A DNA stretch of 53,714 nt, counting the filler, from Jimgerdemannia flammicorona (Eukaryota): NCBI GenBank assembly GCA_003990765.1. It is 3 parts of 3 records of this genome, joined end to end, with 100 filler letters (N's around TTAATTAATTAA, not from the genome) between each part and the next. Parts side by side here need not be neighbours in the genome. Positions count along the whole stretch, not along the records: positions 1 to 17,844 come from RBNJ01002386.1; 2 more parts are not named here. The stretch is one strand, 5' to 3'. Under the pieces are notes generated by a model that searched no databases, was not told where the DNA came from, and saw nothing but the letters and a program-made list of their open reading frames with translations. Positions 1 through 53,714 of the stretch are shown in pieces (the stretch's first letter is position 1; each line of letters starts with the position of its first letter). The position numbers were made by a program, and so were the translations under genes.

Positions 1-107
1 TACGGGTGGGGAGGAGGTTGCGGATGGGGGTCGCGGATTGGGAGGGGGTTACAGTTGGCGGGTAGGGGGTTGCGGATGGGAAGGGGGTTACAGGCGGGAA
101 GGGGGCG
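1..107. repeat. G-rich degenerate tandem repeat (GGGGGTTGCGGATGGGAA-like units), truncated by window start
   Basis: Several imperfect copies of ggggttgcggatggg / gggggttacag in the first ~105 nt. Confidence 0.5.
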
Positions 108-1378
108 CTCTACAAATACAGCTGGTTTCATTTTATTTCTCTTTTATAGTTGTAATAGATAATAATAATAAAATAATAATAATAAATGATAATAACAAGT
201 AAAAATTATAATGTGTGCCTAAATGGCACGAGCAACTGTCTAAAAGTGGCCGGATGAAGCATTTCACATTGTGAGCAAAATGATCGCACGATCATGTCTT
301 TATTGAAAATAGACGAAGTCGGTCGCCTCACAAATTAAACTAACAATGACCTTGTGCATCCGACTTGGAAGGAATTTTTTTAATACCGAAATTAGGAAGA
401 TGTGCAAATCAACAATATCTGAATAGTGATAATAATGCTGTAATAAATTTATATAATTAGTGGAATGGGGATTTTTTTTCATTATTATTATTATAAAAAA
501 GAGAGATTTACTTGGATATGGTGAGAAGATTCAAAGCAAAAATTTGTAAGGAGGCAATTGGTCCTTCCTTCAATCAGGCCAGTTACGTGTGATGGGTTTT
601 TTGTTTAATTTTATGAGGCCAGAATGGGCTCAGTGGGTTTATGTGCGTGGTGGCCCGAGGAACTTTGTTTGATAGACCCCCGCCGGCGAGGTTGCAGAGA
701 AGCACGTTGAAATTTTCTAGAGCGCGAAGCCTTTTATAGCGCAAAATAAAATTTATTTTTATCCGCACATAAAATCGATTGCCCATTATCATTCAGTATT
801 GCTTTCCGAAAGGAATACATGCATAATCCCTTGTATTAATGCGCAAACCCATTGGACTTATTTATTATATCTGGAAACGGGTAGCTTGAGAAGGATCCTT
901 GCCAAACTCATCGACCACGTTTTTCCCGTTGTCACGAAAACCTTCACCTCACACCTCTGCCTGGGTACGTTCTCCGTTATTTTCCAGAGGATCTCACTGT
1001 GCCACAACAGATCTGTCTCAGAGCTGCCCGCGGAGATCGAGGTAGACTTCGAGGTTCATTGGCTGTGGGATGGTGATGATTTCAGTAATATGCACTGCAC
1101 CCGGGAGGTATTTGGTCAGGAGGCACGGATACGTCTTTATATAACATTGCAAGTCTCCTCCTGTTGGACCTCGATCTGAGCATGTGTCCGGGTGTGGAGA
1201 GGAGGAAGACGGAAGAGCGGTAAGTATTGCATCCGTTATACTCTGTTTCGCATCCAGACGAGCCACAAACCTACAATCACGCGAGCCACATTCACACCAC
1301 CAACCCCCACTTCCACCCAGTCCGCAACCCACACAACCTGCAAACCAACGCACCTTAACGTTACTGAATGGAGATGAC

Positions 1379-1598
1379 CTAGAATAGACCGGTTTCGCCC
1401 TTGCTTAAGGGGCTCATCAGTTGGTTTACAGCAACCAAGACCGGCATAAGGAACCGGTCAAAAGTAAAGTTAGTAGGTGATTTGGATTTCGAAGATTATA
1501 CAATATTCACCACGTTGATTTGATATGAAATACTTATCTGCATGGAGATATTTATCAGCTATAGAAGGAAGGTATGAGGAGTCGGAACCCCTACATAC
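1379..1598 (-). other. Putative spliceosomal intron hosting the hammerhead ribozyme
   Basis: Minus-strand donor GTATGT at 1598 (alternative GTATTG at 1643), branch point TACTAAC at 1475-1469, acceptor TTCTAG ending at 1379. Followed by a 25-nt candidate exon (1378-1354) and another donor-like GTGCGT at 1353. No transcript evidence. Confidence 0.5.
1388..1445 (-). ncRNA. Type III hammerhead ribozyme
   Basis: Minus strand reads GCCGGUC UUGGUU gcugua AACCAA CUGAUGA GCCCCUU aagc AAGGGC GAAA CCGGU. Both core boxes (CUGAUGA, GAAA) are intact. Stem I is 6 bp (1438-1433/1426-1421), stem II is GCCC(c)UU/AAGGGC, stem III is GCCGGU/ACCGGU. The GUC triplet predicts cleavage between 1439 and 1438. Confidence 0.9.
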
Positions 1599-1823
1599 AA
1601 CATTCGTTCCCCAAATGGTTCGAGTCTCACACAAGGACAATACCTGAGGTAACCGCCCACAGCAATGTGGCCACAGGCGATCATGCGTCTACCCCACCAG
1701 AGGTGAAACTAACATGCTCCATAAACTGCGGGCCTGATACAACATTATAACCCGGTGCTGGCTCGAGCAGGGAAATCGGCTGCAAGCGAAAAAATCTTTA
1801 TTTTGAACTGAGAAAAAAAAAAG

Positions 1824-1871
1824 TGACGTCACCCAATTGTCATGTCGTCACCCAATTGTCATGTCGTCACC
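1824..1871. repeat. 19-bp tandem repeat (CGTCACCCAATTGTCATGT x2.4) starting in a TGACGTCA (CRE/bZIP-type) palindrome; possible promoter element
   Basis: Units at 1827-1845 and 1846-1864 plus a partial; TGACGTCA at 1824-1831. Confidence 0.6.
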
Positions 1872-2287
1872 ACCAAGAGAGATCACCGGTGAATGGTTTG
1901 CAGGAATGTCTTGGAAGCTATGTGTTATGAGGGGAAACTGAGGCCGACGGGAGCCCAGTTGAGGTGCGGTGTAGACATTACTCAGCCACTGCACATAGAG
2001 CTATACATGGCTGCCAAATTCCATCATCATTATAAAAATAAAAATAAAAAAAAATCATATCTGACCCAATTTGCATCATCCCTCTTCCCGGACCTCGGGA
2101 TGACAATCATCCACCTCAGCGCCTTCCTCATTCTCACACCAATGGTCTTCCTCCCAGCCCGAAACCTCAGCTACACAAGCCTCATCAGTATTATTGACTT
2201 GATTCTCACCTTTCACCAGTATCATTCAGGTGACACAAGACTCAGACAACACTTTTCTCAATGTTTTTGGTGACAGATGACATCAAC

Positions 2288-4203
2288 ATGGATAGCAATG
2301 ATCAATCTGGTGAGCGTGCTGGCCAGGGGGGCAGTGATGCCTTTGGCTGGCAATAGGTAGAGAGGAGGAGAGATGGTTTGGGGATGCTGGGGGCCTTGAT
2401 GGCTGACTGAGGCACTGGTGGTGGAGGGAGGGATAGCTTGAGGCAGCGAGGAGGGGAGAGGTTGACCTTTGCTGACAAGGTCAAGATGGGGAGGATGGCC
2501 TTGGGTCTGGATGGCTGGCTGGGCCTAGGGAAGATATTAATGGCTACTACTAGAGGTTAAGAAGGAGTGCCCAGGGGAGCATCTGGTGGTAGGAGAGGGG
2601 GGGAGTAGGGGCTGGTAATGTGACTGTTGATGGGGCTGTGACTGAGGATCTGGATAAAAATCCAGATGTAACAGCAGTTGATGAATCAGGACAGAGGGTG
2701 GATATGAGGCCCAGAGACCTGGTAGATGGAGTGATGAGTATAGTATCAGTACTGTTACTCAAGAAATCAAGGTTGGAATTTGTCATCACAATGTGCTTCA
2801 GGGACTTGGCAGTAACTGTGAGGATGATCTTGGGACTGGTGACACAAGAGACAAAGGGGGTAGCATTAGTGAAGTTTTTGAAGAGAAAAGAAGAGGTCAA
2901 GGTAGGATTTGAGGAAGAGGAAGCATTGTTGGCTGCCATGAAGAAGGGGGTGACAGTGGGTGAAGTTGTGGTCCCTATGACCAGGTGCATATGCTGGGAC
3001 CCCCGAGTGATGCAGTTGATGATATTGGATCTTCCTACAGTATTGAGGGAGAGGGCCAGGGAATTGATTGTAGGGGCAGTCAAGGAGTATGGAGAGATTG
3101 TGGACATTGGGTTTAAGATCTGGGAAGGAACAAAGCTCTGGACTAGTGATATTGATATCCAGGTGAGGCTGGCTGGAAAGGAGAACATGAGAAAGACAAG
3201 GGATTGGCCAGCAACTCTGAAGTGGGAACCAGTAGAGTGCAAGGTCATGTGAGTGAGGGAGACTCTGGAAGAGGAGAAAGATTTGTTTGAGACTCTGGAG
3301 AACCTGGAAGAGGCAGTCGAGAGGAGGAGATTGGCTTGACAGAAATATGAAGCAAAGATGGTGGTGGAAGTAGTCGAGAGGAAGAGGACCAGAGTGGACA
3401 AGGTGACCTGGGAGAAGATGCAAGGGAGGAGAATCCAGAAGGAGCTACTGACGAAGTTGGAGAGCAGTGGGGCTGGCAGTGGTACAGGGGATAAGAGAGC
3501 AGGATTGCATATGAGTGACTGGATGGGGGGAAGTGAGATGGCCCAAGGTGGAGCCCAGAATAGACCAAGAGAGGAGGAGCAGAACAGTGTAGAGGTGGAT
3601 GCAGAGATGAGTGAAGGAGTCCAATCTCAGTATAGTGTCCCAGGGGGAGCAGGGGGTGAGGTGGAGTTACTGGATATCCCAGATGAGGAGTGGGATAAGT
3701 CGGTAAGAAGGAGCACTCTGGTGGACCTGGGGGTGGGGGATGGTCAGGTTGTCCAGAGTATGGTAGAGGCAGTAGATGAGAAGAAGTAGCTGTAGAAGAC
3801 TTTGGAAGAGGTGGCAGCAGAGGAGCTAGGGGGAGAGGACTTCCAGGTTATGAAGGAAAGGCATTAGGAGGAAATTCTTCATAGGGAGGAGGTGCCAAGG
3901 AAGGTTAGAAATGAGATTCTGGTAGTACTATTGGAATCAGTTAAATATCAGGTCGATGACCAGTGAGAGGAGGAACTTCAGAAGATTGCGAATGATAGGG
4001 TGGCTTACTTATAGGGATTGAGAAAGAGATTGGAGAAGTGGAGAGTGGTCTGCACAGACTATCAGATAGAGATGGAAGTGGTAGATGGGGTGGAATGTTA
4101 GGAAATCTTAGAGGCATTGGATGCTCAGACTGTAGTGGAGGGGGACTTAAAAGCAGAGCAGTGATTGGATCTGACTGGGGATGAGATGAGTATGGAATAC
4201 TAG
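2288..4203 (+). pseudogene. LINE ORF1 (nucleic-acid-binding, RRM-like), interrupted by stops
   Basis: Collinear with ORF1 of copy 2 (e.g. VMQLMILDLP...KEYGEIVDIG); several in-frame stops. Confidence 0.8.
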
Positions 4204-4234
4204 GCTGGGTTATCACATTCAAATATTATTCAAT

Positions 4235-7200
4235 ATGAATAGTATAACTAGAATATTCTCTTTGAATGTAAATGGGTTGAGGGGGGCAGCTCAGCAAAAG
4301 TTCATATTTGGTTGACTCAAGGGACTGGATGCAGATCTCTTTTTACTGCAGGACATATATTACGAGACAGAAGTAGACTTTCAGGATTGGACTAGGGAGT
4401 GGGGGGGAGTGGTGGTGTGGTTTGGGTGGATAGCTATCTTAGTGTGGAAGGAGATGGGGGATATTGGTGATAGGGAGTCAGTTGGTGTAGGGAGTATGGA
4501 AGAGACCTGGTTGGAGCCCTTTGATGGTTAAGTTATATTATTGCCTAGTAGAGAGGGGGGAGTGGGTGGACTGAATCAGGAATTTGCAAGAGGCTGGTAT
4601 CTTGGTTGAGGCTGAAATTGAATGCCTGGAGGGGGATTTCAATATAGTAAGAGATAATGTAGTAGACCAGACTGACAGTGGGAGAGAGATGAAGGACCAA
4701 AGTGGCGGATTGGATAGTTGGATGGAGATGGAGAGGTTGAGCTCTCTGGTAGACTTGGAGAGATAGTTCTGGGAGGATTATCGAATTTATACTCACTGGA
4801 TAACTGGCCTGAGTTCTAGAATTGACTGGATACTGATAGCAGAATACTGGGGAGTGGATGTCTGGACTATGCTGGAGGTGGTATAGTGCCCATGGTCTGA
4901 TTACTGGGGTCTGCTTGGGGGGGGGGAGGTTTGGGGGAAGTAGGGATGGGTCTGGACATTGGCAGCTCAATTCCTCTTTATTGGAGGATAGCAATTTATG
5001 GGCTGACTGAGAGACAGAGGTTGTTGGAAAAATTGATCAATGGTGGGAGCAGGGCCTGGCAATAGGAGATCATTGGAGAAGGCTGAAATCGAGTGCTCAG
5101 GGATATTGGAGAGAGGCAGGGAAAGGGAGGAGTGCTCAGCAGTGACAGAGAGTGTGTTGGGCCTTGTAGTGGCTGGGGACACTTCTGGAGAGATGGGCAG
5201 AAGTGCTAGAAGATAGAGAGGTGGTAGACTGGTATATTGCAAGGATTTAGAAGGAAGTCAGGGAACTTAAGGAGGTGCTACAATTGGAGGAAGAGGCTAA
5301 ATTAAAGGGGTTGGTAGCAAGGTTGAGGTGGTAAGGGTTGGAGGAAGAAGAGTGACCCACTCAGTTTTTATCATGGATATTATAAGTATAAAAAACTAAG
5401 CAGTGGTGGGATAGCATCTTAGATGAGAATGGAGAGATGGTGGTGGAGACTCCAGTGATTCTGGGATTGCTAAGGTCCTACTGAGAGCACCTATGGAGTG
5501 AGGAAGAAGGGGGTGGAGATGTCTTGGACATTGAATGGTAGTTGGAGAGTTGGCATCTGAACCCAGCAATGGGGCTAGGGGCTCTAGGGGACTGAGTGAG
5601 AGGGGAGGAGGTGTGCAAGGTCCTGGCTTCGACAAGTAAGGGGATGGTGCTGAGAGAGGATGGGCTTCCCTGGGATTTTTGGAAAAAGATGGCCAGATGT
5701 ATGATGAGGTTCTTCAGTCTGGAACTTGGATTGGGGGCCAGCATCTAGGGCTGGTCTCTTTGCTCTTTAAGGATAAGAGGAGAAAGGAAGATTGGAAGAA
5801 CTGGTGTCCGATCATACTCCTTGATATGGACCACAAGCTGGTTATGAAGGTCTTGGTGACTAGGCTGCAGGGGATTGCTCAGCAAGTGCTGGAAGTTGAG
5901 CAGAAAGGTTTTGTTAGTGGTCGGTTGATTCGAGATGAGATGGCCTGGGTTCATGAAGTGATTGAAGGGGCTCAGGCTGCTGGGGTTGATGGCTGACTGG
6001 TGTTTCTAGATCAGGAGAAGACATATGATAGAGTGCAGAGGATCTGGCTAGAAGGAGTGCTGAAGCAGGTGGGTGTTTCACTAGGGTTCTGGAGGTTATT
6101 AATCAGTCTTTTGGAGGACAGTCAGACAGACTTGGTGGTCAATAGATACAGGGGTGTCACCTTCCCTCTGGGTCATAGAGTACTGCAGGGGGATCCTTTG
6201 TCACCCATCTTGTATACCCTTTCCTTGGAGCCCCTATTGGATAGGATCCAGTGTCGAATTGGGGGTTTGGACATTCTAGGAATTAACTGGAAGGTGGGGG
6301 CCTTTGCAGATGATATGGTAGTTGGATTGGGTTCATTGGCAAATGTGGAAGAATTGTGGCAGACTGTGGAATGGTATGAGAGGGGCTCTGGTACTAGGCT
6401 CAATTGGCACAAATGTGAGACTATGATGTTGGGTGGAGGAATAGTTGATGGTGACATGATTGAGATGGTGGTGCTAGCAGGAGATCCCATTTGCTATCTG
6501 GAGATCTACTTCTCCATATATGGGTCTCTCCTTTCTCACACTTAGTGGGAACAGCAACCCCTAGTATGGGGAAATGAGCTTTTATAGTGGGGCAGTCAGC
6601 ACATTTCCTTGGCAGGAAGGGTGATGGTGCTGAATATATATTGGCTGTCAAAGTTGTGATATGTGGGGTATCATCTCGACTTCCCAGTGTGGATAGTCAG
6701 ATACCTTCTGAAGATAGCAAGGACATGGATCTGGGCTGAGCAGCAGAGTCAGATAGGATGAGAGGTGCTGACTCTACCTGTAGATAGTGGTGGACTGGGC
6801 TTGGTGGACTTCCCCAAACACCTTCATTGCTTATGAGTGTGGTGGCTGAAGAGGGTGAGTGAGTTACGGGGACAGGAGTGGGTACTGCTCATGCAAAGGG
6901 TGTGGGAGGCCTGGTATTTCCCCTGCAGTACATCTGGTGATCTGCTTGCAATGGTGGCCCTGGATGGGAGCGAGAGGATGTGATATAAGGGCTTTTGGTG
7001 GGGGGTGGTAGATGGTACTTGGAGAATTGATTTGCGATGACAGGGCAGTGAAAGTGAGGGAGATTGGGGACTGCAGATGTGGAGATGGGACAGGCTTCTG
7101 TTAGGTGGTACTTTGGTAGAGGACTTTCAGCTTAGCAATAGTATGGAGTGCTTGGGGGCTTAGGGGGGGACTGGTGGCCTATTGTGTAGTAGAGGGTGGG

Positions 7201-7810
7201 GATTAGCAAGGGGTGGAACTGGAATAGGCTTTGGCCTTAGAGCAAGCAGATGATGCAGTGGCTCCCTCCCAAGTTCTGAGTAGTGTGGTGACAGTTTCTA
7301 AGGCAAAATGTGATGTTGAACTTTTGGTCTGGGCACTTAGTGGCAGATAGACAGTATGAGTGTGAGGAATGTTTGGATGTTAGACAAGAAGGGGAAGTGA
7401 TTCAAATGCCTGAACATTGGTTTGGGAAATGTAACATTCTGGGGGTTTTTTGGCATCGTATTGCAGACAGGTTAGGACTATAAGCCCTGGTAGAAGGAGA
7501 AGGGAGGAGATAGAGAGAGCTCTACTGCAGGTTAGTGGAGGGGGTTGATGATGAATGGCTGACCCTGAGTTGGGCTCTGGCAATTTGGATTGGGCTTGTC
7601 AGACATTGGTTATATATATTTAAGAAGGGTTGGCAGATAGAGATTGGGGATAGGGTGGCATGGTGAGAATGGCTGTTATTGGATATTTTGAATAGCTAGT
7701 AGTGGGGGTGGGGACCTGGAGGGGGTAGATGTCAGAGACTGGTGAAGTATATGTGCTGAAAAAGTAGAGGGCAGGTCTGAGTGGTGGGTGACTAGGTTAT
7801 CTTCTAATAA
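4235..7810 (+). pseudogene. LINE ORF2 (APE endonuclease + reverse transcriptase), decayed; 3' end approximate
   Basis: NVNG, GDFN, SRIDW, KNWCPI, DQEKTYD, QGDPLSP and FADD motifs visible in fragments. Confidence 0.85.
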
Positions 7811-7918
7811 GGAGGGGTGGAGGGGGGTGAGGGGGATCCAAGAGATATTGGGTGAGGGGATGGGGGTAATATTGTATTATTAATGTAGATTGCAGTAATA
7901 AAGGGAAGTCCAAGTGAC

Positions 7919-7954
<36 letters not shown>

Positions 7955-8093
7955 CATCAGTATTATCAGTGTAGTAAACATTTCATTATCATAATGTATG
8001 ACAGACATCTAAGAATGAGAGTCCTGGGAGTCTGAGAGATCTTATAGTAGGTTTTTGAGGCTAAATATTGAGATATTGAATTTGCTGAGTGAG

Positions 8094-10589
8094 TTTTTTT
8101 TTTTTTTTTTTTTTTTAAACCAAGAGAGTATCTATAGACCAGCTTCTGAAATAGATAGATCAGAAAAATTAATACAATTATCTTTACTATAGAGTTATGA
8201 ATCTCTATATAAAGGAGATTTCATTCTCTCTATATAATTGTCAGTATATATATTCATACTTCTTTCTCCTTGTGTAGGATATCAATATTTTCCATCTGAC
8301 TGAAAAACTATTCTATTGAGTTTTGAACTAATAATGTCTCAATCTGTTGATATATAGTAAAAATAAAAATAAAAAACATTATTTTATTTCTTCTGACTCA
8401 CTTGGTTTATATTATATCATTATTAATCTTCTTCCTTTTTATTTATTTATTTTAATTATCAATTCTTTAAGAATTTTATCTATATATTATTATTATTATT
8501 ATTATTTTTTTTTTTTAACTAATTTAATCTAATTTTCTTTATACCTTCTCTCTGGTATAGGTTATACTATTTTTTCCACTATCTATAAAGATATGATAGA
8601 ACTAAAGTAGTATGTATATTGGTATAGTCAACTATTCTTATAGAATTACTTTCTTCTAATAACTATATTTATTATATTCAGATAATTAAAATATATATTT
8701 TCTGGTAATTGAGCTATTTGTGGAGTTTGATGGAAATAATAGTACTAATGATAGGATAGTACTAATATTTGTTGATAAATATATAATATATTTTATAATA
8801 AGTATCCAGATATATTATATTTAATATTACTATTATATAGAAGATAGATTTAGTATTTTAAATTATTAAATAATACTGTACTCCTATTTAAAATACTGTT
8901 AAATTATAATCTTCATATCTTTGATAATTACATCTCTCTCTACTTTAGTTATATAAAATATTATCAATATCTCTAGTTATGATCTCTTCTGAATAAGCTT
9001 ACTATCTAGCTTATTACTATCAATCTTATCATTTAATATACTCTTACTCTTAACTTTATAAATCTCATCTAAAAGCTTAGTCTACTCAAATGGAATAGCT
9101 TTAAGAACTGATATAACTCTGATTATAGAAAGTATATCCTGATATATAGCTTAGGGAGATATATTATCAGTATACTTATCATCAGTATTACAATTATATT
9201 TCTTAGTTTCAATAGAGTTATAGTGAGTTTGATTATAGTTTAGAGTTAGAGTTAGGTATGTTCTTTTCTTTTTTTATCACAGTTATCTTTTTACTTACTT
9301 ATTACCTATACTTGTTCAGTCACTTTATCCCTACTACTTAGTAACTCTTTAAACAGATCTTATTATCTCATATTTACTAATAATAGTTAGTACTATATAG
9401 AGCTTTCTCCTATATCATATTATGTCAAATTGAGTAAACTTTGAGACCAATTTAATCTTGATACAGTGAGATAGATTATAGAAATTAGTAAAGAATTTTA
9501 GATTATAGTAAACTTTATATAAATTTTATTTCTAAATACTACTTATTTGTAATTATATCTTAGAAGAAATTTAGGAATAAAAAAAAATCTCATTAGGAAT
9601 TTTTCTATTTTCTGAAATATTGACTATATATTTTGATATCAATGATAGTTATAAGTATATATCTAATAATATTATATATTGAACTAAATAGATTTTTAAC
9701 AATAATTAGCTATAATACTACTATTTCAATCATAATAGAGACTATTTGTAATGTATTATATATTAGTATATATTAAATAGAAATATCAATAATGAGAGAT
9801 AGAAAAATAAATAATAGTAATTACTAAAATATAAAAGTATCAATATTTAATACAAAATTGAAATTTATAATATAAGATAGGTATCTCTTTTTTTTTAAGA
9901 TAATTAAGAGTATAATGTTATATATCTATATCAAGAAGAGAAAGTTGAGTTAATTATACTATTTTTATAGAAAATAGAAACTTGCCAATAATATTTATTA
10001 AGTATCAGATTACTGACAGTTATATGGAAGTGCTCTAAGTATATAATGAGAAATATATATTATATATTCTCTCTATATAATTGACTTCTCTCTCCCCTTT
10101 CACTCTCTCTTTAGCATTTTTCATATTTCTATTTAAATTTTATAATTGAGATCTATATCACCCTACTGAATCTACTCTCTCTAGTTTTATAGAAATTATT
10201 AGTAAAATTTTATTTTATAATTACAATAAGCTTATTTGTATATTTTTGAGTGGAGATAGTTTTCTATTTTAGAATCAAGACTAGTAATACTATTTCATTA
10301 TATTTATAAGCTTAGAGTATAATCTGAGATTATTAAGTAAAATAAGAATAGTCTTGTCTAATAAAATTAACTAATATATAAAGATAAAATCACATAATAT
10401 CAGTAAGAATACAATATTACTATTTTTTATATTAACCTTTTGTCAACCTTTAACTACTCTCCTCTTACTATATAATATATCATTAGATCTATTCAGAGAT
10501 CTCTCTTAAGACCTATAACCTTCTTTTAGAGCTTATAGAACTTATACTCAGTTATATTAAGTTTGATAATAATTATGATCACAATATAT
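8094..10589. other. Extremely AT/TpA-rich decayed sequence, probably an old hypermutated transposon relic; begins with a poly(T) tract
   Basis: Essentially no CpG, abundant TA dinucleotides, no ORF; poly(T) at 8094-8116. No family could be assigned. Confidence 0.4.
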
Positions 10590-11609
10590 TGTAGCATTGG
10601 GTTTGTATCCCGAGTTGCTTCTCTTGCATGGCTCAATGTGCCACTTGGTGAAGCGCGTGATGGATGTGAGTGTGTTCGCAATGGTTATGGGTCGATAGTC
10701 ACATGACAGGTCATTCAGTTCATATGATAATTAATAGCAGGAGTTCATTCGACGATGGCTCAATTGTTTAGTGGAAAAAGGTGTTGTTGCTAACAGAGAG
10801 TGGTTACTTGGGTGTGCTGGCAGCGATAAACTTAGTAGAATATGCAGTTGATTTGAAGCGGGTGACGGTCTTGACTTTAAGCGGTCAATTAAAGCGGTCC
10901 ATGGCGCAGTAGGTCAGGAAAACGGAGGTTGACAGCTCACTCGTCCATCTTGACTTGTTAACTTGAAAGGTTCCTGGCGATTGTTTGGGTCTTTGGCAGT
11001 GGATCAGTCTTTGGGTGGTCTAGTATACTTTGGCTGGGTATCCTTGGGTTTCTGGGTCTTGAATCTTGAATGGGCAGTCCAAATGCGCGGTCCGAATGGC
11101 AGTCTGAATGGTGGCAGTCGGGTAACATTTTCTTTCCATGGCAAGAGAAAATTCTTTAACTCAAACTTCTGAGTAATCTGTTGCTCTAGGTTGTTATCTT
11201 GTTCTCAGAATTTTCCGGTCTCTTGGAGGCAGTGGTTTCTTTGTAAACTAGAACTGACTGAGGTTTTATTCACTCTAAGGATATGGGTTATTTATACAAG
11301 TTTGCTAGCTATGGGTGGGGGTGCGACTAAGGCTAAGGTATACTATGTTGTGGCGAACTTCACTATGCTATTGGCTTGCATGATGTGAGGTGCAGGCTAT
11401 TGTTTACTACAGATTGGGTTGTAGGGGATAGCAACGCTGGATTCGGATAAGCAGACAGGAGTGCTGATTGTTGCCAGAAATGGTTGTGGAGGGTGGCAAT
11501 GCTGAATTCAGACCTGCTGACAAAATGCTGAAAATGGTAGTACTGGGTAGCAATGTTGGAAATGGACTTGCTGACAAAAGCTGGGTTCTCACGGCTGATG
11601 GGCGGTACT

Positions 11610-12911
11610 CTAGAGGGAATAGTACCCTTCGACCATGGCAGACAATTCTTGCTGGGTTGTGATTTCTTCTTCATCATATCTCTCTTCAAAGGGGAGAAGT
11701 GCCAGCCAAGAGGTGAGGAGGTAGAAAAGTGGCCAGTCATCTTCAACAACATTTTCCAATCCCTGAACTGCTTGAATGCAGACAGAGGACTGGTAAACTC
11801 TCTGTTGCTCCTCTTCTTCTGAAGACTCATCAGTTTCAGTATCAGAGGGGGTTTCTTCAGGGGCAGGGTCTTGGAGTTCTTGGGCCTCCTCTTCAAAGAC
11901 AGAAACTTCTTGGGCTTCTTCTTGATTCAGTTCCCAAATGATGAGGTGTGAATTGTGGCTGACAGGGTAGTGGGTGGTTGGGGTAGCTCCAATGGGTGCT
12001 TCTATAGTAATGGGTGGTCCTTCAAATATCTCCATAAGACTCATTAGGTGGCCTTGATGGTTGTCTCGGAGTGGGGTGGTGTGGAAACCTGGTTGAGTAG
12101 GTTCAGTTTGTTGGCTTCCTATGGCAACACGGTTGCTGCCAGTAGAGTTGGCTACTTCAGATTCTATCCAGTCAGCATCTTCAGTTGAAAGGCGGGAGAG
12201 GCTGCCAGCCATTACTCCTTACAAGTGTGCTATGGCCCAGGAAATATGGCAGAAGATTTGGTGGACATGGAGGGCTCTCTTGATTAGCTGGTTGGTGGTT
12301 AACATTTCGGCAATGAGGTCTTCCTGGTCACCTTCTTGAGTCTCATTGTGAAGGCGGTGTCTGATTTCGTAGTCATGCCAGAGGGTCATTCGTTTGGTAG
12401 TGTCTTTGAGCTATTGGGTCATTATATACCAGTAGTTGATAAAGTGTCCAAGGTCCTCAGTGTAGAAGTTCAAGTATGTGGAAGTATCTGGGCACCAGAT
12501 GGCCTTCTTGATAGCTTCAAAGATCAGAGTCTTTGGGCCAGGCAAAGGGGTAGAGTGGCGGGAGGTCTGGTTGGTTCAGCGAATGGGAGGCATTGTGTGG
12601 TGGATACTTGGTTCTTTGGTGCCGATCCCTGAGGCGGAGTATGGTTCCTTAAATAATGTAGTCTTCATTTAGGCTTGGATCATCTTGTCTTCTTTTGGGA
12701 TGATCACCTAATGGGTCAGGCTGTCTATTTGATTGTCATGCCATTATGTCGTCTGATCTTAGCAGTCACTAGTACTCCATTGTTAATTGTATATGTCACA
12801 TCTGCCCCTTGCAAAATTAGAGCCATCCTCAGTGGTGAGGGTTACATAGGGTTGGGTGGTCTTAACTCCAGGGACGAGCAAAATACTGATGCATTTGTGA
12901 GGACTGGCCAT
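11610..12911 (-). pseudogene. Gypsy extra ORF (ORF3) of unknown function, copy A
   Basis: One continuous frame from ATG 12911 to 11610 with only point stops; matches 24816-26059 (LSTEDADWIESEV...). Confidence 0.6.
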
Positions 12912-13125
12912 CCTTGTCTAGGGCGAGGGCTCCCATAGTCGCAGCTGGGGGTTCGAACCCATTGGAAATAGTATTACTTATAATCTGAGGCAATTTCTTA
13001 GTAACAATGTCTGTCACGTGGATGGGCTTGAGTCTGGTTCTAATGTTGTTGGCTTTCTTGAGTTCTGAGTGAAACGTCCGTCGTATCTCCAATGGAGACA
13101 ATACAGACAGAGTGAACAGGATTGT

Positions 13126-13734
13126 TCAAATATGTTTTACTTCTCTTGAGTAGTAGAGTCTTACGCAGTTGTGGTGTATCTTGGTCTTGAGTATAACTCC
13201 ATCCAAGGTCTTGAGTTGATAAGTGTGGTTTGAGAATACTTGGTGTATGAGATAGGGGCCTTCCCATTTTGGTTCAAGCTTAGCACTCTAATTTCCTTCT
13301 ATGATGGTACGGTACACCAGAACCTTTTGTCCAATAAGCAGGGATTCAAGGTTGGCTTTGTGGTCATAGTACCTCTTTTATTGTTCTTGTGCCTTGGCAA
13401 TAAATCCTCGTGCTTGCTGGCATATGTCGTGTAACCGAGTGATCTCTTCTGTGACTCATTTTGACAGATCTAGCTAGACTGGTTCAGTAGGATCTTGTGC
13501 TTCTCGGCCATACACCAAATAGAAGGGGGTCTGTTGGGTAGCGGTTGCCTTAGAGGTACAGATGCTGAACAGAATTACTGGTAGATAGATATCCCAGTTT
13601 AGTTGATCTCCAGTTCTACTGAGGCCTCGCTTGATGGTCTGGTTCATTCATTCAGTGAGTCCATTTGCCTGTGGGTGATAGGCTGTTGTTGGTCATAGCT
13701 TGATCTTGAAGTTGCTTGCAAAGGTCTTCATGGC
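13126..13734 (-). pseudogene. Gypsy integrase C-terminal fragment (catalytic E region, GPY/F module)
   Basis: TAYHPQANGLTE, WDIYL and KLEPKWEGPY motifs on the minus strand. Confidence 0.85.
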
Positions 13735-13832
13735 AAGAGATAGAGAGAGTCACCTTTCACTGGTAACATTCAGGTGACACAAGATTTGGACAACACTTTC
13801 TGCGAAGTTTTTGGTGAAAAGCTACTATCAAC

Positions 13833-15752
13833 ATGGCAAGCAACGAGCAAACTGGTGGGCAGGTCGGCCAGGGGGGCAGCCGTGCCTTCGACTGGCAGCA
13901 GGTTGGGAGGAAATGAGGAGATGGTTTGGGGATGCCAGGGCCGTCAGTGGTGGGCAGTGGCACTGGAGGTGGAGGGAGAGGTGGACTGAGGCAGAGAGGT
14001 GGGGGGAGGGCGACCTTTGCCGACAAGGTCAGGATGGGGAAGATGGCCGCAGGGCTGGATGGTTGGTTGGGACTGGGGAAGGCAATGCCGGGTTCGGAAG
14101 GAGGGCAGGGAGGATCCCCCATGAGAGCCTCAGTCGGTATGGGGGGAGGGGGAGTAGGGGTTGGAGATGTGACTGCTGATGGGGCTGTGACGGGGAATCT
14201 GGAAAAAAATCCAGATGTGACGGTGGTTGGCGGATCCGGACAGAAGGAGGGCACGAGGCTCGGGGACCTGGCTGATGGAGTGACGGGCATGGTGTCGGCA
14301 CCGTTACTCAAAAAGTCGAGGTCAGAATTCGTGGTCACATTGTGTTTCCGAGGCTTGGCAGTGACTGCGAGGATGATTCTGGGGCTGGTGGCGCAGGAGG
14401 TGAAGGGGGCAGCTACGGTCAAGTTCATGAAGGGGAAGGAAGGGATTGAGGTTGGGTTTGAAGAAGAGGTGTTGATGCTGGAGGCTATGGAGAAAGGGGT
14501 AGTGGTGGGTGGAGTAGTAGTTCCTATGGTGAGGTGCATGCGCTGGGACCCGAGAGTGGTGCAGTTGACGGTGCTGGATCTTCCTACAGTGTCGCGGGAG
14601 AAGGCTAGGGAGTCAATTGTAGAGGTGGTCAAGGAGTATGGGGATGTCATCGATATCGGGTTCAAAGTCTGGGAGGGTACGGAACTTAGGACTGGAGATG
14701 TGGATGTAAGAGTACGCTTGTTTGGCCAGGAGAACACGGGGAAGGCGAGGGACTGGCCGGCGACACTGAGGTGGGGACCAGTTGAGTGCAGGGTCTCTCG
14801 GGTGAAAGGGATGCTGGAGGAAGAGGAGGATTTGCTGGAGGCTCTTGAGGATCTGACGGGAGCTGTCGAGAGGAGGTGGTTGGCTTGGAAGGAGTATGAG
14901 GCCAAGACGGTGGTGGAAATTGTAGAAGGGAAGAAGATCAGGATGGATCGAGGAACTTGGGAGAAGATGCAGGGGAGGTGTATTCAGAAGGAGCTACTGG
15001 AGAAATTGGGAGGAGGCGCGGTGGAGGGTGGAGAGGGAGGAAGTGGAGTAGGATCAAGGGGAAGTGACTGGGCTGGGGAGCCCCAAGTGGATCAAAGGGT
15101 GGCCCAAGAGGTCCGTGGGGAAGGAGGGCAGGGCGGCGTGATGGAGGACGCTGAGATGAGCGTAGAAGTACAGCCACAGTACGGGGTCCCGGAAGGTGTC
15201 GGAGGTGAGGAGGAGCTTCTTGATGTCCTGGAGGAGGAGTGGGATGAGTCGGGAAGGAGGATCGCATTGGTGGACCCGGTGGTTGAGGGGGAAGGGGGTG
15301 CCCAGGGTGCCGAGGCAGTGGTGGAGGAGGAGAAGTGGCTGTGGAAGACTCTGGAAGGGGTGGCAGCTGAGGAGCTGGGGGGTGAGGACTTCCGGGTTAT
15401 GAGTGATAGGCACTGGGAGGAAATTCTGCATGGTGAGGAGGTGCCAACGAAGGTCCAGAATGAAATTCTGGCGGTGCTCCTGGAGTCGGTGGAGTATCAA
15501 GTCGATGATCAGCAAGAGGAGGAACTTCGGGTAATTGCAAATGATCGAGCAGCTTATCTGTGAAACTCGAAGAAAGGGTTGGAGAAGTGGAGAGTAGTGT
15601 GCAGGGAGTATCGGACCGAATTCAAAGTAGTTGATGGTGCAGAGTGCCAGGAAATCTTGGAGGCACTGGATGCGCAGGAGGTGATGGAGGACGAGTTGGA
15701 GGCTGAGCGGCGCAGGGATCTGGAGGGGGACAGGAGGAGCATGGAGTTCTAG
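13833..15752 (+). pseudogene. LINE ORF1, ~640 codons, two in-frame TGA stops
   Basis: ATG 13833 is in frame with ORF 13926-15563 and continues to TAG 15752. Gly-rich N-terminus, RRM-like middle (VVQLTVLDLP...EYGDVIDIG...RTGDVDVRV), acidic C-terminus, no CCHC knuckle seen. Confidence 0.82.
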
Positions 15753-15782
15753 ATTGTGATATCCCTACCTACATTATTCAAT

Positions 15783-17844
15783 ATGAACAGTACAACTAGA
15801 ATTTTTTTTTCTTTGAACGTCAATGGGCTAAGGGGGGCGAAACGGCGTAGAAATATTTTTAGCTGGTTGAAGGGTCTGGAGGCAGATCTCTTCCTATTGC
15901 AGGATGTGCGGTATGAGCCGGATGTGGACCTACTGGACTGGACTTGGGAATGGGGTGGGGCGGCTATATGGACAGGGCAGATGGGCATTCTGGTTCGAAA
16001 AGGGATGGGGGACATTGGGGACGATGGACATTGGGGGAGTAGGCTGGTATGGGGAGTTTGGAGGAGGCCTGGCTGGAACGCTTTGACTGTTGGGTCGTGC
16101 TATTGCCCAGCTGTGAGAGGGGAGCGCATAGGCTGGATCAAGGACTTGTGTGAGGCAGGGGTCTTGGGGGAAGCTGGGATTGACTGTCTGGGGGGTGACT
16201 TCAATATGGTGCATGATAATGTGGTGGATAGGACTGATGGGGGGAGAGGACTGCGAGGTAGAAGTGGAGGGCTGGAGGATTGGATAGAGGTGGAGAGGTT
16301 GAGTTCATTGGTGGACTCAGGGCGACAGTTCTGGGGGGATTGCCGAATCTATACTCATTGGGTGGCAGGACTTGGATCCAGAATCGACTGGGTGTTAACG
16401 GCGGAGTGCTGGGGAGTGGATATCTGGGCTACGCTGGAGGTGGTTTGGTGCCTGTGGTCCGATCACTGGGGGCTAATAGGGAGTGGGAGATTTGGGGGAA
16501 GTGGGGATGGGCCAGGGCACTGGCGGCTCAACTCGTCTCTGTTGGAGGATGGTTCTCTATGGACTGATTGGGAGGTGGAGGCTACCGAGAAGATTATCAG
16601 ATGGCGGGAGCAGGGATTGGTCATTGGAGATCGATGGAGGAGGCTGAAGTCAAGTGCTCAGCAGTTCTGGGGGGAAGCAGGGAAAGGGAAGAGTGCACAA
16701 AGGTGGAGGCAGGTACAATGGGCCTCACATAGATTGGGGTCACTTTTGGAGAAATGGGCAGAGTGGATAGAAGATGAAGGAGTAGTGGAGTGGCGAATTC
16801 AGCAGATAAAGAAGGAGGTGGAGGAGCTGAAGGAGGTGCTACGGAGGGAGGAAGAGAATCGAATAGAGGGAATGATGGCGAGACTGAGGTGGCAGGGACT
16901 GGAGGATGGGGAGCGTCCTACTAAGTTTCTCTCCAGGCTGCTCCAAGCACAGAGGACCAGGCAGTGGTGGGATGGGGTCTTGGACGAGGATGGGGAAATG
17001 GTGGGGGGTACGCCAGAAATACTGGAATTGTTACGTAACCGCTGGGGGTGTTTGTGGAGCGAGGAGGATGGCGGGGAGGATGCACTGAACATTGAAAGGC
17101 AGTTGGAGGACTGGCATCCAGACCCGGCCCTAGGACTGGGGACACTGGGAGAACCAGTACATAGAGAGGAGGTGTGTAAAGTTCTGGCCGCGACAAGTAG
17201 AGGGACTGCTCCGGGAGAAGATGGACTTACCTGGGACTTTTGGAAGAAGATGGTCAAGGTGGAAGGGGTCTTGGAGGAGATGACTGCGATGTGTGATGAA
17301 GTTATTCGATCTGGTGTCTGGATTGGGGGTCAGCGCCTAGGACTGGTCTCCCTGCTCTTTAAGGATAAGGGGAGGAGGGAGGATTGGAAGAATTGGTGAC
17401 CGATCATGCTTCTGGACATGGACTGCAAGTTGGTGACGAAGATCTTGGTGAATAGACTACAGGGTATCGCTCAGCATGCTCTGGGAGTGGAGCAGAGAGG
17501 ATTTGTTGGGGGTAGGTTGATCCGAGATGGGACTGCATGGATCCATGGGGTGATTGAAGGAGCTCGGGCGGCTGGGGTTGATGGCCGGTTGGTGTTTTTG
17601 GACCAGGAGAAGGCATATGACAGAGTAAGGAGGGTCTGGCTGGAAGGTGTATTGAGGCATATAGGCATCCCGATGGCGTTTCGGAGGTCATTAATCAGCC
17701 TATTGGAGAACAGCCAAGCAGCTTTGGTGGTGAACGGGCACAGGGGACTGGAGTTCCCGCTAGGTCGCGGAGTGCCACAAGGGGATCCTTTGTCACCTAT
17801 TCTATATGCCCTATCCTTGGAGCCCCTTCTGGACAGGATCCGGC
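15783..17844 (+). pseudogene. LINE ORF2: APE endonuclease and N-terminal half of RT (one TGA at 17397-17399; truncated by gap)
   Basis: SLNVNG, LLQD, GGDFN, SRIDWV, SDH (APE); APGEDG, KNW*PIMLL, DQEKAYD, GVPQGDPLSP (RT). Confidence 0.92.
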
Positions 17845-17943
17845 NNNNNNNNNNNNNNNNNNNNNNNNNNNNNNNNNNNNNNNNNNNNTTAATTAATTAA
17901 NNNNNNNNNNNNNNNNNNNNNNNNNNNNNNNNNNNNNNNNNNN
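17845..17943. other. Assembly gap with synthetic TTAATTAATTAA spacer
   Basis: N-run, TTAATTAATTAA (17889-17900), N-run; same design at 35780-35879. Confidence 0.95.
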
Positions 17944-17947
17944 NGAC

Positions 17948-19600
17948 ATGAGCTACCTTCAGAAGTTCCATGGTGCAGACAATGAAGACATCGAGAAATT
18001 CTTTGGAGAAATTGAAGTTCAAGCAGCTGCCAAACAATGGGATGCTGCAAGAAAACTCAGAATTATAGAGTCACTCCTGAGAGATCCAGCCCTACAGGGA
18101 TATAATCAAGCCAAGCAAGCCGGAGGAGGAATCCATGCAGAGGAACTGAATGACGGCCTTCAACCTGATAGAAACCATGTAGCAAGGTACATGATTCACA
18201 AAGCCTGGCTCCATGCCCAGGTCAATGGATTTGAGCGCCAACAAGAAGTACAGGAGGCTTTGACCTATATGAGCCAAGCTGCCAATGAAACTCCCAAGAG
18301 TTTCTACCATTGGATTCAAGCTCAAATGATCAAGGCGAACCTTCAACTGGCAGTCCAACTGGCTCTAGCCTCAACTACCTTCCTCAATGGCTTATACCTA
18401 GAACTCTGAAGGCAAGTTATCAGGATGGGATATCGAAACATTAAACAGCAAGTTGCTGGAGCACAAGGATGTTGGGAAGCAGATTATAGACCAGTACAAC
18501 AAGTACAAGGCTATTATGAGCCAATCCGAGCTGAAACCCCAAGGACCCAAGAAATAACCATGGAGCAAGAGAATGCCTTCCTCAGAGCCCAGATAGCCAA
18601 CTATGAGAACAGACCAGCACCTACAAATCCGACTCCATTCAGGCAACCACAGCAGCAGCCACCATCAAGAGTTCAAGAAGACCCCATGACAATGCTCACC
18701 AAGCAAATGAAGGACCTGGCCATCGCGGTTGCCCAGCTGAAGAACCAAGGTAGAAGACAACAAGACTACCATCATGATAACAGACCAGACTACTAGCAAC
18801 AAGATAACAGAGGTCCTGCTCCCACACTACCAGCTGCAACTATAGTCTCATCAGCGACTGGTTCCTCTGGTCCCACCTGCTTCAACTGCAGAAATCAAGG
18901 CCACATCCAGAGGAATTGTCCAAGGAACCAATCCACCCAGTCCAATGACAGAAATGTCAACCTCTTTCAGGTAGATGAAGAGACTCAGGAGATGGAAGAA
19001 GAAGCAGCCTGGCTCCATGGTCAAGAAGATGACATCTATCCATACTTCGAGGCTTTTCCATCCAAGGTGACATGGGAAGCTGCCCCCGCAGAGACCAGAG
19101 GACAAGGAAGACCACGAAGGAACCCCCCACCTCAACTGCTAGTAACAATATCCACAGGCAAGCATCCATGACATGGCCATTCTTCTTTAGACACTCCACA
19201 AGAACAGGAGAAGCGAGTTAGAAGAGATACTCCTGAACCAGAAGCCAGACCATCTAGGACAACCCCCAGCTCTACCCTGCCAGACCTTGAAGAAGATGAG
19301 CATATGAGCATAGAATCTCCAGCTGACGAAATGCCCATCGGGAATGAGAGACTACACCCCAAGGGACCAAGACACCAAAGAACCAGCAAGCCCCATAGAG
19401 CAGCCTCACTTTGAGAACATATCCGCCTACAGAATGCTGGTCTTACAGTTGAGCAAGTCCTCAAAAATGCACCAGAGGTCTGGTGAAAATTCATGAAAGA
19501 AGCCAAGGAAGATACCAAGAGACTTCCAGTCCAAGGACCACACACTCAAGAACCTAGCACTATCTACACAGCCTATGAGAGCCAGCAACATGAACATCAA
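17948..19600 (+). pseudogene. Gypsy gag (capsid-like region and CCHC zinc knuckle)
   Basis: KFHG..NEDIEKFF capsid-type start; CFNCRNQGHIQRNC (CX2CX4HX4C) at ~18878-18920; same frame as pol with point stops. Confidence 0.85.
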
Positions 19601-19975
19601 TCTACAAGACTTGCCAATGGAAAAGTGCATGGTGAAAATGCCAGAATTCTCATCGATACTGGAGCAGCAGTATGCATCATCACCCAAAGGATGTTGGAGC
19701 GAATTGGATAGGGAATAGATGAAGGAACCAAAGCAAGAGTTATCATGGCCAACGGATCAGCTTCCACACCCCTTGGACTTGTCAGAGACATCCCCATTCA
19801 AGTCAGAAAGGCCTGCCTCAATGTACCCAAAGCCATCATGACCCCCACAACCTCCTATGACCTGATCCTGAGAACTGACTGGTTAAGCCGAGTCGGAGCC
19901 AATGTAGATATCAAGAAACAATTCCTGGTCTTCTCCATTCATGGACAGAAGCACAAGGTGCCCATTGACTCGAAA
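19601..19975 (+). pseudogene. Retropepsin aspartic protease domain
   Basis: ILIDTGAAVCII active site (~19655), MANG and YDLILRTDWL motifs. Confidence 0.9.
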
Positions 19976-21076
19976 GGATTATCCAAAAAGACAAATCAAG
20001 CCTCAGAAACAGAATGGCAAGGATATGGTAAAACCCCCACTACTACTGAGGATGAAAGCGAGGCCAATTTCCTATAAGAACTAGGAAGTGATTTCGATGC
20101 CCCAAGGGACCAAGAAAGTGAACAAGAAGACTCTTTCATTGGAGTTATTAGTGTTGAAGGTCTGGAAGAAAGTATTGATAGAGCTATTAATGCAAGGGCA
20201 GCACTTGAGTTTGCAGGACCATCTGCTCAACCACCACCACTGGTAGAAAATTGGATCATATGAGCCTTTTGTCAAGGCATATGTGAACATTTCATCAGCT
20301 TTCACTCACCAAGAGATGATTGCAGCAATTGCCAAATCCTGGATCTCAAGAAGGTTCTAATGTCAGAAATTGATGATAAGGACGAATTGAAGCAAGCACC
20401 ATCCCACAGTCAAATACAACCCCCAACCCCGAAGACCTTCAAGAAGACCTATAAAAGAGGACAGAAGATCCTTGCCTGCCAAACATTCGAGTCCCTTACC
20501 ATCAAAGGAGAAAGCAACAGCTCTTACACCATCACCCGGGCCCTCCAGATCACACAGCCCACCTATGACAAGTATCGGAAGAGATTCCCTACCAGTAGGG
20601 AGGTCAAACAGTGAAATGAAGACTTTGTCAAGAAGGGACATTGTGATTGTAGAAAGACCTTTACCTGCCACTGGTGTGAACATCGAGATGTTCACCTCAG
20701 CGAAGATGTCTACAAGAGCCAAGTCAAGAGAAGGGATCCTACCCTGCAAGAACCTCGAATTTGCTGGGCCTGTCGGAAGTGCAAAGAAATCAACCATGAA
20801 GGAGATTGCAAGTTCAAGAGCAAGACCTCTATCTGGGACCTACCATTGGAAGTTCTTGCCATCATTCGCTGGTACTGTCGCCCTCATCAAGGAAAAGAAG
20901 GTATCAATCTTGCCTTCATCCTTATGGAAGCTCTGGACCCTCTAGGAAAGACTGGATTCAATTACACAAGAAACTCAAAGACAGGAGCTCACTGGCCTTT
21001 CTTCAAACTAGAGTACATGGACTTTTCACCTATAATGGCAACAGCTTAAGCGCCATTTCTCAAAGCTCAACCAATT

Positions 21077-21484
21077 ATCCAGGTCAAGCTGCTTTCACCC
21101 TGGGCACAGCCACCTCTTGCACAAACAGAAGGATCAGTTGGTTATGACCTCTGCCTCCCCTACTAAGCAAGAATCTGACCCAGAAGTACCAGGACTTTTG
21201 ACTTACAGATCACACTCGCTATACCACCTGGGAATTATGGACAATTGGCCTCAAGATCCTCATTGGCAATCAAAGGAGTTACAGTAGAAGGAGGAGTCAT
21301 CGATCAGGACTACCGAGGTCCCTTGAAGGCCATTATCTGCAATTCTAGTAGAACCAGCTGATTCTTCAGTCCTATGGAAGCCATCTGCCAAATCCTGTTT
21401 ATCAAGACATCACAGCCGACCATCCAAGAGGTAGACCAACTAGAATATTCCAATAGAGGACAAGGAGGCTTTGGAAGCACCAAT
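21077..21484 (+). pseudogene. dut: Trimeric-type dUTPase domain within Gypsy pol
   Basis: All five motifs in the pol frame: GSVGYDL, ASRSSLA, GGVIDQDYRG, AICQILF, RGQGGFGST; three point stops. Confidence 0.92.
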
Positions 21485-21949
21485 AGAAATCTACGGACAC
21501 CACCTATCGAGGTTCATTTAGCAACAGTTGCTCAATTCCAACAAATGAGACCCCACATCTGCTGCCCAATCCGAGCAAGAGAAGACATCCTCCTGCAGCC
21601 CTACCAGCAAAAAGGCCTAGATGTGCACCTACCAGTAGAAACAAACAACTTGATATTTGCACCATCACTGGAGCTTCAAAAGGGATACCACATCCTCTTG
21701 GCTGAAGAATGAATTCATGACCAGATGTCACCAATCCACAGCCCTATCAGAAACTTGGGCTTCGAAGTGATAACTATCCCCAAGAGAACAACACTGGGAT
21801 ATTTCGAACCACTGATAGACACCTACAAGGAAGAAGTCTTCAAATTCTTGGGAAATGGCAAGCCCTCTCTGGTGAGACTGATGGTATCAGAGAGGAAGAC
21901 TCAGCAAATTCAGCAATCAAAGCAGTTGACATCGAGACAACTCTAACCA

Positions 21950-23325
21950 AGGACCAGCAACAACAGATACAGGAGTTGATCGAGGAGTATGAAGATATAT
22001 TTATCACCACATATAATAACTTCCCACCATATCAATACGGAGAACACCCTATACATACTGGAGATGTAAGACCAATCCGACAATGACCCTACTGAACACC
22101 ACATCATCTGATTGAATTCGAACAACAACATATAGATGAAATGCTACAAAATGGAGTCATCAGACCATCATCAAGCCCCTGGGCTTCACCAGCAATCATT
22201 GTACCAAAGAAAGGAGGATGGAGATTAGTCATGGATTTCAGAAAACTCAACAAAGTCACCACAGAAGATACCTACCCACTGCCAAGAATTGATGACCTCA
22301 TCAATGCCCTCGGAAAAGCCAAATACATGACCACTACCAACCAGTTCCAAGGATTCCAAGTAATACCCATTGCTAAAGAAGATATCTGCAAGACAGCCTT
22401 CATCACCAGACGAGGATAGTATGAATACCTATGAATGCCCTTTGGACTCTGCAATGCACCCGCCTCATTCCAACGAATGATGAACTATGTCTACCAGGAT
22501 CTCATTGGAAGAAATGTACTAGTGTACATAGATGATGTAATCATCTACTCTGAGACATTCAAGCAGCATTTGCAAGACCTCCGTGAAGTATTCAATACCA
22601 TTCGAAATTCAGGACTCAGACTCAATGCCAAGAAATACTTCTTTGGAAAACATCAAGTTGAATATCTGAGATATGTTGTCTCAGCTCAAGGAACTCATGC
22701 TGACCCCTGCAAGGTAGAGAAAGTCAAGAACTACCCAACCCCAACCTCAGCAAAGGAGACCCTATCTTTCCTTATGCTGGTATCCTACTATCGACAATTC
22801 ATCCCAAGGTTTTCAGATAAGGCAGCACCTCTCTGAGATATATCCAAGAAGGACCAATCATTCTACTGGAAAGAAGAACAACAAAAGTCATTCAACCTAC
22901 TCAAGAAGGCCCTTACCGAAGCCCCTGTCCTGGTGTGACCAGACTTTGGCAAACCGTTCATTCTGGCAACTGATGCCTCAGCCTTAGGACTTGGATCAAT
23001 TCTGTCTCAGTAAGATGACCAGAAGAGGGAGCATGTTATCGAATATGCTAGCAAGGCCACAAATGAAATACAAGCAAACTATGGAGCCACTAAGTTGGAA
23101 TGCCTAGCAGTAGTTTGGGCTGTAGACCACTTCTGACACTATCTCTTGGGAAAGAGATTCACCCTCATCACTGACCATCAAGCTCTACAATGGTTGTTCA
23201 ATAAGCCTGAGCCCTCAGGAATCTTCGCTAGATGGATCATGTCTCTGCAAGAATATCAGTTCACCATTGTCTACAAGAAAGGTGCTAAAAATTCCAATGT
23301 CGATGCCCTGTCAAGAATCCCATGA
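21950..23325 (+). pseudogene. Gypsy reverse transcriptase + RNase H
   Basis: SPWASP, DFRKLN, YPLPRIDD, MPFGLCNAPASFQ, YIDD; RNase H LATDAS, ELE-like KLECLAVVWA, TDHQAL, NVDALSR. Confidence 0.93.
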
Positions 23326-24601
23326 AACCAACAAGAAGGGAAGGAGCCCCTATAAGAGAAGGCTGCCTCCCGCTCACCCAAATGAACCAAGAATTGTGCC
23401 TTACCCTCACCTAAAGTCTGCACCATAGAAGCTTCAAGAAAGGAATCTAACCAGCCCACAAGTTGTTTATCCAAAGGAATTTCAAGAAATTCCAAGAAGG
23501 CGATGGCGAACTTTGGAGAATAGAAGGAGAGCAGTACACCCGAGTTCCAAGAGAGGAAGAAATATTGAAGATCCTGACAACAAATTATAACCAAAATGCA
23601 CACCAAGGAATTGGCGCCACAATCGCAAGAATCAAGAAGCGATACTGGTGGCCCAAGATGAGAAAACAAATTTCAATGCACATTCAACAATGTGATCCTG
23701 CCAAAGATACTGACAAAAGCCTACTGACAGAGCACCATTAATACTGATCGCAGCATCAGCTGGAGCCTTTCAAAGACTGGAAATAGACATTATTGGACCC
23801 CTATCAGTAACCAGCTGAGGAAGACGCTACATCCTCACTATCGAAGACTACCTGACAAAATGGCCTGAAGCCTTTGCCATTGAGACTGCCGATGCCCAGA
23901 CAATCATTGGGATCCTGTATGATGAAATTTTTAGCCACCATGGTGTGCCCAAGGAAATCATTACAGACCAAGGCTGAGAATTCATCAACCAAGCCATGAA
24001 GACCTTTGCGAGTAACTTCAAGATCAAGCTATGACCAACAACAGCCTACCACCTACAGGCAAATAGACTCACTGAACGAATGAACCAGACCATCAAGCGA
24101 GGTCTCAGTAGAACTGGAGATCAACTAAACTGGGATATCTATCTACTGGCAATTCTGTTCAGCATCCGTACCTCTAAGGCAACTACTACCCAACAGACCC
24201 CCTTTGATTTAGTGTATGGCTGAGAAGCACAAGATCCTACTGAACCAGTCTAGCTAGATCTGTCAAAACGAGTCACAGAAGAGATCACCCAGTTACACAA
24301 CGTACACCAGTAAGCATGAGGATTTATTGCCAAGACACAAGAACGACAAAAGAGGTACTATGACTGCAAAGCCAACCTCGAACCCCTGCTCATTGGACAA
24401 AAGGTTCTGGTGTACTGTACCATCATAGAAGGAAATTGGAGTGTCAAGCTTGAACCAAAATGGGAAGGCCCCTATCTCATACACCAAGTATTCTCGAACC
24501 ACACTTATCAACTCAAGACCTTGGATGGAGTTATACTCAAGACCAAGATACACCGCAACTGCATAAGACTCTACTACTCAAGAGAAGTAAAACACATTTG
24601 A
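23322..24601 (+). pseudogene. Gypsy integrase (zinc-binding, DDE core, GPY/F module), frameshifted
   Basis: AHQG...RYWWPKM...C; IDIIGPL; DYLTKWPEA; IITDQG; ERMNQTIK; PKWEGPY. Confidence 0.9.
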
Positions 24602-24815
24602 ACAATCCTGTTCACTCTGTCTGTGTCATCTCCACCAGAGATACGATGGATGTTTCACTCAGAACTCAAGAAAGCCAACAACATTGGAACCAGACTCAAG
24701 CCCATCTACATGACAGACATTGTTACTAAGAAATTGCCTTGGATTACAAGAAATACTATTTCCGATGGGTTTGAACCCCCAGCCGCGACTATGGGAACCC
24801 TCGCCCTAGACAAGG

Positions 24816-26059
24816 ATGGCCAGTTCTCACAAATGTGCTGACATTCTGCTCATCCCTGGAGTTAAGACCACCCAACTCTGTGTAACCCTCACCGCCGAGG
24901 ACGGCTCTAATTTTGCAAGAGGCAGATGTGATGTACGCAATTGACAATGGAGTACCGGTGACTGCTAAGATCAGATGACATAATGGCATGACAATCGAAT
25001 AGACAGCCTGACCCATTAGGTGATCACTCCAAAAGGAGTAATGATAATCCAAGCCAAAAGGAAGACTACGTTATTTAAAGAACCATACTCTGCCTCAGGA
25101 ATCAGCACCAAAGAACAAGTACTCACCACACAATGCCTCCTATCTGCCACCCCAACCAGACCTCCCACTGCTCTTCCCCGTTGCCTGGCCCAAAGACTCT
25201 AATCCTTGAAGCTATCAAGAAGGCTATTTGGCGCCCAGACACCTCTGAACATCTGAACTTCTATACTGAGGATCTTGGACACTTTATCAATTACCGGTAC
25301 ATAATGACCCAATAGCTCAAAGATACCACTGAATGAATGACCCTCTGGTATGATTACGAAATTGGACACCACCTTCATAATGAAACCCAAGAAGGTGACT
25401 AGGAAGACCTCATTGCCGAAATGTTAACCACCAGCCGGCTAATCAAGAGAGCCCTCCGTGTCTACCAAATCTTCCGCCATATTCCCTGGGCTATAGCACA
25501 CTTACAAGAAGTGACTGCTGGAAGTCTTGCCCATCTCTCAACTGAAGATGCAGACTGGATAGAATCAGAAGTAGCCGACTCTATTGGTAGTAACCGAGTC
25601 GCTGTAGGAAGCCAACAAACTGAGCCCACTCAACCAGGTATTCACACCACTCCACTCCAAGACAACCATCAAGGTCACCTAATGAGTCTCATGGAAATCT
25701 TTGATGGACCACCCATTACCATCACAACACCTGTTGGAGCAACCCCAACTACTCACCACCCTGTCAGCTACAATTCGCACCTCATTGTTTGTGAACCAAA
25801 TCAAGAAGTCCCAGAAGTCCCTACCAACACAGAAACTGAAAGACCTGAGGAAGAAGAAGAGGAGGAACAAAGAATCTACCAATCCTCTGTCCACCTTCAA
25901 GCAGTCCAAGAGTTGGAGAATGTCATTGAAGATGATGGGCCACAATTCTACCCCCTCACCTCCTGGCCGGTGCTCCCACTCTTTGAAGAACAGGATGAAG
26001 AAGTCACAACCCAGCAAGATGATTGGATCACTGACAAAGGGTACTTTACCATTCAGTGA
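24816..26059 (+). pseudogene. Gypsy extra ORF (ORF3) of unknown function, copy B
   Basis: Frame 25133-26059 (KRALRVYQIF...LSTEDADWIE..., acidic tail); can be extended upstream to ATG 24816 across a 1-nt deletion by comparison with copy A. Confidence 0.6.
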
Positions 26060-26302
26060 TCCAACATCCATTTCCTCAGTCTGGTCAGCCAACGTTTGTC
26101 AGCAAGTCAGCAATATCTGTTTTCAGCGATATCACCCACAACAACTGAATCTGGCACTGGTACTCGCCTTATCTCAATTCAGTGATCCAATGTCCATTTT
26201 CTCAGTCTGGTCAGCCAATGTTTGTCAGCAAGTCAGCAACACCCATTTTCAGCGATACCACCCACAACATCCATATCCAGCACTAGCACTCATCTTATCC
26301 CA
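26051..26302 (+). repeat. 126-bp tandem duplication in the Gypsy 3' region
   Basis: ATTCAGTGATCCAA...CTTATC(T/C)CAAT units starting at 26051 and 26177. Confidence 0.8.
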
Positions 26303-27162
26303 ATCTGGCACAAACAACTGTCACACCCATATTCAGCAATTAAACCACCACAACGTAGTATACCTTAGCCCCCCCCCATAGCTAGCAAATTTGTATAAAT
26401 AACCCTATATCTTAGAGTGAATAAACCTCAGTCAGTTTGTATTTAAAAAGTAAAAGGATTACAGAGAAACCTCACTGCCTCCAAGAGACCGGATAAATTC
26501 TGAGAACAAGATAACTAGAGCAATGATTGCTTGAGGTTTGAGTTAAAGAATTTTCTCTTGTCACAGAAAACATTTGAGATTCGCTGCTAAGGAAAGCCAC
26601 ACGAAAAGCCATTCAGTTCAGTTTAAATACCCACTGCTGCTAAGGAAAGCCACACGAAAAGCCGTTCAGTTCAGTTTAAAGATCTGCCGCTAAAGGAAAG
26701 CTGCACAAAAACCACCAATCACTGCCGAGATCCCACTAGCCCAACCATTGTGCATTTGACCCAACTGTCATGCATTCAACCTGACTGCTGTGCATTCGAC
26801 CCAACCGCCATGCATTCAGAACCAACTGCTATTTGAGGTTCAAGACTGCGCATTTGAGACCCACCATTCAAGTGTTAAGACCCCAGCCAAGGAACCTAAG
26901 GATACTTAGCTTAGGAAAGCCAGCACCATCATCATTCACCAACAAGTCAGATGAATGAGTCCCCTTTTACCCACTGTGCCATAAACCATGTACATTTAAG
27001 AAGTAATTTACCCCGAGCCTCCATCATACGAATCGGACAAACCGATCACATGACCATCGACCCGCAACCATCGCAAATGCGCTCAGTCATATACTGCGTG
27101 CTCCACCAAGTGGCACATTGAGCCGTGCTTGAAGCAACGAGAGATACAAACCATACACCACA
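26303..27162 (+). repeat. 3' LTR region of Gypsy copy B (5' boundary not resolved)
   Basis: TATAAAT (~26394) and AATAAA (~26420) core, internal short tandem repeats (26583-26700, 26750-26880), CA terminus shared with copy A. No clear PPT identified. Confidence 0.6.
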
Positions 27163-29526
27163 ATAGATATAGTACTTAGTATCTTACTGAGTCAGAATGT
27201 AGTTATATAGTACAAGTATATACTGATATATCAAGGGATTGTCTAACTGCTGATTCAGTAGTCACATTATATAAGGCCAATCTAACTATACTAATGAATG
27301 CTAAGCTATCTATAGATTTAGATATTATCTAGATAGTCTTCAATAAGATCACTATTGATGACATCATCTCTGATAAAGTAGTCATCTAGAAAGAGGGGTT
27401 CTTGGATATTATCTCTCTGTTTATTTATATAATAATAGGTTGAGATCATGTTACTATTCCTATAAGATGGCATTATCTGTCTCATATGCTGGATAGAGTA
27501 TTAGTGGATAAAGAAGGGGTGCATTATCTTTACTTTTACTGGATTGCTATCTGTATACCTTTTATAGGTAATGATACTATGAGTTACAGGGTTGCAGTAG
27601 GCTAGTGGCTATAGTCTATTTCATTTATACTCAGGAGGTGGGGTTGTTGGTTCAATCTCAAGGTTTGTCTAAAGGTATACATATATTGTATTCTCCAGTC
27701 TCTTCATTATAATTGAAGTAATCAGACAGAATGTATATTAGTATTCATACTAGTGTTTATTATTTCAATAGGTCTTATAGATGGTTATAAATTATTATAA
27801 ATTCATTGGCAAGGTTGGCAGGGTGATCAGGGCTGGCAGAGATCCTTGGCTGGAGGTCATATCAGTATCAAAGAGATTATTATTTTCTGCTTCATCATTA
27901 TTGAACTGGATTATATTATAGATATCCTTCATGATATGGTCATTAGAGTATAGGAAAGGTCTGTCTATAGTCTAAATATACTTGATATACTTGTGGTTAA
28001 GTTCTTGTACTATATCATTGATTTGACCATAATGTAGAGTAGCAACCATTTCAATAGTGGTAATTCAGAGGTAGGAAATAAAGGTGCTATACTTATAAAA
28101 GAGTTCTCACTATTTATGAGTAATGAGTTTCTGGTGTTGAGATATTTAAGTAATATCCATATCATGGTGGTGTTCAATCATATCTTCTAGAAGTAGTCAA
28201 TCTAGTAGTAGCTTGAGATTTGTCCAATTTAGTGGGCTTCACTGAGTATGTTCAGGGCATTCTATAGGGCTTTCATAAAGTAGAGAGGTGTCAGACTATA
28301 TATATTCATGAGGGGCAGGAGAGGTATAGCTTAGTTAACAATAGTATTCCAAATATAAGTATAGATATAGTTGTAGATCTCAGTGATCATGGTTGTATAT
28401 ATGTTCAAGAGTTGTGGTTGTTTGTTTGATTTGGTATAGTTCTTTGTTTTAATGTATCTGAGTACTCAGTATATATATATTCAGTTCTGATTATTAAGGT
28501 TCTGTTTGTATAAATCTTATATTCTGTAACTTCAGTTTGACTCAGCTTCATGATCTTACATATAATTTCCAGATTTGTTCAGAGGAAAACATACCATTTC
28601 AGTGGCTTGGAGATTGTGCACTTATACCAGGTATTTCTACTAGAGTTTGAGCCAATATTCTGACTATGGAAATTGAAGATACTAACTCAATCCATATATA
28701 AAGCTATTCTAAGAAGTAGTATTTCTCAAATAGAGAGATTGTGAATTGTTTGGTATATGTACTTTTGGTAATATTGATCAATTTGATGATATGAGAGTCC
28801 TCTTTATTTCAATATTAAGATAGAATTTAATAAAGAAAGTCTATATCAATATAAGAGACTTTAGTTCAGAGATTCTCACTATTACATGTAATACAATATC
28901 AACTTCAATGTTATTTGCTAAAAAATGAAAAATACATACAAGTTGGCAAGATTGAATCATTTGTATTCAAAACATTCCACATTGACTTCTGATATACCCC
29001 TAGAATTCTGCTAAGGAAAGACTATATTTTGCTTCAAAGACTTAACTAGAGAATTGGTATCCTCAATACTAATGATATTGTCTGAAAAAATATACAATAT
29101 GGCATGCAATTTGTATAGATTGGTTTGCTGATATGTATAGCTCAATATATTACTAAATAACTATATACTCTCTCTTATTTATTTCCAACTACATTTCTGC
29201 CTCAATGTCTATTTTAACTGCTGTTTGATTTTTTTTGCTGAAGTTTACATCACAATGAAGTTTGCATCACATTAGAGTTCATGTATCTCAAGTCATTGGT
29301 CCCATGACTGGTTGTTCGGAATAGTGAGATAGTTGAAGAATATTTGTGTGGTTTCTGGTAATTTTTTTCATATTCTCTATATTTCTTGGCAGTCTGGCAT
29401 ATCCTAGGGTCTTTTATCTGATTTCTGGGGTTTGTGGCAGTCATTAACTGACTGACTTACATCTTGAGTTCTAGGTTCTTGTATCTGATTTTGTAGTGGT
29501 GTTTCTTATCTGACTTGTATTAATAC
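27163..29526 (-). mobile_element. Strongly decayed element, possibly a different LINE RT relic
   Basis: Weak RT-like remnants in the expected order on the minus strand (TSHGTNDL ~ SPGPDG; KPIYTNC ~ RPISLLN; ALYMD ~ YADD; YIWN); TpA-rich and CpG-poor. Confidence 0.35.
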
Positions 29527-30772
29527 TGTAATGTGCCCGGCTCAATGGAGGCAAATTACAAGGTTGGGGGTTGATGTAGTTTGGCTTGAGCCCCCAGTTA
29601 CTTTGTCAAAAAGCAACAAGATTCCTGAGGTCCTTGGTGTTTAGTGGTATAATAGTCAATCTGGATACAATGGTCGATTTCCTTATTGGGACGGGTTCTT
29701 GGGTGTGAGCGGCGATTTGTGTGTGGCGTGGTATGCATGACGGTTTCTGTATAGTGCGACGATCTCGATTTCTGGCATGACGATCTCTTGTATAACACGA
29801 GTGGATTCCTTATGCGATTTCCGCGTGACGATCGTATTACGATTTCTGGCATGACAATCGTTGTGTGACGATCGTATTTGATAATTCAGATAACTCGGTT
29901 TGGCGGATAATTCGGGTAACTTGGTTTGGCGGATAATTCGGGTAACTTGGTTTGGCGCGGATTCTCCTGAATCGGCGGGCTTCTCGGAATATCGGGTAAC
30001 TTGATAATTGGCTCTTCTGAGAATGGCGGATAACTCGAAAATGGCTGATGATGCGGATTCTTCCTGAATCGGCGGACTTCTTGAACAATAACTCGGATTC
30101 TTCTTGGCAAAGTTACGTCAAGACTGGCTTCGTTTGCGTGAACAAGTTCACTGCAAAGTTGCGTCAACAGACTGGCTTTGTGAACTTCTTCTTGAAAACA
30201 GCGACTTATTCCTTAAGTGGTGGATTACTCAAATTCTTCAGGCTGATCTGGCAAGCGGACCAAAAACGGATTTTTCTCGAAAACAGACTTGTTCTTTGTA
30301 TCGGAAAGTGGACCGGAATGGAAAATAGCTCACAAACTCCTAGTAGTGGCTGTAGAGTGGGTGTTTCTCCTAAGAGTTGCAATCCAATTCCTTTAGGATC
30401 AAGTGGCTTTTGGCAGGCATATCCCTCAAAGTGTAGTAACCAGACTTGTCTTTTGCTTTGATTTTTCAAACTGAGGTTTATTCACTCTTGTCTCTGGGGT
30501 ATTTTATACAGTTGTAGTTACTATCTGGTTACTAAATTGCTAATTATAGATTGCTATCTATGGCAGGTGTACCTGGATGGTACATTGTACCCACTTGGTA
30601 TGGTGTACCTACTCAGTACAGTGTACTGGACTGGTATAGGTAAACATACTGTTTCTGGTATCTGGCTAATTATACAGGTTGGTGCAGTAAAGCATTCTTG
30701 GTTTCTTAGTGCACTGGATATAGTATGTGGCTAATTTATAATTTCGGTGGTCCAATTCTGCTGCTTGTCACA
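29527..30772 (-). mobile_element. Probable solo LTR related to the Gypsy LTRs
   Basis: TGT...ACA termini, flanks ATAC/ATAT (possible 4-bp TSD with one transition), and the same TGTATAAA...AGAGTGAATAAACCTCAG core (30472-30512, minus) as the Gypsy LTRs. Confidence 0.6.
29740..30105. repeat. CpG-rich degenerate tandem repeats inside the solo LTR
   Basis: GGTTTGGCGGATAATTCGGGTAACTT (26 bp) in tandem at ~29897-29956; GATTTCTGGCATGAC and CGGATTC...CCTGAATCGGCGG recur. Confidence 0.7.
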
Positions 30773-30843
30773 ATATATTATTCTTACATTTCCTGATGAT
30801 TATTTTCTGAGTTCTTTATATTTCCTAGCAATGTTCTGATCAG

Positions 30844-33800
30844 CACCTTTCTTCTATACAATTCACATTACACCAACTTCAAGCAATAGTTTTCAACACA
30901 ACTCAGAGAAAAGGTACTATAAAAATATCATCAAGCAAGAGTTCTGATGGGCAGACTGGATCAGGTAGATCTGGGGCATTTAGCTAGCAGTATGTGGAGA
31001 AAGGTTATGGCCTGGGGATGGGGACCTTTGGAGGGTTGAAGGGTGGAGAGGGATCTGGAGAAAGACTGGTATTAGGTGGAAGTGGGAGAAGGCCTGGCCC
31101 CCCTAGCTTTGCAGACAAGATGAAGGAGAGTAGATGGCCAGTTAGAGCTAGGACTAGTGCTGCTGAGGGGAAGAGCAAGGCAAGCATCAGTAGGGGAAGT
31201 GGTACCTAGGTGAGAGATGAATAGGGGCTGGAGATGCTGTGGCTGAGGTGGGAGTGTGATGGGGAATCAGAAAAAAAAAAAGAGATATGACAGCTAATAG
31301 CAAGTGGGGCAGGGGTTCTCAAAGCAGAAGGGGGACCTGGCAGATAGTGTAATAGGGCTAGTAGTGGCACTATTACTCAAAAAGTTGATCTTTGAGTTTA
31401 CAGCAACCTTGTGCTTCTAGGACTTGGCAGTAATGACAAGGATAGTCCTGGGGATCATCTCAAAGCAGGTGGCTGAGGCTGCTTTGATGAAGTTCCTGAA
31501 AGGTCTGGAGGGGGTTGAGGTGGGCTTTGAGGAGGTGGGCCCACTAGAAGAGGCTCTGAAGACTGAAGTGATGGTCAGGAAAGTAGTGGTTCCTATGGTA
31601 TACTATGTATCTTAGATAGGACCCCAGAGTGGTTCAGTTGCTGGTGAAGGGAGTGCCTATGGTAATGGTGGTTGAGATGAGGAGGAGAGTTGAGGAGGTG
31701 ATAGCAGAGTATAGCAATGTGATTGATATTGGTTTCCAGATATAGGAGGGGACCACTATCAGGACTAGTGATATTGATATCAGAATTCAACTGGCAGAGA
31801 AGGAGGCTACTGGAAAGATAAGTGACTGGCTATTGGTGATGATATGGGGGGCTTTTATATGTTGGGTATTGAGGGTGAAAGAGAGTGAGGAGGAGGAGGA
31901 GAATCTGTTGGAGGCTCTGGAGGAGATGAGTGGAGCTGTCAAGCAGAGGGCGAAGGCCTGGAAGAGATATGTGGAGTCAACGTAATTGGAGATTGGGAAA
32001 GGAAAGTATATCTGAACTGACAGGAGGCAGTGAGAAAGGGCTCAGGAGTACAAGAGACAGAGAGAGCTGTTGGTGAGTATAGAAGATAGAGTGAAGAAGA
32101 ATGATGGTAGTATTGAGGAATCTGGGGGTACAGAGACAAGTGTCTGGGCCAGTAAGAGAGGAGAAGTGGTAGAGAGGATTCTGGAGGAGACTGGGAAGAT
32201 GCCAAATATAGACCCATTTGAGGATGGTACATTTGAAGTCTGGTAACCTATTGTGAGGAGTCCTGCTACAAAGAGCAGAGCAGCAAAGGATGTACCAATG
32301 CATAGTGCCAAGTAGGTCTACTTTGAAGTTTCTGATTTGGTAAAAGGGAGACAGGTGGTGGTAGTTGGCAAGGATGAGCTGGTAGATATCCTGGAGGAGG
32401 GGTGGAATGAGACTGTGAGTGTAGGAGTAGATACCACAATGGTGAATGCAGAAAGGCAGGTGACTCCAGGGAGGACAGAGGTGGGTAACCTATTGTAGAT
32501 GTGTCAAATAATGAATAACTTCACAGCTGAAGAATTGGGGGAAGTGGACCTGAGAGCAATGAGTGAGGAGCACTGGGCATGGATTCTGTGGGGGGATGGT
32601 ATGGTAGAGGTACTGAAGGCAGAGGTACTTGCAATTTGCCTGGAGGAGAAGAGGTATGAGGTTGATAAGGAGAGGGAGGCTGAGCTAACAGTTGCTGTCA
32701 GTGAGTAGGCTGCTTACTGCTGGGCAGAGCAGTATGGTTTACAACTCTAGCAGGAGGCTTGTCTGGAGTATCATGAGGAATTTGAGAAAAAGGAGGATGG
32801 TGAGATGGTGGAACTTCTGAAGAGATTGGAGGCAAGAGAGGCTGAAGAGAAGGGGCTGACAGTGGAATATAACTTGAACTTGGCATAGGAGAGATGGGAT
32901 GCAGATTTGTAGAGGATGAGCAAGACCTTACTTCTAAACATTATTCTCTATGAACAGTATAACTAACATTTTCTCTCTGAATGTGAATGAGTTAAGGAGA
33001 TCTGGGCAACACAAGAACATTTTTACTTGGCTTAAAGGTTTGGAGGCGGATCTCTTTCTGCTACAGGATGTATATTGTGAAGAAGATAATGACTGTGTGA
33101 AATAGACTAGAGAATGGGGAGAGACTACAGCTTGGATGGGCAAGGTGGCAATTTTGGTATAAAGTAGTAAAGATGACTTAGGGGGAATCAGGAGCTAGGA
33201 AGACTGTTTGGTATAGAGAGAATAGAATCAACCTGGGTGGGAGCTAGTGAAAGTTGGCTCTTACTACTGCCCTGCCACTAGAGGTGAGAGAATTATATAG
33301 ATTAAGGGGCTTTTGGAGGAAGGTGTGCTCTTGGAGAATGGTATTGATGTACTGAGAGGTGACTTTAATATGGTATGGAATCTGGAGTTAGATAGAACTG
33401 ATGGAGGGAGGAGTGCAGTTGAGAGGAGTGGTGGGCTGGATTCTTGAGAGGAGGTAGAGAACCTTAGCTCATTAGGAGATATGGTGGGGTAAAAAGAGGA
33501 TCTACATATACTGAGTGAATAGTCTTAAGATAAGGATAGATTGGATTCTGATGGTCAAATGCTGGGGTGTGGATGTCTGGAGGACTCTAGAGATAGAGTG
33601 GTGCCTGTGGTCTGACCACTGGGGTCTGTTGAGGTAGGGGCAGTTTGGGGGGAGTAGAGATGGACCTGAACATTGACACCTTAACTCCTCTCTGCTGGTT
33701 GAGAAGGTTTTGTAGGACCCATAGATGTAGGACATCTAAGAGAATATTGCCAGCTAGACACACAAGAGTTTGCCAGTGGGGGTCTGATGGATAAAGTTGA

Positions 33801-35758
33801 AAGAGACTAGATGAGTTTAATGAGGAGGGGCTGGCAGAGAGGCAGGGAAGTAGAGAATGAAAAGGGTGAGGTGTGCTTTCAATCAGTTGGTTAGATGGCA
33901 GATGGATTGAGCAGATTTGTTAAATTCTGGTGAGGCCAATGATTGGAGGTTGGAGTGTACAAAATTGGAGGTAATAGAGCTGCAACAGGTGCTAAGAGAG
34001 AAGGAGGAGATACATATGAAAGAAATGATAGCCAGGTTGAGGTGGCAGGGACTTGAGGAGAGAGACAGGTCTACTAGATATTTGTCATGGCTCCTCCAGG
34101 CCAGGAGGGTATGGCATTGATGGGATGGGGTCCTAGATGTAGAGGGGGAAATAGTATATAGCATGCAACAGATCTTGGGGGTACTGAAGGAGAGGTAGAG
34201 GGGTCTGTAGAGTAAGAAGGAAGGGGGTGAGGATGAGGAGGCAATTGGAGAATTGGGACCTACTGCAAGTAGAGAGCCTTGGTGACTTAATCCTACTAGT
34301 CCAAAAGCAGGAGATCCAAAGAGTTCTTGCAGCCACTAAGCTTGGGATAGTACCAGGAGAGGATGGGTTACCTTGGGACTTTTGGAAGAAGATGGTGAGG
34401 GTTCCTAGAGTTTTAGGAGAAATGGCTGCCCTCTGTGACCATGTTTTTCTGAATAGTGAGTGGGTTAAAGAGCAAGACTTGGGGTTGGTAGTCTTGTTGT
34501 ACAAAGACAAGGAGAGGAGAGAGGACTGGAAGAACTGGAGACCAATCATACTTCTGGATATAAACAGGAAGATGGTGACTAAGATGATTGTTGTAAGGTT
34601 ACAAAAGGTTGCCCAACAGGTGCTGCATGAGGAGCAGTAGGGCTTTATTGGTGGCAGGTTTATTAGAGATGGGACAGCCTGGGTTCATAGTATTATTAAA
34701 GAGACATGGGCTTGTAGATTGGATGGAAGACTGGTCTTTTTGGACCAGGAAAAGACCTATAACTGTGTCTGGTGGGTGTGGCTGGGCAAGATACTGGATA
34801 GATTCAGTATTCTCCTACAATTTTGAGCTCCTATGTTGAACTTGTTAAAGAGCAGTAGGGCAGCACTGATGTGTAATAGCCACTGGGGTCTAGAATTCTC
34901 CTTGGGAAGAGAAGTTCTTCAGAGAGATCCACTGTCTCCTATCCTTTATGCCCTTTCATTAGAACCTTTGTTGGATAGGATACAACAGAAGGTGGCAGAG
35001 CTCTCTGTGTTTAGTGTGGTGTGAAAGGTGGGGGCCTTTGCAGATGATATAGTCATTAGACTTGGCTTGGTGACAGATGTTGAGGTGCTTGAGAAGATGG
35101 TTGAATAGTATGAGGCACACTCTAGAGCAAAACTCAACTGGCGTAAGTGTGAGATGATAGTGCTGGAGAACAGGCTCATGGAAGGAAACATCATTGGAAC
35201 AATTGTCCCTATAGGAGAGATAGTGAGATATTTGGGCATCTTCCTTTCTGTATATAGTTCTGTCTTACTACAGTTGTGGTGAGAAAGGCAGGTGGCCATT
35301 TGGTTAGAGGTTGGGGAGGTCACTACATCTCCCTAGTAGGCTGAGTATCAATCCTAAATATCTACTGGTTCCCTAAGCTGTGGTATATTGTGTATCATTT
35401 AGACTTTCTAGCTTGGGTGGTGAAGAGATTGATGAAACTGGCTAGAGATTGGATTTGGATAGAGAGGCAGCCTCAGATAAGTTGGGACACTCTGGCAACA
35501 CCAGTGGTTTAGAGAGAGCTAGGCCTAGTAGACTTTCCTAAGAGGCTGTCCTGCCTGCAAGTATGGTGGTTGAAAAGGACTGTTGATTTGCAGGGATGAG
35601 GTTGGGTGCTACTGATGCAGAAGGTATGGGAAATGAGGTTCTCTCCATACAGGTCCTCAGGAGATTTGTTATCTCTAGTGGGTCTGGATGGAAGCTAATG
35701 GCTATGGTATAAGGGCTTCTGGTGGAGAGTGGTGGATAGAGTATACTGAATCAGCCTA
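30844..35758 (+). mobile_element. L1/Tx1-like LINE copy 3 (second subfamily), decayed, 3' truncated at a poly(T) tract
   Basis: ORF1 remnants, ORF2 ATG at 32950, KNWRPII, QRDPLSP and FADD; breaks off at poly(T) 35759-35779. Confidence 0.9.
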
Positions 35759-35779
35759 TTTTTTTTTTTTTTTTTTTTT

Positions 35780-35879
35780 NNNNNNNNNNNNNNNNNNNNN
35801 NNNNNNNNNNNNNNNNNNNNNNNTTAATTAATTAANNNNNNNNNNNNNNNNNNNNNNNNNNNNNNNNNNNNNNNNNNNN
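35780..35879. other. Assembly gap with synthetic TTAATTAATTAA spacer
   Basis: N-run, TTAATTAATTAA (35824-35835), N-run. Confidence 0.95.
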
Positions 35880-38800
35880 CTCCCCCCCTTCCCCCCCCCA
35901 CCCTCTCCCAATGAAAGACTACTTTGTCCAACACCATCTCCACCCACTCACCACTCTGCCCACAAATCTCCTCTACCAGACAGCAACATTGCCCACCCCA
36001 GGGACCCCAACCAACCCACCACCCAGTTATTAGATCTCCCAACAACTCCTTCCACCTCAACAACTTCTCCTGCAACTCTATCTGTCATCCATCCTTAAAA
36101 ACAAAAAGCCAATGACCAGCCAGCCCAACCTACACTGCTACAACCCACCCTACAGTGAGACACTCATTGCCTATATCTCCCACTAGTCTAGATCTTAAAT
36201 CCTCCCATTGGTCTCTCACTCCATCTAGCCTCCTTTCAACACTCAGCTGGTCCCCTATAGCTATCCAAAAGTCCTCCAAAACCTCACACTCACCCAGTCA
36301 ATGTTCCAGCATCTGCACAAATCCCTCAGCTTGCTCTATATTATAACACTCCTCACACTCCAGTTGGCCACCAACTACCAGATACCCAGTACAGAAATTT
36401 AACATAACATTCCTCTACAGCATTCACCACTAAATCACCCAGAACTTGGGAGGTAGCCACTGCTGCACCTCAGCACTCCAGGACCAGATTCCTGCTCAGT
36501 CCCACTCCTCACCAATCCTCACTACCTGCCAACTGCTCAGCCAAAGGTTCTGGCCAGGACTCTGCTGACACTCCACCCCATCACCAATGTCAAACTCTGC
36601 CAGCAGAGTCCCCTCTAGAAGTAGTTAGTCCCACTGCCACATAGCAGGGCCCCATATCACCTCCCCCTTATTGCCACACCAGCATAGTCCAATCTAGTAT
36701 ACTCCATCCACCACTCCCCACCAGAAGCCCATATACTGTATCTGCTGGCTTCTATTCAGACCCACCAGAGAAAGCAAGTCACCTGAGGAACCTCAAGAAG
36801 AGACTCTCATCTCCCACACCTTCTGTATCAGCAGTATCCAACCTCCTCCCTGTAATTCAACTGCCCTCTTCAACCACCATACTTACAGGCAGTAAAGGTG
36901 CTTAGGGAAGTCTACAAGATCTAGGCCTCTCCTAATCACTGGCTCCACCAGGGTATCCCAACTGATCTGGGACCTTCTTCCTGCCCAAATCCAATCCCTA
37001 GCCAGTTTCATCAATCTCTTCACCACCCAGACCAGAAAGTCTAAGTGATACACCATGTACCACAGCTTGGGGAACCAGTAAACATTCAAGATTGACACCC
37101 TCTCTACCATGGAGATGTGATGACCCCCCCAACCTCTCAGAGCCTCCCCCCAAATGGCCACTCTCCTCTTCCACCACACCCTGGGAAGGACTGACCCATA
37201 TACTAAAAGAAAGATCCCAAGATACTGCACCACCTCTCTTGTGGAGACAATTGTTCCAATGACGTCCCCTCTCACTAGCCCATTCCCCAACACCATTGTC
37301 TCACATTTATGCTAATTGAGTTTCATCCCAGAGTATGTCTCATACCATTCTACTGTTTTTTTAAGTATCTTGATATCTGCAACTGATCCAAGTCCAACTA
37401 CCATATCATCCACAAAGACCCCTACCTTCTGTACCACTCTATAAATAGAGAGCCCAGTCACCTTCTGGCAGATCCTATCTATCAAAGGTTCCAGTGAAAG
37501 GGCATAAAAGATAGGTGACAGCAGGTCTCCTTGAGGTACACCTCTCCCCAGGGGAAATACCAAACCCCTGTGACCATTACACATCAGTACTGCCCTACTT
37601 CCCTCCAACAAACTCAACATAGAAGCCTGAAACTGTGGAGGAACACCAATCCTGTCCAGAACCTTGCCCAATCATATCCACTGAACATGGTCATAGGTCT
37701 TCTTCTGGTCCAAAAAAACCAGTCTACCATCCAACCCACAAGCCCGGGCCCCTTCTATGATACCATAAACCCAGGCAGTTTCATCTCTAATAAGTCTACC
37801 TCCTATAAAGCCCCACTGCTCCTCCCCTATCACCTGTTGAGCAACCTTTTGTAGTCTTGCCACAATCACCTTAGTCACTATCTTCCAGTCCATATCTAGA
37901 AGCATGATGGGCCTCCAGTTCTTCCAGTCCTCTTGCCTGCCCTTGTCCTTGTACAATAAGGCCACCAGCCCCAAGTCCTGCTCTTTGACCCACTTGCCAT
38001 TTAGAAGAATATGATCACAGAGGGCAGCTATCTCTCCTAGCACTCCAGGGATCTTCACCATCATCTTCTAGAAGTCCCAAGGCAACCCATCCTCCCCTGG
38101 TACCATCCCAAGCTTAGTTTCTGCAAGAACTCCCTAGATCTCCTTCTCTTGGACTAGCAAGATCAAGTCACTGAGTCTCTCCACCTATGGCAGCTCTCAC
38201 TCTTCCAGTATGTCTCTAATTGCCTCTTCCTCTGCACCCCCTTCTTCCTCACTCCACAGATCCTGCTATCTCTCCTTCAAAACCCCCAAGATCTGGTGTG
38301 TGCCATGTACTATATTCCCCTTGGCATCCAAGATTCCATCTCACCGATGTTGCACCCTCTTGGCTTTGAGTAGCCTAGACAAGTATCTAGTAGGCCACTC
38401 TCCCTTCTCAAGCTCCTGCCACCATAACCTGGTAGTCATTCCATATATATGAATCTCTTCCTCCTCTTTCAACACTTGTTGCAGTTCCACTACCTCCAAT
38501 TTCGCCCTCTCTAATCTCCAATCTTCCACCTCAACAGAAGAAAGCAGATCAGCCCATCTCATCTGCAATCTCACTAGCCTATTTGAAGCACACTGTACGT
38601 GCTTCCTCCTCTGTCTCCCAGCCTCCCTACCAGCTCCTCCCCAATAAACCCTAGCAGCCTCCTTCAACCTCATCTACCAAACACCTACAGACAAACCCTC
38701 ACACCTCCAGATAAGAACCTTTGCCTGTATGTCCTCCACCCATGAGTCTCACAACCCCTTCTCTGCCAGCAAGGAGGAGTTAAGGCACCAATGTCCAAGT

Positions 38801-41661
38801 CCATCTCCACTCCTCTCAAACTGCCTCTGCCCCAGCAATCTTCAGTGATCTGACCATGGGCACTACTCTACCTCCAAAGACTTCCAAACATCAGCACTCT
38901 AATATTCAGCTATCAGTATCTAGTCAATCCTTATATCTAATCCATTCACCCAATGCATGTAGACCCTGGTATTGCTCCACCATATTCTGCCCATATCTCC
39001 TAAGGAGCTGAGATTCTCCACCTCCTCCTATGTATTCAGACCACTACTCCTCCCACCCATATTCCTCCCTCCATCAGTTCTATCCAGGTGCATATTCCAA
39101 ACCATATTGAAATCACCACCCAGAACATCAACTCCTTCCTCTAAGAGAGTACCCTCCTCTAGTAGCTCCTTAATCCATGCAATCCTCTCGCCCCTAACCA
39201 CAGAGTAGTAGCATGATCCAACCCTCACTGGTTCCCATCCAGGTCGATGCCAATCTCCCCAGACCAAGTGATCACCCCAGTTCCTGATTCCCCCCAGGTC
39301 TCCTTTACTCTTTCTCACCAGAATCGCCACTTTGTCAAACCAAGCAACAGCCCCACCCCATTTCCTAGTCTACTCCACTCGATCATCCTCATCCTCACAC
39401 CATACATCCTGTAATAAAAAGAGATCAGCCTCCAATCCCTTGAGCCAAGTAAAAATATTCTTACACTACCCAGAACCCCTTAACCCATTCACATTCAAAG
39501 AGAAAATGTTAGTTGTATTGTTCATAAGAAATAATGTTATATATTGATTCCATTCTCTACAAATCTGCATTCAACTCCTCCTGTGCTAAGTCCAAGTTAT
39601 GCTCAGCAGCCAACTCCTTCTCTCCAGCTTTCCATGCCTCCAACTCTCTCAGAAGTTCCACCATTACCCCATCTTCTCTCTTCTCAAAGTCCTCACAATA
39701 CTCCAGACAGGCCTCCTGCCAGAGCTGTAGACCATAATGCTCTGCCCAACAGTAGATAGCCCACTCACCAGCAACAACTGTCAGCTCCTCCCTTCTCATC
39801 TTATCAACCTCATATCCCTCCTCCTCCAAGAAAATCACAAGAATCTCCATCTTCAGTACCTCCACTACACCATCTCTATGTAGAATTTGTGCCCAGTACT
39901 CCTCAGGCATTACCTGCAGGTTCACTTCTCCCAACTCCTCAGCTGTGAGGTGATCTATCATCTTGCTCATCCACAGCAAGTTTCCTATCTCCTTCCCTCT
40001 CAGAGTCCTTGACCGCCCTGCATCCAACATTGTTATATCTGCTCCTACACTGGTAGCCTCATCCCACTCCTCCTCTGGGACATCCACCAGCTTGTCCTCA
40101 CCAACCACCACTACTTGTCCCTCTTTTGCCACATCAGGGACACCAAAGTATACCCTCTGGGCCCCCTTCATTATCATCTTCCACAGTCCCTCTCTTTACC
40201 ACCAGGCCACTCCTGATAAGAGGGGGGGGGGTGGTATCCAACTCTTGCTCCCAGACTTCAAATATATCATCTGCATAAGGGTCCTTGTTCAGCACCTTCT
40301 CAGCCCCTTCTAAGGCTGCTGCCACCTCCTCTCCTCCTTTACTAGCCTGGATACTGGCTTCGACACCCCCAGTCTCCTTAGCTCTATCCACCTTCTTCAT
40401 AGTCCTACCACTTATACTTGCCAATAGCTCTCTGCTTTATGTACCTCTGGGCCCACTCTCACTTCCCCTTGTCAGTTCGAATCTACTTCCCATCAATAAT
40501 CTCCAAATGTATTGACTCCTCAAACAATTTCCAGGGCTTCGCCCTCCTCTCAACAGCACCACTCAACTCTTTCAGTACCTCCAACCAATTCTCCTCCTCC
40601 ACTTCATTCCCTCTCACCCTCGACACCTTATAGACAAAAGCCCCCCACATCAACACCAAGGGCCAGTTGCTCATCTTCCCAGTGGCCTCCCTTCCTGCCA
40701 GTCTAATCCTCACATCCATATTGCTAGTCCTAATGGAGGTTCCCTCCTATATCTAGAGATCGATATCCACCACATCGCTATACTCCACCATCACTTCCTC
40801 CACCCTTCTCCTAGTCTCCTTCTTCATCACAGTAGGCACTCCCTTCACCAGCAGCTGCACCACTCTGGGGTCTTACCTCAGGCAGTATATCATGGAGACC
40901 ACTACCTCCCCAACTACCACTCCAGTCTTCAGCACCTCTTCCAGTGGGCCTGCCTTCTCAAAGCCCACCTTGACTCCCTCTAGGCCCTTCAGGAACTTCA
41001 CTGAGGCCACCCCAGCTACCTGCTTTGAGACAAGTCCCAAGACCATTCTTGCTGTTACCACTAAGCCTCGGAAGCACAATGTTACTGCAAACTCTGAGAT
41101 TGACTTCCTGAGTAACAATGCCACTGCTAGCCCTGTTATACCATCGGCCAGATCCCCCTTCCACATTGGGACCCCCTGTCCTGCACCTCCATCAGCTATC
41201 ACATCTCTTTTTTTTTCCTGATTACCTGTCACACTGCCATCAGCAGTTCCATCCCCAGCCATAGCACCTTCAGTACCTATGCTTGCATCTCCCACCTGAG
41301 TACCTCCCCCCCTCTCTTGGCTTAGCTTGCCCTTCCCTATAGCAGCACCAGCCCTAGATCCAGCTGGCCACCCTCTCTTCTTCACCTTATCCACAAAACT
41401 TAGAGGGCCAGGTCTCACCCCATTGCTACTAGCTACCAGTCTACTTCCAGAATCCTCACCACCCTTCGATCCCCCAAAAGCCCCCATCTCTAGGCCATAA
41501 CCCCTCTCTACATACTGCCAGCTGAAAGCCACAGGTCCACCCAACCCAGTACGCCCATCAGAACTCTTGCTCAATAACGTTTTTATAATACCTTTTCTCT
41601 GATTTATGTCAAAAACCATTGCTTGAAGTTTGTGTAACATAAATTGTACAGGAGAAAGGTA
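35880..41661 (-). mobile_element. L1/Tx1-like LINE copy 4 (same subfamily as copy 3), nearly full length
   Basis: 5' end matches copy 3 (ACCTTTCT.CT.TACAATT); ORF2 ATG at 39525; GGDFN, KNWRPIMLL, GVPQGDLLSP, FVDD and a C-terminal C-x2-C...EH...C motif. Confidence 0.92.
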
Positions 41662-42319
41662 ATTAATAGAATACTACTATAGCCCTCAAGATTACTAGTG
41701 TTGCACAATGAGCTATAAAAAGACAATAGTGCACTACCAAGCTACTGATCATAGAAGAATCCTTTGATAGTATCCAGAGTATTATCCAGATACACTTGTT
41801 ACAAATCTCATATTTTAAGATCTACTAGAACTAGACTGAGTTTTAAGAATACTTCAAAATAGGATAGCTACTAAACTTATAGTCAGAGATAGAAAAAGAA
41901 GACTAAATTGGAGAATGCTAGCTCTTTTATGCTCATATCATAATCACTAAGTGAGTTAATAAGTTGTTCAAAGATAATGAGTCAGCTCTTGCCCATTTTT
42001 AAGAAATAGTCCCAAAAGACTTTGGATATATTAAGAGATACTACTGGAAGAATATAATGACACAAATCACCTATTCAGAAGAAAGTTGTAGTAGTTGATC
42101 TGAATTAGTAATATAAATTAGAAGAATAGATATTTGATCATAGTATCTAAATCTAATTCTCAAATATAGTATAATCTTATAAATAGCAGTCATATTTTAC
42201 AAATATTAAAGTTTTTACAAATATTAAACTCTTCACAAATGTTGAGATTTAATAGATATTAAGGATTAATACTTATAAAAAATAACTCATATAAAATATA
42301 GTTATAACTTAACAATCTT

Positions 42320-42540
42320 ATAACTAGCAAACTTGTATAAATATTCTCAGTATCTAGAGTAAATAAAACCTCAGATTGAAATAGTTCAAAGCAAAGAGAA
42401 AGTAAAGGAACTAGTAAGTCTATAGACAGATATACTTCAAACTCACCCACCCCTATATCTCAAGGACTCTGTAGAGTCAAAGAAGATCAAGTTTTTAAGA
42501 TACAGAAATCTGATATACTTACTTAGTTAATGTTATACTT
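42320..42540 (+). repeat. Decayed LTR-like relic (boundaries approximate)
   Basis: CTAGCAAACTTGTATAAAT...AGAGTAAATAAAACCTCAG matches the Gypsy LTR core at ~11265-11310 (minus) and ~26382-26431. Confidence 0.5.
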
Positions 42541-42588
42541 TTGTTAAAGTAACTGAGAGCTTAAGCCAAACTATATAGTAGTCCCAAC

Positions 42589-42980
42589 TAGTACTCTTAA
42601 TGAATTGAATTGAATCAAATTTGACCTAAATTTAATTTGATTTGATTTAAATTAAATCAAAGGTCTAATTCAATTCAAGATTCAATTCAAACTCTATTTT
42701 TTGAAATATAATAACTTGACAAAAATATAAATTTAATAATCTTTAGCTTATTAGATTCCTTTATAAGAGAAATCTAATAAGCTAAAGATTATTAAATTTG
42801 GATATATTTTCATCAAGTTATTATATTTTGAAAAATAGAGTTTAAATTGGACCCTCAATTTTATTTGAATTTGATTTGATTTAAACTTAATTTGAATTAA
42901 AAAAATCCCTAATTTGGTTCAATTTGAATAACTTTCAATTCAATTTAATTTGAATTGATTTAATTTATTTAGAAGCACTA
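42589..42980. mobile_element. Non-autonomous fold-back MITE, probably hAT-type
   Basis: Imperfect terminal inverted repeats (TAGTACTCTTAATGAATTGAATT / AATTGATTTAATTTATTTAGAAGCACTA), long internal near-perfect palindrome centred ~42765, 8-bp flanks GTCCCAAC/GCTCCAAT differing only by C/T transitions. Confidence 0.75.
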
Positions 42981-43654
42981 GCTCCAATTGTATAATTTGC
43001 CTCTATTGAGCTGGTATTTTACAATATATATAATAAGTTATAATAGTTATATATATATATATAAAGTGTAAAATATATAAATAAGAATATTCTGATAGTA
43101 TTACTCTTATCTATTATTAATAAACCTCACTTCTTATATATATTTAATAATAGAGTAGCTTATAATAAGTTATAATTAATAATAGTATCTACCAGATGAT
43201 GAAAAATATCTCATTAGATATAAGCTTGAAGAGCTCAGGTTTAGAACAGAGAAGATAGATATAATGATAAATATGTAACTATATAATAGTGAACTGCAAG
43301 ATAGTATATATATGAATACAACAAGATATTGACCAAGCTACCATCCTCATGGAATCAAAAGCTATCAGAACCTTGAAGCACAGTATCAACAGGGATAGTA
43401 TCTATATTGTTATTAAGAACCCTATCACAATCTCATTATAAATGTATAGTAAATCCACTACATAATAAGTATGGAGAATTCAAATGAGAAAAGAGGATTT
43501 CACATTTATTCTGCATTCACAAACGAAAAGATATACATTCAAGGTTACTACGCAATAAATCACACCAAATGATTGGGAGATTGCAAGAGAGGGAGGGGGG
43601 ATGGAAAACTATCTTAAAATCCGTCATTTCTCCTGAGAGCCAAAATTTCGGGTA

Positions 43655-45533
43655 TCACAATCTATAAGTTATGACGTACGTAGGATAGAACCGTCCAAGC
43701 GAGTACACAATGTATATCTCGCTTCCAGAGGTGTATCCTGAAAATGTAAATGCGCATTAAACAACGTGCTTGATCTTTAAAAATGAAAGTCGATTGAGCT
43801 GCCATGGGGCCGTCGAATCAATAAGACTGGCCCAAACCCTTACCCTTGATCGAGTCATGTCGTTCGTCCTCGAACGTCCCGCGTTGCGTCACTTTTACTG
43901 GAGGAAGGGTAATGTTTGGGTCGCTTGGCAGATATATCGAATCGCCCGTGATGACCTATGATATTGTCATTCGGGAACATTTGAGTATGTATGCTACTTT
44001 TATTCCAGCAGCGCCATGGTGATTTGATATGGAGCGCAAATACTAACGTTAGCTAAAATGAACTGCTTATTCCCTAAATCATCCGTGGATGCGTAGTTGT
44101 TGGAGTAAGATGCGTTCACCGCAAAGTAGCAGCCTTTGCCCCATAAACCTAGCTCATGTCAAAAAAAGATTTTGTTTAAGTGAAAATCAAGCGACGGTTG
44201 AAATCGGATCCATAAAGAAAAATATTTCTCACCCTTCGATGAGAATCTGGGGTCAAACCCTTCCTCACTCTTGTATATGGAACTAGGTGGCGTGGCCCTC
44301 GTGCCGTGGAAAAGAGATATATCGTTTACTTGGCCCTCGTTTTTCTTCGACATCTGGCGATGGTTGTGCTGGTATGTAGACCACAGGTGTCGATTCTACG
44401 TGATGTGCAAAAATGGTCAATTGGTGGATGACAACTCTTACGTTATATTAAATGGCTGAAACAAAGAAATAAATGTTGTTAACGGTACGGACTTGCACTC
44501 GCTCAATCTTCTGGATTCTGGCATGCGGTAATGTCTGGTGTACGCGCGCGGCCACTCTATTCCACTCCGTACTCGTGGTACCCAACGCCACTAATACACA
44601 GTTCACCTTCTCATCGAACTTGTCCCAGCCCTTCGGTACGTCGTTTTCGATGTTGCGTGACTTATCGAACGCCCACTTGTACACCTCCGCTCGCACGGCG
44701 TCTACAGACCCCTCGTGCCCGGTCAGTTTGATTGTATTATCTATGGTGTTGAACTCCACGTCTACGTACAGACGTCTAGCGATCCTCCGAACGGCCTCAT
44801 CGCGCTCCATCCGGTCAATTTTATCGAAGTCACTCATGGGAAGGAACTCGGCCTTTGGCTTCACGAGCGACTCCAGTTCTTGTGCGGCGGTTTCGGTGTC
44901 AGCCCGCCTACCCGTGATCACGAATTCGATGGGATCTTTCCAATATCGGTAATTGACGGGGATGGGTTTCTGATTACGTAGAAAAAACATTCCGCATTAG
45001 TGTACCACCGGTGTCGGGAATTGCAATTCGTAATAAATTTCATATAACTATATAAACCTCGTCGTTATTCGACGCAACTTGCGGGCACGGCAGCTGTGTT
45101 TTGGCCGCTATCGGTATGGTGACATCTTTGCGCATAATGACCCGCTTGTAACCTGTCTTCGTATTTTTCTGAAATTGGCCATTGTCATCGAATAGGATTT
45201 CGTATGTAGTCCCGCATATGACAATGTTCACCGAAGCCACCACCGGGATCACAGAGATCGGGGTTACCTCTGGGATAGGGGTTACTACCGTGATCGGGGC
45301 TACTACCGGGATCGAGACTATCACCGGGGTCGAGGCTACCACCGGAGTCAAGTCTACCACCGGAGGCGGATCGGGCTTTTTTCCGAAAAGGAGATCCAGA
45401 AAGCCGGGCTGTTGCTGTAGCTGTAGTTGTTGCTGCTGTTTTCGTAGTTGCTGCTCCCGTTGCTGCAGCTGCTGTTGCTGTTGCTCTAGCTGTTTATTTA
45501 GCTGTAGCTGTTGCTGATACTGTTGCTGTAGTC

Positions 45534-45569
<36 letters not shown>

Positions 45570-47596
45570 TTTGCTGTTGCTGTTGCTGCTGTTGTAGGGC
45601 TTGCTGTTGTTGCAGGGTTTTCAGCTGTTGGATAAGCCACTTGTTGTGGGCGTCTTCGATTTCAATGTTTTGGTCACGGTCATACATGACCCATTGCTGT
45701 CCATTGTCGTGCTGGGGGTTGGGATGTCAATGAATATTTATAAATATAATAAAATGAGCAAATAAGAAGGCGTGTAGAAGAGAACAGTGTGGTTATTGAC
45801 GTGAAGAACACTTCACGAGCACTTACTTTTCCTCCAACGGTCTCCTTCCAGAACCATTGGTATGGGAGAGGTTGCAATGTTGGCGTGAGAACGCTTGAAG
45901 CAATGAGGTCAGTGGTAATTTCATCATTATTTTCTGTTTCTTTCCATCTCTCCTTAAGCTCCTTTCGGAGCATTGGATATATCTCTGTCGAATTCTGTTG
46001 ATTAGCGTCCTCGATACCAACGTGATCTCTATCCTTCACCGGAGCCCTTTTCACTACCGGTTCAGGATTATAGTCGATGATGCGCACTTTGTGAATCCGC
46101 GTTTTCGGCAAAGTTCGCACGACGGCATCCACAATAACCTTTGCGCTTTTCTCGTGCGGAAACCCGTAGAGACCCATGCTGATCGACGACAGGGCGACAG
46201 TCTTGCATTCCTTCGCGTTTGCCAGTAACAAGGCGTTGGCGACGGCTGCGTGCAGGCACTCTTCCTCCTTGTTCGTACCGGCGGACCACACGGGTCCCAT
46301 GGCGTGTATGATGTACTTCACGCCTTTCTTTTGTAAGTCGCCTGCCGTTGTTACGAACGCTTGCCCTGTGGGCATGGATCTATATTGCGCGATGATGTTC
46401 TTGCATTCGTCGCGAAGTTGCTGCCCGGCGGCGTCGGCGATCACTTTGGCAATGCCACCCTCATAGTCAAGTCTCGAGTTCGCAGCGTTCACGATCGCGT
46501 CAACGGTCTCATGAATAATGTTTCCAGAGACGAGCTACCGAACACAATATAAAATGGAGCAATGTGAGTATATTGGAAATACGCTTGTCAGGTAAATCTA
46601 GTAAATCTAGTGAATAAAATTTACCAACCTCGATGGCTTGATTCGTTGCCCGCATTACCACGCCGAAATTCATTTTCGGAAGAAGGATTTCAACGCAGAG
46701 ATTTTGTTCAATTTTTGTAATCTTGTCTCTTTGCACTAAGATAGTCTCTGCCCGCTGACGGTCGACTTGTACTGGCAACGATTGCAACTCGGATGTAACT
46801 TTAATGGCATATGCCTTGAAACTGGCAAAACCTTTGTCGATATTATCGCGTGTTCCAGAAAATAAATATGAAGGACGGTCGTCATTCCCTTCTCGCTTGA
46901 TCCTGTGAACATAATAATATATCAATTAAATAGACGAACATAGATTCATATCATACACAAGAGACGTGATCGAAATTATACGTACCATATACTGTGCTTC
47001 CAACCGATCGCGGCTAGTTCTTCTTCATCTTTCAATTTCTCAAACCATAAGCGGTAGCGTACGTCAGGAATCGTGTATGATCGCGAGATACTTTCGTTTG
47101 AAGTTTCCGATTGTTCCCTCAACAGATTATAATACTGGTCTTGAGCTGCCGCAGAATTTTTGTGACGAACAGGTGACTCGGCATGTTGCTTCGTCTGAGC
47201 AGGGCGACCAAATTCCTTCCCTGAAGTTTCTGACTCTTTCCTCCGCGGAATATCGTGTTTTTCATGAGACCCGATAAGTTGCTTCGGCTGAGCAGGACGG
47301 CCAAGTTTCCTGATGATGCCGGTGTAACCTTTCACGGTAATTTCTTTGTTGATCATCCGAGCAGCTAGGTTATACGCTTTCTCGGAGTTGAAGTTGATGA
47401 AGGCAATGCACGTTCCATCTCCCTTCGGGGCGCCGAGTTTTATAGCGGTGCTGTTCGGAAACTGGAACGCGAGTGATTTCTTGACTAAGTGTTCTGGCGT
47501 GATAAGACCGACCCGGTGAAATACGACAATAAGACAGTCTCTATTATCTTGAACATTGAAAGAGTTGAAGGGTTTTGAAGAGGGTGTTTCGGCCAT
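43655..47596 (-). CDS. Macrodomain/WWE mono-ADP-ribosyltransferase, PARP14/PARP9/PARP15-like, ~1060 aa, 9 exons
   Basis: Exons 47596-46986, 46902-46629, 46534-45827, 45711-45058, 44969-44493, 44395-44233, 44148-44048, 43955-43844, 43737-43655; all GT-AG and in frame (3183 nt). RRM (GTCIAFINF), Macro (VDAIVNAAN...GGIA...IIHAMGP...SMGLYGFP), WWE (YQWFW...WVMYD...IEDAH), ART (KIERVQN, LFHGT, GKGCYFA, HDS, EIYIVY, YPTYVITY). Confidence 0.9.
45236..45612 (-). repeat. Coding repeats in the PARP gene: polyglutamine CAG/CAA tract (45409-45612) and 18-bp P-V-V-x-x-T repeats (45236-45366)
   Basis: Seen directly in exon 4 translation (QQQQ...; PVVDLT PVVAST PVIVSI PVVAPI...). Confidence 0.9.
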
Positions 47597-47864
47597 GGTT
47601 GATACGTGGTAAGCCACAGGGATGTTTAATTACTTGACACGAGACGTCACCGGAAATCTGGCTTACGTATGACACTGCAAACCTTGTTTCGACTGCGGCA
47701 GCCGATCATATAATTACGTAAAGCTCGAACCAGGATCTGAGATTCTCTACAAAGGCATGTAACCTTCTCGTCACATGATCATTTTTTGGAAGCTAAAATT
47801 TTAATATCATAATTTTTAATATTTATACTATAAGGCTCTAATAATATATTTTTAATATATAAAT

Positions 47865-50800
47865 CAATCATATCAGTACCATTCAGGTTACACAACCTTT
47901 GGAAAGCACTTACAACATCGTTTTTGGAGAAAAGAGACTAACAATATAGTGACCAATAGGCAATCTGAGGTATGTACTGGGCAGGGTGGCTCAAGTACTT
48001 TTGACTGGCAGTAGGTGGGGAGGGGCCCAGGCCTGGGGGGGGGCATGAGGGGGGTGCTGGTGGGTGGATATAGAAGGGGTGGAGGTAGTGGTGCAGGCCA
48101 AGGGTCTGGGAGAGCGAGCTTTGTGGAGATGGTAAAGGGGAGATAGCAGGCATTAGGGCTGGAGGACTGGCTAAGGAAAGGCAAGGAGACTGAGAAGGTG
48201 GCAGTGCATGAGGAGTAGCCCTTGAAAGGGGGGGCAGTAGAGTTGGGGGAGTAGTGGCTGGGGGGAGTGTGACTGCTGATGGCAACAGGACTGCCAATCT
48301 GGAAAAAAATCCAGATATAATGGCTAATGGCAAGGCTGAGTGGCTGAGGCTTGGAAGATAAGGACATTTGGCAGATGGTATAATGGGCCTAGTGGTGGTC
48401 CTATTATTCAAAAAATCAATCTTGGTATTCATAGTTATACTGTACTTTTGGGGTCTAGTAGTGACAATGAAAATGATGCTGGGACTTATCACTAAGCAGG
48501 TGGCAGATACTGTATCGGTGAAGTTTTTGAAGGAACTAGAGGGAGTGGAGGTGGGTTTTGAGGAGGCTGGGTTACTAGAGAAGGTGCTGAAGATTGGATT
48601 GGTAGTTGGGAAGATGTATATTCCAATGGTATGTTGCCTGAAGTGAGATCCTAGAGTGGTCCAACTGTTGGTGAAAGGAGTGTCTATAGTGACAGCAGTG
48701 GAGACAAGAAGGAGAGTTGAGGAAGTTATGGCAGAATATGGAGAGGTAGTAGATATTGGATTCTGGGTCTAGGAAGGGACCTTACTCAGGATTGGTGATG
48801 TAAATATGAGAATTTGGCTGGCTGAGAAAGAAGCTACAGGAAGGTAAGAGACTGATCTTCAGTAATAGTCTGGGGAGTGATCTTGTACAAGGTGACTAGG
48901 ATGAAGGGAAGTGAGGAGGAGGAGGAGGATTTATTGGAGGTACTAGAAGAGTTGAGTGGGGCTGTAAAGTGGCAAGCAAAGGCATGGGAGGCCTTTGTAG
49001 TTGGAGATGGTGGATGGAAAGCAGATTTGAGTGGACAAGGAGCAGTGGGAAAGGGCTCAGGAGCATAAGAGATAGAGGGAGCTACTGGCTAAGCTGAAAA
49101 GCAGACCACTGGAGGATGCAAGTAAGATGAAGAGTACAGAGGGGGCCAAAGCAAGTGTCTGGGCTAGCGAGGGGATGGGAAGGCTGGGAAGATGACAGGG
49201 GAGGATAAGGAGAAGCCCAGTAATGACCCATATACTGATGGTATACTGGAGGTTTGAGAGGTAGACTGAGAGGACTCCTCTACCCCTACCCCTCTTATCA
49301 GACAAGGCCCAGCTTCCCAAAACAGAGTAGTGGAGGATGTGCCAATGTGAAGGGCCCAGAGAGTGCAATTCAGAGTCCCAGAGGTGACAAATGGGGGACA
49401 AGTGGTGGTGGCTGGAGAGGAGGAACTGGTGGATGTCCCAGAGGTATGGGATGAGTCTGCAAATGCTGGGGCTGACACCACAATGCTGGATAGAGGGAGA
49501 CTGGCAACTCTAGATGAGAAAGAGGTGGGGAACCTACTTTGGATATGCCAGATAATGAATAACCTGGCAGCAGAAGAGTTGGAGGAGGTGGACTTGAGAG
49601 TAATGAGTGATGAGTATTGGGTGCAGATACTGCAAGGAGATGGAGTGATGAAGACATTAAAGGCAGAAATTCTCATGGTATATCTGGAGGAGGAAGGGTA
49701 TGAGGTGGATAAGAAGAGGGAGGCAGAGATGGCAGTTGTTGCTGGAGAGAGGGCTGAGTACTGCTGGAACAAGCATCATGGATTGCAGCTCTGGCAGAAG
49801 ACCTGCCTAGAATACCAGGAGGAGTTTGAGGAGAAGGCAGATGGGAGATGAACAACCTACTGGCTGGATTGGAGGCTCAGAGGGCTGAAGAGGAGGAGGT
49901 GATTACAGAACATAATCTAGACATAGCACAGGAGAAGATGAATATAGAGCAGTAGAGATTGATTGATAACTTAATATATTTTATTATGAACAGTACAACT
50001 AACATTTTTTCTTTGAATGTGAATGGGTTACAGGGCACTGCTAGATGTAGGAACATTTTTACTTAGATGAATGGATTGGAGGCTGATCTCTTCCTCTTGC
50101 AGGATGTCAGGTATGAGGATGATTCTGATAGGATGGAATGGACAAAGGAATGGGGAGGTGTGGCGATTTGAAAGGGCAAGGTCAGGATTCTGGTTTCAGA
50201 AAGGTAGAGGGGAGATAAGGGACATAAGGAGTTGGGGGGAGAGACTGGTATGGGGTAAGTAGATTCATACAGGCTGGGAGCTAGTTACTGTTAGCTCCTG
50301 TTACTGTCCTGCTGTATGGGGTGAGCATGTAGATTGGGTGAAAGGTCTCCAGAAGAGTGGGATCCTTGCAGAGGCTGAGGTGGATATGCTTGGGAGAGAT
50401 TTCAATATGGTTCAGAATATATTGATGGATAGGACAGATGGAGGATGGGGTGCTGAGAGTAGAAGTAGAGGGCTGATGGCATGGGAGGAAGTTGAAAGAC
50501 TAAGTACACTGGTAGATGCTAGTAGGGAGTACTGGGGGGAAAGGAGGGTTTATACGTATTGGGTAGGAGGCCTGGGGACAAGGATCGACTGGATTCTGAC
50601 AGCCAGTTGCTGGGGCCTAGATGTTTGGAAATCGCTGGAGGTGGAATGGTGTCCATAGTTGAATCACTGGGAGCTTTTGGAACAGGGGTGCTTTGAGGGA
50701 AGTGGGGATGGGCCTGGACATTGGCACCTAAATTCCTCTTTGTTAGATGATAAAATCCAGTAAGATGAGTGAGCTAAAGACATTCAGCTGAGGGTGGAGA

Positions 50801-53714
50801 ACTGGCAACAGGAAGGTGCCTCAGTTGGGGTTCGATAGATGAGGATGAAGGAGATGGCTAAGATTTACTAGAGTGAGGCTGGCAAGGAGGCAGGGAAGCA
50901 GAGAAGGCAAAGAGTACATTAGACTTCTACTAGATTGGCAAGGCTCCTGGAGGAGTGGGTGAGGCTGATGATGTTGGAGGGAGAAGAAGATTGGAGATTA
51001 ATGAGAGTGAAGATGGAGATTGGGGAACTATAACAGGTACTGCAGGAAGAGGAAGAGGTGAGGGTACAAAGCTTGGTGGCATGGCTTCGTTGGCAGGATC
51101 TGGAGGAAGGGGAGAGGCCTTCCAAGTTTTTTATGAGGGCCCTTAGGGCCAGAAGGGTACAGCAATGGTGGGAAGGGGTACTTGACTCAGATGGTGTACT
51201 AGTGCATGGTGTATAGGATATTCTTGGATCATTGAAGGAGTAATGGAGTGGATTGTGGAGTGAGGAGGAGGGTGGGGCAGATGCTGCTGCCATTGACTGA
51301 ATATTGGAGAATTGGCACCCACTATAAGTAAAGAGGCTAGGTAATCTGGTGATGCCTATATAGGAGGATGAGATCTACTAGGTTCTTGCTATGACAATAT
51401 CAGATATGGTACCTGGGGAGGATGGTCTGCCCTGAGACTTCTGGAAGTGAATGGTTGGAGTCACAGGTATAATGGGAGAGATGACAGCATTGTGTGACTT
51501 TATCCTATAGATAGAGAGATGAGTGGGGGAGTAGGATCTTGGGCTGGTGATGCTGCTTTATAAGAACAAAAGAAGGCATGAGAATTAGAAGAACTGGCAA
51601 CCAATAATGTTGCTAGATATAGATAGAAAGTTGGTGACTAAGGTGGTGGTTGCAAGACTATAGAAGGTGGCCCAGCAAGTCATATGTGTTGAGCAGAGGG
51701 GATTTGTGAGTGATCAGCTCATTAGGGATGACACAGTCTGGATATATAGAGTTATTGAAGGGGCAAGGGCCTGTGGACTGGATGGATATCTAGTCTTCTT
51801 AGACCAGGAGAAGGCTTATGACTGGGTACAATGAGTCTGGCTGACAAAGGTATTGGATAGAATGGGGGTACCATACCAATTTCAGTCAGCAATAGTCAGC
51901 CTACTGAAAGGGAGTAGGGCTGTACTCATGTGTCATAGATATAGAGGGGTAGCATTCCCCTTGGGAAGGAGGGTGCTCCAGGGGGACCCACTGTCCCTCA
52001 TTTTGTATGCTCTTTCTCTGGAGCCCCTAATAGATAGGATTAGGTGGAGGATAGTAGAGCTCTCTGTCTTTGACATCAGGTGGAAAGTTGGGGCCTTTGC
52101 AGATAACATGGTAGTTGGTTTGGGATCGATTGCTGATATTGAGAATCTCAAGAAGACAGTGGAGTAGTATGAGGAGAACTCTGGGGCTAAGCTGAATTGG
52201 TACAAGTGTGAAATGATGGTGCTAGGCAACAGCCTGGTGGAAGGAGAGATTATAGGAACAATTGTCCCCACTGGTGAGACAGTACAGTACTTGGGTATCT
52301 ATTTGTCAGTCTATGGGTCAGTTCTGCCTAGGCTTTAGTGGAAGCAGAGGATTGGAGTCTGGGAGGAAGCTCTGTGGGGTTGGAGGGAAAGATACTTCTC
52401 TCTGGTGGGGCAGGTCTCAATTTTGAATGTCTATTGGCTGCCGAAGTTATAGTATCTGGCTTATTATCTGGACTTCCCAGCCTGGGTGGTGAAGAGATTG
52501 GTGAAGTTGGCAAAGGGATGGATTTGGGCTAGCAGATGGAGTCAAATTAGTTGGGAGACCTTATCCTTACCAGTGGTAAGAGGTGGTCTTGGGCTGGTTG
52601 ACTTTCCAAAATAGCTACACTGCTTGAGAGTATGGTGGCTAAAGAGGGCAGTGGAGTTGAGTGGAGGTGGTTGAGTTCCCCTACTGCAGAAGATCTGAGA
52701 GAGACAGTCATTACCAAGAGGCTCGACTGGTGATCTCCTCTCATTGGTTGGACTTCAGAGCACTGAACAACTATGATATAAAGGATTTTGGTGGAGGATA
52801 GTGGAAGGGGTGCACTGTATTGGAATTTGTTGGCAGGGGAATGAAGGAGAGATAGCTTGGGACCCAGTGATGTAGAGATGGGATCATATACTGCTGAGTG
52901 GTGTACCTTTAATTGAGTTCGACATTGGTGATAGAATGGAGTGCCAAAGGGGACCAGGCCAGAATCTGTGGCCTAGCAGTTGGCAAGGAGTTAGAATTGG
53001 AAAAGAGTAGAACTAGCATAGTGTTTGGACCTGGAGTGCTGCAGTGAGGAAGTGGATACCATCAAAGTACTGGGTGGTCTGGTGGTATATACTATAGAGG
53101 AATATAATGCTCAACTTCTACTCAGGGCACCTTATCATAGAGAGGTGCTTCAACTGTAAGGAGTATCATAATGTAGGGCAGGAAGGGGGTTATGTACAGA
53201 TGCCAGAATATTGGCTAGGAGAGTGTGAGATGTTGGGAGACTTTTGGTAGACTATTGGAGATTGCTTGGGGGTAAGGTGTAGGAGAGATGAAGTATGGGG
53301 GAGGTGGGAGGACTTGAGGGATCAATTGGTAGAGGGGGTAGGAAAGAAGTGGCTTACTTTAGGCTGGGCTTTGGCTATTTGGATGGGGCTGGCCAGTCAC
53401 TGGCTATTTGTTTTTGAGGATGGAAGGAGACAGGGCTTGAAGGACTAGTTGTTGTAGTGGCAGAGTCTTATGGAAGATACCTTGACAGGCTGGTGGCTTG
53501 GTTGGGGACTGTAGGGTGGTTGGAGGCACCACTTAGTGGAGAAAATCTGTAGATAGAGTGGGGGGAGAGTTGGAGTAGTTGGTGAGAGGGTAATCTTTAT
53601 TCATGAGGAGGAGGGGAGAGACTCCCCTATGGAGATTGGGTAGTGGGTGGTGATAATGTATACTTATAAATAATAAATAAACTGGTAATAAAGATAGAGT
53701 CCAAGTGACTATAA
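47865..53714 (+). mobile_element. L1/Tx1-like LINE copy 5, full length and decayed; window ends at the start of its poly(A)
   Basis: 5' UTR resembles copies 1/2 (CATTCAGGT.ACACAA); ORF2 ATG at 49986; QGDPLS, FADN; ends AATAAAG...AGTCCAAGTGACTATAA like copy 1. Confidence 0.92.

Follow-up and report, generated by a model that had tools for sequence, protein, structure and literature searches.

Hammerhead ribozymes are carried by several kinds of repeated DNA, among them the plant LTR retrozymes, reportedly described by Cervera et al. in 2016, and the Sm-alpha repeats, which have Pol III promoter boxes and whose ribozyme is of type I. According to the excerpts of the literature on which this background draws, type I hammerheads are found in animal repeats and type III hammerheads in plants and their circular RNA agents, with type III elements also mentioned in bacteria and insects (PMC7761336, PMC6155905). 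The first fungal hammerheads were those of Perreault et al. (2011) on interspersed repeats of Yarrowia, and the excerpted report places such ribozymes on interspersed repeats of Yarrowia lipolytica, Aedes, Nematostella and Xenopus (PMC3088659); the Yarrowia ribozymes are of type I and form a pseudoknot between stem I and loop II (PMC10187678). Plant LTR retrozymes are non-autonomous retroelements whose two LTRs each contain a type III hammerhead, and animal non-LTR retrozymes are tandem repeats of 170-400 bp with type I hammerheads (PMC7761336) that have been linked to Penelope-like elements (bioRxiv 10.64898/2026.07.22.740005). Hammerheads are also carried by the Sm-alpha SINE-like repeats of Schistosoma (PMC3088659, PMC6155905) and, in domesticated form, occur as discontinuous type III ribozymes in Clec2 3' UTRs and as intronic ribozymes of amniotes (PMC6155905, PMC3088659). 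Our search of openly accessible main texts found viroid-like RNAs and ambiviruses, no genomic fungal retrozyme, no mention of hammerheads among the papers listed for Mucoromycota and no occurrence of the sequence letters of the module described below.

Here we analyze a hammerhead locus in a 53.7-kb stretch of DNA (the window, along which all positions are counted). The evidence makes it reasonably probable that this locus, a genuine type III ribozyme with a probable kissing contact between its loops, belongs to a non-autonomous, ribozyme-bearing repeat of retrozyme-like character, of which it is one copy, and that it is not a lone invention of the host.

A sequence-intact type III hammerhead ribozyme

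The preliminary description of this DNA had placed a canonical, apparently intact type III hammerhead at 1388-1445 on the minus strand, with a predicted 5' end at 1438. A letter-by-letter check of the pairs bore out all of these coordinates: every hammerhead core nucleotide is present on the minus strand from 1445 to 1388, and all three helices are paired, with one G·U in helix III (Table 1). The core comprises CUGAUGA, GAA, the A15.1-U16.1 pair (U1440-A1393) and a cleavage-site nucleotide other than G (C1439), and the topology is that of type III, with loops capping helices I and II and helix III left open. Folded alone, the 66-nt stretch 1450->1385 takes exactly the three-helix hammerhead junction as its minimum-energy structure, at -19.0 kcal/mol, an ordinary energy for this stretch (z = -1.09; 24 of 200 shuffles equal or better). 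The pattern CTGATGA-N8-30-CGAAA occurs once in the window against 0.08 expected, with a match in 8 of 100 shuffles. A full descriptor, requiring the core, an NUH site and helices I, II and III of at least 4, 3 and 4 bp, respectively, matches 1388..1445 alone in the window and matches none of 300 dinucleotide shuffles (both strands). The motif is a real type III hammerhead, intact in sequence, and this copy is predicted to be catalytically active.

Table 1. Positions of the ribozyme, its parts and the surrounding features in the window
Feature	Position	Strand	Details and basis
Complete type III hammerhead ribozyme	1388..1445	(-)	core, helices, fold, descriptor scan
Helix III	1445-1440 / 1388-1393	(-)	G·U, C-G, C-G, G-C, G-C, U-A; 5 bp plus one G·U
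Cleavage triplet GUC	ends at C1439	(-)	predicted cut between 1439 and 1438
Helix I	1438-1433 / 1421-1426	(-)	6 bp, six Watson-Crick pairs
Loop 1, closing helix I	1432-1427	(-)	6 nt
CUGAUGA	1420-1414	(-)	
Helix II	1413-1410 / 1397-1400	(-)	4 bp, G-C adjoining core
Loop 2, closing helix II	1409-1401	(-)	9 nt
GAAA	1396-1393	(-)	
Loop 1 triplet GCU	1430..1432	(-)	proposed partner of 1405-1403; alignment of 50 sequences
Loop 2 triplet AGC	1403..1405	(-)	proposed 3-bp kissing contact with 1432-1430; same alignment
5' arm of 7-bp competing hairpin	1453..1459	(-)	predicted to pair with 1445-1439; folding model
Upstream body of repeated unit	1446..1569	(-)	shared at 85% identity or more with contigs of X1-X3; loose ends at 1569
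12-nt direct repeat, copy 1	1538..1549	(-)	11/12 identical to 1364-1375
12-nt direct repeat, copy 2	1364..1375	(-)	
Putative exon tail, ribozyme 3' end to 5' splice site	1354..1387	(-)	splice site AAG/GTGCGT
Putative intron	1176..1353	(-)	178 nt; GTGCGT start, pyrimidine-rich 3' part, CAG end; X1 contigs
Putative second exon	1000..1175	(-)	X1 and X2 contigs; compared stretch starts at 1000

The Rfam Hammerhead_3 model (RF00008), the comparison named in the preliminary description, gives a divided answer. In a 501-nt search it does match the locus, at 24.1 bits (E = 0.0085), yet this lies below the gathering score of 48.5, and a scan of the whole window with Rfam returned nothing at gathering score. 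The match is local, covering model positions 7-48 of 54 and leaving out helix III. When RF00008 was run on 11 related loci, 5 were matched, at 27.5-37.9 bits, and none of the 11 reached gathering; since the relatives also score below it, the failed threshold reflects the Rfam model and not the motif. A lineage that lies under the gathering score is missed by routine annotation.

The ribozyme module recurs on unrelated repeats

Two related loci carry two copies of the module each, 530 nt apart in L103 (95.2% identical to the window over 42 nt) and 394 nt apart in L121 (94.9% over 39 nt), and the module of a third, L026, is 94.9% identical over 39 nt. The letters shared with these three include helix II, loop 2 and the palindromic letters of helix III. 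L121 is a 523-nt contig filed under a bacterial assembly, to which it is most likely foreign. In L103 and L026, the ten letters past the cleavage site match or resemble those of the window, and the strands of helix I lie hundreds of nucleotides apart, which reads as type I, whereas in the window a 6-nt loop joins them; L121 is read as type III by Rfam. Outside the module, the units of L103, L026 and L121 are unrelated to each other and to the window. Near-identical modules in the tandem units of other organisms point to one ribozyme cassette, apparently re-used or permuted on different backbones, that appears to move between repeat backbones or to be re-permuted among them. No tRNA was found in 12 related loci. 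A CCCH/Torus ORF was seen on Ga0307 contigs.

A degenerate pattern of the module matches at least 120 metagenome loci, and one 27-mer of it occurs at least 59 times among the metagenome matches listed. An exact 29-mer of the module occurs in neither metagenome contigs nor viral contigs; with two wildcard positions, it occurs in no viral contig and at one locus in genome contigs. The copies of the 27-mer form a dispersed family in the contigs of one metagenome group, in which likeness extends from ~380-400 nt before CUGAUGA to 12-15 nt past the ribozyme, describing an element of ~430 nt whose 3' end is a type III hammerhead. Compared with a profile of the ~430-nt element, the window matches in the ribozyme only (1429-1390, E = 1.4e-06), and the bodies of the ~430-nt element and of the window repeat are therefore unrelated. 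No consistent target duplication was seen by eye in 10 full-length metagenome copies. The 5' end of the ~430-nt element resembles a tRNA T-arm.

For covariation we aligned 49 of the 54 distinct module copies (among the matches listed) with the window, giving 50 sequences; L026 and L103 were dropped as tandem or type I, and L080, L095 and L101 because their upstream part is non-homologous. Standard pairs occupy 82.9% of cells, versus 80.1 +/- 0.4 in shuffles (reached in 0 of 500), and with the partners slid at most 48.6% of cells are paired. Both partners changed in seven pairs, of which four belong to helix III; helix II is invariant and thus uninformative on covariation. The proposed kissing pairs between loops 1 and 2 are standard in 97.3% of cells. 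Here a pair that is G-C in 45 relatives is replaced by U-A in the window, the sole change on both sides, and because a single row compensates, the contact is suggestive, short of proof; we regard a kissing contact between loop 1 and loop 2 in the window as probable from this alignment.

These comparisons also bear on whether the motif could have arisen by accident in non-coding DNA. An accidental resemblance would sit well with an Rfam score under gathering and with an unexceptional fold energy, but not one of the 300 shuffles matches even the looser descriptor, the ~95% identity to modules in unrelated contexts reaches positions that the fold leaves free, the loop contact has a compensatory change, and dozens of variants are present in sequencing runs. 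The probability of an accidental origin is negligible, and for practical purposes chance resemblance is refuted.

An abundant repeat family in sequencing runs of a related organism

We compared 1000-2100 with the four public runs listed as containing parts of 1150-1900, all with small shares and none marked as an RNA source: X1 and X2, which come from two studies of one closely related organism, and two soil metagenomes. The runs consist of assembled contigs and not reads, and their RNA nature is a guess (they could be DNA); contigs drop rare variants, and the depths given here sum all contigs and are not copy numbers. The stretch is matched by 86 contigs in X1 and 92 in X2, distributed over identities of at least 99%, 95-99%, 90-95% and below 90% as 35/20/18/13 and 29/21/24/18, respectively. 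About 90 variants pile up on 1388-1569 in X1/X2, with many different flanks. Summed word depth over 1370-1443 is 8,215-10,797 in X1 and 7,381-9,482 in X2, versus 64-309 and 1-66 over the downstream flank 1148-1369, the ribozyme region being roughly 100-fold deeper than the flank in these contigs. On the upstream side, depth drops to 4,670 (X1) and 1,632 (X2) at 1444-1480 and to about 1,000 at 1481-1554, and it goes from 4,670 to 556 across 1444-1591. The high depth in X1/X2 could stem from the expression of few loci. The flanks 1000-1383 and 1596-1743 are likewise covered, at depths of 27-780, and parts of them may be repeated too; 1777-2100 in X1 and most of 1592-2100 in X2 are without cover.

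Loose contig ends (16 listed of 79) fall at the ribozyme 3' end, 1388/1390, where 4 + 6 + 7 contigs go on into different sequences, and further ones lie near 1569, again continuing into different sequences. At a cut-off of 85%, the 5' limit of the repeated unit is about 1569, with weaker likeness to about 1600. A unit running from roughly 1569/1590 to 1388 would measure about 180-200 nt and end, on its 3' side, in the ribozyme. The two soil-metagenome runs, which belong to two further studies, also contain relatives of 1366-1561, again in other flanks. Helix variants that make up at least a tenth of depth keep pairing (1423 G-U, 1425 U-G, 1443 U-G), and among the variant letters listed at that frequency none affects the core, helix II or either kissing triplet. 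By eye, the consensus strings of the loose ends suggest long complementary flanks, as a rod-like helix III, in some variants.

The preliminary description had noted a single visible copy in CpG-retaining DNA, without a flanking LTR pair or a Penelope-type ORF, and had gone on to suggest a lone, host-retained ribozyme in DNA free of transposable elements. Its observations stand. CpG observed/expected is 0.98 and 0.73 over 1-2000, versus 0.06-0.15 over 2001-8000; repeat searches of the window found no LTR pair flanking the ribozyme; and GIY-YIG was found in none of the 78 ORFs of at least 110 aa. There is one match to the core pattern, a sensitive BLASTN search of the window with 1-2300 found no second copy of 1300-1700, and a covariance model of the lineage (R1) matched only 1381-1455 in the window, at 62.7 bits, a score that is itself no evidence since the window row is part of R1. 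The step from one visible copy to retention by the host, however, is unsupported: the ribozyme is single in the window and its DNA looks non-repeated, but the family is abundant elsewhere, with ~90 variants in differing flanks in the runs of a related organism. Many dispersed copies, which the preliminary description had held to mark an ordinary retrozyme or Penelope fragment, are largely what the 86 and 92 contigs, with their loose ends and other flanks, present. Dozens of variants with different flanks are a poor fit to a single-copy host gene, and it is because the variants are abundant and the same module recurs in tandem and dispersed units that we take the locus for one member of a retrozyme-like repeat family. 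Within the window (53.7 kb), no tandem copy or other hallmark of a mobility mechanism was found beside the ribozyme. The only flanking direct repeat, of 12 nt on either side of the ribozyme (Table 1), has a local alignment score of 20, which 30 of 1000 shuffles reach, and could, weakly, point to a target-site duplication or to an overlap of units.

Comparison with known hammerhead-bearing elements

Like plant LTR retrozymes as excerpted above, the repeat carries a type III hammerhead in which helices I and II are closed, and it is multi-copy, non-coding and apparently transcribed; solo copies are known in plants. Unlike them, it has no second LTR or ribozyme in the window, its host is fungus-like and not a plant, its length is about 180-200 nt against an LTR of ~350 bp around a unit of 600-1000 nt in the plant excerpts, and the 4-bp target duplication that characterizes plant retrozymes, along with a primer-binding site and a polypurine tract, is not seen at the window copy. 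With one ribozyme in 53.7 kb, there is no pair of hammerhead LTRs 600-1000 bp apart; a solo LTR at the locus is possible. With animal non-LTR retrozymes, in the same partial sources, it shares a similar range of unit sizes and a high depth in RNA-like runs, and it matches the tandem units L103 (530 nt) and L121 (394 nt) in the module, at about 95% identity. It differs in being of type III, with helix I closed and helix III open, in its single copy and in having no Penelope-type ORF. The window copy is not a tandem type I unit of 170-400 bp, whereas its relatives L103 and L121 are tandem. No head-to-tail joint was found among the matches listed, and the X1/X2 depth is compatible with, though no demonstration of, abundant small linear and circular RNAs of unit length.

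The excerpted Yarrowia case is likewise a hammerhead on a multi-copy fungal repeat, with a base-paired tertiary contact between stem I and loop II (PMC3088659), but there the ribozyme is of type I (PMC10187678) and the host a yeast, not Mucoromycota-like. A short, dispersed, non-coding repeat with an active-looking hammerhead also describes Sm-alpha in its excerpts; unlike Sm-alpha, the window copy has no Pol III boxes on the ribozyme strand. A SINE reading was tried and rejected: judged by standard consensus sequences, the minus strand has no A box and just a B-box-like site with 2 mismatches at 1588, the window holds no tRNA, and no poly(A) follows 1388. Finally, the locus resembles domesticated hammerheads in that the ribozyme would lie in a host Pol II transcript whose fate cutting would alter, yet those hammerheads, as excerpted, are single-copy and conserved at orthologous loci, whereas the window module belongs to an abundant family. 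The locus would work like a retrozyme or a SINE-borne hammerhead yet falls outside each structural definition tested, because it has no LTR pair, tandem array, Pol III boxes or Penelope ORF.

A putative spliced transcript and a competing hairpin

One X1 contig, at a depth of 148.5, skips the putative intron downstream of the ribozyme, and an X1 contig of the same variant, at 76.7, keeps it. The joint of the skipping contig was placed at 1137->1354 with 38 letters between; re-aligned by eye, these letters correspond to 1139-1175 (one mismatch, a 3-nt gap and a small insertion), so that the skipped part is 1176-1353. The small insertion after 1137-1138 was also seen in the X1 contig that keeps the intron. 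The presence of spliced and unspliced forms of one variant suggests that X1 is RNA, and the contigs suggest a minus-strand transcript spliced 35 nt downstream of the ribozyme. The window copy apparently lies in the first exon of this spliced, apparently non-coding transcript; among the contigs listed, none joins the ribozyme to the spliced exon, and the listed flank contig ends at 1383. The joined exons hold no ORF of more than 41 aa. A coding reading based on a 38-aa likeness to cohesin SCC3/SA (1143-1030) was rejected: it scores 20.9 bits against a cut-off of 25 (PDB E = 0.42), is out of frame with the splice and finds no support in 15 neighbouring ORFs.

If the locus is a retrozyme-like repeat copy, minus-strand transcription would let the three helices and the loop contact assemble the core, and the RNA would cut itself after C1439. 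The upstream product would end in a 2',3'-cyclic phosphate, and the downstream product would begin with a 5'-OH at U1438 and hold the body of the ribozyme, the 5' splice site 35 nt beyond it and the second exon. We further infer retro-mobility, an effect on a host transcript and any circular RNA.

A 7-bp hairpin (1459-1453/1445-1439) would form first during transcription and compete for the helix III strand. In the predicted fold, this hairpin buries the 5' strand of helix III together with the cleavage site. Pair probability in a 106-nt fold is 0.55 for the hairpin versus 0.02 for helix III, and the minimum-energy folds of 106 and 217 nt are without the ribozyme junction; a fold constrained to the ribozyme has -25.7 kcal/mol against the minimum of -28.1, a gap of 2.4, in a folding model that disregards the loop-loop contact and Mg2+. 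Because of this competition, cutting at the window copy may be slow or gated, and we take the modelled hairpin as a caution on efficiency and a possible gate, not as evidence of inactivity.

The hairpin also bears on a further reading, a silent relic: a copy of the repeat that looks intact but fails to cut where it now lies and plays no part at the locus. The folding preference for the hairpin would agree with this, as would uncut contigs that run across the cleavage site (for example, 1390-1473 and 1402-1463) and the single copy, since with no partner ribozyme no unit-length RNA could be released from the locus. Every core position is intact, however, the constrained fold lies just 2.4 kcal/mol over a minimum that was calculated with the loop-loop contact and Mg2+ ignored, and contigs that are possibly DNA cannot reveal RNA ends. 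We consider such a silent copy unlikely.

The splice site raises a different prospect, that the ribozyme, whatever its origin, has been exapted and now serves the host as a switch within the first exon of a non-coding RNA that is spliced. Cutting would then drop the capped 5' part and leave a 5'-OH RNA, with the hairpin setting how often this happens. The ribozyme lies on the same strand as a GT..AG intron and 35 nt upstream of it, X1 has spliced and unspliced contigs, and the organism of X1/X2 has an expressed-looking variant of the flank that is about 90% identical; the core, helices and kissing triplets are intact, CpG is retained, and the competing hairpin is of the kind that gates ribozymes. 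Against this, the listed contigs include none that connects ribozyme and spliced exon, a recent insertion would appear just as intact, the transcript has neither an ORF of more than 41 aa nor a known function, and the abundance of the family accounts for intactness without selection at the locus. We think exaptation by the host quite improbable.

The retrozyme-like reading can be extended, more speculatively and with a rather low chance of being right, to a retrozyme branch peculiar to early-diverging, Endogonales-like fungi. Its units would be of ~180-400 nt without LTRs, its kissing-loop type III ribozyme would correspond, by circular permutation, to the type I module of the tandem units, its RNAs would be abundant and possibly circular, and the present copy would have been built into a first exon and be gated by the hairpin. 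If the host assignment holds, the locus adds a type III, kissing-loop hammerhead family for a Mucoromycota-like fungus. With ribozyme, competing hairpin and splice site within 110 nt, it is also a compact test case for the effect of a repeat-borne ribozyme on a host transcript.

Genomic surroundings

The ribozyme lies within 2 kb of CpG-retaining DNA. Adjoining this are five decayed LINE-type copies with an endonuclease-RT ORF, a CpG ratio of about 0.05 and a strong skew of G over C, and CpG depletion is confined to transposon copies. An LTR-type element lies at about 18.4-23 kb of the window. The RT matches in the window belong to LINE-type elements (with Exo_endo_phos) and LTR-type elements (zinc knuckle, protease); no ORF combining RT and GIY-YIG was found beside the ribozyme, downstream of which the window ends after 1,387 nt. 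A Macro-domain ORF (45680-46492) has no usable match in the Protein Atlas. The adjoining region, into which it extends, shares 69% identity over 99 aa with a protein of Jimgerdemannia flammicorona (Endogonales; E = 4e-41), and all other matches are bacterial Macro proteins at 32-44%. This one protein points to an Endogonales-like (Mucoromycota) fungus as the probable host. The restriction of CpG loss to transposons and the presence of relatives in soil metagenomes fit a soil fungus.

Hammerhead elements and modules at other loci

A dispersed element of ~430 nt, which carries a type III hammerhead 12-15 nt from its 3' end, was found in eukaryote-like metagenome contigs at loci outside the window (L003, L019, L021, L030, L034, L041, L043, L058, L069, L070, L072 and L077) and, among the matches listed, in about 50 loci beyond these 12. 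The 5' end of the element is similar to a tRNA T-arm, and helix III covaries between its subfamilies; no clear target duplication was seen at its copies.

The hammerhead module is also present in L121, a 523-nt contig (positions 1-523) in which a 394-nt unit carrying it occurs 1.33 times. This arrangement represents either tandem repetition of the unit or a circular molecule that was assembled with terminal redundancy. The contig is filed under an assembly of Demequina, an actinobacterium, to which it is probably foreign. In L026, a 57-kb metagenome contig, a tRNA-like T-arm motif lies at most 40 nt after the cleavage site of the module (1540-1600), and ARAGORN called no tRNA at this motif.

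Sequences near the minus-strand transcript

On the minus strand, a 38-aa stretch (1030-1143) weakly resembles the cohesin SCC3/SA HEAT-repeat domain (Pfam, 20.9 bits with a cut-off of 25; E = 0.42 against residues 570-605 of human SA-1), and it may be a pseudo-exon or a chance similarity. A tandem duplication of 19 nt adjoins the palindromic TGACGTCA at 1813-1862 (plus strand). Read along the minus strand, this site is ~70-120 nt upstream of ~1743, where coverage by contigs of public sequencing runs ends, and it could serve as a promoter element for the transcript of that strand. On the strand opposite the ribozyme, a B-box-like or tRNA T-arm-like motif at 1617-1627 (plus strand) has one mismatch to the consensus, and no tRNA was detected there by ARAGORN.

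Transposable elements and base composition of the window

A single LINE-type element, with ORFs encoding Exo_endo_phos and RVT_1 domains, is represented in the window by five decayed copies. CpG observed/expected in these copies is ~0.0-0.15, decay being least in copy 2 (0.4-0.64), and their sense strand has an unusually strong G-over-C skew of 0.4-0.5. A pair of long inverted repeats, with arms at 11265-13734 and 23993-26425 that are 85-93% complementary, encloses one LINE copy and one LTR-type element.

Transposable elements in the window
Feature	Coordinates	Strand	Details
LINE-type copy	2206-7950	+	poly(A) at 7922-7950
LINE-type copy 2	13750-~18400	+	ORFs of 545-547 aa
LTR-type element	~18.8-22.8 kb	+	zinc knuckle, aspartyl protease, dUTPase-like stretch, RT
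LINE-type copy	~30800-35760	+	Exo_endo_phos/RVT_1 ORFs
LINE-type copy	~36680-41680	-	Exo_endo_phos/RVT_1 ORFs
LINE-type copy	47860-53714	+	Exo_endo_phos/RVT_1 ORFs

The transposon copies are separated by AT-rich blocks (8000-10000, 28000-29000 and 42000-43000) in which G+C is 0.20-0.31 and CpG is wholly absent. At 45040-46534 (minus strand), a Macro-domain ORF runs on into sequence that shares 69% identity with a J. flammicorona WWE-domain protein, and is followed by a long GCT/GTT-type repeat whose minus-strand reading is Gln/Ser-rich; CpG observed/expected around this ORF (43-48 kb) is 0.86-1.43. A run of N occupies ~35780-35880.

Follow-up and report, generated by a model that had tools for sequence, protein, structure and literature searches.

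Animal genomes harbour very many hammerhead ribozymes, the control of which is understood mainly through a weak helix III and a dependence on dimers. ASBVd provides an example of control by double hammerheads and alternative folds. According to passages of PMC4209133, PMC7229834 and PMC7761336, the type I hammerheads of metazoa possess a helix III of only 1-2 bp, which is capped by a small palindromic loop, and these ribozymes are poorly active as monomers and active as dimers. Type I topology is encountered mostly in animals, and type III topology mostly in plants and infectious circular RNAs (passages of PMC7761336). The hammerheads of Penelope-like elements (PLEs) are located near 3' ends (a section of PMC8557442), and control through double hammerheads and alternative folds has been described for viroids and satellites (a section of PMC4209133). 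Alternative inactive folds of hammerheads and palindromic helices III are thus established features of this ribozyme class. A type III-permuted derivative of an animal type I hammerhead that carries a competitor palindrome in cis was not found in literature listings, and a literature search for the sequence strings of the ribozyme described below, supplementary ribozyme catalogues not included, gave no relevant match.

The locus described here lies on the minus strand of a 53.7-kb stretch of DNA from Jimgerdemannia flammicorona, the whole of which (53,714 nucleotides, filler included) is termed the window. Judged by its sequence and its modelled fold, the hammerhead within 1387-1459 is genuine. 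The core (clan CL00010) is complete and comprises CUGAUGA at 1420-1414, GAAA at 1396-1393, the pair A1393-U1440 as A15.1-U16.1 and a GUC that ends in C1439 (Table 1). Taken alone, the 62-nt core is predicted to adopt a hammerhead fold of -19.0 kcal/mol, in which helices I and III have 6 bp each and helix II is formed as well. A full hammerhead descriptor, which demands the core boxes, H17 and minimum lengths of 5 bp for helix I, 4 bp for helix II and 5 bp for helix III (A15.1-U16.1 included), matches the window once, at this site, and has no match in 300 dinucleotide-preserving shuffles (32.1 Mb, both strands). The simple pattern CTGATGA-N(6-34)-GAAAC also has a single match in the window, yet alone it is weak evidence, since 29 of 100 shuffles contain at least one match.

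At gathering thresholds, no Rfam family matches anywhere in the window. Under permissive settings, RF00008 (Hammerhead_3) aligns over model positions 7-48 of 54 and scores 24.1 bits, which does not reach its gathering score of 48.5; the E-value amounts to 0.0042 for 251 nt and to 0.91 for the whole window. The locus resembles RF00008 in topology and core, whereas the seed members of that family, from plants and viroids, are unrelated to it in sequence. In the Rfam alignment and in the folds, helices I and II are capped and helix III is open, and the topology is accordingly that of type III. A type I reading with cleavage after C1387 was ruled out: there is no partner for helix I downstream, and the UAUUCU that follows C1387 cannot pair with AACCAA. 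Separately, UUGGUUUGCAGG at 1348-1337 (minus strand), 38 nt beyond the CCGGUC that follows GAAA, is similar to UUGGUUGCUG, the strand on the 3' side of helix I in the family; this similarity may be due to chance or may mark the remnant of a type I layout.

Table 1. Features of the hammerhead locus and LINE-type copies in the window (window coordinates)
Feature	Position	Strand	Basis or remark
Recurring block: whole ribozyme plus upstream palindrome, joined to unlike flanks	1388..1466	-	contig comparison
Competitor strand, palindrome copy 1, GACCGGUU	1452..1459	-	sequence; pairs with 1394-1387 (8 bp) or 1445-1439 (7 bp)
Linker CCUUAU, after GACCGGUU and before GCCGGUC (1445-1439)		-	sequence
5' hairpin (HP5) of 1459-1453 and 1445-1439, loop of 7 nt	1439..1459	-	folding prediction
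Stem III 5' strand GCCGGU (copy 2) plus C17 = C1439	1439..1445	-	sequence, Rfam alignment, fold
Predicted cut	between 1439 and 1438	-	sequence and fold
Helix I hairpin UUGGUU/AACCAA, 6 bp, 6-nt loop GCUGUA	1421..1438	-	Rfam alignment, folds
Core box CUGAUGA (C3-A9)	1414..1420	-	sequence, Rfam alignment, pattern match
Helix II hairpin, closing pair G10.1-C11.1	1397..1413	-	Rfam alignment, fold
GAAA box (1396-1393) plus stem III 3' strand, copy 3, ACCGGU (1393-1388); AACCGGUC = 1394-1387	1387..1396	-	sequence, pair list
LINE-type copies	2200-8000, 13750-18400, 30800-35800, 47860-52600	+	
LINE-type copy	36600-41700	-	

Relatives of the ribozyme occur in environmental contigs. Public collections were scanned with a core pattern in which the CCAA of helix I, CUGAUGAG, two pairs of helix II, CGAAA and CCGG were fixed and position 10.2/11.2 was left free. 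The scan yielded 26 matches in one viral and 16 metagenome loci, two of which (L015 and L016) share a contig and overlap there. At the free position, all 26 matches have a Watson-Crick pair, and four types of pair are represented (G-C, A-U, U-A and C-G), which argues that the matches are true hammerheads. Three builds are found among them. Type I ribozymes with a minimal helix III (L002, L005, L006, L012 and L015/16) read GAAA and then directly CCGGUC^UUGG, such that helix III consists of one A-U pair and the palindromic tetraloop CCGG. Type I ribozymes with a proper helix III hairpin are represented by L001, L007, L008, L009, L014 and L013, the first five of which read GAAA-CCGG..loop..CCGG-UC^UUGG. 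Finally, type III topology with a capped helix I occurs in L003, L004, L010, L011 and L017, the copies being 486-538 nt apart. In L010 (360-2419), and also in L011, L017, L003 and L004, such tandem hammerheads are accompanied by further type I matches on both strands; environmental contigs of the L010 type are ribozyme-dense, retrozyme-like loci.

The window ribozyme is closely related to the first of these builds. Positions 1386-1427 are 95.2% identical to L005 over 42 nt, and the identity of the same segment amounts to 92.9% for L006, 88.1% for L012 and 85.4% for L015. The ribozymes of L005 and L015 lie in perfect tandem repeats of 530 nt and 647 nt, respectively. The ribozyme is thus homologous to the type I family with a weak palindromic helix III known from retrozymes, and its relatives carry GAAACCGGUC^UUGG. 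The locus can be compared with the hammerheads of non-LTR retrozymes and of satellite repeats in amphibians (Cervera & de la Pena 2014, 2020). Its core and helix II are nearly identical to those of the environmental tandem-repeat members, the relatives build helix III from an A-U pair and a CCGG palindrome, and, following passages of PMC7229834 and PMC7761336, this helix III architecture is expected to restrain self-cleavage. Unlike in non-LTR retrozymes, helix I at the locus ends in a loop of 6 nt and the strand with the cut site is positioned 5' of the core, so that the topology is not that of type I; moreover, the 53.7 kb contain one ribozyme and no tandem repeat of it.

The difference in topology is explained by a rearrangement of shared parts. 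Positions 1429-1444 of the window equal L005 301-316 at 16 of 16 positions, but this string lies across the core from its place in L005. There, CCGGUC^UUGGUUGCUG follows the GAAA box; in the window, the same string precedes the core with a few bases in between, and besides this string 5' of the core a second CCGGUC is retained after GAAA. Read at the sequence level, the window copy is demonstrably permuted in a circular manner relative to L005. It is one active site of a would-be double hammerhead between adjacent tandem units, the intervening body of which has shrunk to a 6-nt loop. With the parts permuted and helix I closed by this loop, the RNA is predicted to act as a type III hammerhead that cleaves its own strand after C1439. 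The loose ends of contigs contain other copies with the same capped helix I and other loops, e.g., GCUUUUA, and therefore the capped form is a family trait rather than a deletion private to this locus. A pattern for the permuted junction had no match in viral_contigs, and its single match in genome_contigs was dismissed as chance, since it falls inside a bacterial coding region and comes without a GAAA box.

The feature that sets the locus apart from its relatives is an additional palindrome. Three CCGG-centred near-palindromes are present, namely ACCGGU at 1458-1453 (copy 1), GCCGGU at 1445-1440 (copy 2) and ACCGGU at 1393-1388 (copy 3), and any two of them can pair. All environmental relatives found by the core-pattern scan lack the third palindrome. 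As the earlier note had pointed out, GACCGGUU (1459-1452) and AACCGGUC (1394-1387) are perfect complements, forming 8 Watson-Crick pairs on the minus strand, and this outer helix excludes stem III, because the 3' 8-mer spans A14 and A15.1 as well as the complete 3' side of stem III. Both 8-mers are unique in the window; the expectation from a first-order model is 3-5 x 10^-4 per 100 nt. That two-state picture overlooked two further properties of the segment: copies 1 and 3 also constitute a 6-nt direct repeat, 65 nt apart, and, ACCGGU being self-complementary, copy 1 can take the 5' side of stem III as an alternative partner, in a 7-bp hairpin (1459-1453/1445-1439).

The three helices differ in predicted stability. 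All energies stem from nearest-neighbour models, which ignore the tertiary contacts of the hammerhead as well as kinetics. The catalytic state (ACTIVE; copy 2 with copy 3, 6 bp) is assigned -18.3 kcal/mol, the outer helix (OUTER; copy 1 with copy 3, 8 bp) -22.5 kcal/mol, and the 5' hairpin (HP5; copy 1 with copy 2, 7 bp and a 7-nt loop), which buries U16.1 and C17, -23.2 kcal/mol. Predicted direct-path barriers to ACTIVE amount to 13.0-13.5 kcal/mol. HP5 and OUTER being 4-5 kcal/mol more stable than ACTIVE and separated from it by a barrier of about 13 kcal/mol, the models predict a ribozyme that is largely inactive as a monomer.

Partition functions agree with this ranking of states. In the 62-nt RNA that lacks copy 1, stem III accounts for 0.72 of the ensemble; in every modelled RNA that carries copy 1, its share is at most 0.016. 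The shares of stem III, OUTER and HP5 are 4.7e-6, 0.52 and 0.17 at 86 nt, 0.016, 0.56 and 0.10 at 101 nt, 0.0022, 0.035 and 0.92 at 151 nt, 0.0017, 0.027 and 0.93 at 261 nt, and 0.0012, 0.009 and 0.95 at 351 nt, respectively. In simulated folding of the growing chain, HP5 is present once 1437 has been transcribed and persists from then on, and of all chain lengths only the one ending at 1383 has OUTER as its best fold. In the models, OUTER is therefore the lesser of two off-states at realistic transcript lengths.

Two controls bear on the specificity of the effect. If the upstream 20 nt are shuffled, the median probability of stem III is 0.58 (86 nt) or 0.55 (151 nt), and values as low as the native one are reached by 0 of 200 shuffles at 86 nt and by 2 of 200 at 151 nt. 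Environmental copies of type III topology, modelled in context of equal size, form helix III with a probability of 0.79-0.82 in 4 of 5 distinct copies and of 0.008 in the remaining one. Based on these controls, the upstream segment would be a specific and strong inhibitor of stem III, as far as the models predict. The overall stability of the segment is ordinary: the RNA 1475->1375, the folding of which the earlier note had proposed, indeed contains the outer helix in its best fold (-27.1 kcal/mol), but its z-score is -1.51, and 17 of 200 shuffles are at least as stable.

The earlier note had construed these helices as a two-state switch, in which the outer helix marks an inactive, splice-permissive state and stem III an active, cleaving one. 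What holds of this proposal is the mutual exclusion and the strong predicted inhibition, and short RNAs of 86-101 nt indeed favour the outer helix, which is their best fold and takes 0.52-0.56 of the ensemble. However, there are three states rather than two, and at 151 nt and above the 5' hairpin dominates (0.92-0.95) over the outer helix (0.009-0.035 at 151-351 nt). Furthermore, no gene model, exon, intron or other splice signal and no family-matched open reading frame (ORF) was found around the ribozyme, which leaves a "splice-permissive" state unsupported, and the block is a dispersed repeat. We consider a switch of this kind, regulating an intron-borne ribozyme, very unlikely.

The reading that we put forward instead, and that we hold to have an even chance of being correct, sees in the locus a solo copy of a multi-copy hammerhead module of the retrozyme/Penelope-like class, with copy 1 as a built-in attenuator and, as we infer, without a function for the host. 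Its starting points are what was shown for the anatomy of the sequence, its homology and permutation, the energies predicted together with their controls, and the recurrence of the block described below. The module would belong to a retroelement-type, multi-copy hammerhead family, the helix III of which is built on a palindromic CCGG. In the present copy, permutation has placed the strand with the cleavage site, together with the 3' strand of helix I, 5' of the core, helix I being closed by the 6-nt loop; copy 1, which is located 8-20 nt upstream of the cut site, would act as the attenuator. Transcription would first yield the 7-bp hairpin of copy 1 and the cleavage-site strand, thus hiding the cut site; after emergence of the 3' strand, the 8-bp outer helix would provide an alternative lock, and the catalytic fold would remain a minor, kinetically hindered state. 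By analogy with related systems, the lock may have been selected for and may be used in the life cycle of the element, where it would limit the self-cleavage of element RNA.

As modelled, the locus shares with the double hammerheads of viroids and satellites the principle that the choice of partner by a helix III strand gates catalysis, and that inactive folds protect the full-length RNA. In contrast to these double hammerheads, the active site is strictly monomeric and the competitor is a third palindrome copy in cis. In type III topology both strands of helix III must flank the same helices I and II and hence come from one molecule, which closes any dimer route; dimeric (double-hammerhead) action at the locus is excluded by topology. 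In amphibian retrozymes, restraint is exerted through a weak helix III and a dependence on dimers, and in the locus it would come from an extra competitor copy in cis; the effect would be analogous, the means are different.

A possible, though less probable, explanation takes copy 1 as the passive relic of a neighbouring unit without any regulatory role. The hairpin 1459-1439 would then be a type I helix III hairpin with cut site and helix I 3' strand, the segment 1458-1394 would represent one permuted unit of 65 nt plus a terminal redundancy of 6 nt (ACCGGU), and the competing helices would result automatically from a self-complementary helix III motif that is present three times. This explanation gains from the fact that ACCGGU is its own reverse complement, so that an extra copy must pair with the others, and from the direct repeat that copies 1 and 3 form at a distance of 65 nt; the same build of the helix III hairpin is shared by L001, L007, L008, L009 and L014, and the window copy is permuted relative to L005. 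However, the inverted reading of the repeat accounts for 8 of 8 positions and the direct reading for 6 of 8, copy 1 is preceded by UUG rather than GAA, and no core box is found upstream. Against a passive role also stands the fact that the recurring block keeps copy 1 and the sequence branches a few bases upstream of it, as expected for a functional part of a module.

The recurrence of the block was assessed by comparison with two small public contig sets (X1 and X2, library type not on record), the share of words being 0.17 and 0.14, respectively. The comparison covered positions 1-2600, where stretches without contigs are uninformative. Contigs were counted on the block if they are at least 90% like the window, which makes for a biased sample. 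Many contigs fall on the ribozyme block, and pieces of them span 1390-1466, 1390-1473, 1390-1490, 1402-1463 and 1402-1462. At least 24 contigs (15 from X1 and 9 from X2) match as far as 1380-1394 and then diverge from the window; past this point the diverging sequences agree poorly among themselves (0.53-0.63 in rows with several contigs). On the other side, a few contigs share the upstream flank of the window, to 1490, 1523 and 1561. The bin 1393-1479 greatly exceeds its neighbours in summed word depth, a quantity that should not be taken for a copy number. The edges of the block fall within a few bases of the two 8-mers, and thus the upstream palindrome belongs to the recurring module. Within the window there is no second copy of the block, the 53.7 kb holding one hammerhead.

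Among the contigs at least 90% like the window, three ribozyme variants are frequent: A1425>G turns a U-A pair of helix I into U-G, C1443>U turns G-C into G-U, and G1432>U affects loop 1. The change C1443>U fits stem III and the hairpin equally and hence does not discriminate between these helices. No variants in the core boxes, copy 1 or copy 3 are listed among these same contigs. The conservation of copy 1 is known only from this set, and copy 1 could be a passive relic.

The earlier note had also offered the 8-bp inverted repeat as the ends of a tiny insertion, and in a related vein the repeats might be regarded as terminal inverted repeats of a MITE-like DNA transposon that carries the hammerhead by chance. 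The positions of the block edges (1388-1390 and 1462-1473), a few bases from the 8-mers, fit such a notion, and that part of the suggestion stands. Yet the 8-bp inverted repeat lacks a target-site duplication: on one strand, the flanks of the two 8-mers share no repeat of 2 nt or more. The block edges lie asymmetrically with respect to the repeats, the upstream flank of the window recurs in some contigs as far as 1490, 1523 and 1561, and all of the sequence between the repeats consists of ribozyme parts. An origin as a MITE-like transposon is highly improbable on these grounds.

A bolder view, which we regard as doubtful, is that 1459-1387 represents a self-contained hammerhead element without cargo, i.e., a spreading module of about 75 nt that consists of a 65-nt unit (1458-1394) and a 6-nt terminal redundancy. 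The basis for this view is a 65-nt unit, all helices of which can be capped, together with the redundancy. In a circular or tandem arrangement of the unit, each of the three helices would carry a cap, with the 5' hairpin in the role of helix III, and the CCGG palindromes would function as helix III, as the lock of the off-state and as microhomology at the ends. Known animal retrozyme RNAs measure about 170-400 nt (passages of PMC7229834); an element of this size would, if real, be by far the smallest mobile unit that bears a hammerhead.

As in PLEs, the ribozyme of the locus lies in the sense strand near a shared boundary (1388-1390), and the upstream matches to the window extend to various points (1466, 1473, 1490, 1523 and 1561). 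In PLEs, however, pseudo-LTRs with the ribozyme flank an ORF for the reverse transcriptase/GIY-YIG endonuclease, and a scan of the 40 window ORFs with a length of 150 aa or more revealed no GIY-YIG/PLE reverse transcriptase and no Penelope-type ORF. The hammerheads of PLEs also differ in being minimal type I forms without helix III.

The window as a whole has the character of eukaryotic DNA and contains LINE-type retroelements. In a comparison of the same 40 ORFs with Pfam, only LINE-type RVT_1 and Exo_endo_phos domains and a Macro domain were matched, and neither long ORFs of bacterial style nor tRNAs were found in the window. The LINE-type retroelement (Exo_endo_phos/AP endonuclease plus RVT_1) is present in at least five diverged copies with about 60-85% identity, and its sense strand is strongly G-rich (GC skew between +0.4 and +0.5). 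N letters occur in four runs of 44 nt, which form two pairs. One pair, at 17845-17944, interrupts a LINE copy, and the other, at 35780-35879, borders on a further LINE copy; the runs may be assembly gaps or masked stretches, and the first pair falls on the filler that follows position 17,844. An inverted duplication (11918-13734/23993-25808) comprises three pairs of arms of 693, 274 and 843 nt, which are 85-93% complementary and lie about 10-12 kb apart. The Macro-domain ORF (45680-46534, minus strand, E = 8.8e-35) is intronless, has its best relatives among bacterial-type O-acetyl-ADP-ribose deacetylases (38-48% identity) and adjoins an 18/12/6-nt tandem repeat of the GCTGTT type (45256-45632). 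These homologues point to no particular lineage, and a comparison with the Atlas yielded only weak leads (under 0.9), to clusters of arthropods and molluscs.

Closer to the ribozyme, a perfect 19-nt tandem repeat (2.4 copies, 1827-1871) is located about 400 nt upstream. On the minus strand, this repeat contains CCAAT-like and TGACGTCA-like motifs and is followed by a TATAA string near 1745; by their sequence, these motifs and the TATAA string may be a candidate promoter. The CpG content of the window is low (observed/expected 0.30); despite this, three CCGG sites are crowded into 70 nt of the ribozyme block, compared to 48 in the whole window.

Taken as modelled, the locus exhibits an architecture that differs from what has been described for the same family of hammerheads: the ribozyme would be monomeric, permuted to type III and restrained by an extra helix III palindrome in cis. 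It varies a familiar design rather than introducing a novel type of switch. Should the lock fail, the locus would be a decayed copy of a repeat. Should it work, a segment of about 75 nt would constitute a compact natural ribozyme gate with three states, and would help to explain how the RNAs of such elements escape self-destruction.
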